NCBI RefSeq assembly: GCF_001447785.1
Contig: NW_015169795.1
Span: 593,327 to 657,326 of the forward strand
Reading direction: 5' to 3'
From: Gekko japonicus
Taxonomy: Eukaryota
DNA length: 64,000 nt
Below, piece after piece: positions 1-64,000 of this stretch (positions are counted from its first letter, which is position 1; each line of letters begins with the position of its first letter). Below the pieces are notes generated by a model that worked only from the letters and a program-made list of their open reading frames with translations, had not been told where the DNA came from and ran no database searches. The position numbers were made by a program, and so were the translations under genes.

Positions 1-859
1 GATAGAAGTGTAATAATAATTTACTCATTGTTGCAAGAGCCAATAAGATTTGAGTTTGATGGGGATTGGGCAAATTGATCTAAGGAACTGAAAGAGTATT
101 AGCAAGCTCAGTGGTTAAGGATTTGAATAGAGCTCTTTATAGTCCAATCCTGAGGACACTTCCCTGGGAGTAAGCCCCCTTGGATAGACCTCAGTAGGAT
201 GTCTCTGTTAGACTGATGAGGAATTGTTATAGGAAGGGGATAAACAATTAAAGTATATGAGAGTCTGAAAATGTAATACAAGTTTCTGTGGAGTGCCTCC
301 CCTATTGTATCACACAGACCTTGCAATAGCATTGTAGCTAACCCCACCTAAGAAACTTCTATGCTGTTTCTATAATTTCTAAAATGTACTTCACACCAAC
401 TGTGCATCTCCATTCCTTTCTAATTCCTCTCAACTATGTACAGCTTTCTATTTCGTGCTTCATTTGGACCGCTTTGCTTTCTCAGGTCCTAGACTCCTTC
501 TTTTCTATAACCATGGATCTACATCCCCTTTTTCAACTCTCTAAAGTCAGAGCAGTTTGGCCAGTGGCAACCCTCTGCCTGTCCAGGAAGTTCAACTAAA
601 TACCACTAAAGGTTTTGTCTCCACTGCTACATCACTTAATGCATCACAATATAGGTTAATGTTCATGCTATAATTTATGATGCTTTAGTTTGGGAGATCT
701 GTTTTCTTAGTCATATCAGTTGGTGCTATTTTCCCCCTGTAAATTCCTCTTCCATCCCAATGGACTCTGCTGCTCACATGTTGTCTGTCAATCCCCTCTT
801 TATCCCACCCTTCCTCCAGTCTCCCTTCCCTTATATTGACCTCACAACAATGGCAATAT

Positions 860-950
860 CACCCAGCCTGATGAAGGGAGCTTTGACTCTTGGAAACTTA
901 TTCCCTAAAACTCTTGTTGGTCTCTAATCTGCTACTTGACTCAAATATAA
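860..950 (+). mobile_element. Penelope-like terminal repeat remnant with decayed hammerhead motif
   Basis: CTGATGA-AGGGAG..CTCTT-GGAAA followed by the ttgttggtct..tgctac tail shared with other copies. Confidence 0.55.
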
Positions 951-1413
951 CTGTCCCAGTAAGTGTCATGCAAAATGTAGATCTGAACATGGGTCTCCTC
1001 AATCCATACTGGTCTTCATGCCATTGGTCCATCTACTTCAGCATTGTCTGCTCTGATCCAGGTGATCGCTAGAGATTCACACAGAGAAAGATCCTTTCCA
1101 ACACCTGTTTTCTTAGACCTTCTCGGTTTAAACCTTTACCCTTTGGCACACAAAGCATGATTTCTCTACCATCAGTCCATCAGTGAAAACCTGTCACGAA
1201 AAAGTGTTCTCCCTATCTTGAGACCTAGGATACTTCTGGTTCTAAATAAACTTTCTTCTTGCCATCCATTTTTATGAACAATGTCGTTCAACTGCCTTAT
1301 ACTGAATCATACCCTTGTCTACTCAGACTGGCTGTGGTGGTACAGGATCTCAGGCTGAGGTCTTTCACATCACCTAAACTTGATCATTTTACCTGGAGAT
1401 GCCAGGGATTGAA

Positions 1414-1711
1414 CCAGTTTGGTGTAGTATTTAAGTGCGCGGACTCTAATCTGGGAGAACCGGGTTTTATTCCCCGCTCCTCCACTTGCACCTACTGGAT
1501 GACCTTGGGCAAGCCATAGTTCTGGCACAGCTGTTCTTGAAAAAGAGCAGTTTCTGTCAGAGCTCTCTCAGCCCCACCTAGCTCACAGGATGTCTGTTGT
1601 GGGGAGGGGAAGGGGAAGGAGTTTATAAGCCGCTCTGAGACTCCCTTGGGTAGTGAAGGGTGGGGTATAAATCCAATCTCCATCTTCTTCTTCGCCTTCT
1701 TCGTCTTCTTT
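1414..1711 (+). mobile_element. tRNA-derived SINE (Squam3-like), inserted into an older minus-strand SINE (1290-1413 and 1712-1752)
   Basis: A box TGGTGTAGTATT, B-box-like region, (CTT)n tail; homologous copies elsewhere in the window. Confidence 0.8.
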
Positions 1712-2251
1712 TTGCAAAGCAGAGGCTCTGCCACTGAGCCATGGCCCCTCCATCTTTCAGAGGCTGAATTTAAAAAATAAAATGCATGGTACCCTCCTGA
1801 GAACTTTGTGTTATCCCCTGTCCATTAGCACCAGCCTACTTTGAGAAACACTAGTAGTATTTTGTACAGGAATGAGACTGAAAAAGAAATTTGCAAGTGT
1901 TTGTGTCTTTGATAAGATTTACAGCAGAAGTTCAATTAAGAACATCTTGTTTATATAAAATGGCTCGATTTGTCTAAGACTAGGGTTTTTTTCTCCTCCT
2001 CCTTGACCCCTCCAAACAGGCTATCTTTCCAGCTCCCTATTCTGGCTACTTAATTCCTTGCACATCCTTTTTGTTTCTCTTCAGAAGTTCACAGTTGTCT
2101 CGTGTTCCCATGAGAGACACTAGAAATATGATCAATAATATTTGATATGCAGTTGTCTTCCAAATTCTAGGTTGTTTCTTTAAAGAAAGGTTTGAAGGGC
2201 AAACCATTGTGGTGGTAGAATCCAACCTCTGACAGCACTTCTGTTTTCCAG

Positions 2252-2367
2252 CTCTGGCCCCAGTCAGCCGTTTCCCACTAGACCACTCAGCGAGTCCCAG
2301 AATCGTTTGCTAGCCAATGAAAACCAGTGGCCAGAAGTCAGCTCGGAAGAAGAAAATGTTAAATCAG
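2252..2367 (+). CDS. ZDHHC20: ZDHHC20 palmitoyltransferase, penultimate coding exon
   Basis: ttttccag|...|gtattg boundaries; translates SGPSQPFPTRPLSESQNRLLANENQWPEVSSEEENVKS, matching the ZDHHC20 C-terminal tail (human SGSNQPFPIKPLSESKNRLLDSESQW...); synteny with MRPL57/SKA3/SAP18. Confidence 0.92.
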
Positions 2368-2920
2368 GTATTGAATGTTAATTTTGTCGTAATACAAAGA
2401 GTCCAACCATCTGGATTCCACAGAACATGCAAGAACTCTTGCACAAGCAGAAACACGAGAGTAATCACTAGGGATGGGCATGAACCAGAAAAATGCGGTC
2501 CGTGGCCAAACCATGAACTGAATCGAACTGGGAGGTTCATTCACGAACCGAACTGGTTTGTGGCTCTGCAAATCCCATTGAAAGGGACCGCAGTCCCTTT
2601 AAATGGGGTTTGTGGAAAGCTCAAAAAACATCTGAGTGCCAGGGAGCGACCTGGTGCCAAACTGAAAAAAAATCTCTACTTGCTCTCACGATAGGTCTTG
2701 CACTAACAGAACTGCATTAAGTAAAACTTCTCTTCCAATATCACATGGTGGCATCCAACCCAGTGTTCTGATTTTATTTTTAATCCTTGTAAAGATTTAG
2801 TCTTAGACGGGGGGCGGGGGAATCTTATATAAAGTAATGTAAGCAAAGAACTCAAGTGTTTTCACTCGTTTACCATGTAACTTGTGCCTTATACTGTTGT
2901 CCTTCTGTATTTTGGTGTAG

Positions 2921-2958
2921 ATGTTAAAAAGCATATTATAGTTACATTGGAAAGCTGA
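2921..2958 (+). CDS. ZDHHC20: ZDHHC20 last coding exon (exon continues as UTR to donor after 3001)
   Basis: Acceptor ...tttggtgtag, phase compatible; DVKKHIIVTLES* aligns residue for residue in length with human GTNNHVTVAIEN*; TGA 2956-2958; donor g|gtaagg at 3001/3002. Confidence 0.8.
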
Positions 2959-4254
2959 TCTTGGTTTCCATATCCAGCCCTCATAAGAAGAGGAAAGAAT
3001 GGTAAGGTACACAAAATAATTTCTGCTTGGAAATAATAATTCATTGTAGCCTAACAAATAAATAAAATTGTCTTGAGCACAGTGAGCACATCACTGAGCA
3101 CTTTAACTTTGATAAAATGGTTGTTTTTATGTGTTTAAATGTTTTATATTTGGCACATGGGGCCCTTGTTTGTTAGCCGCCCTGAGCCCGTTCGCGGGGA
3201 GGGCGGGATAAAAATATAATAAATAAATAAATAAATAAAATTGAGTGGAAAAAAAATTATAGGGTAGAAGCATGATTAAGCAATAGAGGTGGGCAAGAAT
3301 ATTGCCCTCTGCCTGCTATTTTTCTTAGACTGGCTAAAATGCAGTTCAGACTTATTTCCAGTCTGTACTTTGGCTTAGATGAATAAGCCTTGGGTTTCCA
3401 TCCTTCTTCCCCTCACACACCACATTCCCTCCCTTCCTGTTTTACAGCATGATATTTTTCCATTCCATCTGAACCAGCAAACACCAGTTTCCAAGTGACC
3501 CCAATCCAGAATTGCAAACCATGGTCCGATCATATTGCAAAAGTCAAGTACAGCCCATAGTTTTCCAGTTCTGAAAAGGGAAAGAATTCGTGTATGGGAC
3601 TGGGAGGAAGAGAAGTGAATGTGCAGGCTACCTGAGGCTCATTCATGTAATACCAGACCAAAGGTTAGCGATGCACATGAAACAATAGCTGCTGTTTGCT
3701 TTCACCACAGGGACCGAGACGTGGAGCTTCTTTTTACAGCTAGAGCTCCACCTGAAGTACCTTTGTGCCCAGTGCTTCTTCCTTAACATGGAGTAGCCAC
3801 TATCAGCCTCCATGCAGCTGGGATTAGGGAAAAGAATTTCCACTTTTATTCACTCTTGACAAATCAACTGTTAGCGATAGAGCTGTCACGTAAGCAGATT
3901 TAAAGCAGTAGACAGTGGACTGCAGCAAGGAACATTCAAGAATACAAGACTGAACTGTTCTCAGATGACACTCACGGAACATAAACAGCTTCCATCTGGA
4001 TAGAAATTAGTTTCTTATGCAATTTCTAGCTTGCCAGGCAGAGGCTGCATGGGTGGAAAGAAAATGGTGGCACAAGACGGTGCGTCCTTCAGTATTTTCT
4101 ACAGTCCTTCCTTTAACATGGGCAGCAGGTCATAGAATGATACTTGCCTAGGTTTGCATGCAATGTAGGTAGCTTGGACTTGTCTGCTTTCTCATCTCTC
4201 TGTATATTCATCCAATATTACACTTAAACCAATTTTAACTTTTCTTCCTAATAG

Positions 4255-7200
4255 GTTTCTACAATACATTTGTGCTTGGATATTACTTAATTTTGTATGG
4301 AAGACACTGATATATCAATAGAACAGTGCAAGCATGTTAACAGGATATGAAAAATGAAATCCATGTACGGTGTACAATGGATGCTCATAAGCACTACTAC
4401 AGAGCGGGAAGTTTGACTGATGCCTTAAGATTCTCGATGTGCATTTCGCAACATGGACAAGCCGCTACCAAAGGGCCAAATCCTGAAATGCCCTGAAAGG
4501 GTGCGCAAGACTCAATATGCAGAAACTATGCATTCCAGCTGTATTGCAATGGAGGGGACTAATTCTGCAAAAATCATGTGGAAGACGGTGCTGTGCCAGT
4601 GTTATGCAGAAGTTATTTTCATAGCAGTTCTCGGGGGGGGGGGGATGTCCAGTATACCAACATGGAACATGGCCATTAAACCTGCCCAGGGCAACTATGT
4701 GTGATCCAGATACCACCTGGTGGACTAGTGGCATGGTGCGGTTTTACTTCCTTCATCACCATTATCAACTAATGAGAGGAACTGGTAAGTGTCACTAAGA
4801 AGCCCACTGAAGATCCTGGCTTTTTAGTCCACTCTAATATTAAAGTCCTCTTCCTTCAGACTTCCTTTTTTCCAATATAATACATAATCAAACGAGCAAG
4901 GTTAATCAATTGCTTGTTTGTTTTCAGAATTTAGGCCCACTGTCAGTCCGGAGAATGAGTTCCCTCATTTTTCATTTGTCTTTTTTTAAAAAGCCAATAT
5001 TTTAATTTCTTCACTGTTTGGTCTAAGCCGTGTAATTCATAACCCCGTGTAGGCATGTTTACCTGAATGTTTTTACCAGGTCTTCCTGACTGTTAGTCCT
5101 AAAATACAAATCCCATCTAAAGCTAGTAGGTAGCATGTTCTTAGATTTCTTTCAGGCCAAGTCCAGAGACCACACGCTTATTTCCTTTAAGAGAAGGGAA
5201 GCATGTTTATAGTATCCGATGTAGAAATAGATTCCACAAGGATCTTTCCCAGGAGTATTACTCAGATATGGTAGAGAAGGAGACACGGAAGGGAAAAGGA
5301 TTATCTCACACTTGAATGCAGCCGCTTTGCTTCCTAGGATTCTAAGGCCTTTCCAACAATCTCATTGATTCTAGGTCCTTCTGACCTTGGGCACAAATCC
5401 TTATCTGAGCAAGTAATGTAATGTAACAGGAATGTAATCATGATGATCAGTTCACTAAGGGCACTGAGATATTAGAAGCATGACTGCTGGGGTGGGGGAG
5501 GGCAGGGGAGATACCTTTTTAGATAGTTATCTAGATATCCTGTCTTGAGGACTCTATATACCTCATGAATTAATTTTAAAATGTACAAAATTCAATTCTG
5601 GATGTAACAAGATAACTTATTTAATCTCTGTGAATACAGCCACCAAAAAGCCAAACCAAATAGATTTGCCAGAAGGAGCAGTATTGGGAACTTTTGTCTT
5701 ACATATCACCATTCTAAGATCCCCCCCCCCCAATGAAGGTGCTTCTTGGTTAATCCTAAAGATCACAGGAGAGCATGGGAGTGGAAAGGGCAACAGTCCA
5801 TTAAGGAAGGCAGCTTAGTTCAAAACTATGGTGTGAACTGTGTCTGGAACTGTGGTGTGAACTGTGTCTGGAAACAGGAAGCTAGTACAGATAGTGAAGT
5901 GTGAGTGTAACAGGCTTGCAACAAGCCATCTGTTTGTTTCACTCCCGAGCTCACTTCAGATGTCAGGACAAGCTGCAGTTAAACTGTGATCAGTCACAAC
6001 CAGTTTATTCCTTTATTCACATGCATTCTTCCCACCTCCTCTACTGTACGAAGTTTGACCAAACTGATACAAGCAGGTGATAGAAGCAGGATTTGTATGG
6101 AGTGAACAAATTCCAATTCAACAAGATTCCTGCAATTTTGATGTCCCAAGTGAACTGGAGCTTGATCAGGCCAGAAAGGTAAACTCCCATGCACTAGAGG
6201 TAAGAGGAGTGAGGGGCACACACAAACACAGAAACAAACCTGTGTTAGTGTCCAGTCGGAGGTTAGCCTGTGATTTCACAGCTACCTTATAGTCTTCTGA
6301 GCCAACTCCATACAGAGTATGAATATGCAGATTTCAAGTGTGGAATACATAAGTCATCAGATTCACATCTACCAGCCAAAATGGGGGGGGGAACCTTGTG
6401 TACATTATTTCTACTTGAAAAATCATAGTAATAGTGATAGATTTAGGCGTGTGCCAAGGCCTTCATCTTATGGGACAACCTACTTCTGCCTCTCCTTTGC
6501 CCCTTTCAAAGTTGCTAGCCATGTAGGCTATTTAGTTTTAGCTTCCTTTCCACCACCACCACCCCAGAATTTTGCTGTTTCTGCTCAGATAAAACTGGAA
6601 AAGAAACAATTTGACTTTCTTTTATGATTTAATTGTAACATTTGTACCAATACCAAAATGAAAAGGCATTGCAGTGATGAAAATGTAAAAGGTATTCACA
6701 AAACCGGGGGTATAAAGATAAGATTCAGCTTGCTGTTCCTGTTGGATCCTCATAGACTCTAATGAGCTGCAGGACCTCAGCCAGGTCAAAAATGTGGCCT
6801 GCTGAGAGTGCATCTCCAAAGGTCATATATCGTAACAGAAGGAAAGACAACGTGGACCTCTGCCGTAAGCTGGGTCTTTCTTTACTACTGTAACTCATTT
6901 CCATTCCCATCCTTAAGCAATCTCGTTAGAGAGCAGCTCAGCAGCCTTGAAGCCTAACTTCACAATCATGTAAGAATGATCCTTCCAATTGATTCTTTGT
7001 CGTACATCATCAGAATCCAACACAGCAGTGCTCTGGGTAAACAAGGAGCAATTGTTTTGCACTGAAATCTGCAAATGCAAGTAGTAGTCACGTGGCACCT
7101 TTATGCTAACAACGTCTTAGTGAGCCAGCTTTGTCAGATGCCTGAAGTAGGCGGTTTCCTAAAAAGCTGTGCCCCAAGACTATTTGTTGTTTTTTGCACC

Positions 7201-10070
7201 AGACTAGCTGTCCCTCCAAATCTGCAAGGAAATTGGCTGCTTAGCAGTCCTCCTAGTTGCTTTCATTATAGGTTTCTGCAGCTGTATCCACCCTGACATT
7301 TTTATTTTTCCTTCAACTTGGCATAACTATACACTGGCAGTCTCTTAATGGCCCCTCCCCAAACCACATAAAAATCAGTATGCTTTGTCAGTCCTCTTAC
7401 TCAATATGATTTAGTTATATTGAAAATAGCTCTAAATTGACTTAAGGGCATATACACCAATTCTTGAGTGACTTCTAGTTCACGATCAGCATTCAGTTGT
7501 TCAGCATGTGGTTTAGCTTACAACAAATTGCTTACACCTCTGAAGCTTCAGCTAGCAGTTTAGAAGGCCTGAGGGTGACTGTGCATCATCCGGATGGTAT
7601 TGGCAGAAACATAAAATAGGATTTAAATTTGGAAGACAAAATTCTGATATCAAATTCTCTGGTGTGTAATTATTTTGTTTTATTAAACTCTTACAAATTA
7701 AAAACCTAGATGGAAAAGGGGAAATCTGGCCCCCTTTCCAAACCTTAACCAATGCAGCATTTATATGAAATTCCATTTTTGCATGATGTAAAATAGCATT
7801 TTTTCACAATTTTACCGTAAAATGAGAGAGGAGCCTTGGTGACCTATCAGACCTTGTGTCAAACCATGCAGGATGCAAAAGATCCCTGATTAGGCCTTCT
7901 CCTGGGTTAGGCCCAGGACTGCTTTGAAGATAGAGTTGTCAATATGAGATATTTAACCCTTTCCTCCCATGCCTCTTAAATAATTGATGGATGGGCTGAC
8001 TGCTCTCAGTGCTGAAATTGACATCTGTCCTGTTGCTCAGGTACTAGGATTTGACCCCATTCCCTGCACAAAACAGCCAGTGCTTTGGCTTAAGTACAAT
8101 GAGGAAAGCTCTTACATGGCACATAAGCAACTTGCAGGTGCTTCTGTAGTCCATGTAACAACAGAGGTGATGAGGCTACTGCTGATTTCTAAAGTCCCAT
8201 CATAAGCCCTGCATAGTCATCTTGTACCATCTAGGAGCTGTAACAAAAGGATTGCCTCTGATATATAGTAGGGTGGAGCTGTCCTGCTCTGCCCTCTTTA
8301 AGAGTGCCTCAGCCTGTACTTCACCAGCTTCAAAGGGGACAGGATGGGACTAAGTAAATCTCGGGAGCCAAACTATACACTATGTCAACTACAGCAAATT
8401 TCTTTTTATGGTATCACATTGTTACATATGCAAGTTACATAAAATTAGTGGGTAACAGGGTTCTCTTTGTAATGTGTACATAGGATTAAAGGCCCATATT
8501 CACTTTTATGAATATTAGGTGTCCAGATTATCAGAATTATGCATTTCTCTCTTTTCAGTCCTGTTGGGGTCACTGAAAACTCCACTGTCAATGTTTAATA
8601 TTTTAGTTTGTTCTGCAGTCCTTAAACCACTATGAAAAGATTCCGTTAAAAATTAATGAAATTACCAGACTAATTGTGTATTAGATCAACAGTGGACTTT
8701 TAAAAAAGAGTACCTAAAATACTTATTGCATGGACATTTTGCCAGTCACCCTAAATGATACCAAAGAGTAGAATATAAAGTTTTGTTATACTGAAATACA
8801 CATTTACAGGCTTAACTTCAATGCTTTACCTTCAAAGCATTTTTCTGGTGAATGAGGCTAGTATCAACAGAGCAATTTGAGGATCATACAGTATATTTAC
8901 AAAACAGCCTGTTGTACACTTTATTTTATAGATGCCTCTAAAAATCCTTCTCCATACAGCAATTGTTAAACTGCATTTCTGTTGAAAGTATTGAGTTAGT
9001 CAAATGCCCAAGAGGCTCTTTATATGAGATACCAGCCAAAATGCACTAAATGAAGTTGTATCATAGCCACCTAACAATACATCCTCTGCATCAATGTAGA
9101 TGCCCAGTTTATTTCCCAGATATTATATTACTTGAATCTTGTAAATAGTAAGAAGAGTCTGACCATGTTTACAAAATTACTGAAGATCATTCAGCAAACA
9201 GTGAGATAAATGTACAGTAATGTTAACATGTTAAGATGTTGTCAGGATCCTCTTTGTTTTGACACCAAAGAGCTAGTAGCCTACACATTTTATATGGTTT
9301 GCGTTATGTTCCAATTCTGGGATTACACAAAGACTGGTCTCTAGTAAGTAGTTTAAGGATTGCAGCCTTTACCTTAATCCTAAATCTCTTTACTTGGAAG
9401 TCCATACAGTGGATTTTCATGTACATGTTTAAGGATTGCGGGTGTAGCAAACAGATAATCTAGTTTCATCACTTCCCCCAGTGTAAAATTCCATAACCAC
9501 AGAATGAACATCCCTGGTTTAATTTCTAGGACTGCTTCAACCTGCGTGTTTACCAGTGCACACATCAGATGCAATACATTGCACTGTATTTCTAGTAAGG
9601 TGTCTGCGAGTATTTTATTTAACTATCAGTATCCTAATTGTACTAAGTAAAGTTGCAAGTATTCAATTTAAATTGTGAGGTTAGAGGATACATAATGTGA
9701 ATAACATCTTTTTATGTTGCCTATAGGAATATTCCTATGCACAAAAACATTGCAATTAATAGTTTAATACTTCAAAGTGACTTTTTAAATGGGCTTTTAT
9801 AAATACACAAGTACACAGATCACTTTGCCTGAAACTTTCTTACTTTTAATTGTACCTTGTAATATCCTCATGTATGTTTTCCAGCAATGTAATAATTTTA
9901 GATCATGTTGAATATTTTGTAAATCAAAGTGCAGACTTCCATTCATATCTTAATTATGACTCATGACCAAGGGAAAATGCATAATCTTTAAGCCCTTCGT
10001 TGCCAAAGTGGTGATACATTAATGGATTATGACACAACGAATGCAAAAGAAACTAAATAAATACCTTAAA
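4255..10070 (+). other. ZDHHC20: Probable long terminal 3' UTR exon of ZDHHC20
   Basis: Acceptor tttcttcctaatag ending 4254; ~5.8 kb with no recognisable TE in an otherwise TE-dense window; AT-rich distal part with Pumilio-type TGTACATA (8475) and TGTAAATA (9140); AATAAA 10056-10061. End point is inferred. Confidence 0.45.
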
Positions 10071-10854
10071 TAAGTTCTTTGTAGTGTATTTCTCAATACT
10101 GGAAGTGGGAAAGATTTAAAAGGTTAATTGAAATAGCATAATGGGGAACCATGGGTTAGAGGGACATCGTGCAAAGAAATATTTTAAAATTTGGAACCTT
10201 GGGGTCTGCAAGCCCAACCTAAATAATAGCAACAGCCAGAAGGAAGACATGACAGCTGAAGGAACCATCACCATTATTGGAACGTATCTTCGACTCCCGT
10301 CCCATGAGTGGTGTGAATAGAGTAATATGGTGCGCCCTTGATAGGTGATCCTTCTAATTAAGTTGTTATCCATTGAAACCAGTAGGCACCCAGTATAAGA
10401 CAAAAGGAAGCGCCTGTCAAACCTCAACCAACCTACAAATGTGTTACAAGCTAACAACGGCTTTGAAAACTTAGACTATACAAAAGAATAGGTCCAGCAA
10501 AAGCTGGTAGCTACCACACCAAGTCATATACCAGATGCTGGGGATTAATAGGGATAGCCCTTATTCCTACACAGATGTGATGTCTCATGTTGTCTTTTGG
10601 TATCTCACCCACTAGATTGTAAAATCTTCGGAGCAGGAACCTGTTCTCCCCCCCCCCCTTCAAATGTTAGGACTACACTGGAAATTAGCAGTAATATGTA
10701 TTTTTAAAATGCCCAAATTGTAGTGCTCCCAATATATCTGGCTTCCAAACTGAATATTGAACTATGTGAGCCACTGGCAACTCATGTTCTTATTTTCACA
10801 ATTGAAGGAAAATGTTGACAAAGCTCAAGCAGTTGTTCAGTACAAACTATAAGA

Positions 10855-11590
10855 AGAGTTGGTTTTTATACCCCACTTTTCCCTAAGGAGTCTCCAAGCA
10901 ACTTAAGTCGCCTTCCCTTCTCCCCCCCCCCCCCAATTTCCCTATGAAGAAAGGTTAAAGCACTTGGGGCTCTTTAGCTTGGAGAAATGACGGTTAAGGG
11001 GTGACATGATCGAGGTTTGTAAGATTATGCATGGGATAAAGCAGGTAGAGAGAAATAAGTTCTTTTCTCCCTTTCTCACAATACAAGAACTCGTGGGCAC
11101 TCAGTGAAATTCCTGAGCAGTCAGGTTAGAACAGATAAAAGGAAGTACTACTTCACCCAAAGTGTGATTAACACATGGAATTCACTGCCACAGGAGGTGG
11201 TAGCGGCTAGAAGCATGGATAGCTTCAAGAGGGAATTAGAAAAACATATGGAGCAGAGATCCATCAGTGGCTATTAGCCACAAGGTATAGATAGGAACTC
11301 TGGGGCAAGTGATGATCTGTATTCTTGGTGCTTGGTGGGGACAACAGTGGGAGGGCTTCTAGTGTCCTAGCCCCACTGATGGACCTCCTGAGGGCACCTG
11401 GTATTTGTGGCCACTGTGTGACAGAATGCTGGACTGGATGGGCCACTGGCCTGATCCAACATTGGCTTCTCTTATGTTCTTATGACTGGCCCAAGGTCAC
11501 CCAGCTGGCTTCATGTGGAGGAGTGGGGAATCAAACTTGGTTCTCCAGATTAGAGTCCTCCACTCTTGGCCACTGCACCATGCTAGCTTA
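10855..11590. mobile_element. Minus-strand SINE interrupted by a plus-strand CR1 3' fragment (~10935-11483)
   Basis: CR1 part is the reverse complement of 25154-25700 and ends in (TTCTTATG)2; SINE halves on both sides. Confidence 0.85.
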
Positions 11591-12316
11591 CTAAGAGTGC
11601 TGGCCAAGGGGAGAAACTCACAATTGAAAATAAGGTATTCAGATGTTTAAAGACCTGAATACAACGTAAGAGCATTTAAGCATTTAAGTTAGAATGACCA
11701 TCCAAATCAAAATATTTTTAAGTCACTGTTTTTATGCAGCCGTTTAAAGACCTTGGAGAAAAACAGTAGGAAGTGGATAATTATTTAGTATTGTAGGAAT
11801 GTCAAATATTAAGGATAAGAACAATCAGAATATCGGGGAGTTTTCCTTCTTAGAATCTTTCCCAATAACCTTTATTCTCACCCACCCCAACTCCTAACAC
11901 ATGTGACCCAATATTACACAGAAGCTTCCTGTTTTACAAATAAACAGAGGGCCACATGGGTACATAATATGTGTACAACCAGACTTTGCTGTTTTATGGA
12001 TATTAAAGGGCTTGGGTCAGGTAGCTTGTGCAAATGCTTTGCTAGGGCAAGTGACTTCAACCTGGAATGTGGGGAAAAAATGCCCCAAAGGTGGGGGGCT
12101 GCATCACTTCCTTAACCTCCTATTCCAGTGTTTTTAGAGATCACCTGCTTTATGCAGTCCCCATTTTGTTGTTCAGAGAATGCCAACCTGACTACTTCTT
12201 CCATGGGAAGATATTCAGTAAGCATACTACTAAAGTTTTGGGAAGTAAAAAATGCATAACTTGACAAAAAGTATTCTTTTTTTGACAAAAAGTCCATAAT
12301 TTGACAAAAAGTATTC

Positions 12317-12440
12317 ATGCAACGAACATGAAATTAAGCAAACTCCAGAGAACGGCAGAAGACAGGAGGGCCAAGCGTGATGTGGTCCATGGGGTCGTGA
12401 AGAGTCAGACTCGACTGTGCAACTGAACAACGACAACAAT
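12317..12440 (+). mobile_element. BovB/RTE 3' end fragment
   Basis: gtccatggggtcgtgaagagtcagactcgactg...caacaa tail; homologous to 19460-19575. Confidence 0.8.
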
Positions 12441-12583
12441 TCTTCACAGTGTTGATTAAATAAGAGACTCATAATTAAAGAACAAATTATTTGTTAACAA
12501 GCTTTACTGTAACTGATTACTGTTGCTGGACATGGATATAAACAGTCCAACTGATCAGAGAACAGAGTTCAATAAACGGGTAT

Positions 12584-12898
12584 TTAAGAGCTTTCCCATT
12601 TCTTGGTCACATTAAGATGGTTGAGGTGTTCTGTGGCATACTTATGCTCAGGGAAATTAGATGTTAATGCCGCTCTCCTTGCTTCTCGGATTTCCTGCCA
12701 ACGCTCTTCATTATGGCGATACTCCTGCTCTCGAGTCATGTATGGCCGGCTCAGCCAATATTCATTTTCAGCTTCAATTTCCAACCTTTTAATCATCCTG
12801 AGCTTCATTCCCAAAGAAACAAACCTTGGCCGTCTGTGTTTGCCAATCCATTGTCTCCCAGGAATTCTGTTTCGAAGCAGCGCCACAGTGAGAAACAT
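12584..12898 (-). CDS. MRPL57: Mitochondrial ribosomal protein mL63 (MRPL57/MRP63), single coding exon, 104 aa
   Basis: [28 protein letters not shown]...[21 protein letters not shown]...HLNVTKKW matches MRPL57; true ATG at 12898, 2 nt downstream of acceptor cttttacttttaaag| (exon starts 12900). Confidence 0.97.
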
Positions 12899-15010
12899 TC
12901 CTTTAAAAGTAAAAGATGACATTTGATGTCTTGAAAATTAATAGCAGCAAGTGAATATTCTTTTAGTTAGCAACTCAAGCTTAAAGAGATGCACTAGGCA
13001 CTGGTGGAGATGGATTAGAAAATTCAACTTCTAGCTATAAACACACCTGTATCCTGTTTTATCCCTATCAGGGAATCCAGCAGGTACATCTTAACTGGGC
13101 AGAGCTAATACTCCTTCACCAATGGCCAAGCACCCTGTCCCAAGTTCTCTGTGGATTGTACAGAACTTGAGGGAGCAAATGAGTGTTCTCTCACTTTGAG
13201 CTAGGTCTGTGGAATCAAGCATGCCAAAGGATGGATCTTTTCTTACTTCATACCAGACAATGCAGGTCCTTCTCATTGTTTCCCTATTGCTTACGTATCC
13301 ATGTGCAGTGGGAACGGATACAGGCTGCGTCTAAATTCTCACTGCGGTGATGATTCTGTTTCTGAATGGACCACTTCGGTCTGCAAGTAGGGGACAACAT
13401 GACAATGCATACAAAAATAACCCTGCACAGAAAATTAGATGTCAGCAAGAAAGGTTCTGCTTAGCTTTCTCCCTGCCACATCTGTGGAGGAACTGGTGTA
13501 TGTGGAATAAACAGCAGAGCCAGAATGGTGTGCCGGTTAAGGTATCAGACCAGTATCTGGGAGACTCAGGTCTGAATCCCTAGTCTGCCATGGAGGTTTG
13601 CTGGCTGAATCCAGAACCAGGTATACCATCTCAGTGACAAATAGGCCTGTCCTAACTGTACCAGATAAACCTCTCTAAGCAGCTAACTGACCATAAAGGG
13701 CAGAAAGACTGTCTAACCAAACCTCATGTTAAAAAAACCCTCTTATCTAGGACAACATGAGTATTCCATAATAACTCAAGCAGCAGTTTCGCTATGCTAT
13801 GTGACAAGAAAGCAGAAGAGAAAACTGAATGCAGGTGCATACTTTCTCCCTCATGGGAATGCAAAGGATGTAAAGAGATAGGGATTTCAACCTCAACTCC
13901 CAATTACAATCCAGCCACATGAATCTGGAGTATTAGGAGAATGATCTTGTAAGGCTAAGACACCTGTACGAGATGCATGATTTTTATAAGAATCTGTGTA
14001 GCTTGTTTTATTTATTCTGACCTTTTAGGAACAAGGTGGGCCAAGCAGAAACTAAAAAAACAAAAGACTGGTCTTGTCTATACAAGCATAAATTCCACTG
14101 GATTTACTTTTTGCCTGAATAAGAATCAAGCTGCACAATCCACACTACTAGCACAGATGTCAGCTCAACTTTTCCCTCCAATGGGGCTGGCAGAGTCTCC
14201 TCTAGGCCAAAGCCTCTGAACAAAGCCACAATTTAGGCAGTACTTTTTGGCATAAGTTTCCATCAGCTTGAGGTCCTAGCATAGAAAATTTAATGTATAC
14301 AGAGGCCAAAATTCAATATAATCAAATTATTTAATCCCACTGATTCAACAGTTTTAACTCTGTTGGATTGGGGCCAGAGTGTTTCATTTCAGTAAATCAT
14401 AAATGCTTGGTGGGGGAAGAGAGGCTTCAATCTCATATGAAGATATGCAGAACTATGTATTATCTGATATTTTAGATGTAAAAGGGATACCATTATAACA
14501 CACCTGTTTTCTCTAAACAGTAAACTAACCATGACAGTTTTCCTTTGAAATGTACAAATGTTTAATCCCACAATGGATCTAGTTGAATCAATAACAGATT
14601 ATTTGTCACACAAAAACAAGGAGGGGGGAAGAGCTGGAAAGAAAACAAATTAACTATTGAGAGTAATTTACCATCAACATCTATGAGAAAATAGGGGCAA
14701 TTACAGAACATACAGTGATGACATGAACCTAGCTGAGCATCTGGCTGCACTTAAATGAAACTGACTGCAGGGACAGCTGCAACAAATGGCAACTAGGATG
14801 ATACAGCAGTTATAGTGTTGGACTAAGATATTATGGAACCCGGTTCAAAACCTTGCACTACCAGGAAACTTGCTGGGTGACCCTGGAGCAGCTCCTATCT
14901 CTTACAACAGGGCTGCCGGGAGGTCTAAACAGCAGAGAGGAAGCCACTGTATGCCACTCTGAGCTCCTTAGAGGAAGACAAGATAGAGATGTACTAACTC
15001 AATAAATACT

Positions 15011-15390
15011 AGAACAAATTTAGAAACCAATGGCACCTTTCAGACCAAAGTCTGATTCAAGGTATGAGCTTTCATGTGCTCTCACACATTCTCAGATACA
15101 CAGAAATGGAAGATAGATTCAGGTAGGTAGCCATGTTGGTCTGAAGCAGCAGAACAAAGCAATGGAAGGTTAATAGTTCAAACTTATAGACAAAGAATAA
15201 ACAGTAAATTAGCATGTAACATGGTGAAGATGTTTTAAGATATGCAGAGACATGCTAATTTGCTGTTCAGCCTCTGTCTGTAAGTTTGAACTGTTACCTT
15301 CCATTTCAATGTATCTGAGGTAGTCTGCATGCACACGAAAGTTCATACCTTGAATAAAACTTTGTTGGTCTTAAAGGTGCCACTGGACTC
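15011..15390. mobile_element. Foldback of Penelope-like terminal repeats carrying two hammerhead-like motifs
   Basis: Inverted arms 15161-15217/15250-15305 and 15011-15112/15297-15390. Confidence 0.65.
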
Positions 15391-16366
15391 CAGGCCTGTA
15401 GCTACAGTGGGGCTTTCAGGGGCTCTGCCCCCTTTCTTAAAGGCACAGTCCCATAAGAATTTCTTCTGTAAATGCTTTTTTCCAATTATTTTAAAACATT
15501 CTTAAAAGGTGTATGCTCCTTTAAGCAGAGTGGGGTGCTGTAGTTGACTAATGCCTGCACTGAGCAAGGGGGTTGGAGTAGGCAACTTCTAGGATCCCTT
15601 CTAACTCTGTTTCTGCCTAAGTGTTAACTTTCTTGACTACAGAAGTCATCACCCACACCTGCCAGCTCATTATCAGAATTGTTGCTTAGGCTGGCAGAAG
15701 TGATTAACTTTCAGCAACTGAGAACTGTCATCTAAACTGGTTGACAGTTTGCAATTTAGAGACTTATCCTAGTAACAGCTTTCTATTGACTAAATGGTTA
15801 AGACTCTGTCTCGAAGCTCTCTTCAACTTCCACCCTGCTGCTATGTAGTGAGAAGAATAGCCAGGTAGGTTTTTTGTTTTGGTTTGCATTCCTTGCTGGA
15901 CTGTATACGTTCTTTCCCTCATCTATGTGTTGTTTGTCCTTTGTTTTGTAAATAAAAGTTTTATGTGTTTTTATACAAATTGGAGAGTTTACTGGCCAAA
16001 CCCAGATAAGTATTTCCAGTGCCAGCCTACCATATACCAGAAAAATTATTCTCCTTTCACCCCCTTTCTCAGCCTGCTTTTGCCACACTCTGGGGCTAAG
16101 ATTTGCAGAAGCCTCTATGCTTTGATTTTAAAAGGCTTGATTCCACAGTAGCTAATCCTCAGAATTCTGGCTTTTCTTTCTCTGCTGAGAACTGCAGCCC
16201 CACCCCAAAAGAAAAAAATTGGCCCCGAAAGCCACAAAATCCTGGCTACTGGCGTGTTGGATTCTAATTTTGTTCTACTGCTTCAGACCAACACAGCTGC
16301 CCACCTGAAACTATCAATAAATGCTAGAATCATATGACCCTGACCTGATTCACTGAGGAACTTCTT

Positions 16367-17230
16367 GGCCCTGGTCACACGGGAGGGTTTGGCCCAAAAG
16401 AGGGATGGATCGGGGGCGCAGCAAACAGGCGCGATCCCACCGCAACATCTGGGAATCGGCGCGCACCCGTTCCCAATCCGTCCCTTCAGAACGAAAATGC
16501 AGTGCAAAAAAGAACCTACTAACTGGTAGGACTTACCTGAAGCACCGCAGCAAGCGCGGGCATGAGATCGCCGGCGCGCTTGTCTGCAGGAGCAATCGAG
16601 GCTCCCGGCCGAACTGCGCACACGCACACATGCGCAGTTTGGCTGCCTCGCTCTCCTTTCAGTGGCGGGGAGGAACTGCGTGGGGGCTCAGGGGGTCTGT
16701 GTGATCCCGCCACCACGGGTCTGTTTTGGTGCGGCTTTGAAAAGCCGCACTTTGGCCGTACTTCTCCCCCACACACACACACTTGAGCTCTTTGCAAAAA
16801 CAGGTAATTTAAAACTAATATTTATTAGTTTTAAATTACCTGTTTTTGCAAAGAGCTCAAGTGTGTGTGTGTGGGGGAGAAGTACGGCCAAAGTGCGGCT
16901 TTTCAAAGCCGCACCAAAACAGACACGTGGTGGCGGGATCACACAGATCCCCTGAGCCCCCCCGCAGTTCCTCCCCGCCACTGAAAGGAGAGCGAGGCAG
17001 CCAAACTGCGCATGTGTCAAACTGCCTCGATTGCTCCTGCAGACGAGCGCGCCGGCGATCTCATGGCCGCGCTTGCTGCGGTGCTTCAGGTAAGTCCTAC
17101 CAGTTAGTAGGTTCTTTTTTGCACTGCATTTTCGTTCTGAAGGGACGGATCGGGAACGGGTGCGCGAACAGGTAATTTAAAACTAATAAATATTAGTTTT
17201 AAATTACCTGTTTTTGCAAAGAGCTCAAGT
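16367..17230. mobile_element. Palindromic (foldback) MITE with a rearranged right end
   Basis: Left terminus GGCCCTGGTCACACGG shared with the element at 47137; arms 16460-16820 and 16823-17166 are reverse complements. Confidence 0.85.
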
Positions 17231-17559
17231 CGTATTCCCCAATTCCATCCTCACAACAACCTTGTGAAGTAATACAACCAATTTAGAGTCCAATGGCACC
17301 TTATTCCTTATTCAAGGTATGAGCTTTCGTGTGCACGCACCCTTTACCAAATACGGATCTACCTTGTGAAGTAAGTTAAAGAGGCGGTGAATGGTCTGAA
17401 AATTATATAATGGGTAAAGGGGGGTTTGAACCAAGAGTCCCTCGGTGGTAGGGAATATTCTAACGATTTATCTTTGCAATGGCTAACTTCCTTGCTCTTT
17501 ACACTTAACACCGCCAGCCTATGGCCTACGAGATTTTTAATAAGAAAATGCGAGGGAGC

Positions 17560-18130
17560 AAATAACGCCATGCCAGGCTGGATCCAGCCCGTAGCCTACG
17601 CAACACACTGAAGGCAGCTCCATCCCCACCACCATTTCCATGTGACAGCGAGGACTACCACTAGGGAAGGCGGGAAAGGAATCCAGTCGCCTCTCGTCCT
17701 TCCTTTCATCCACTCCAGCTCCCACAGGGGCCCTTCTTCGAGAACTCACCGAATACCAAACGGCCCGCCGCCTCCCCAGCAGCAGCCCTGGAGGATTCAA
17801 GATGGCGCCGCCCGACAAGAACCCGCTCGGTTTGCTGCTCTCGCGAGGCCGCCTGCGCGCTTGCTGGAATGACCAATCGGGGTCTTTGTTGTTGAGAGGG
17901 ATTCAAAGCGCGAGGCGGGACGCTGTAAGGAGGAAACGGCTGTTGCTGGAGCGGGTGGGGCGCGCGCGGTCGGGCTTGGGGGGGACTGGCAGAGTGGGCT
18001 TCTCCCGCTCCCCTCTTTCGGTGTAGGGTTGTTGGGGAGGTAGGGCTCGTAATTCTTGTTCATTTGCGTGGAGGTAAACGGGGAACACTTACTAGAAGCT
18101 CACCGTGTGTGTGTGTGTCAGGTAGGTTTC
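17560..18130. promoter_or_regulatory. Bidirectional CpG-island promoter of MRPL57/SKA3
   Basis: CpG-rich; YY1-type CAAGATGGCG 17798-17807, BANP-type TCTCGCGAGG 17839-17848, CCAAT 17873-17877, CHR (TTTGAA on minus) 17902-17907, consistent with a G2/M gene. Confidence 0.85.
17750..17830 (-). other. MRPL57: Non-coding exon 1 of MRPL57 (5' end approximate)
   Basis: Strong donor CG|GTGAGT at 17750/17749 on the minus strand inside the CpG island; the coding exon has an acceptor and so needs an upstream exon. Confidence 0.7.
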
Positions 18131-19277
18131 TTGTCCTCCTCCTTTATACTGTATTGTTTCCTGGGTGTATTGTATTGTTTGTGTTTCATCGTGCTCTGAA
18201 ATCGAGGTTGTGTGATATACTATTTCTGTTTCCTTTTCTTTTTAATGTGAAATCCGGTTTTATTGCATGGATCGTTACATGCTGTCTTTATTGTTGTTTC
18301 CTATAGCTCCTCCTTGAGTTTCAGTAAGAAAAGGTATAGGGTTAAATGACGAATGAAGAAGACAAACTAAGGACAAGTTTATCCGGGCTTGTTGCCCGTG
18401 ATAGCTAAATAAAGGCAGTACAGTTTTGTGCGTTTCTGTTGTTCTCCCTTCTCTCTGTTTCCTCCTCAAACCAATTTAGCAACGGGCAGCTCAATAAGCA
18501 GAAGCCTAGTGATTCTAGCATGAACTTTCCTGAATCAAAGCTCACTTCTTCAAATGCTAACAGAGGTTTCCCATGGCTGTTTAGAGTCAAGAAAATGGTC
18601 CGGAAGGCTTAAACCAGTCCCCCCCCCCTTGTGCCATAGATCTGATCTGGAATGCCTCAGGTTGCCAACTCTGGGTTGAGAAATTCCTGGAGCTTTGGTT
18701 GTGGGGTTTGAGGAAGGACTTTAATGGGGTATTATGCCATAGAGTCCTTCCTCAAAGCAGCCGTTTTCTCCAGTGGGGCTGGTCTATGTGGTCTGGCACC
18801 CCTAGTTGGTATGCCTGATGGCCCATTTTGGGAAGGGGAAATCAGTAGGAGCTGTGGGGATACACAACTGTTTTAGCATTAGATAGCAGGCACCGGAGGT
18901 TTAAAAAAGGAATGCTACCTTTTAATGCCTGACGGAAAGTTGGCCGCTATCGTAAGTAGGCCGTAGACTGGAAGACCGGACTCTGATCCAGTACAACAGC
19001 TGTACTTAAATTGTCATTACTTATAGAAGCCCGCAGACTCTACATGCATAAAATGTACAGTCAATGTCGTAACGTCTGTTGATGGTATTATCAGTCCTCA
19101 ACAATAGCCCAGCTATCGGTTACGGGGTTGAACATTGTGACTTTTGCTAAGAATCTTGTTCAGATGGAGCATACGCTTAGTCTTCCAGTAGCGGAGAGGC
19201 AGGGGTTGTGATGCAATGGTGGTCTTAAATCTAGAGGTGAAACCTTGTTAGGTTATTGCACCAAAATTAAACAGTGG

Positions 19278-19575
19278 TACTGCAAGAAGTCAATCCTAAA
19301 AGAAATCAACCCTGACTGTTCCCTGGAAGGCCAGATACTGAAGCTGTGGCCACCAAATGAGAAGGGAGCACTCACTGGAGAAGACCCTGATGCTGGGAAA
19401 GATTGAATGTCAAAGAAGAAGGGGACGGCAAAGGATGAGATGGTTAGACAGTGTTATTGAGGCAATGAACATGAATTTAAGCAAACTTCGAAGTACGACG
19501 GAAGACAGGAGGACCTGGCGTGATGTGGTCCATGGGGTCGCGAAGAGTCGGACTCGACTGTGCAACTGAACAAAA
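19278..19575 (+). mobile_element. BovB (RTE) LINE 3' fragment
   Basis: SLEKTLMLGKIECQRRRGRQRMRWLD is the BovB RT C-terminus; typical 3' tail follows. Confidence 0.9.
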
Positions 19576-20946
19576 CCACCTGTTTAATTTTGTATATTCT
19601 GGCATCAGCTTTTGTAGGAGAGAGCCATAAGGCAGAGTGTGAAGCGGTTCCCCTCACTTCAGATATGCAAGGGTTGGTGGGGAAAGACAGCCCTGCATAC
19701 TCAGAAGCAATCTGATAATTCTGAAGGTTGTTGTTACATACAATATAGCTATTGATATTATATGTGTGTGCGTGTGTGTGCAGTAGAGCATAATGCTTAT
19801 AGTGGCTCTTATGATTGATGACTGAGTCTCCATTAGCCTCAGAAAGTACCACTGGTATAGCATGAAAAGTCTGAGGACTTTTTGTAATTTTTCCAATGGA
19901 AAATTAGGAAGATTTGGGGAGGAGTGGGGGGAAAGACTTTATGAATTGTGAGGGGGCGAGTGAAATGTGCTGAGATTGCATAGGGTGCAGATGGTTGCAG
20001 CTATGTCTCACTTTAATATTAGGTATATGCCATTTAGTACAGTTTTATACGCTGAACCAGGGGTCATTTCCTGCAGGAGCGCACAGGAATGGAGCTCTGG
20101 CAGTAAAGAGTCCAGGGGGCGGGCACATGCAACAAGCCCCGCCCCCTGCTCCCAGCAGCCCTGGGCCACAAGAATCTGCGCGGTCCCCGTCCCCCCCATA
20201 GCTAGCAATCTAGAACAGTCCAGTGGAGCCTGAGCAGTGGGTATTGCCTTCTGACACACTTCCGGTGATACCAGGGGGTGTGGCATATGCAAATAAGTTA
20301 TGCTAATGAGTTGTGCTAATGAGCTCCTGCACCTCTTTTTCTACAAAATGTGAATTTTGTTAAAGCAGAAAAAAAATTAGCTAGGTTTGAAAGGAAAGTA
20401 AGTAGTGCATATATTTCAGTTTTCCTAACATTTCTTTCGGGGGGGGGGGGGGTCGCAGTTAATTTCCATGGCTTCAGAAATTTCCGGAAGTGTTACATCT
20501 CTCTTTAAAAGTAAAAAATAATTTCTTGTGTTCATTGATTTAGATAAGATTGAAGATTAGCTCTGAAGGAGGCATGTTCCATCATGTTTAAAAACTATTT
20601 TGCTTTCAGTTACCATAAGTTAGTATAAGGTCTGATCAGTTTAGGAATTATTGTTATAGGTAACCTTGTGGCAAGAATGAATCCCACAGCTGACTGGTAG
20701 AAAATAGCAATCGCCTACCAAGCTCAGGCACAGTTTGTGGATGTCTGTCTGGCTAAGCTATGTGCAGCTCAGGCCGGTACAGGGCCGGAATGGATTCAGT
20801 GGGATCTTCTGTTTTTCAAACTTCAGAAAAACCAACTTGTACTTAAATACTTCCCGTTATAATAATTCCCTATGTTGCCAGTTACTGGAAGTTTGCTCTG
20901 ATGGCAATAGCAATAAAACACTGTGTTCTGTAGGGTTTCCTCCAGC

Positions 20947-21049
20947 ATGGATCTAACAGGAAGTTTCTTCAGTAAACTGCGAGCCTTAGTGACCACTTTG
21001 GAGAGACAGGCTGAGCAGCTGAAGCAAGCTTCTCGTGCAGATGAAACCG
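20947..21049 (+). CDS. SKA3: SKA3 coding exon 1
   Basis: MDLTGSFFSKLRALVTTLERQAEQLKQASRADET vs human [34 protein letters not shown]; donor g|gtaaga; upstream acceptor at 20933 or 20945. Confidence 0.93.
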
Positions 21050-21429
21050 GTAAGAATGGAGTATAAATAGCAGTGAAATGTGAGGTTGGTGGCTTGGTTC
21101 TGTGGAATCCTCTAGTATGAATACATGGGCTTTTTCTTGCTGTTCTTTGACTGTGCACAAGCTATACAATGAACTGTTGTAAAATAGAACATCTTGTGAA
21201 CAGATGCTAGCCATGATCCCAAGAAATAGTTGCCTTGGTTTAAAGAGCTATAACCAACTTCCACCAGCCTGGGACTTTTGATTCGAGGGATGTCCTTTCA
21301 GTCCTAGGCACACATAAGGCTTAATTCTGGCTTGCTGTCCATAACCACGGGCTAAGTATTCTTTTGATGGACAGCAAACCAAGATTCGAAAATGTTTGGA
21401 GCAGATTTGCAGACCGTGATCAAATGCTG

Positions 21430-21708
21430 CAGTTTGGTGTAGTGGTTAAGTGTGCGGGCTCTAATCTGGGAGAACCGGGTTTGATTCCCCACTCCTCCAC
21501 TTGCACCTGCTGATGTGACCTTGGGTCAGTCACAAGCTCTGGCTGGCACAGCTGTCCTTGAAAAAGAGCAGTTTGTGTCAGAGTTCTCTCAGCCCCACCC
21601 ACCTCACAGGGTGTCTGTTGTGGGGAGGGGAAGGGAAAGGAGTTTGTAAGCCGCTCTGAGACTCCAAGTGAAGGGCAGGGTATAAATCCAATCTCCTCTC
21701 CTCTTCCT
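21430..21708 (+). mobile_element. Squam3-like SINE
   Basis: Near-identical to the reverse complement of 49787-50075. Confidence 0.85.
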
Positions 21709-22347
21709 CCATTTGCACTTAGCAAACCAAGGCTTCCAAGGCAGTTTCCCTGTCTTTCTCTAGTCTCCTGTTAGGGAGAGGGTTTAGTTTAGCAAACTCG
21801 ACTATAACTTCATTGCATATTTTTGGATTTGAACTAAGTTGTTAAGGCAAAATTCAGATGGAATGACAAAAACCCTGGGACTGGCTCTACTTGAATGAGA
21901 TGTGGCTTGTTCCCAACAAACCATAGTTTGCTGATTCTGATGAAATAGCCAGTCAGTCAGTTAGCCTTTATTGGCATAAAACAATACATTAAAAGAGGAT
22001 TACTATAAGAAAATATACATATAAAACCAGGTATTTTGCAAACTACATAATATTGCATAATGATGAAATAGCAAACTATAGCTTGCTGAAAATCCAGAAG
22101 TGACTAAATTAGCTTGGAACGTGTGAGCATGGGAAGGAAGAGGGATTGTGAGAATGAGCCCCAGGCTCATTCATGCAGCACGAAGTCATTTTACATTAAC
22201 TCATTGGTTCTGTTCAGATGTTTTCACCAGATCTTATTAGCATTTCACTATTATGTAATAGTAGTGATAACTTTATTTTTAAAATGTCATCATGGCTTCA
22301 TTGAGGTTCTAGGCTGAAACATGTCCATCTTCAACCATGACCTAGAA

Positions 22348-22493
22348 CAGGGGTGTCAATCATATGGCCTGCGAGCCAGATTTGGCCTGTCCAGGGCATT
22401 TATCTGGCTTACAAGCATGAGAGGGAGGGAAAAGGAGGTGTGAGGGAGGTGTATCAGATCCAGCCCTTGTAACAAATGAGTTCGACACCCCTG
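22348..22493. mobile_element. hAT (Charlie-like) MITE, 146 bp
   Basis: TIR CAGGGGTGTC/GACACCCCTG; 8-bp TSD ACCTAGAA/CCCTAGAA. Confidence 0.85.
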
Positions 22494-22557
22494 CCCTAGA
22501 ACATCTTAAGGATACTGAACTGTGCTTTTTCCCCCCCTTCATTTATGTGTCTTGGAG

Positions 22558-22622
22558 AATTTGAGGATGACTCCCCAATGAGATATTTACATGAACTGTA
22601 CTCTGAAATCAGGACACTGAAG
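22558..22622 (+). CDS. SKA3: SKA3 coding exon 2
   Basis: EFEDDSPMRYLHELYSEIRTLK vs human [21 protein letters not shown]; GAG acceptor, donor ag|gtaata. Confidence 0.92.
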
Positions 22623-24132
22623 GTAATATTTGGTTTGCTTACAGAATGAAAGTCTGAAACAATTTCGTTTCTACAGTATGGTCTGCATAATTTTCAAAGC
22701 AAGACAGCATATCAGTTTGACTGGATGGGTTATTGTGACTGGACTAAGAACTAGAACCTTTGAAGAGACTAGCCCGACAACTTCTCAGGAAGCTGGGCAA
22801 GGTCCTCCTCTTCTTTCTATTTTTAAACAATAGCACAACAAGTGAGTGTTCAGTTCCCAGTAGTTGTTACAGTCAGTATTGTCTTTGTAAGTTGTGACAT
22901 AGAGGAGGTTATCTGGCCCCAACAACCGGATTGTCAACAGCCAAACCCCTTTCAAGGCTTGAGCAGACTTAATCTCCGTAAGATCCAGTGGGATTTCAGG
23001 GAGCAGAGGGAATGGAGAGGGAGGGAGTTACCTATAATTGTTCACATTTTACCTCAGGCAGAGTGAGCCATGGATTAGAGTGGTCAGGAAAAGGGAAGCT
23101 CAGTGTTCTGAGGAATCAGAGGAGTTGGGGACCTGGTTGCTGGATGAGTGGAACCAAGTTAACGTCATTTTGAAAAACAATGTCAAGCTGAGAACATTGA
23201 GAGAGTGTTCATATTGCATTCTCTCGCTGATACAAAGTTTGGCTAGCGTGTGCTTACTTAAGGATAGTGATCTCAGAGAAAGCTGATAGTAATAGTAAAT
23301 CTCGATTTATGAACCTGAATGATTGTCCATGCAGTTATATCATTATAAAGTATTGGAATCTGTAACATCATCCAGCAAACTAATTGCCCCTTTTTTCAAA
23401 TAATTTGCAATAATTGTATGCCTTCTATGAACTACCTCATATGTGTTAACGTCTTCAGTATTGTTCATACTCCTCATCAGACTGTAAAGGGAGCTGAATC
23501 GTATAGTCAGAGTTATTAAAGTGGAGGCTGCCAGATCCTACAAAAACCTCTGCTTCAGAGGGACGTTGCGTGCAACTGCGAAAGGCACCAAAGAGCACTT
23601 TTTAAAACTTGCATCAAAGCCCACCTCAGCCACCTTTTCCACAGTAGGGTTACGCTGAATGCACATGAGGTAATAAACCAAAAGAGTGAGCTCTGACTTG
23701 GAAATGAATGTTGTAAGTCTTTAAGGCACCACTGGATTTTTGCTGCAACAAACTAGCACAGTTACATCTCTGCAATCCTGTGCACAGTTACATAAGAGTA
23801 AACACCATTAAACCCAGTGGGACATACTTCTGAGTAAATATGCATGTGACCAAACTGAAGCTCCCTGGGCAATCATTTGGCATAGACTCTAGCAAAAATC
23901 AGCAGTAAATCTGATTAAAGGGTTTTTTTAAAAAAAGAACTCTCTAATCAGCTTCTAGATAGCAGCCCCAGTTTAGTATCACATGGTTAGCGGAAACAGG
24001 AACAGAGTAGATTCTAAATAATCAATAAACAGTTACTTTAAAAACAATTGAACAAAAGTAAAATTTTCCCTAAGTTTTAAAGGCATCCGTATGCATAGAT
24101 TTCTTAAGCAACTGCTTAAACTTAGTCCACCA

Positions 24133-24425
24133 TTATTTATTTATTTGGATTTGTATCCCGCCCTCCCCACGAATGGGCTTGGGGTGGGTAACAACAATAT
24201 AAAATACAACATATTTAAAACCAAGTTAAAGCAACAATATACAATGCCATACTCCTAAGTACCATGTCAGCTCAGATAGAAGCATATCAGCAGTGGTGAA
24301 AGATTTAGGATGTTAGGGTCCAGGGGCCACTGGTGGGGTTGGCCACAAAAAGGGGCACCCGCTGCCTCAACCAAAAGCCTGGCACAACAGCTCCATCTTA
24401 CAGGCCCTGCGGAACTGCACTAAAT
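24133..24425 (-). mobile_element. L2-like LINE 3' end
   Basis: (TAAA)n tail with gccgccc..gagggcggg stem, also at 3173-3240, 53553-53620 and 54661-54720; FRRACK-like C-terminus. Confidence 0.6.
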
Positions 24426-24794
24426 TATGCCAATTTATTGGACTTACAAAAGGGGCAGTGATGTGAATATTTACGAAATTGAGATTCTAGGTTATCCCAA
24501 GGCAGCAAGTCTTATATAGGCACAAAAACTTAGTTAAAGGAAGGAAAATGACCCTTCTGTACTTCTGACTGTGGGAAAAATGACCAGGGGGAGGAGGGCA
24601 CTATAACATGACACATAAATCGGTTACAGGGCTGTTAGTTATTTGCAGAACTAAACAGAATGTAGCAGCACCTTAAAGATGAATATTTATTCCAGTATGA
24701 GCTTGAATGAGTCACCCTTCAGAGTGCTAGATGGTAAGATACATTCAAGGCTGCAATACTATTCACAATTATATAATACTCAAGACTTGGGACT

Positions 24795-25055
24795 TGGTCT
24801 AGTAGTTAAGAGTGGTGGACTCTAATCTGGGGAACCAGGTTTGATTCCGCACTCCTCCTCCACATGCCGCCACTGCCAGCTGGGTGACCTTGGGCCAGTC
24901 ACAGTTCTCGTAGAGCTGTTCTCTCAAGAGCAGTTCTCAGAGCTCTCTCAGCCCCAGCTACCTCACATAGGTGTCTGTTGTGAGGAGAGGAAGGGAAGGA
25001 GACTGCAAGCTGCTCTGAGACTTCGAGTGAAGGGCGGGGTATAAAGCCAATCTTC
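24795..25055 (+). mobile_element. Squam3-like SINE
   Basis: Homology to the other copies. Confidence 0.8.
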
Positions 25056-25153
25056 TGAGAAAATATGCTTACAATCAGACTGGTCCAGCCCTCCAATTGG
25101 GTGATGAACAAATTGGCCCTTGGGGCAAACCCCATCAGGGAAAGGTGAGTGTT

Positions 25154-26406
25154 TAAGAACATAAGAGACGCCAATGTTGGATCAGGCCAAAGGCCCATCC
25201 AGTCCAACACTCTGTGTCACACAGTGGCCAGAAATACCAGGTGCCATCAGGAGGTCCAGCAGTGGGGCCAGGACACTAGAAGCCCTCCCACTGTTGACCC
25301 CCCCCAAGCACCAAGAAGACAGAGCATCACTTGCCCCAGAACCCCTATCTATACCTTGTGGCTAATAGCCACTGATGGACCTCTGCTCCATATGCTTATC
25401 TAATTCCCTTTTGAAGCCGTCCATGCTTGTAGCCGCCACCATCTCCTGTGGCAGTGAATTCCATGTGTTAATCACTCTTTGGGTGAAGAAGTACTTCCTT
25501 TTATCCGTTCTAACCCGACCGCTCAGCAATTTCATGGAGTGCCCACGAGTTCTTGTATTGTGAGAAAGGGAGAAAAGTACTTCTTTCTCTACCTGCTCTA
25601 TCCCATGCATAACCTTATAAACCTCAATCATGTCTCCCTTCAGTCGTCTTTTCTCCAAGCTACAGAGCCCTAAGCTCTTTAACCTTTCCCCATAGGGAAA
25701 GTGTTCCAACCCTTTAATCATTCGAGTTGCCCTTTTCTGCACTTTTTCCAAAGCTATAATATCCTTTTTAAGGTGTGGTGGCCAGAACTGCACACAGTAT
25801 TCCAAATGAGGTCGCACCATTGATTTATATAGGGGCATTATGATATTCACTGATCTGTTTTCAATAGCCATCCTAATAATCCCCAGCATAGCATTGGCCT
25901 TTTTTATTGCAGTCACACACTGTCTCGACATTTTCAGTGACTTATCTACTAAAACTCCAACATCTCTCTCTTGATCAGTCTCTGCCAGTTCAGACCCCAT
26001 CAGTGTGTATTTATGTTTAGGATTTTTGGCTCCAATGTGCATCACCTTGCACTTGGCCACATTGAACCCTATTTGCCATGTTGACGCCCGCTTGCCCATC
26101 CTTGACAGATCCCTTTGGAGTGCCTCACAATCCTCACTGGTTTTCACCACCCTGAACAACTTCGTATCATCCGCAAATTTAGCCACTTCACTGCTTACTC
26201 CCAACTCCAAATCATTAATGAACAAGTTAAAAAGCAGTGGACCAAGTACTGATCCCTGCGGTACCCCACTGCTTACCACCCTCCACTGAGAAAATTGTCC
26301 ATTTATACTCACTCTCTGTTTTCTATTAATTAGCCAAATTTTGATCCGTAAAAGGAGTTGTCCTTTTATCCCATGATTTTTGAGCTTACTTAGGAGCCTT
26401 TCATGA
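25154..26406 (-). mobile_element. 5'-truncated young CR1 LINE with uninterrupted RT C-terminal frame (25362-26405)
   Basis: GVPQGSVLGPLLF, KFADDTKL, RPHLEYC motifs; 3' UTR and CTTATGTTCTTA tail. Confidence 0.95.
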
Positions 26407-27106
26407 GCAGAACTTCACTGGCTGCACTGGGCTCTCTTAAATCATCTGTCACAATAAAGCTGTAAAACTGCCAGGAGCCAGCTTGGGTCACCATTGAAAC
26501 CTGGTACCTGGGGTTGTCAGGCCCTGAAGTCTAAAACAGAACATAATTTGATACGTCAGATACATTATCTCCATTACACATCATGACAAAAAATGAAAGC
26601 ATGATAGATGTTGCAGGTTTGTGTGACTGGTGGGAATATGGATTGAAACTCCTTGGAGCTATTGTGTGCTTAGAAGAAATTGGAAGTAGGGGGCCCTATC
26701 TGGACCTCAACTTATTTAAGGGCTGCTTTGCCCTTACTGTCTCGTGGAAACGATTGTTTTGTTTATCTGTATTTAGAATGTGGCTTAGATAATAGGAAAA
26801 TATTACTTGTATTACTTGTATTTGTAGCTGGCCCCAATATGTAGGATGGCTGCACATCTCAACTCCCTCCTTCCCCACAAAATAATCCATGTTTTCATTA
26901 TTCAGCCGTTCAATGAACATGTATTTCTGATATTCTCTATGAAAAGACAGAAGGAAATCATCCATATTATGGATTCCCATTTTGTGGAACAAAATACCCT
27001 TTTTAAAGGCTATGTCAGTTCCACTGTATCAGCACTCATAACGAGTGATCTTGCTCTGTTCTGATCTTGTCATATAGCTTGCTAACAATTTTTTTTTTAA
27101 TTCAAG

Positions 27107-27269
27107 GTTGAAGCTGATAGTGTTCTTATTAAGAAATCTGAAGATCGAGATGCTACATATGACTTCATAAAGGCCAGCAAAGTTCTGATGAACAGAAATG
27201 CAGCAGACCTTGGAAAAATAAGAGACGTTTTTGAGAAATACGGATACAAGCCCATTATTAGGGAAGCAG
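27107..27269 (+). CDS. SKA3: SKA3 coding exon 3
   Basis: VEADSVLIKK...DFIKASKVLMNRNAADLGKIRDVFEKYGYKP vs human [31 protein letters not shown]; canonical AG/GT. Confidence 0.95.
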
Positions 27270-28321
27270 GTAATTTTTTTTCTTTCCCAGTCTAGAAGGT
27301 TTGGCAACATCTAGATATCATCATTTTATTTTGTATCCAAAAATTGTCCAGAAAACTCCCCCATCCCCAGGTTCCTTAAACTGACTGAGATCTGGTTTTC
27401 CATGGTAGTTTTTTAGTGTTTCTGTTTTATGCCAGGTTAGTTTTGCATGCTGTATAAACACCTCTGTTTTTTCCCCAGTAACCTAAAATATTTGACTAGC
27501 AAAAAAAATCAGGACGGTGTACCTAATGTATTTTGAATCTTATGTCTCAAGTTTTACCTGGAATTATGGGGTAGATTCACTCATTCCCTTCTAATGCCAA
27601 GGTATCTTCTTCCTGTTCCTTATAGCTTGACTTCCTTCCATTGGGGGAATGTTTCTCAGGCAAATTGAGTCATTTGATTCAATTGTACTTTATGCTTAAA
27701 GACATGATGGCTCAATAGTCTTTTTTTGCCTTACAGTGTATAATTTTTTCCTTTACGACGTTAAAAAATGTTTCTCCTGATTCTAGGGCTAGGGAAAGCT
27801 TTGCACAACAAGTCACTTTTGTCCGCTCATATCTAAAAAGTTAAAATCCCATTAAACTGCAAGCTCTAATATAAACAGAGGTTTGTTTGCACTGAGTATG
27901 GTCCCAGCTTGTTTGCTGTGTTCATGTAATGCCATCCCCTGACTACTTCTACTACCCCCTCCCCCTTATCTACAGAGCTTCCTGGTTTGATGGTCACAGG
28001 AAATAGAAGGTTGATCAGATTGTAAAATGTCAACCTCTACAGGTAAGAGAAGGAGACATTCAGAGGAATACACATTCCAACAGCTGTGTTCAGTGTATTG
28101 GTGCAGTGTATTCAGATGTCACAAGAAATTGTAGCCTGTCATTCCAAGAATGAACCTTGGAAGACTTTTGGGAGGAGGCAGCATGCATGCTCAGGCCATG
28201 CTCCTGATACCTGGATTCTGGGAATCCAGTTATCCAGTTAAGACTGAAGCAACTGCATTCTTTTAAATAGTTTATAGGCTGAGAAACAGCACAAATTCAA
28301 GCCTCTCTTTTTTAAATAAAG

Positions 28322-28673
28322 CAACAAAAGATGAAGCTGAAACTGATCCTGAACCTGCCAAGTCTGATCAAGAGGAACTGAAAAACCTTGCTTGCCCTGA
28401 AGATTCTTCCAGACCTGATCCTCTGGTGCGAATTCCACAACTTTCAGATTTTGGGCTTTCAAAATATGCTCTCCCCAGTACTTGGAACACTGTGAATATA
28501 TTACAACAAGCCCATGTACAGAAGGAACAGCCAAGAGAGGATTATTCTGGTTGCCCATCACCCAAGATAGAACAGTTCTGTATTAAAGGGCGTGACCTTT
28601 CTGTGGACAATGACACTGTATATTTGACAGAAGACCAAACAATCTTCTTGCTCAATAATGCAAAAAAAAGTAG
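28322..28673 (+). CDS. SKA3: SKA3 coding exon 4
   Basis: Open in phase; contains PQLSDFGLSKY and SPKIEQF...YLTEDQT motifs of SKA3; donor ag|gtaagt. Confidence 0.92.
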
Positions 28674-28849
28674 GTAAGTAGCATCCTTTTGAAACTCTGT
28701 GAGAAATGACGACTAGATGTTCTTACTACCTTATTTTACTTTCTGCCCTTAATGTGTAGGTTCATTGTTGTGTTTCCAAACATTAAAATAGTGTCTAAGC
28801 TACATATATGTGTAAACTACAAATATATGTACAATGTTTAAAACAAATC

Positions 28850-31800
28850 ACAAAAACACACAAGCAGATAGGAGGGCTTGCAGAGGTCAGCAATAGAAGG
28901 AGACAAATTTCCCGGGGGATGGAGTTTCAGAGTTTTTGAACTTCAATCAGGAAGGCCCTTTCTCACATTGCCCCCTGGCTATCCTCTGACTGGAATGGCT
29001 GGGTAGATTCATATGCGAGTTGACAGTCCTCGAGGCATGCTGGCCCAAAGCTGTATAAGACTTTAAAGGTTAATAACAGCACCTTGAATTGGGCCTGGAA
29101 GCAAGCTGGAAACCAGAGTAGACGGAACAAAACTGGATTGGTATGGTTTGTATAACCCACTTTTGGCTGCAGCATTCTGTACCAACAGTAGCTTCTGGAC
29201 AGTCTTCATGGGCAGCCCCATGCAGAGTGTGCTGTAGTAGTCTGATCTAGATGTTACTAGGGTATGCGTCACAGTGGCAAGATCTTTTTTGCCAAGAAAG
29301 GGCCACAGCTGGCTCACCAGCCAAACCTGGTAAATAGTGCCCCTGGCTGCTGCTGCCACCTGTTTCTCTAACGAACCTGCTTCTTCAAGTGGTATGCAAC
29401 CCCATCCAGAACAGGAAATATCCCAGTTCCTGGGTCAAACCTTCCCCCTACCAGTAGCACTTCTGTTTTGTCAGGATAGTTTCCACTTGTTGGCCCTCCT
29501 CTTCCATCCCAGAACTGCCTCAAGGCACATATTCATGGTTTTTTAGGGAGGGGGGGAAGGGAGAGGAAAGATATATAGGTAGATATATTAGAAAACAAAG
29601 TAATAGTATAGAGGGGATACAAAAAGGAGAAGAGGTATTGTTAGCCAAATTGCCTTAATTTATTAATAAGATGGGGGGATTTGAATATTAAATGGCAATG
29701 GCTTTAATTAAGGAAACAATAATGTATGTATACTGGAGTCCAACTTATCCAGATCCCCAGAAATAGATGCAGAGACTAGATCTTAAAATAGAGTGATTTT
29801 TTTACTAATAATTCTCACACACGTACAATAATAATGAAACAATCATACACTCCAGTAATACAGAACTAAGAAGTTAGATAAAAAGGTACAGCAACAGTTG
29901 CATTAGGAGAAAGGTATCATTTATGGGGGCGATACTTTACCTGTCCGATGCGACGAGGCAATCATGCAGCAAAAATAGGGAAAGTACTAGGGAAGGGATC
30001 ATGTGTTGGCCAGCAATGCACATGGAAGACTCCAAACAGCGCTAAGAATGGAGCCAGCAAGATAGAGTAGGGTTAGGTAGGTAGGAAGGAAGCAAGAGAG
30101 AGAGTATGCACAATGGAGAGATGCTCTCTTTTTATACCCTAAAATGACTGGGAGGGGGATGCTTCACCAGTCACATAGTCCCCAGGAAATCTAGAAAAAT
30201 TCAGTTACTAATGGTCAGGAGGATGGGTTTAATGGTTGGGCAATTGCAATAATATTCAACTAATGGTGACACCCATGGATGGACCGTAATGGCCCAACGA
30301 TCAACAGCTGCGTTATCAGGATGGGTGGTGGGTGGACAGGACAGCTGCTTAATCCTCTCATGGAGGAAGTCCTTTTGTTTACAATGAAGAGTATGTGCAA
30401 CCTCTAGCGCAGGTGGGGGGGAGGTGCCTGCGTGATGGAGAGGAAGCCTTTCTATGAAGTCTTTACAGGAATGCTCAGGCTTTCTTTGCAGAGCATGGCT
30501 CCTTCTTAGTGAACTGCTGCTGGTTTCTGCGTACTTGTAGTGTCAGGGAGGTTGGTTTGCCTCCTGCAGGGATGCAGGGGTGAGAGGCATCGGGTATTCC
30601 ACGGGTCCATGTCTGGCTTGGCACATTGCTTCAGGGCAAGGCTGCCCTTGGCTGGTCATGTGCCTACAGTCCAGGAGATTGGCGCCATCTTCTGGCTACC
30701 ACACAGTCCAATACCCTTGCATACTTGTTGTACAGTCCAGCTTACAGTTATAGTCCATAGCCTTATAGATGCTGTGCAAGGCTCTTGCAGAGCAACAGCA
30801 TTATATAATTGTATGTATCAAGGATAATCGTATATTACAGAGTGTATAAAAGAGAAAATATTTCTCCCCAACATCCCCTTTGTTATAATTTTCAAGACAT
30901 TATCTATAAAACACAATGGTCCTTACTTCTGTTGGGGTGCTTAAATTTCATAACTGATCTGTTTTGCAACTACATTATTAGTTTCATCATTACCACATAT
31001 TCAGTATTAAATATTTCACCATTTCTGCATACTCGCTATAACTTTTAATACGTCCAAATAAAAGGAAAGTCTATTATACATCTCATAATAAGAAAATAAG
31101 ATATTTCTGCTCAAAATCCACTTCATTATACATGTATATTTCACACTTGTCATTCTGCCTCTGCATTGCAATACATTTATATACAATTTTTAAACTCTCA
31201 TTCTAAATTTGTCTCCTGTTTGCATATAATACATGCTCCATCTCTCCTCAAATTTCGTGATTGATCTGTTTCTCAGATGGGTTATACTCTGCCCTTCACT
31301 ACCCAAAGAGTCTCAGAGTGGCTTACAATCTCCTTTCTCTTCCCCTTCCCACAACAGATACCCTGTGAGGTAGGTGGGCGCTGAGAGAGCTCTTTGGAGA
31401 ACTGCCCTTGAGAGAACAGTTCTGAAAGAACTTATGACTGATCCAAGGTCACACCAGCAGCTGCATGTGGAGGAGTGGGGAATCAAACCTGGTTTTCCCA
31501 GATGAGAGTCCGCGCTCCTAACCACTACACCAAACTGGCCTAACTCTCTTTTTTTGTAATCTTAAAGCTTATTCTTGGTTTCTTGCCATTCCAAATAAAT
31601 TTGTTTATCTGTCTTTGCCCACTCTATCAATATTCTTTCTTTTATATGTATAGGTAGCATTTGGAATAAAAGATTTAGTTTTGGCAGGTCGTTCATTTTG
31701 ATTGCAGAAATTCTTCCCAGCCATGAGATTTTTAATTTTCTTCCATCTCTATAAATCTGCTTGTATCAGTTTCCAGGTTTTCTGATAATTGTTTCTAAAA

Positions 31801-32300
31801 AGATTACAGTTTTGCCCCAGTCACCTTTATTCCCAGATATTTAATGGGATCGGTAGCTAGACATGCTAATGGTTTTCACAGCACCCGTGGGATCTGCTTG
31901 AAGCACAAGATAGAGCTGAGTGTCATCTGCGTATTGGTGACCACTCAGCCTACATCTTCAGATGACCTCTGCCAGCAGCTTTACACAGATGCTGAAAAGC
32001 ATGGGAAACAAGATGGTGCCTTGTGGGACTTGGTAGGTTAGAGAGCTATAGCAGCAGCCCCCAAGCAGTATGCTTTGAAACCTTCCCTTAAAGATAGGAC
32101 CAAAACCACTGCAAAACAATGCCCCCAAGTTCCAACCCCGAGAGGCAGTCTGGAAGGACACCGTGACCAATGGTATTGAAAGCTGCTGTGAATTAACAGG
32201 ATTGCTGTCCCCCTATTCATTTCCTGGTAGAGGTCATTTATCAAGGGTGTTTCATCACATAGCCAATATTGAAGGCAGATTGGAACAGATCTAGACAATC
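28850..32300 (-). mobile_element. Nested cluster: decayed L2 (28850-29520 and 31815-32300) split by an LTR-like element, a SINE (31265-31540) and an L1 fragment (31540-31815)
   Basis: L2 motifs LATVTHTLVTSRSDY..LVQNAAA and VPQGTILFPMLF; L1 motif SWLGRISAIKMNDLPKLNLLFQMLPI. Confidence 0.75.
29731..30873 (-). mobile_element. Probable LTR (~1.14 kb)
   Basis: Minus strand begins TGTTGGGGAG preceded by purine tract AAAGGGGA; TATAAAAA near 30130; AGTAAA near 29800; no TSD found. Confidence 0.45.
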
Positions 32301-32649
32301 TGCTTCATGCAGGTATCCCTGGTGTTACCCATGTGTAAATGTTTAGTGGGGAAAGGATGAGATGAGACTGCTGCAACAACATCAGAAGAATATACTTTTA
32401 AAGAAATAGCTACTGCTTCTTGTCTGTCTGTCATGCCATCTCCTCATTCCAACTGATCCACAGGAAGAAAGGGAAAGGAGATGTAAAGATCACAACCTTT
32501 TTACAGACCTACAACACTGGACAAGCTCTTCGAACATGGCTTGCTACATCATGAAGAAAATCTGGTCTTCAGGAACACAAATGCAGTATCCTTTCACTTA
32601 TGTCATCGACTCATTCGTAGCCATGACAATATTTTTGTCTTTTCCTCAG

Positions 32650-32735
32650 GCAAGCTAATAAGATGGATAAGCCATCAGGAGTACTGGCATCAAAAGAGAA
32701 CCCAGCTACACCGGGGCAAAAGAGTAAAGTGTGTG
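32650..32735 (+). CDS. SKA3: SKA3 coding exon 5
   Basis: 86 nt, tttcctcag|...|gtaagt; phases link exons 4 and 6; QANKMDKPSGVLASKENPATPGQKSKVC. Confidence 0.8.
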
Positions 32736-33324
32736 GTAAGTCCTGGGTATTCAAAATGGGCTCCTTAAACCTTGAAAGAGCCATTCAAAAGTAGAAATAA
32801 AAATCTGATTACATTTAAACAAGCTGAGTTGTGTGGGGGGGGGTGTTGCAACTAGGCTAAACAAAACCTGAGGTAAAGAAGAAATTTTATTACTATTAGG
32901 AGCATCCTAGAAATGCTGCTTTTTGTTACCATGATGTTCAGAGGTATACTGAGGGCCAAACTAGAAGTGATGGTGTTCTCGTGTCTGACCACAAGGACAC
33001 TGCTGCCATTTTAAGGTCTAAAATGTACAATTTAAACATGCTCCAGGGGCCTGCAGCACAGCAGGGTGAGTCATTCTTGTGTGTGCCACCCCCCAGCACC
33101 TTTCAAGTGCCAAAAGGGCCACTGTTAACCAATTGTAAAAAAAACTTTTAGGCAAAACTGAGAAGCTTCCCATGTGTTCTGACTGAAAACTGAAATCTGG
33201 CAAATAAGGGAGCCATCACAGAATGATGGACCTCGGGCCTATGTTTTTGATATCCTTATGCCTAACATTTCTAAACCTTGAACTGTGCCCTCCCTGTGTG
33301 AAATTACCACTCTATCTTTTTCAG

Positions 33325-33500
33325 ATTATGATTATATGGCTTCACCTGCAGCGCCCACTTTCTGTACACCTGGATTGAAAGTTCCCTCTAGGAAGAATAC
33401 CACTTTACCAAAATCCCCAGAGAGTAACCTGTCAGACGCGTCTAATAATACAGATGAAGTTACCCATCCAGACCCTCAGTCTCTGGGAAAAGAGCCTGAA
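33325..33500 (+). CDS. SKA3: SKA3 coding exon 6
   Basis: DYDYMASPAAPTFCTPGLKVPSRKN vs human SPLVPTFCTPGLKIPSTKN; donor gaa|gtaagc. Confidence 0.9.
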
Positions 33501-33677
33501 GTAAGCACCAAACAACCTCTTTTTTTTAATGTTTTGAGTGTCACAGTTAGATCTCCCATCCTATTACTGCATTGAGACGGTGTCTCAGTGGTGATGATGA
33601 TCTGAATCATATTTCACTTTCTAAGTGTGGTACTGAGTCTCCGTGTTCCTGTTGCTGACATAGTGATTCTTCTACAG

Positions 33678-33869
33678 CCACCGTATGTAATCCAGATGGT
33701 ACCAAATAAAGGGTACGTGGAAGAAGCTGTTGCGCCTGTCCTGCCCTCAAACACGTATCTGGACTGTCTTAAAACACCTGCTCCTCCTGCCATATCGGAC
33801 TACAGAAACATATTTACCACTCCTCCGCCAGCTCCTGAAATAACTGTCATTCCAACACAAATTCTGCAG
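33678..33869 (+). CDS. SKA3: SKA3 coding exon 7
   Basis: PAPPAISDYRNIFTTPPPAPEITVIPTQILQ vs human [30 protein letters not shown]; canonical sites. Confidence 0.9.
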
Positions 33870-34020
33870 GTGAGATAATTACACTCTTCTGCAGCCAGGG
33901 CTGTAACTCTGCATTTTTGCTAGGGGTTCTTTGCCTGTTGACATGGGTGGAGGGGAACTGGCAACTGCTCTAAGCTAGAAACAGCCACACTTTCCTAATT
34001 TTTCTTCTACATTTTTTTAG

Positions 34021-34148
34021 ATTTTATCAAAATACAGCTCAAACACAGACCCACCCAGAGTCACAGAGAAGGTGAAAAATGAAGGAATGGCCACACAATT
34101 TGAAAGAAGGCCTGCTCTTGCTCTTGATATTAGTAACAAAGAAAACAG
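34021..34148 (+). CDS. SKA3: SKA3 coding exon 8
   Basis: ILSKYSSN...DISNKEN vs human LLSKYNSN...DVSNKEN; donor ag|gtgaga. Confidence 0.92.
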
Positions 34149-35461
34149 GTGAGACTTAAGCATGGGAATAGCACGCTTGGAGCCAGAAGCGTAATGGAAA
34201 TAGTATAGTACTACATATGTTGGCAATTGGACACACACACCCCTTTGCTTGAATGTCTAGGAACTTGCTTTTTTTGCACTTGAATAGAGAGCAGCCTGTC
34301 CTATCTGTATCTGTCCCATGGTAGACTCTGTCCATCGACTAAAGCATTGTTTCCCAACACGTGGGTTGAGACCAAAGAGCGGGTTGTAGGACAACCCCTT
34401 CTTAATGGCTGCTCCTGCTCTTTGCATTGCCAACTTATCATATTCTTCCATTTCCCCTCCCACATGTAAAAATAATGAGGGCAGAAAAGCCATCAGGTTT
34501 TTGGAAACAGTGCAGGGGGTGGAGATAGGAGCTGCAGAGCTGATTAGGACTGGATCCCTGCAGCAGATTTTAAAAGTAAAAAAAAAACCCAGGCTCTAAA
34601 ATGGTGCTGCATTCCCATGGCAGACTTGGGGATGCAGTTTTGCCTAGTTTGGCCCTTAGACAGATCAGTAATGTGTGGGTGAAATCTTTCCTCTTATCGC
34701 AGTGCAGTCATGATGAATGTATACACTTCAACCACTCTGAATGTGATTAAAGATGGCATAAGGCTCAGCATTAAGCAGTTTTGAGCAAATAACTGTTGAG
34801 TAGCACCGTCGTTCTTGCCCAGTGGTAAAAGAACCACGTCTGTCTTCTAAGTTTAGATGGAAGCCAGGAGTCCTTTCACATCTTATACCATGCTTGGCCC
34901 CTTTCACTGTACTGAGGTTGAAGACTAGACCATTTAACCTGCATTAATATTTCTGCTTTGTAGAGAAAAGAGCATAAACTGTCATGAGTGATGAATGTAA
35001 CCAATTGTGCTCTCTCAGTGAGCAAAATGTTACATTTGCCTACAAATGTTAGGTATATGCATTTTCCTGTGCAGAGCAGGGAAATCATCATTGTGTGAAG
35101 TCGCTGCTAGAAGAACCAACTTCAGTGCTTAATTTGAGGCAAGGCCTTTATTTTGGAAACCAAGCCCTGACCCTGAGAATGCAATCTTTATGTCATACAG
35201 TAATTGGTACTTCAGAGCATATGCAAGTTGATTGATAACCATTTATCAGAGCGACTGTCTGAGAATCTTAGAGGGGATTAGAGGTATTAATAAAGGGAGG
35301 GAGATCAAAGGCTTAAATGTAACCTCTATATGCAAGGCTTTGTACTTGCGTGGGGTTCATAGTCGAGGGCAGTGGTGCCTTGTGTGATGTTTGTTAGTTT
35401 CTCAGAACATCTTTTTGGTTGCTGTAGAAAATGGACTGCTGGACTACATGGGCAGCAAGGT

Positions 35462-35726
35462 CACAGTTTGCCTAGGGGTGCCAAAAAAAAACTTGGTTGG
35501 CCCTAGAGGGGGGTCACCATACCAGAAAGTAAATTTAGACTTCAGAGTCACCATACCAGAAATTTTGGAAACTGCTGAAGTGAAAGCATAGGCACACAGT
35601 TTGCCTAGGGGTGCCAAAAAAAACCTTGGTTGGCCCTAGAGGGGGGTCACCGTACCAGAAAGTAAATTTAGACTTCAGGGTCACCATACCAGAAATGTTG
35701 GAAACTGCTGAAGTGAAAGCATAGGC
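35462..35726. repeat. Tandem duplication, 2 x 133 bp
   Basis: Units start at 35462 and 35595 with only a few mismatches. Confidence 0.95.
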
Positions 35727-37341
35727 TCTGGTAATTCTCCAGCCACAGCTGTCACAAATCTGGATGGGTTAGGAGCTCTTGTGAATATATCATTTAAGTA
35801 TCATATGAAATCTACCCCTGGGGAAGGGGTGGAGATGAGAGCCAGGACTAAGATGTAGCCAGTGTAGAATCTCCTAATTCAAATTGATACTAATCTGTTG
35901 ATCTACATGCCTTCCAGGAAAGGGTGGATACAAGTGGCACTTCTAAGGCATCCTTTAAAATAAGAGATGGTTACAAAATGTCTACACATGCAGGAAAACT
36001 TTAAAAAATGTCACTTTGAACATAGTCCCAAGACTTCAATGTAACCTATTCTATTTACATTTCCAGTGAGTATTGTGGATAACTCTTAACACAGAGCCTA
36101 AATTTTTGTCTGGATTGTCGCATTCAAGGATGCTTTTCACTTTGGACAGCTCAAGAAATGGAATAGAAAACTACGTGGCAAAAGACAAGAACATAGAACT
36201 TTTGCATAAATGATTGGCCCCAGGTTGAACAAAATACCCTCTCTTCAAATTTGGTAGTAGCTAGTCAGAAAACTAGCCAACATCTCTACACTTTATGATG
36301 TCACTGGCAACTAACTTCCTTGGCATGTTTGAAAGAAACGGACTTATACTCAAATCACTTATTCTCCCTGATCGTTTCTTAATCATTGTCAACCAGTTTT
36401 CTGTCTCTTATTAAAAGTTATATCGGCCTACCACAATGCCTTCGGGCAGCATCTGTTGCATAGCAAGAGCCCTATTATCCACTAAGAGAAAAAATTCTAT
36501 AATGGCCTGGGCCTTAAAAGAAACAGAATGTTTTTTCTGCCTACCCAAACCTGTGTAAGCCTTTACAATTATGGTATTATTAGAAGGTATTATTGCAACC
36601 CTTGCATACTAGGTCCCAGGCTGGAAATGCTGTCCTCTAGAGGAAGGTGCTTATCTGCACAGAGGCTGGGTGAGTCGTTGCCTGGCAACTGGGGGTGTGG
36701 GGGTGAACTCCAAATAAGAATCTGAAGTGTTTTCTCATGAAGCAGCAGAAAAATGTTGTGGAAAAAGAATTGCAGAGAAGAAGGGCAGCTGGCAGAAGAG
36801 CAGCCATCTTCTTGGGAGGGCCTTTGACACGGAGTTTATGGGACTTCCGCTCCTGCTGTGAGGAAAAAGTGGTTTTCCAGTCTGTGAAGAACAGAGACAT
36901 CGCCTGACACTCAAGCCTGCCTGAATGCATGAGTTGCAGCCCAAAGACATTTTACTAAATTGTTTTTGATATTGCTGTTATCCGCCTTGGGTCCTAGGGT
37001 GCCTGGGAGAAAGGTGGGTATATATTTTAAATGAACACAAATTTTAGAACAACAAATGTGTGAAAAGGGAATGAATGAGCAAAGAGCTTACAAACAGGTT
37101 TGATAAGCCAATACTCCACATTTACTTCTTTTTTTATCTTTAAAAAAGAAACCATCACAAGAGACATGGAAAACATATTTTCTTGCAGTGGTCACTGAAG
37201 AATAATGGTAGGATATTTTAAAAAAACAGAATACTGTGAAGGATCTTTTAAGAGAAGACAGCCTGATGAATGGTCTTTAATGCAGGCTTCAACTTGTTTA
37301 AGCATGGGAGCTTTTAACTAATTTTCTCCTTTTTATTACAG

Positions 37342-37372
37342 GGAGTTCAGTGCTTCAGTTTTATGTGAATAA
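37342..37372 (+). CDS. SKA3: Candidate SKA3 terminal coding exon (REFSASVLCE*)
   Basis: Strong acceptor ttttctcctttttattacag; phase compatible; gives a 1296-nt CDS (431 aa); no protein similarity support. Confidence 0.5.
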
Positions 37373-37777
37373 ATGTCATGTCCAAGGAAAGTGTCTTTAC
37401 AGCCAATTTTCTCTAAGGAAATTAGGCACCCACCTTCAGACTGACCTTGGTACTCCCAAGAAAGATTGTACTGTACAGATTCTTGGTGAACTGTTGGGAA
37501 AGGGATTGCTTGCATAGCTGTGCCTTGTCTAGCTACACGTTGCAGCTTTTCTATGGGACAGGGAAATAAAAGGTCTGAACACTTGCTCTTCTGAATCTAC
37601 TCCCTTAGGATGTGACTGATCATGCCTAAGCACATCTCTGGTACCTTCTATGCATACTAAAGGAAGGGCAAGAAAGAGACTCTTGATGGATAGGACAGGC
37701 CTGTTTATAGCTCTCACTGATGGCCATTGGCAATGTTATATAATGTAGAGTATGTGCTTGGATCACTAATATGTTGG

Positions 37778-38028
37778 GAGCCAGCTTGGTGTAGTGGTTA
37801 AGAGTGGTAGACTCTAATCTGGAGAACTGGGTTTGATTCCCCACTCCTCCTCCACATGAAGTCAGCTGGGTGACTTTAGGTCAGTCACAGTTCTCTCAGA
37901 AATCTCTCAGCCCCACTGACCTCAGAAGGTGCCTGTTGTGGGGAGAGGAAAGGAAGGCGATTGTAAGCTGCTCCAAGACTCCTTCGGGTAGTGAAGAATG
38001 GGGTTTTATAAAACCAGTTCTTTTTCTT
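37778..38028 (+). mobile_element. Squam3-like SINE
   Basis: Homology to the other copies. Confidence 0.8.
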
Positions 38029-39581
38029 GGAGATTTATTGATCAGAAGTAATACGCCATTCCTTGTTCGATCCTTACTTTATGTATTAATGTAGCCAAGC
38101 CCTGCCCCCTCCCCAGCTGTATCCTGCCCTTTTGGCAACTGAAGCACGTTTTGTTTCTATTTGAACAACCCGGTAGCAGTAGAAGCTGCCCTTACCATCC
38201 AGCCACCCCTGTTTCTGCATGTCCTACTGATCTGGGCTATGCCTTCTCCTTGGAAATGAGTGGGGTGGTCAAATGTTTTTTAAGGATGGGGTGAGGCTTA
38301 TCTGTTAGAAATTATCTGATCACACCCTGTAGAAGTGTGGCAGAATTACCTTGATGCATGCAGAGGTGATAAGTCTGGGGAATCACTATACCGGCTGTAC
38401 TTGGTCATCCTGTAAATATTTATATACAGTTACATTGATAACACCCAAAAATGGTGACTTGTTTTCCTGGAGGGATGGCTAAGATGCTTATGGAGTTGCA
38501 TCTTGTAAGTAGGGACTTAAAACACATTGCACTTCACCCTCTAATCCTACACTTGCTGCTTGTAAGTACTGTCAGTGTAGATTGTATGTATGCTAATAGG
38601 GCAAAGATCATGAATTTGTTTAAACCAGCCCTGTACTAAACTAGTATGCCTTCAGAGGATCATATTAACAGTATGGCAAATGGAAAACTTTTAGGGAGTG
38701 GGGGCACCTAAACATAGCAGTGCTTAGAGTCCTGGAAGCAAGTGTTAGGAGGGATTCATTAGTCTTTATTTTTATGAGCTTTAGTAGTTCTGGATATAGC
38801 AGTGTGGTAACTGACAAGTAGAATTTTTAAAGCCTCAAATGGTGCTGGAAGTACCATTGTATAGAAAAAAAATCAAAGCTATATAGGTAATAATTTGTAT
38901 TGCTTATTTTGAGGATTCTAGCCTGCTGAATGTATCACCGGCCAAGAGCTTTGCTGGTTGAAGAACTCATGTCATCTACTGCAGCTATACATGTTTTACC
39001 CTCTTAAAGTAGGTTATGGCAGACTGGATGAAATTCAGCTGATCTGTGGGGAGTGAAACTGACCAGAAGTGGTAGGGTGGCTTCCTTTTCCTTCCCCAGC
39101 CTCCCCATTGCCAAGGAGGCACACCAGGAGTAGGAGGGGGTCTGACCCCAAATGCCCCTCCATGGCAACGGGTCTGCATACATGGTTCTCCCATCTTTTC
39201 CTTGCAATAACCCTTTCAGGTTAGATTTCCTGAATAAAAATGAGCAGCCCAACATCATCTATTAGGTGCCAAGGCAACCAGGGATTTCCACAGGCCTAGT
39301 CCAACCCTCTAATCACTATACACACTTCCTGTAAAACAGAACACTTCTATGTGGACTTCGTATAATACAGCCGTTATCCAGTAAAATGCTTTTATGTGGA
39401 GATAGTTTTGCACATTCTAGTATACCTATTCATAAATGTAGCCTTAATCTCTCCCTTGGTTTCCTGCTCATTGTTTTAAGCAAATTTGCCCAATTACTAG
39501 AAGGATGGCAGAAAATATATATCAAGCACTAAAAACTCAAGTGCTCTGCAAATTTTTTGGGAGGGAGCTAGTGTAACTTGA

Positions 39582-39770
39582 GCCCTGACCTGGATTGTCC
39601 TGGCTGGCCTCCTCACATCAGATCTTGGAAGTTAAGCAGGATTGGCTCTGGTTAGTATTTAGATGGGAGACCACCAAGGAATTCGACGGTCACTATGCAG
39701 AGGAAGGCCTTTAAAATCCTATGGTGTCCCCATAAGTCAGCTGTGACTTGATGGCACTTTTTATACACGC
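39582..39770 (+). mobile_element. 5S rRNA-derived SINE with RTE-like tail
   Basis: gatcttggaagttaagcagg..tggttagtatttagatgggagacc resembles the 5S internal control region; second copy at 55035-55240 (-). Confidence 0.7.
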
Positions 39771-40879
39771 AGTGTATCTTGAGTATTAGTCTTATAGTAA
39801 AAAGCATGCAAAGTTCCCAGCTCTACACCATGTTATTCTAGGCTAACAGAGGTAAACCTACCTGCTATGGTCATCTTCTGAGGCTCTGTTTCAGTATTCT
39901 CTGCCTCTCATGATGAGACAGGCAGCAATCAAAGACCAGTCATAGCACCAAAAGTGTGGAATTCCCTCCCCAGGGGTTTTTGCCTTTCCCCCTTCTGTCA
40001 CTCTTCTACCAGCAGCTGCAGACCTTTTTTGTTGTCTGACATATATATATAGTGTACTGGTTTGAAAGTAGTTTTATTACTGTTTTTGCTTTTAATTGTG
40101 AGCCAACTTGGTGGCCCAGATTTAGCAGAAAGGCAGTGTATAAATCGATCAATAAAATAATTAGCCCACACCAAATAAAACTGCTGATAAAGCTACCAAA
40201 TTCACCCAGATTTACTAGGGGTTGAATGAGAGGCCTCCTCCTTGAAGGTGATCTTAACAGTGCCACCCAGTTAGAAATTAAAATTGGGGTTTCCATGATC
40301 AAATGTTTTTAGCATGCAATGGTGATTTTTAGTACAGCATCATTGATGCAAACTCATAAATCATAAAAATTAGAATCAGCTGCATTCTTGTGGTTTACAG
40401 ATGAGGCTGAAAAAAATGCTAATATGACTTGAGCCACTTCAGATCTTAGGGAACAGTTCACATTATAAACAGTCACGTTTTAAAACTACCTCATCTGCTG
40501 TAATGTCTAGACAAAGGGGCTAAAAGGCAAGCAGGCAGCAGTATAACCTGTTCCTCATTTTGCTTCTGGCAGGTTGTGTCCTTGCTGTCACCATCAGGAA
40601 ACACGATTTTATGCTACAAAGCACCCTATTTTTTAAATAACAGGTCTAACAACCCATTTGCCTTCATAAGAAATAACTTGTCTCATTGAATATTAACCAC
40701 AGGAGACATTTGCCTTATGAACAGTGGCATATTCTGCACATACAACATTTTTAAGAAACTGCTTGAAGGTAATGGTTGTGTTTCACTTTAAGCAGATAAA
40801 ATTTATTCTGAGCAAACCAACATTTATAGTTGAGAAATACAGCTAGAGAAGCTAGAGAATACCTAATTCTGCTTCAATC

Positions 40880-42558
40880 CAGAGGCAGGAGAACCAACTA
40901 GAACACTTGAGACTTCAGCACAGGGCACACTAAGCAGTCGCACCTCCCGGGGGTGAAGCTGCGCACAGGCAGAAGGGGGGGGGGCATGCATCGCACACAC
41001 CCCCAGGAGCCTGGCCAAAGGCTCCTGGCCAAAGGACTTCTGAGAGGTCGCCTCTTCGCCAGTGCGATGCTGGGGAATCGAGGCGCTTCTCCGTCCCCAT
41101 GGTCCCTCTGCCGAATGTCTGTAAACAACTAGTGACGCTGACTGGGACAAGCGCTGGAGATCGAGCAGCTAAAAACGAAAGCAAAGCAAGGTTGGATGGC
41201 CGAATATGAACGTGAGTCAGAATAGAGCGGTTTTGCAAAGTTAAAAAGAAAGCTCCCCCGCCCCACGCACTAGAGAGCAAAGCGAGCGGGGGAGGGGCCC
41301 CTCCATGTGCATAGACTTATAAGCAAGATCGGGGGGGGGGAGCGGAAGTAAAAGCGGCAAAAACTGTTGGAAAGACTTACCAAGGCGTGTACGAGTGTAT
41401 GAGCGCATATTCAGAGACTTTTAAAAGTTTGGCGAAGGTAAACAACAGACAAAGATGGCGGGGAAGAGGACGGAGAAGGAGAAACTTTTAAAAACGAAAC
41501 CAGCCGAAAGTCCACGACCGGAAGGAACCACCGAGTTGGCTAAAACGATGGCAGAGTCCCTGCGCCCCCTGCTGGAGCAGATGAATAACCTCAAGGAGCA
41601 GCTGCCAAAAATGAATCAATGTATCACCACTCAGCAGACACAACTCAAGGAGACTCTTAAAAGCATGGATCATCAAACAGCTGAGAAAATGAAAGGTTGA
41701 CACCACTGCTCAAAAGGTGAAGAAAAAGGTGCAAAAATTGGGAAAAAAGCAAATTTCAACAGAACAGCTTTTACAATTACAAATGGAGAGGGCAAACCTG
41801 GTCCTTCGTTTCCAGGGTGTTCCAGAGAGCAGAGGAGAGAATCTGAAGCAAATGATGAGCGAGGCATTGGCCCCAGTGACAGATTTGAAGGAGTGAAATG
41901 GATGTGGTCTACAGGTCCTACTCCATATACATAAAGAAGAAGAATCTGCCTGGGGAAATTGTAATGAGATTCTCGAAGAGACACGTGAGGGATTGTATCC
42001 TAAGGGTGATGGCGGGGACGCCTTTGAAAATTGGGGACAGTAGTATTTGGATTCTGAAAGATATTCCATTTGAAATAAGACAACGGAGAAAGAAATACAA
42101 AGATTTAATTGGAAAAGGACAGTAATTCCAGTGGTGAGCTGGACTTGGAGTCTTCTGGACTCTATCTGAGAAGGGGGCAGCGGCTCCTAAAAGTCCTTAT
42201 AAACTGCGGAAGAGACAAGATAAGAAAAAATGAGGGTTGAAGGACTCTGAATGGTGCCTGACAAATATTGGGGTTTTTTAACATGGAGATGCTGAGGGGT
42301 CTTTTCATAACAGTTAAATTTAAGATTTAAAAGTCATAAAAGCATGTCTGACTAAGTTCATAAAACGTAGCATTTTAAGAGTTGGCATTGTATGTAAGCT
42401 AATTTGATTATCTCCTCTCGGGTTTTTAGTCAGTAGTGGTTATCTTTTCTTTCTCCTCTAAATGTAGTACCCCTCCCTTATTTTTATTATAGTTTGTAGT
42501 CCATATAGAAAATGCAATAAAAAAATCCCCTTTGGGGGGCCAAAAAATAAAAAAAAAA
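40880..42558 (+). mobile_element. L1-clade element with 5' UTR, frameshifted ORF1, no ORF2, and poly(A) tail
   Basis: Coiled-coil N-terminus from 41455, then LRFQGVPESRGENL and PGEIVMRFSKRHVRDCILR...IWILKDIPFEIRQRRKKY (L1 ORF1p RRM/CTD-like); AATAAA 42516, A-tract 42542-42558. Confidence 0.75.
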
Positions 42559-42649
42559 CGCTGCTAAGGCTGTAAGAGGACAGATTTAGGTTTAGCAATT
42601 AAAATCTGTTGGAAGTTCACTTGAAATTCTCATTCACCTACACATCTTT

Positions 42650-42755
42650 ATCCACTCATCTCGGGAAGTGTGCATGTACATGAAAGCTCCTACATTGAAT
42701 AAAACTTTGTTGGTCTTAAAGGTGCCACTGGACTCAAACTTTGTTCTGTTTTTAT
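42650..42755 (+). mobile_element. Penelope-like terminal repeat with decayed hammerhead motif
   Basis: Homologous to 15311-15390. Confidence 0.65.
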
Positions 42756-43336
42756 CCACAGAATTGCCCTGACCCAAATAAGGACATTGGTATACACACA
42801 GAAATCTGTTTTGTGTATCACTTGATGTATCACAAACTGTAGGGATAAACAAGATGTGTATCTGATCTGACAACAGATGGCATATATCCACATGACACTG
42901 GTTCCAAGTGAACTGGCATCTTATCTCCATTCCTGTGTAAGAATCACATATAAATTACTTTGAAAAATATGACCAGAGCTGGATTGAAAAAAATCTGGTT
43001 TTGTGCAGTAATTGTGTGGAATTCTTGAATGCAATTCATACATCTGCCCAAGAGCTTGTTTTCAGCAATGTGACTTTTTCCAGCACCCACACCCAATATA
43101 CTAAAGAAAATGCAGTTCATCCCCCCCAGGTAGCCTTGTGGACTGATCACTTAAGAGATCCAAGCATCTATGGAATGCTGTTCATCACACAATGTCTAAT
43201 TTTTTCCAGATACAACAGACCACATTCTTCTCCACTTGAACCTACTCATGGTGACTGAGGCATGTTCTAGCCTCACATCCTGGTTTCCTTCAAAGCAAAT
43301 CTCAACATCTGTTTTCTTGAAATACATCAAACCCAC

Positions 43337-43342
43337 TTTATT
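43337..43342 (-). terminator. SAP18: Likely SAP18 polyadenylation signal
   Basis: AATAAA on the minus strand ~340 nt after the stop codon. Confidence 0.6.
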
Positions 43343-43678
43343 ACCCATGCTCATACATTAACAGTTGGGTGGCATTATAACAAATTTGCTCTATAACAAA
43401 GGAATTACAAAATCCTCACAAGACTGCTTATGGTGCTCTAGCCACACTTCATGTATTTTGGAAATACTGGAGAGGCCTGTTTTCAGATTAACTGGAGAGA
43501 GAAAACTTATCCAAGCAGTTGAAAGAATGCTGTTCTAAGCATATAGTTAAAAAAAAAGAATTGGTATCTCCAAGGTTTAAGGAGTTGTCTAGCATTCTTG
43601 TTCTGTGTTAAAAAAAATTCTTCCCCAGATCAACCTATAATCATGCAAATGGTGCGGTCACTGGAAGAAACCAAAATA

Positions 43679-43835
43679 TTAGTAAGGTCTCATGCGACCT
43701 GATGGAGGTGGTGCTCGATTTGGAGGTGTAATTGCTATGTCCAAGTAGTCACCTATCTGGAATTTCTGAGATTGCAGGGTCATGGAATCATCTGTGCCCT
43801 TTCTGCCTGACATTGTACTGCCGATCTCCTTCACC
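43679..43835 (-). CDS. SAP18: SAP18 exon 4 (coding part)
   Basis: VKEIGSTMSGRKGTDDSMTLQSQKFQIGDYLDIAITPPNRAPPPSGRMRPY*, as in human SAP18. Confidence 0.98.
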
Positions 43836-44439
43836 CTGTAGGAAAAAACAAGATACACGATAATTTGCCTCCAGTAAATCAAGTATCTGAAGGCCACACT
43901 AAGAAAGATGCTATGTTGTGCATGAGACTGCCCCCAATCCCTATATTTGCTCACCCCCAAAAGAGCTGACTTGACTGTCAGAGGCCTGGATAAAAGATCC
44001 AGTTTGACATCAAAGTAGAGGCCCCTGAGCTAGCAGTACTTTCCTTGGATACTCTTCACATGAGAGCAGCCTAACAGCTGGAATGCTCTAGAGAGCATAT
44101 CGATTAAAGGCCTTTTGTCTGAAGCCTCCTCAGACCCATGGTCTTAAGCAATGACTCAGGTTTAATATAATAACCTGAGACCCAGCAGCTTCCTTTACAA
44201 TTCAACTTTCTCCAGTATTTCAATCACATGCCCAGGAATTGTCATCAAGCTACTGCTCAGCATTTGTAAAACCAGCCTGAGCTGGTCCACCACTCAGGTA
44301 ACTCAATCACTCCACCTGAGCTGTTCTGCTGTGCTCTGTCTCCTGATCTAGAATGCCCGTATTTGGACCTAGACCCTAAATGCTCATCTATCTGCACTCA
44401 CACAAAAGTCAAATTCACCAACAGGACACAAGACCTGCT

Positions 44440-44758
44440 GGAATAAGTAGGAATTTTTTAAGCATCAAGCCTTGAGGAAACAATGTGGATTTTGAAGGAT
44501 GGTTGATGTAATAGTTACAAAGATTATAATTTCATAAATGATCAAGTTGAATCTTTTAAAAAAATTACTAGTGGATGTATGTACCCAAAAATTACCCTAC
44601 TCAGTGATTGATTAGGAAAAAATGCAACTATGTATGATTGTCTTGTTGCTGTATAGAATATATTTGAAGTATAGGGGGATAATTGAACGTGTATTTAAGA
44701 TATTTTATAGGCATGTGCATCGATGTGAAAACCCAATAAAAAGTATATTTAAAAAAAA
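44440..44758 (+). mobile_element. Probable LINE (L1-like) 3' end
   Basis: AATAAA followed by an A-tail; composition contrasts with flanks. Confidence 0.4.
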
Positions 44759-45371
44759 GCAGGAAACGACCTTGCATCACTGATCCAAACCCACTGAAGA
44801 CTCTAAAATCTGCAAAGAATTCTGCCATGGACTACAAGGAATCAATATTACCTCTTCAGAACAGGCAGTGTATGGCTTTCCTGTCTCCCTTTATTGCCTT
44901 TTAGACTCCCCATTTGTACCCCTATGTAGGCAGCAAGCAAGGACAGTACTGCTAGGACTGTATTACTGTATTGCAGGGTGTTATGCTTTTGGTCTCCCTT
45001 GCACTTCATTTTTCTACCTCTGTATTTTAGGGAAATACAGATGTTACTCGAGACCCTTTCTGGCTCATCTTTCAAAGGGTACTGTTCTAGAAAGGGATCC
45101 ACATAAATGAAAGACTGAAATAGTCCCCCATTACCCCAGAACATGTGTATGGTTCTAAACACATAGAAAATGTGCATGGGCAGGCCTGGCATGGGAACCG
45201 ATTTGGGTTAACATCCACTGTTCCTCTAGTCCACCGACAGGCAGCAACAGTCTATGGTCTCAAGCAAAGACCTTTCCCAGCTCTGCTTCCCAAGTTCCTT
45301 CCTGTCTGCAGGTACCAAAGTGAGCCTTGATGAAAACAGCTAAGACTTGCTGCCACCACTGGCTCTATTAC

Positions 45372-45494
45372 CTGTAGCCGGGCCTTTTAAGATCTGGGAA
45401 AACAATTGCAAAGTTGAAATGTGTGCCCTTCTTTCGTGCTTCTGGATAGACTTCTTTCACTAAACTGGTCAGTTCTTTTAGAGTTGCATCCATC
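45372..45494 (-). CDS. SAP18: SAP18 exon 3
   Basis: MDATLKELTSLVKEVYPEARKKGTHFNFAIVFPDLKRPGYR; canonical AG/GT. Confidence 0.98.
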
Positions 45495-45873
45495 CTGGGG
45501 AGAAAAAGAGCCACCCACACTGTAAATCAGCACAGTGACATCCTATCACCATCCTCCAGGGAACCCAAGGTAGCATACAGGATTTTCCAAATTATGTTAA
45601 AGCTCTTAAGTGAACAGGAAACTGGAGGAAAGAGCCAACCTCTTCAGAGTTGGTTTCATGTGGTACACAAAACTGTATAGCTACAACCATGCTACAGAAC
45701 TTTGTCCCATTTTTTAAATTTGTATTTGCCCCTTGTCACCACACCATATTCCCAAGCTGTTGTTTGCCCCCTGTACAATAAGCAGGTGCAGAAATCAGTA
45801 GAGAAACAATAAGGGACAAAACAGAGACATCTACCGCTTCAAAAAACCTGAACATGATATAAAGTTTCTTGAG

Positions 45874-46106
45874 ATATTTATTTCATTTATACCCCGCCTT
45901 TCTCCCCAATGGGGACCCAAAGCAGCTTACATCGTTCTCCTCTCCTCTACTTTATCCTCACAACAATCCTGTGAGGGAGGTTAGGCTGAGAGAGTGTGAC
46001 TGGGCCAAGGTCACCCAGCGAGCTCCCATGGCACAAGTGGGGATTCGAACCTGGGTCTCCCAGATCCTACTCCCACACTCTTAACCACTACACCACACTG
46101 GCTCTC
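45874..46106 (-). mobile_element. tRNA-derived SINE
   Basis: Minus-strand A box TGGTGTAGTGG, B box GGTTCGAATCC, (TAAA)-like tail. Confidence 0.8.
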
Positions 46107-46910
46107 TGCCCAAACTTCACAAGTAATGCTATGGGACAGTATTAATGAATGTCTCAGTCATTTTTCAGGTTACAACATTCAAAGGTATATATCCAAATAA
46201 GCGAAGTATTTCATGCCTACTGGCTGTTCTGTAACAACCCCCAAACAAATGAACACTCCCAGTGCAGAATATGAATATGACCCAGAGGTATTAGCGATTG
46301 ATCACTTGGCAGCTTCTGCAATGCCCTTATTTAGCAGAGAGAAATGATGGCAAGGCAGAAGAAAAACACGAGAGCACAATATTGGCTTCTCCCTGGTAAG
46401 TGCTACTCTTGGGCTTCTTTCTCACCTGTCCCTTCCTCCAGCTGCTGCCCACCTTCCTTCCTAGGGTTCACACACATCTCAATCGGAAGACTGCCCAGAG
46501 GGTTGCAACATCACAAAAGCCTCCTGAACTTCCTCATATGTACAAGATGCCTTCTGGGTCAGAAATGGGATTAGCACTGCAAAGAGACACGCAATGCACT
46601 GCTTCTGATCCAGTGAGCACCTGCATGAAATTAAAGGATCCCCTGCATTCACCCAAGACCTTTGCTACATCTTGTAGCACACAGGAAACACCACGCAAGA
46701 TGTCAGAGGTCACTGAGGCCTCTGTTGTTTAGGAGGAAAGGATGTCATACTGGGAAACTGGAAGGGAATTCTGAGTGCACTGTTCTTTAAGCCTTGACCC
46801 AACATCCCTCTCCAATAGCAAGATGGCTGCAAAAAACTGGGATAGGGATTGCATATAACTCATGAAGTCGCCACCTTTTCTCTAAAGAAGCCATACTACA
46901 CAGCTTATAT

Positions 46911-47705
46911 CAGGGGTGTCAAACATGCGGCCCTTGGGACGGATCAGCCCCCCACCCCTGGGCTTCTATCAGGCCCGCAGTGGAACTGGCTGTCTTCTGC
47001 TTCCAGTTCTGCTGCTGCTGCATCATCGTAGGTTTGCAGCTTACAGATACACACCTGAACAGCATACTCAAAATTGCAACAGCACAGACATTTTGATGCA
47101 ATAATTCAGAGCAAGAGGTATCAGTTATCAGACACTGGCCCTGGTCACACGGGCCGGATATCGCGGGGGGGGGGAGGCGTGGCTAATTGCCCTGGCGCAG
47201 TTTGATCTGCGATTACGCAATCAGACACGCCAGCAGCACACCACAGGTCCTTCCCTTGGCACCGGTGGGTAAACGAGGGACCGAAGGGGAATGCCGCGCG
47301 CCGGGACGATCATACCACGGGCGTCTGGAGGCAGCCCGTGGCAAACATTTACTAGTACTTTGGAGGTACTAGCTTTTTAATGCGCATGGTCGGCGGTAAG
47401 CCACGGGTGCGCTCCACTTCCCAGATAATCCACTTCCCAGATAATCCGCCCACCATCCGTGCCTCTCCCGCGGCAACTTTGCCGTGTGACCGGGGCCACT
47501 GTTAAATAAACAAAATATTGCAAGAGTGCTAATGTTTTAAGCATGTTTTTATTTTAAGTTTTAAAAAACCTTTTGTGTTTGTGTCCTTTATAAAGTTTAT
47601 ACCTCCGCTACCTGGCATTACATTTTATGACACACATGGCCCGGCCCAACAAGGTCTCATTTATGTCAGATCTGGCCCTCATAACAAATGAGTTCTATGC
47701 CCCTG
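46911..47705. mobile_element. hAT (Charlie-like) non-autonomous element hosting a nested MITE
   Basis: TIR CAGGGG..CCCCTG; perfect 8-bp TSD GCTTATAT (46903-46910, 47706-47713). Confidence 0.9.
47137..47497. mobile_element. PIF/Harbinger-like MITE
   Basis: TIR GGCCCTGGTCACACGG/CCGTGTGACCGGGGCC; 3-bp TSD ACT. Confidence 0.8.
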
Positions 47706-47904
47706 GCTTATATCATAATCCTATGGAGTTACATCAGTCAGGTATCTTCATACTCTTCTTCCATTATCTGTTTCTGTGAACACAGGCTCTGTGCCTTCAG
47801 CAAATACAGCAGACCTATTTGGTCTGTCACACTGCAGGTATCAATAGTCCATAATGCCCAAAGCAAAGCTCTGGGATGCAGACAGACTGCTAGCTGCCAC
47901 TCAC

Positions 47905-48014
47905 CAGGTATAGATCTGAAGCTCACTGGAGGGTACATTTCCTCGAGAAAACTCATCCATGCGGTGGTGGCGCCCATTGTTAGTGGTGAAGACCCGTAGT
48001 AAAAGGGGGCAGGT
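47905..48014 (-). CDS. SAP18: SAP18 exon 2
   Basis: TCPLLLRVFTTNNGRHHRMDEFSRGNVPSSELQIYTW; canonical AG/GT. Confidence 0.98.
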
Positions 48015-48450
48015 CTGCAAGGCAAAGGGCATACAATTAATCTGCAGAGGGGCACAGAATAAAAGGCCAGAAGCCTAACCACTCTGCACCACTGCTCCTT
48101 CCAGCAAGGCGGGCAGTTCCACATGACATGCAACTCGAGAGTCATATCCAGTAGCCACCCAACTATAGTCCTAAGAATTCTCCTTGCATCCTACATGGAA
48201 ATGTTACATAGAAGTCTAACAGGCCTACTTCTGCATATGAACATACAACGCATCTCTGACTTCTCCATTTCTCTCTTATGCCCCAACCTTACCCTACACA
48301 TGCTCAACACCACACACACTCCAATACAGTAAATTCATTACAGAACGCTTCATTAATGAAGAAATAAGACACAGCATTATCCTCCCTAACGGGATGCACG
48401 GGGCTGCCATATGCTGAATCAATCACTTGGTCCATCAAAGTCAGTATTGT

Positions 48451-50310
48451 CGGGATTGGGTAAAAGTTGGATCTAGATTATTTTAAACAGATCCTGTTTC
48501 ATGATTTTAAACCGATCCTAGATTATTTTAAACAGAGAGGCGGGTAACTGGGATTTTTCCCCTTTAAGAAGGATTTATATTCTCCATTCACAGACAGGAC
48601 CCTGACAATCTGTGCCTTGGCTATTTTTGCACTTTGGAAACACCAGGAAATACCTGCTGAAATTCTTTACACTGGAAGCTGTGAACATGGATGTGATTTC
48701 ACAGTGCATTTTGGAATATTCTACATAGAAATTGTGAAGATCAATGATTTTTCTACACGTTTCTGTGTCATGGTGATACCATGATGTTCTGGATGTAAAA
48801 AATCTGTGATGTCATGGTGATACCATGATGTTCTGGATTTTAAAAATCGGTAAAATCTGTAGACATGGATATGATCAGTGATTTGATAAATGATTTTGCA
48901 GAAATTGCATGTGAATCCGGTAGTCATCCTTGTTTCCTGCCTTGGACTAATACCATGATGGCGCAAAATCATGAGGATCAACGAATTTTAATACAGTGAC
49001 CACACTATTGTAGAACCATCCAGATCTGTTGTTTTTGTGGGTCATTCCATGGACATTGATGAGACATGTGATCTTAAAATGTATTTTGTTGGGAGTCCAT
49101 TTAACAATCATGAGGATCAAAGTATTTAATACAGTGCTTGCACCATGGCAGTGCTACAAATAATTGGATCTGTGATTTTTGTGGTTCGTTCTGTGGTCAT
49201 GGACATTATGTGTGATCTGATGGTGAGTTTAGGGGACCAAACATAAAAAGCCTGATAATCCATTTTATGTTGCAGGCTGTGGCTATGGACAACATATGTG
49301 ACTGGATGATGAATTTGGGGTGACCTAACAGAAAAAACATGAGGATCCATGCTTTGAAAGTACATTTTTGCACCACTGTGGCACCACAAAGCAATGAGTC
49401 CATTATTTATCTGGTTTAAACTGTGGCTATGGATGTGCTATAAGATTTGATGGTGAATTTGGGGTGACCCAACACAAAAATCCTGAGGATCCCTGAGGAT
49501 CTGTACTTTGGAACCACGTTTTGTGCTGTGGTAGAGACATGAAGTGGTGGATGGCGTGATTTTTGTGCTGCAAGCTGTGGCCATGGACATGATATATGGG
49601 GGTTTGGGGGGGTTCAATTTGTGGCTATGGACATGATATACGATCTGATGTTGCATTTGGGCTGACCCAATGCAAAAATCCTGAGCATCCATGAGGATCC
49701 ATGGTTCGGAACTAAGTTTTTGCACCATCACAGCACCACAGTGTTGTGAATATGTGATTTTTGTGGTGCTTCCTAAGACATGATCTAGAAGAAGAGGAAG
49801 AGAAGAGATTGGATTTATACCCCGCCCTTCACTACCCAAAGGTGTCTCAGAGCGGCTTACAAACTCCTTTCCCTTCCCCTCCCCACAACAGACACCCTGT
49901 GAGGTGGGTGGGGCTGAGAGAACTCTGACACAAACTGCTCTTTTTCAAGGACAGCTGTGCCAGAGCTTGTGACTGACCCAAGGTCACATCAGCAGGTGCA
50001 AGTGGAGGAGTGGGGAATCAAACCCAGTTCTCCCAGATTAGAGTCTGTGCACTTAACCACTGCACCAAACTGGCTACACCAAACTGGCTACACTATGACG
50101 GTGGTTTTATTTCATTTCAATATGAAAATCTTATGAAATCATGAGTGATCCATGTTTTTGCACTGCTGCCACACAGCGAAGTGCTAGATCTGTGTTTTTT
50201 ATGGCCCACTCCTTAGTCTTGGCTTCAATGTGTTATTTCATACTGGATTTGGTGGCATTCTGTATAAAAAAGTAGAGGATCTGTGTAGATCTGGCTTTTA
50301 CATTTGTCCA
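48451..50310. mobile_element. Old TIR element filled with ~140-bp degenerate tandem repeats, inserted in a SINE
   Basis: Host SINE split at (a/g)tattgtc duplication; decayed TIRs share GTAAAAG...GATCTA. Confidence 0.65.
49787..50075 (-). mobile_element. Squam3-like SINE nested in the tandem array
   Basis: Reverse complement of 21430-21708. Confidence 0.85.
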
Positions 50311-50739
50311 ATATTGTCTACTCAGACTGGCAGCAGCTCTCCAACAGAGGTCTTTCAAATTACCTACTACCTGACCCTTTTAACTGGGGATGCCAGGGAA
50401 TGAACTTTGGACCTTCTGCATGCCAAGCAGCGGGTTCTACCACCACCACCACCCCATGAGCCACAGCCCATCCCCAAATGTCCCAGCAGGACTGACGGGG
50501 CCTTGAAATATTACATTTAGGCATGCACCTAACTTTTTTAAACAGTACGCCTAAAAAACACAAAGCCCGAATACAACAAAAGAGATGCCGAGGGAGACGG
50601 CTCACACGCACGTGTTCATCGCCTGTTGACCTGGGGGTAGACCACAGCTTTCATATAGTATTTTTTAATAAAGTCAGCTCCTACATTTTTGTAAGTTACT
50701 CAAAGGCTGAGTAACCTACAAAAGCAAAAATCAACTGAT

Positions 50740-51240
50740 ACGCCAGCACACAGAAAAGCCCACGGCGTCGAGCGCACTACGAGCCCCGCTTGTGTTGCTG
50801 TTGCACCAGGTCCTACTCGTCCCCCCTCCCGCTCGCTCGCTCACACCCCCAATACCTTCTCCCGATCGATGGGCTTCTCCGGTTCTTTCTTAATCTCCTC
50901 CTGAGTAACGCGAGACTCCACCGCCATCTTCCCGCCCGTTGGCCCTACTCCCCGTGAGGACGTCGCAGACGAAGAGAAGAAGCCGGGTTAGTACCTCCGC
51001 GAAGGGACTGGGCCTTCCTCCGCCCGGCCCTTTCTTCAGCCCCGCCGAGCCTACCGCCACTTCCGCCTTTCCCCCCCCCCCGGACCCGCCGAGAACTCCG
51101 AGTTGCTATTCTCCCCGAAACAAGATGGCGGCGCCCATTGCCGTCGGTTTGCCGTGGAGCTGTGAGGGTCGCCTTCGCTGTAAGGACGGTTCTCTCGCGA
51201 GATCACAAGCTAAATCCTCACGAGAAGTTAAGATCGTATT
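50740..51240. promoter_or_regulatory. SAP18 CpG-island promoter
   Basis: CpG-rich; ETS-type CACTTCCG 51058-51065, YY1-type CAAGATGGCGGC 51121-51132, perfect BANP-type TCTCGCGAGA 51193-51202. Confidence 0.85.
50856..50927 (-). CDS. SAP18: SAP18 exon 1 (coding part); total CDS 462 nt, 153 aa
   Basis: MAVESRVTQEEIKKEPEKPIDREK; donor aag|gtattg. Confidence 0.98.
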
Positions 51241-51479
51241 TCAAAGTTGGGGGAATGGAGGGGGAGGGAAATAATGATTTGCTGCTCTGTGGAGGGATTC
51301 TGAACAGGCTCCCACTTTGGTGACTCTGGCCCATATTAGTTTGAGGATTAAAATCCTCACGTTATGTATATACGCGTGTTTAAACGTGTACCTGGGAAGA
51401 ACCCTGCCCCAATCAGGTGTCACGTCCACTGCTTACCAGTGTCTCCTGCAGTAATCGTTTTGATTGCAGTTGCCTTTTA

Positions 51480-51796
51480 TAGGGTTGCCAGCCTCCAGGT
51501 GGCACATTAAGCGACACACCCCTAATGTAGCCAATCCTCCAAGAGCTTACAGTAGCTCCTGTAAGAAGAGCTCTGTAAACTCTTGGATTGGCTACATTAG
51601 GGGTGTGTGGCCTAATATGCAAAGGAGTTCCTGTTACAAAAAGAGCCCTGAGTTTCCCTGGAGAAAGCGGTTGCTTTGGAGGGTGGATTCTATGGCATTA
51701 TACCCTGCTGAGGTCTCTCCCCTCCCCAAACCTCGCCCTCCCTAGGCTCCACCCCCAAATCTCCAGGTGTTTCCCAACCCAGACCAGGCAACCCTA
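51480..51796. mobile_element. hAT (Blackjack-like) MITE containing an internal hairpin element
   Basis: TAGGGTTGCC/GGCAACCCTA termini; internal inverted repeat CACACCCCTAATGTAGCCAATCC/GGATTGGCTACATTAGGGGTGTG. Confidence 0.7.
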
Positions 51797-53914
51797 TTTG
51801 CTAATCCCAGGGATCTAGTAAGGACGAACTAAAATTATTCCAACATGAGTCACAGTTCACTTCATCAGATCTGTAGTGTCTATCCAAAATACAAATTTAG
51901 CAGCTTGGAATGGATACTCCTATGTATTTGTTCTAGAAAGTTTACGCTGAAATTACACCTGGTAGTCTTTAAAGTGATACTGGACTCGCTCTAATTGTGT
52001 GGCCTGTATAAGGGAAATCCCCGCCTTCCCAGTTTAAAGCATTATGGCCTACTATACTGTGTTGTGTGAATTAGCAAAAGAATGACCTGCTTTGAACACT
52101 TGAAAATGCACTCTGTCAATAAGCAATATTACTGATTGTGGTGGTCTGTTTTATTTGGTCCACAGTATGTCATGTGCCTATTGATCTGCTGCTTTCATAT
52201 ATGATCGTAGTTTGGCCTCTTCCACCAGTGCTGAGTCAGTAGTTCCCCTGGATCAGCAATCATCTTTTGGAAACCAAATATCACAAGCTGAATCAAAGCA
52301 AGGAAAGGGCTACGACAATTCAGCATCCATTCAGGAAACACTGTGTCAGGAAATCTGTTGTTCAGTAGTCTGGTGAGGATAAAACCAGCTGTTATTTAAA
52401 AAAATACAAAAAATGTTTGTACTGACATGTTTCTAGCTGCATTCTTTCTCAAGGGTTGTTAAAATAGTTGTGGACAGGACAACACAACAACGAGCTTGCA
52501 TGTGCATATAGCTTTCAAGATTTCCTGTACCAAAAATATCATGTTTGAATGCATTTAAATGCTCTAATAATATCTGCATAATCTCCAGTATTTTTACCCA
52601 GAGACATACAGTCTCAATAAAATATCATATATATACAAAAAGAAAATAGCCCCATATCACTTTTCAAGAAGCAAAATGATACTTGAACATTGTTTTCCAT
52701 ATCTGTTAGAATTTATTGAGACTATATGTCTCTTAGTAAAAATAAAAGAGATTATGCTGATATTATTAGAGGATTTGCATGTTAAAAAGACTGTTAGGCT
52801 CCAGTCCCATCTATTATGCACTTCACAAGTTTGCCAGGTCTTTGGCAACCTTTAGAAGAATTGAGACACCAAAAGAGAAGCAGCCAAACCTGTACTTGAC
52901 ATGTTTGAGGTGAATTATCTTTAGGTAAAATTTGCACCCTGTTTACCACCATTAGCTACGTTTCACATAAAACAGAACAGAAAAAGGGAAGGGAGTGGTC
53001 TTAGCCAACAAGAACCATAAAGCCAACTGTAGTGCCCTCTAAACCTTGTTCAGCCTGTGTTTCTTTCGGGATTTTCAAAACGTGGTGGGTACCACCACAA
53101 AATGGCTGCTAGTTACTACTAAGTGGCTGTTAAGGGGGGGGGGGCTGGGCTGCAGTCAATCACAAAATGTTGGGAGATTCCAAGCCAATGGTTGTTCTAT
53201 GAGGGAGGCTGGTAGCCGTTTCCTAAAGGATGCTCCCTGCAGACACACAAAGGTGATGTCTACTGGGCTCTTCTGAAGTACCTCCTGCTTCGGTGATGCT
53301 GGGAAGCATCTCTGCTTTGAGGCAGAAGGAAGTGGGCAACAAGGAAACAGTGCAGAGTGACTGCAAATGCCATGTTGAGGATTGCTGCTCTAAAGTGAAA
53401 GACAAGAGCAGCCTGGCAAGGAGAAGCTGAGGAGTCTGGCGCTTTTTTAAAATTTAGAGAATAGACAACTAAGAAATTTGATGAAGGTTTATAAAATTAC
53501 ACGTGGTTGTGGTGAAAGTAGATGGAACTTTTTCTCTGGGTCCTATCATACTATTTATTTATTTATTTATTTGATTTTTATCCCGCCCTCCCGCCGAAGT
53601 GGCTCAGGGCGGCTTACAACATTAAAACCAATAAAACAATGCCTCTAAAACAATCTATAATAGTACAATAAAATCGCTATTTACACACAGTACAACATAC
53701 CCATGGCGGCAACTATAAAGTGCAATCATGCTTAGTCTGAGTTGTTAAATGCTTGACGGAATACTAGAATTTGTGGGCATTCAGTGAAACTGATGGGCAG
53801 TAGATTCAGGACACATTTGGTAAAATTAGCACTTCACACAATTTTGGAAATCACTGCCACAGAATGTGGTGGCAGCTGGAAGTTTAGATGGCATTAAACT
53901 GGGGTTGACATGGG

Positions 53915-54655
53915 CAGGCCTGTAGCCAGGATTTTTTTGTTCAGGGGGCATTTAACTTTTCAAAGGGGAAGTTAAAGTTAATTAAATTGCTCTGGACACC
54001 TGTCTTTAAAGGGGGAGGCTCCAAGCCTGTTTCTAGCCCTTCCTTTCATTTTTTCCCAGCCTTGCACAACCCCAGGAAAGCGTCAAAGGCACCGGAGGAA
54101 AGGGAGGGAGTTTCAAAGCAGCTGAGTGCCAAGGTTGCCCCTCTTCATTCCCCCTGCCTTAGAATAGGCTATCCCGTTTGTTTCAAGGGGGAGCCAGAGA
54201 AAGTGCTGCAGTGAACTTAGGAGGAGTCAGAGGAAAGAGGGGAAAGAATGGTGTGATGTATTCTCATCAAACTTTGTAAAGGACTGGGGTGGGGAGGGTG
54301 GATCTGGTCGCTTTTCTGTCTTCTCCAAGNNNNNNNNNNNNNNNNNNNNNNNNTTGGTGGGGGGGGGGGTTGGGGGGAAATATAGTTAGCCCTGGTCTGA
54401 GAGAAGAAAAGTTCACTTGAAGAGTGAGTTCCAGTTTTGGCGGGGAGTGTGGCTGTGCATGATCAGAGTTCTCCCCTTCCCCTGAAGCGATTCCATGGAG
54501 AAGTCAGTGACAGTGCAGGGCAACCCCAAAAGAGCAGCAGCACCAGGCAGAGACAGTAACCTTTTAAAAATGAGGCTTCTGGCATGGCTATTTGTGGGGT
54601 GGAGCTCTTAATTAAGGGGCGGGGCCTGAAATGCCCCACTGTAGCTACAGGCCTG
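53915..54655. mobile_element. hAT-like non-autonomous element inside a fragmented CR1 3' end
   Basis: TIR CAGGCCTGTAGC/GCTACAGGCCTG; left flank GACATGGG, right flank GACAT then interrupted by an L2 tail; same terminus at 15391. Confidence 0.7.
54330..54353. other. Assembly gap (24 N)
   Basis: Run of n next to a poly-G tract. Confidence 1.
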
Positions 54656-55771
54656 GACATTTATTTATTTATCCGATTTCTAGGCCGCCCTCCCCGCGAA
54701 CGGGCTTAGGGCGGCTAACATCAGGGCACACACGCCAGTACATAAAAACAGGATAAAACCAAATAGTTACCAAATTTACAAAATAAAATGCTCCAAGATG
54801 GTCCAAGATAGTAGTCTTCCATTTAGTAGATGCTTTCTGTCAGTTACTATCAGCCATACTGGTTCAGATTTAGCCATGGTGGCTCCATGTTCAGAGGTGG
54901 TATACCTCTGCACACTAGATTCTGTGAGGCAGAAAAGCTGTTGCCTTCATGACTTGCCGTGGACTTCCCAGAGGCATTTTGGTTGCCCAATGTGGGAAAC
55001 AGCCTTCTGGACCAGCCTCTTTTTTCTTTACTTTTTTTTTTGCCATCAAGTCACGGCCGATTTATGGCGACCCCATAGGGTTTTCAAGACAAGACACGTT
55101 CAGAGATAGTTTGCCATTGCCTGCCTGTGTAGCAATCCTAGTATTCCTTGGTGGTCTCTCATCCAATTCCTTGCCAGGATCCCTGCTGAGCTTCCGATAT
55201 CTGATGAGATTGGGCTAGCCTGGGTTATTCAGGTCAGGGCAACTATGGATAGATGGATGGATGGATGGATGGATATAAACTGTATTACAATATCTAGTAG
55301 TTTAATAATTGTATTGCAAAATAAACATCAAACACAATGTAAGAAAACCAATTAGAAAATAATTGCCATGCAGATTACAAACACAACATCTGCAAACTAA
55401 AACAATACATCTCAGCACTAGCACTATGATGGTCACAGGAGGGTCTTTCTTCAGCAAAATAACCGTAATGCATTTTTCAGGTAAATCATTCAACAACATT
55501 TCCTTTTTTTTTTATTGTGACCTGAAATACATTGAGGATTAGCTAGATGGCACTCAAATCTATTTCCATGTCCAGGACGAAGGAAATGCTTAAAACCTCA
55601 AATCAAGCCATTTTGTCAGAAGACCCTCTTATTTTATTGCTCTTTACTTCCTAAGTGGTATATATACTATATCTAAACTGTTCTACATCATCTTGGATGG
55701 GAGTAGGGCCTTCCGTATTGCATTGCCAAAAAACTACTGGGAGTTTTGTGGCACCTTAAAGACTGATTTTA

Positions 55772-56226
55772 GGTTGCAGTCACATGCACCAAAAAAACAG
55801 GGGGGGGGCTATTTCTTCCAGAGGAATTTGACCCACAGTTGCACAATCACACCGCCCTTTGAAGCTGCGGGTGCAGTCCATCAGTGTGTGATCAGACGCA
55901 GTGTGTGTTGTTTCTTTCCCATGCGCTTAAACGGGATCGATGAATCGCACATCCCCACCAAGGGCTCCCTATGGAGTTTGCGATGATGCACATACTGGGA
56001 AGGGGGGGGGAAACAATGGCACGGAGTCGGGACGGCCTGATCAGACCATCCCGATGCCATGAGCATGCTGAAGCAATCAGACACGGGAAAATCCATCCGT
56101 GGCCCATCGCAACCTGTTTACTACCAGGTTTTCCCCGGTGTCTTTTAACTCCACTTCTGTGGCGGAGCAGAACGGGTTGCCAACGGCTACGGGGCGCTTC
56201 CCAGATGTTGTTGTCTGATTGCGCCC
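55772..56226. mobile_element. Harbinger-like GC-rich MITE
   Basis: Imperfect TIR GGTTGCAGTCACA/TCTGATTGCGCCC; CpG-rich relative to flanks. Confidence 0.5.
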
Positions 56227-57528
56227 TTTAGTGTAGGAAATTTGGCCATTCTTTCTTCTGGCAGGTAACCCTGCCAGGTAGATTTGCAGCCAGAACATTT
56301 CAGTTTGTTCTCTCACAAACTCATAATATGCATCTACTCAATGCTGATCCCTCTAAGAACAATATTTCAGTTGTTTTAAGAACAGATCTTGGAAAATATT
56401 TTAAGAATCTTATTTGTCATGCAATTAAGAGCACAGTTTGTTCGTAGTATAAAGGGGGGGGTTGCTTGTTTTGAGTAGTAACTGTATGTTTAAAGGGGGA
56501 AAAGGCACAGGAAATGAATTTCCAGTCTTTTTCCTCATAGGCCGATGAATCACTTGCATTCTTGGCAGTCAAGTTCAAATTCACAAGAATGCTCAGTTTG
56601 ATCAACTTCCTTCAAAACATCATTATAAAAAAGTAAGCACAAAGCGACAGAGTGGGGGAAGACAAAAAGAAAATGCTGCTTTGACGGGCCTATATGTAGA
56701 AAACGTCACAACGCAGAAGTGTCAGAGAGACCTTTAATCTAATGTGTAAATCCCCCCCCCCAAGTCTGTTTTACCATAGAACAAATGAAGGTAATCCTAC
56801 TGGAAAGAATATGAAAATATTAATCACAATTAAATATAGTGTTTTGTATTTTTTCAGGCGTACAAGAGTGCACCTATCATATTCACTTCTGAGGCTGTTA
56901 GGGAGCAAGAAAAGCTGGATTGCCAGGCAGCTTCCCTATTTTGAGATAAATAACCTTGCAGCTCAATCACACCACCAGCAGTATTTCCAGTGTACCGATT
57001 TAACTGGCTAAGCTGGTTCTGCTGGTTCTATTGTGATGTAGACAGAGGGTGAGAAGATTCAATTGTTCCTTACTATTCAGTTGACTTGTATATAAATTCT
57101 ATAGCTTTGAGAAGAGCTATAGAAATATCATGACTGATAACAAAAAAAGATAATAATGACTCACTGAACAAAGTAGCCTTTAAACATAGTCTAATGCTTT
57201 GCTAACATAACAAGTATTTCTGAAGGAGTTATTTTTTTCATTTAATTGAATACATTTATATGCCACCTTTCCACTCAATTCAGGGTATACAAGGCAGACA
57301 ACATTAAAATATTTTTAAACATTAAAATTCATTTAAAATACAAATATATATAAAATATGTAAAACAGGTAAATAAAATATAAAGACATAAAGCCACAAAC
57401 AAGATGGAAGACTAGTAAGAGTTAGTGGGCAAATACCAAACAACAACAAAAATCTTCACCCACTGGAAGAAGACAATGACAGAGAGACAGACAAATCTCC
57501 CTGAGGAGGGAGTTCCAGCATTTCAGAG

Positions 57529-57713
57529 TAGGGTTCCTAGCTCTAGGTTGGGAAATACCTGGAGATTTTGGGGGGGAACCTCAGCAGGGTATAATGCCAT
57601 AGAGTCTATTTTCCAAAGCAGCCATGTTCTCCAGGGGAACTGATCTTGATCATCTGGTAATCAACTGGAATAGCAGGAGATCTCCAGGTGTCACCTGGAT
57701 GTTGGCAACCCTA
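57529..57713. mobile_element. hAT (Blackjack-like) MITE within an L2 fragment
   Basis: TAGGGTTCC/GGCAACCCTA; perfect 8-bp TSD TTTCAGAG. Confidence 0.85.
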
Positions 57714-58373
57714 TTTCAGAGTGGTGACCAATAAGACCCTTTCTGGGATGCCATCCATCTAGCCTCAGATGGTGGGGTCACCCAAAGCAAGGCTTCTGAA
57801 GATTGGGTAGGTTCTTCAGGTAAATGCTGTATACTGGAAATAAAAGATAAAGTAAAAGTTTCCTGCTACACTGATTTAAATGTGTATATCAATGTAATCC
57901 TTTTGCTTAGTGTTCTGTGTAATTCTGTTGAAGGCGGTCTTTTCAAGTCCTTTGCTGACAGAAAGCCAAGCACACTAATAAGCAAAATTCCTTCAAGAAG
58001 AAAGTCTGGTTCCAGCTTTGTGAGAGCTGATGGCAACTTGGCCCAGGATAACTGTCCTTGGGTTGGGAAGGCCAAAGCAAAGACTGTGAGGAGCATAGCT
58101 GGAGGGCGGAGAACCAAGACAGATGGTGATTCTGCATCTTGGCTGGTGGACCCTTATAACTGGCCAACCCAGCCTATCATTGTTGGTAGTGGTAAATTTA
58201 GAAATCCCTGTAATGCTTTGATGGTAGATTATTAATACAAATGGACCCCTACACGGTGAACAAGGATTATAATTGTAAAATTTTACCGTGGCAAATGTAT
58301 AGGAACTTTCCATAATCGTAATGCCATTTCACTGCAAGAGGAGTGTAGATAAGAACAAGTAACCACAGAAAAA

Positions 58374-58588
58374 TTACGAGAATGTCTTGCATCATGGTGA
58401 CATTTCCTTGAAAACAGTTAGACTCCTCTAGTCTGTGGACATATTAATTCTTCTAAAATACTAATTGGAAGCCATACGTTTTACAAGAATGTCTTGCATC
58501 ATGGTGACATTTCCTTGAAAACAGTTAGACTCCTCTAGTCTGTGGACATATTAATTCTTCTAAAATACTAATTGGAAGCCATACGTTT
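58374..58588. repeat. Tandem duplication, 2 x 107 bp
   Basis: Units start at 58374 and 58481; one mismatch. Confidence 0.95.
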
Positions 58589-61288
58589 CTCTGAAACTCA
58601 AGAAGAGGGGGGAAATATTCTACGGTAAATATTTGGTCAGAGAATTTTTCTTACATACCTGAATGTTTTCATCTCAATCTGTGAGTGACTAACACTTGTG
58701 AGCTGAGCTGACTGAATCCATTCCAAGACCAAAAGTTATGAAAGCGTGCTTTGAACCAGCTTCCTTTCACATTACCACCCAGTCAAGGACAGCCCTGACC
58801 TTTCTGGACCACCCTCTTCAGGAATGGAGGCCATTCAGCCTGCATCCTGTCTCACAGATGCACAGCCCAACCCCTCCCAGCAGAAGAGTTTCTACGGCAG
58901 CAGAATCGTGACATTATGCTTCTCTGTACAGTTTGAACTGTGGATTTTTGTTTGTAAGTTAAAAAAAGAAAAGAAAAAAGGTGAAGTGGGTTTGAACAAA
59001 AGTCCTACTATCAAGACCTATATTTAGGAAGGCATACTGAGCTGTAGAGTAGTTAGCAGTGCACCAGCTACTTTTTAGAAAATAAACTCTCCTTATCTAA
59101 ACATTGTGTTATAATGCTAAATTCTTGATGCTTTCTTTCTGATACTTGACTGGTGCTTCTGCTGGTTCAAAGAGTGAGTTTACAGTTGGTTTTCTTGTTT
59201 AGGAATGCTTCTCAGGTGGCATCCCATAATGCATTGTGGGTAGCTTTTCTTGCCTTGTTCCTCAAGGTAGTAGAAATGACTTATCATCAATCCTAGTTTG
59301 TTTAAATTTATCAGAAGCACCTTCCACTCTCGATATGATCGCTCTTGGGGAAAAATCATTGCCTTTTCAGGTTCTTGTACGTGACTGAACATACTTACCT
59401 GACCCTAGTAGAGTTGCCAATGGCACCTAGAAATCTCCTGAAATTACAATTTATCTCAGACTACAGAGATAAGTTTCCCTGGGGTTGCCAGGCCAAGTCC
59501 GGCAACCTGAGGAAGGGTTGGGTGCAGGGTTATGGGGGTGTGATGTTAGCAGTGTCTCTTTGTCACTTCCAGGGAAAACCTGGAGGTGACACACGGTAGC
59601 TCAAGGAATCTTGAAAATCTATGGTGCTACAAAGTTTACAGCAATTCCTAGAGCTACCCTATGTCACTTCCGGGTTCTAACCAGAAGTGATATAGCAACG
59701 CCACAACGTCACTGTTTTGTTTTTTTGTTTTTAATTTATTTTTCTCCTCCTGCTGCAGGCATAGAGGGCTGTCAGGGGGAGTTCTCCTGCTGTTTCCAAT
59801 CTCACTTTCACAATTCAATAATGTTTCAATCTGTCCCATATATTGAGGTGGTTTACAATTAGGCAGGCTGTGAGGTATTTTAAAGTGGCCTACCTACCTA
59901 AGAAAGAAAATTTTGGGGTGGTTTCCCCCAAGGACAGGAAATTGTTAATATTTTAGTGTATTACATTTTTACCACAAGATGGCACTATTTTTTTCTGCCT
60001 CAGGCACCAAAAATGTTTTGACCTATCTCTAACCCTATAATACTCATACTCACCTGAGTCAATTAATGTATGATGGCCATGATTCACATTAAGGTATTAC
60101 TGGAAACAAGGGTTTGTTATTTGCAAGCATTCTGCCTTTGGTCCTTACTATACCACAAGGGCTGCTCCCCTGTTCAGGACACCCTGTCTAGACCAGAGCA
60201 CAAACAATAAGCTGAAGCTGAATTTGAGTCAACGTGTGGTTTCTCACCCCCAGTAATGCTGACACCAAGCAAGTCGTGGCTGGGTCTCATTTGTAAGGTC
60301 AGTTAAGAGACCTCCTCCAGAGAGAGCTACCTGAGCTCCCCACTGAAAGAGGGTGGATGAGCCCTAGAGACAGGGCACCATGATCATGGGTTTCCTTCCC
60401 CACATAAATGCACTTAGCACAAACTCTGCTGAACTCAAGGTACCAGACAAAAATACTCTGATGATTCTTTGTTAATTTGTTAATATTTGCATTCCAGCCT
60501 ATCTTCAAGATAAATGGTTATCCTCTGGAGGTTTGCTGCTGATTTTACTGCTGACTTTAATGGATTTTACTGCTGTAGTTATATTTATAGTTTTAATGCT
60601 GCCATTGTTAATAGTTTTTTAATTATTTATTATTTAATTATTAATCATATATAATTATTGTATTTAATTATTCTCTGTTCCATAAGCCACATTGGGTGTA
60701 AATATTAACAGCATGAGATATAAGTATCTTCAATAAAGAATAAGATAAAATTGTCCTCATGAGTTAGTTTTCCCACCGTGACTACTCAAACACTTAAAGA
60801 CTAATGACATCATATTAGCATCCTCCAAAAAATATCTTCTGTCCTCCTGCTCATCTATCACCAATAATAGCCAACATGGCACCAGCTGCGAATACTTAAA
60901 TCTGCAGATTGGGGCCATGTTGACAGAAAACAGATAATACTTCAAACATGGGGGCTTGCAGAAAAATCTGAAAAAGGAGGGAGGGGGTTAAATCCCCCCA
61001 AAGGACAGGGATGCTGCCTGTGCATCAGCAGAGGAGGGGAGGTGGAACCACCTCAGCACTAACAGCAGTCTGGCCACTGCCACCTCTCAGGCTGGTAGGG
61101 AGGTGGACCAGAAGCTGCTGTCCCTCTCCATGCTTCAGCCAGGTGGCAGTACTGCTATGAATGGACAAGTAGGGGAAGTGAACCAGGAGCCAGTTTGGTG
61201 TAGTGGTTAGGAGTGCAAACTCTAATCTGGGAGAACCAGGTTCAGCCCCCCACTTCTCCACATGCAGCTGCTGAGTGACCTTGAGCAA

Positions 61289-64000
61289 GGCGCGAGCTTT
61301 TGGCGCGAGCTGAAGGGCGAGAACCAAAGAGCTCTTGCCCTGTGGCTCTTAGCCTGTGGGTCGTAGCCTGTGGTCTTGCTCGGAGGCCTTGTAAGAACCT
61401 GAGTAGGGAGCTGCTACTGAGTTCTGGAGAGAGAACTGCTGGCAAGGTAGCCATTTGGTCAGTCTCAAAATTTTCAGGGTACATCACCACAACAAGAGTT
61501 TACATTGGAGTTTGAGGAAAGTTCCTGAGGCTGTAGAAGATAGCATTGCTCCTTGGAAGATGGATAACGAAGGATCTATTCCAGTGACCTGCCTGGGTTG
61601 CACCATGATCATGCCGTGAAATGTGTTATACATGCTGCAAGTACAAGCTTATAAGAATGCTTGAGGAGAAGGTGGGAGAACTCGAGGCACAAATCTGTAC
61701 ACTGAGGAACATCAGGGAGACAGAAAGGTTTTTAGTCGTGACAGAAGAGGGACTCCTAAGAGAACGGCAAGAGCTAGCAAATCCTAAGCAAGAGGAAGGA
61801 AGTAACAAGGAACAGGTGGGTGAGTGGATGAATGTGACCTTGAGGAGTAAGATAATCAGGAAACACTCACAGCCAGTGGAGCTGCAAAATCGATACCAGC
61901 CGCTCCTGATGATGGAAGATCAGAATAGCACATTCCGAGATCAAAAGGATGTGACTGACACACAAGCACATAGGCAGAGAAGGAACCAAGCTATCCCACA
62001 GAGGAAGAGATGAGTAATGGTGGTTGGTGACTCCCTACTGAGAGGGATGGAAGAAGTTGTATGCAGACTGGACAAGGAATCTCGAGAGGTTTGTTGTCTT
62101 CCTGGAGCGTGTATCTGAGACGTGACTGAGAGAATTCCAAGACTGGTCAAGACCTCTGATTGCTACCCACTACTGCTGATCCATGTGGGATCAAATGATA
62201 TCGCCCAAAGAAACCTTGAATGGATCTCCAAAGACTACAAGGCTCTGGGCAAGAAGGTGAAAGATCTGGGGGCACAGGTGGTGTTCTCCATTTAACCAGT
62301 TGAGGGCCATGGAGATGGAAGGGAGAACAGGATACTGGAGGTGAATGGCTGACTACGTAGATGGTGCCGTCGAGAGGGATTTGGCTTCCTGGACCATGGT
62401 ATGTACCTCCGATATGAAGGACTGTTCGCGATGGATGGGGTGCATGGGAGGAATGTCTTTGCTGGAAGACTTGCGAACCTGATCAGGAGGGCTTTAAACT
62501 GAAGACATTGGGGGTGGGAAGAAAAAGCCTGATTTTGTGTGGCATCCCCAACACTAAATTCAAGAAGGGGAGTGACCAGAGAATAAATGAATGGGAGAGA
62601 GGTGAGTTCAGTAATTTTCAGGTAACTTCGAAGGGACCTATGGTAGGAAAGGATGTCTGTAATCTGTGATGTGATGACAACAGAGTATGGGAAATAAAGA
62701 GGAGGAACTTGAACTTCAAATATTGGAAAGTAAGTATGATCTGATAGGTATCACTGAGACTTGGTGGGATGAGTCTCATATATGGAGCACAGCGATCAAA
62801 GGATATACCTTGTTCAAATGGAACAGAATTAACAAAAAAAGGAGGCAGGGTAGCACTATATGTCAAGAATGAATACGCTTGCACTGAAATACAGGATTTT
62901 GAGAGTTGCCCTGTTGAAAGTGTGTGAGTAAGGATAGAGCGGGGGGGGGGGGGGAGAAGGGGATATTGTTGTGGAGGTATACTACAGACTTCCAAACCAA
63001 CCAGAGAAACTGGATGATGCATTTGTACAACGGCTTGCTAAACTTTCACAGAGACAGGATGTAGTGGTTATGGGAGATTTCAACTATCCAGATATTTGCT
63101 GGAAATCTAACTCTGCTGGACATGGGGCATCCCGCAGATTCTTGAATAGTCTTGCAGACAACTTCATCTCTCAGAAGGTGGAGGTGGGAACCAGAGAATC
63201 TGCTATCCTGGATTTAATTCTGACTAACAGGAAAGAACTGGTTGATGAAGTGAATGTTGTGGGATCCTTGGGGAATAGTGACCATGTCAGCTTGGAATTT
63301 GACATAGAGAAGAATGTGAAACCAGGACATAGTAGGACTTGTATCCTGGACTTCAGGAAAGCTGATTTCAAAAAACTCAGGGAAATATTAGGCAGGATCT
63401 CATGGCTGGAAATGCTGAGGGGGAAATCTGCACAGGAAGGATGGGTGATGCTGAAAAATGAAGTGCTTAAGGCACAATCTCAAACTGTTCTAGTAAGAAA
63501 GAAAAGTGGGAGACAGGTAATGAAGCCAAGGTGGCTGAACAAGGAACTCTCTACAGAGCTGAGACTAAAAAGGGAAATGTACAGGAAATGGAAGGAGGAT
63601 CAGATTACTGAGGGTGAATACAAAAAGGAGGCTCGAATCTGTCAGAAAGGCTAAAGCACAGATGGAGCTGAGGCTTGCGAGGGATGTTAAAAATAACAAG
63701 AAAAATTTCTATGCCTATGTTCAGAGCAAAAAGAAGAACAGGGATGGGGTAAACTCATTGCTAGGGGAAGACGGTCAAGCCTTAACAAGGGATGAAGACA
63801 AAGCGGAATTACTCAACTCTCACTTTGCGTCGGTCTTTAACCATAAGGTGAGCTGTATACAAACTGAAGAATGCAGGGCATATGAAGGAAGGAGGAACTG
63901 CCAGTCCAGAGTAAGTAAGGAACTGGTTAGAGAGCATCTAGCTGCCTTAAATACTTTCAAATCTCCAGGGCCAGATGGCTTGCATCCCAGGGTGCTAAAA
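61289..64000 (+). mobile_element. CR1 LINE retaining its 5' end: 5' UTR, disrupted ORF1 (61560-62502) and disrupted ORF2 endonuclease region; runs off the window
   Basis: ORF1 Cys motifs, coiled coil and esterase-like VVGDSLLRG / HVGSND; ORF2 LIGITETWW, VVMGDFNYPDICW, LDLILTN, GNSDH; several stops and frameshifts; abuts a SINE 5' half (61187-61288). Confidence 0.93.

Follow-up and report, generated by a model that had tools for sequence, protein, structure and literature searches.

The structure at 16367-17230 of the 64-kb window (the whole stretch of gecko DNA that was analysed, 64,000 nt) is probably the scar of a one-off, local template switch in a young, non-coding, Harbinger-like MITE located in a gecko intron, a reading that we hold with moderate confidence. 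Its occurrence in vivo, the enzymes involved and the order of events are what we infer from the geometry, which was itself read, together with a rebuilding of the locus by a single insertion, directly from the assembled sequence. The parts of the locus are the following.

16367..16459, forward strand: unpaired outer end of a non-autonomous DNA element, with the terminus GGCCCTGGTCACACGG at its start
16460..16820, forward strand: left arm, GC-rich (57%), CpG o/e 0.90, with small internal hairpins; a (CA)n run extends to near 16782 and the final 40 bp are AT-rich
16821..16822, forward strand: main loop, TT on the forward strand
16823..17166, reverse strand: right arm, the reverse complement of the left arm with 6 substitutions in 344 bp
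17018..17023, forward strand: secondary scar in the right arm, where 23 nt are gone and 6 nt stand in their place
17167..17230, reverse strand: second tip, an exact inverted copy of 16781-16844, with a 22-bp stem and an AA loop at 17189-17190

When 16340-16821 was aligned end to end to the reverse-complemented 16822-17260, on the assembled sequence and not on reads, 16460-16820 paired with 16823-17166 around the 2-nt TT loop at 16821-16822, which reproduces the arms and loop given in a preliminary description of this DNA. The six substitutions counted there were exact (16475/17151, 16560/17066, 16581/17045, 16681/16962, 16695/16948, and 16718/16925), and the single indel listed with them proved to be a replacement, with 23 nt on the left (16603-16625) facing 6 nt on the right (17018-17023). 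Pairing is perfect over the innermost 102 bp of the palindrome. Folded as DNA, the palindrome reached -510.1 kcal/mol, compared with -145 +/- 5.7 for shuffled sequences (z-score -64.5), and none of the 20 shuffles was equally stable; the palindromic structure is far beyond chance. A scan of 200-63800 for hairpins with a stem of at least 14 and a loop of at most 10 returned the two tips only. Given that two of the six arm substitutions are transitions at CpG sites, the arm differences look like evolved mutations, and a gradient of arm homogenisation toward the tip was not significant (p 0.12). The six nucleotides of the secondary scar, together with the next 2 nt, repeat the 8-mer at 17003-17010, 15 nt upstream, which appears to be the pattern of a deletion with a templated insertion. 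Presumably a polymerase-theta-type mechanism or slippage was responsible.

The right arm stops abruptly at 17166, with no microhomology to the adjoining sequence, and is followed by the second tip. All positions of 17167-17230 are identical to the reverse complement of 16781-16844 (64/64), so the tip does occur, as had been claimed, as an exact 64-bp inverted copy, once with TT and once with AA in the loop. Read as a direct copy of 16799-16862, the same segment differs at 2 of 64 positions, both of them loop bases, and the "flip" rests on two nucleotides. The second tip ends 2 nt inside the TG run of its template, and no further copies of the tip were found within the 64-kb window. Dating the second tip against the arms was uninformative, with 0 differences seen and about 1.2 expected. 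The absence of a right-hand partner for the left 93 bp (16367-16459) was also borne out: when a right terminus was sought within 16400-27000 as the reverse complement of the first 15 nt, the best site, at 22120, carried 4 mismatches in 15. To call the right end "lost" and "replaced" is interpretation, not observation.

The MITE terminus recognized in the left 93 bp is common to an intact, two-ended element of the window, which holds two diverged relatives of the focal element and no close copy.

47137..47497: related intact MITE-like element of 361 bp, with the same terminus and 15-nt TIRs that differ at one position
55771..56228: second relative, older and less close to the focal element, with a CpG o/e of 0.65 and boundaries read by eye

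Positions 16366-16383 (one flanking base included) match the left end of the 47137 element at 18 of 18 positions. Aligned against the reverse strands of the two relatives, segment 16367-16590 scored 73 with 47137-47497 and 65 with 55771-56228, where the best of 300 shuffles reached 33 and 39, respectively; the right end of 55771-56228 aligns from 16428 inward. The inner arm (16591-16820) matched neither relative significantly (p 0.05-0.76). Both relatives are distant and belong to other subfamilies, and neither is a foldback (0/2): the halves of 47137-47497 are identical at 52 of 81 positions, over the outer ~80 bp only, and those of 55771-56228 show no significant palindromic symmetry (p 0.56). 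A long palindrome or a duplicated tip was likewise seen in 0/2 of them.

PIF/Harbinger elements typically have a 3-bp TSD (available parts of PMC9179366 and PMC3014272), with TIRs given as 14-25 bp in the latter source and as 25-50 bp in the former. The short TIRs and 3-bp TSD of the 47137-47497 relative point to PIF/Harbinger, of which the focal element would be a member; it is called Harbinger-like only, because the TSD of that relative is ACT, non-canonical with respect to TTA/TAA, and no autonomous partner was found. Like PIF/Harbinger MITEs, the focal element is short and non-coding with a terminus starting in G, but it has a left terminus only, in place of two-ended TIRs, and no TSD pair, and its 345-bp near-perfect arms are absent in the relatives. 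A PIF/Harbinger MITE family would be expected to have many near-identical members, with termini in common with an autonomous element that carries a transposase and Myb. The CTT that precedes 16367, also without a right-hand partner, is possibly half of a 3-bp target site. Being now one-ended, the element should be immobile. The CpG o/e of the arms (0.90, versus 0.28 for the window and 0.09 for the left 1 kb) suggests a young insertion. Two terminus-like motifs in the left half, at 16429-16441 and 16699-16711, form an inverted pair matching at 11 of 13 positions, the outer of which coincides with the aligned end of the 55771-56228 element; either nested termini or repeated binding sites might account for them. 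The related MITE contains a perfect 16-bp tandem duplication at 47413-47447.

The ORFs over the element contained no Pfam families, as in a non-coding element. None of the 33 stop-to-stop ORFs of at least 70 aa, collected within 13000-22000 only, belonged to transposase, Rep/HUH, or protelomerase families, and the sole family hit among them was L31, below its cut-off. In protein searches, which were also aimed at translations of further copies, two frames of the element had no relatives (0 scoring among 202 and 6 candidates, near lengths only), and a third gave one weak match (E 6.1e-4, 35% identity) that was unused as evidence. Such negatives from protein sets say little on copy number, and non-coding gecko DNA need not be covered by these sets. 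Origins outside the host were also considered and set aside: a phage or plasmid origin with no blastn match of 16367-17230 in 50,697 phage and 72,556 plasmid records, and a prokaryotic telomere with 0 matches of the exact tip pattern in GTDB genomes. A structured RNA was rejected, as no Rfam family reached its gathering score anywhere in the window.

The palindrome sits between a recognizable coding frame and a CpG island, and its right flank is an old repeat.

12587..12892, reverse strand: coding frame of MRPL57 (mL63), Pfam MRP-63, E 7e-34
17231..17272: right flank, an old SINE-like repeat fragment that resumes after 17374

The MRPL57 frame is 76-83% identical to five named gecko orthologues, with a few other lizards interleaved. 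The CpG island (17501-18150) contains a donor-like site at 17749 on the reverse strand, and an acceptor-like site lies at 12930 on the same strand; since the palindrome is placed between the coding frame and this island with its donor-like site, it is probably in the first intron of MRPL57. Translated stretches at 28267-28677 (forward strand; no Pfam hit) and 43679-44029 (reverse strand) are presumably exons of SKA3 and SAP18, and if the former holds, 17501-18150 would be a shared MRPL57/SKA3 promoter. A different repeat, set between 14-bp direct repeats (17259-17272 and 17361-17374), splits the flanking SINE-like repeat. Among the other SINE-like copies covering the junction, 11 of 11 start at query position 41 or lower, compared with 54 for the focal copy, a shortening that is consistent with loss of flanking DNA; we take the junction side of this SINE to be its 3' tail.

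Several other repeats were observed. Fragments of another repeat lie around the palindrome in both orientations (15004-15390, 16257-16315, and 17267-17360), the first of them itself palindrome-like and the last placed between the 14-bp direct repeats named above, and this repeat presumably resembles reptile Penelope-like repeats. LINE remnants at 25365-26414 (reverse strand) and 62938-63651 (forward strand) carry reverse transcriptase (RVT_1) and endonuclease domains. A CpG-rich stretch at 40901-41650, perhaps the 5' end of a retroelement, runs into a possible ORF start and has no match to the focal element. Older imperfect palindromes occur at 52544-52793 (89/120 columns) and 51502-51620 (49/57 columns), with no relation to the focal element by blastn or nhmmer.

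In the favoured explanation, a polymerase would have come off its template at the AT-rich hairpin tip or close to it, copied nearby DNA off the opposite strand, and then rejoined. A tip copied from the other strand would have its loop inverted, so that one TT and one AA tip would be expected, and the pair tells nothing of how the family moves. The loop is described as inverting when a forward inter-strand switch copies the tip (PMC8794818, legend of Fig. 1F), and in the available text of PMC8604942 a 2-bp spacer at an ordinary inverted repeat in yeast SPO75 is seen to alternate repeatedly between AA and TT, and a spacer flip in yeast REG2 came with arm extension. The locus matches the four-point template-switch model (as given in the accessible part of PMC7954356), with the descendant pattern of forward tract, reverse-complement tract, and forward tract, and two orders of events fit this pattern. 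The secondary scar at 17018-17023 is a second error of similar style and supports the template-switch reading. The preliminary description had proposed templated repair, and for real DNA templated repair or template switching at the hairpin is the best explanation; the further step of that description, from flip/flop tips to rolling-hairpin replication, is not supported.

The single most likely path, although tentative, is the order assumed in the preliminary description, in which a fully palindromic element would have lost its right 93 bp along with the target site and part of the flank, and 64 nt from the element's own tip would have served to patch the break. This order needs one event, but it would require a palindromic family, and 0/2 in-window relatives are palindromic. 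Alternatively, and somewhat doubtfully, the second tip would be the original stump, and the long right arm would have been inserted: at first, a 40-bp hairpin with AA as its loop would have terminated the element on the side of the present 17167-17230, and a switch within the stem would have copied 385 nt back to 16460 and returned at 16799, producing the long arm. In this order, 18-40 bp of stem would guide the first switch, the return would fall where synthesis left, and the event is a standard one under the four-point model. When 16799-17166 is removed in silico, a perfect 40-bp stem closed by an AA loop remains; a single inverted insertion of 385 nt then restores the locus, save for differences between the arms that amount to 9 mismatch columns and 17 gap columns. 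However, this order needs an earlier event for the 40-bp stem, and also the survival of a 102-bp perfect stem while six substitutions accumulate. That it took place in vivo at this single locus, as an abortive fold-back, is unlikely. Under either order, the key 17166/17167 junction is without microhomology and so has no positive mechanistic signature, which counts against the scar reading, as does the fact that the same geometry is obtainable from an assembler.

Comparisons with known systems showed that the locus works like known template-switch and foldback events and lacks the features of rolling-hairpin and ODIRA products that were tested. As in template switches and inversions of inverted-repeat spacers, a nearby tract is present as its reverse complement, an inverted repeat is made or extended, and a loop is inverted (available portions of PMC7954356, PMC8794818, and PMC8604942); the yeast examples in the last of these have arms of 10-16 bp, whereas a long arm gained by insertion at this locus would involve a far longer tract of 385 nt. 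Foldback inversions and ODIRA inverted triplications, which proceed by leading-to-lagging or fold-back priming, similarly centre on a pre-existing short inverted repeat (PMC10766183, PMC10622511, and bioRxiv 10.1101/2025.01.14.632981, as far as their accessible text goes). They differ in that the long segment here (16460-16780) is present twice and not three times, only one junction is on an inverted repeat, 17166/17167 having neither inverted repeat nor microhomology, and the event spans hundreds of bases.

Mis-assembly is a serious alternative to the template-switch scar, and although we consider it rather unlikely, it is more plausible than the preliminary description implied. The true locus would then be simple, with a single arm running from the left end to a 40-bp AA-loop hairpin that adjoins the flank, and with the second allele misassembled as the right arm. 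The assembly is presumably built from short reads, and a short-read assembler or gap filler would run through the hairpin onto the opposite strand and abut the right-hand contig, a wrong turn whose geometry is that of the long-arm insertion; the arm differences would then be heterozygosity. In a weaker form, the locus is real and the main loop was oriented arbitrarily, giving no flip. At k = 21, 25, 31, and 41, all k-mers of 16000-17600 were present in two simple in-silico alleles, each with one arm and the 40-bp hairpin, except those over 17166/17167 (40 of 1561 at k=41, all crossing this junction). Up to k=103, the k-mer multiset is identical for either orientation of the main loop; for the second loop, k=24 already suffices to fix the orientation. 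From k=42 upward, however, a few k-mers that span the main tip are missing from these alleles as well, so that a longer k or longer reads would resist the wrong turn, and since both alleles were constructed out of the arms as observed, the result speaks for feasibility and not for occurrence.

The window also shows signs of a draft, with its sole N run (54330-54353, 24 nt), a parent record of 882 kb, and two near-perfect two-copy tandem duplications whose divergence is similar to that of the arms. False allelic duplications are documented, sometimes joined by wrong gap filling, in the available part of PMC9516828, where false duplicates most often have a gap between the copies; no N is present at the palindrome, and this usual gap is missing. 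Six substitutions and a 17-nt net indel in 344 bp are, in our judgement, high for alleles. The tandem pairs themselves, at 35462-35726 (132-133 bp, 4/132 differences) and 58374-58587 (107 bp, 1/107), may be real or abutted allelic overlaps.

An origin of the AT-rich tip in the tail of a host SINE is improbable. A broken MITE would have joined the SINE, and the palindrome would have grown by successive fold-backs, a route that needs several steps. The last ~14 nt of the second tip are in register with some SINE copies, the inner arm lacks a match in either relative as noted above, and the 64-mer gained in pairwise score over shuffles (p = 0.038 for a 10-copy sum and 0.032 for the best copy, among several tests with no multiple-test correction). 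The gain was not significant for the 40-nt and 18-nt parts (p 0.07-0.18), however, and a profile HMM test of the tip against the SINE gave p 0.76 and 0.84. An alignment of the SINE profile across the whole second tip was discarded as void, as the profile contained the focal copy.

It is still less probable, and indeed very unlikely, that the MITE family arises or multiplies by way of hairpin-ended intermediates and that the locus is one of these, trapped: a one-ended MITE that was rebuilding its end by fold-back and stopped 93 bp short of a full, mobile palindrome, leaving both tip orientations behind. Least probable of all is that the family replicates or transposes via a hairpin-ended intermediate, like that of rolling-hairpin replication or the Angel stem-loop, with the locus as an integrated partial concatemer. 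The order arm-tip-arm-tip resembles a truncated inverted concatemer, but a concatemer would be expected to run through the outer end, and here the arm ends 93 bp early, with the sequence resuming 22 nt short of the next loop. The preliminary description had taken the flip/flop tips as a sign of rolling-hairpin replication; copying of the tip from the opposite strand is alone sufficient to invert the loop, loop flips also arise at ordinary chromosomal inverted repeats (accessible text of PMC8604942), and no Rep/HUH or protelomerase was present in the 33 ORFs of 13000-22000. Neither of the two relatives is a foldback, and 47137-47497, with ordinary TIRs and a 3-bp TSD, bears the marks of cut-and-paste; the hairpin-intermediate reading rests on n = 1 locus.

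FLIP and FLOP are genuine products of AAV replication (PMC7671332, in its available part), and in parvovirus and AAV hairpins, as here, an unpaired part of the hairpin occurs in two orientations. The present hairpin differs from these in having no Rep gene within 13000-22000, a non-terminal position, no internal B-C palindromes, and both forms in tandem at one site; it is a simple, internal stem with a 2-nt centre, and the second tip follows a truncated arm. The Angel model (Izsvak et al. 1999) likewise concerns a palindromic element with an A/T-rich centre of strand detachment and re-priming (PMC5172404; bioRxiv 10.1101/2020.10.01.322784, available portions). It differs in invoking intra-strand fold-back and extrachromosomal stem-loops in the accessible text of PMC5172404, with no excised intermediate shown here, and an intra-strand fold-back would keep the loop orientation of the first tip. 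The searched literature, largely open-access, described neither this element nor flip/flop tips in any MITE family. Many copies with both tip orientations would make the stem-loop model of MITE origin testable, and if both loop orientations occurred in other copies, they would be direct genomic evidence for the Angel stem-loop origin of MITEs.

If the locus is an artefact, it illustrates that hairpins of ~40 bp in draft assemblies can inflate into long palindromes with apparent flip/flop tips. If it is real, as the template-switch reading holds, it is a readable example of a hairpin tip driving template switching in a vertebrate germ line. It would also be a long, near-perfect palindrome persisting about 500 bp from a CpG-island promoter, and the MRPL57 pre-mRNA could fold there into about 345 bp of double-stranded RNA.
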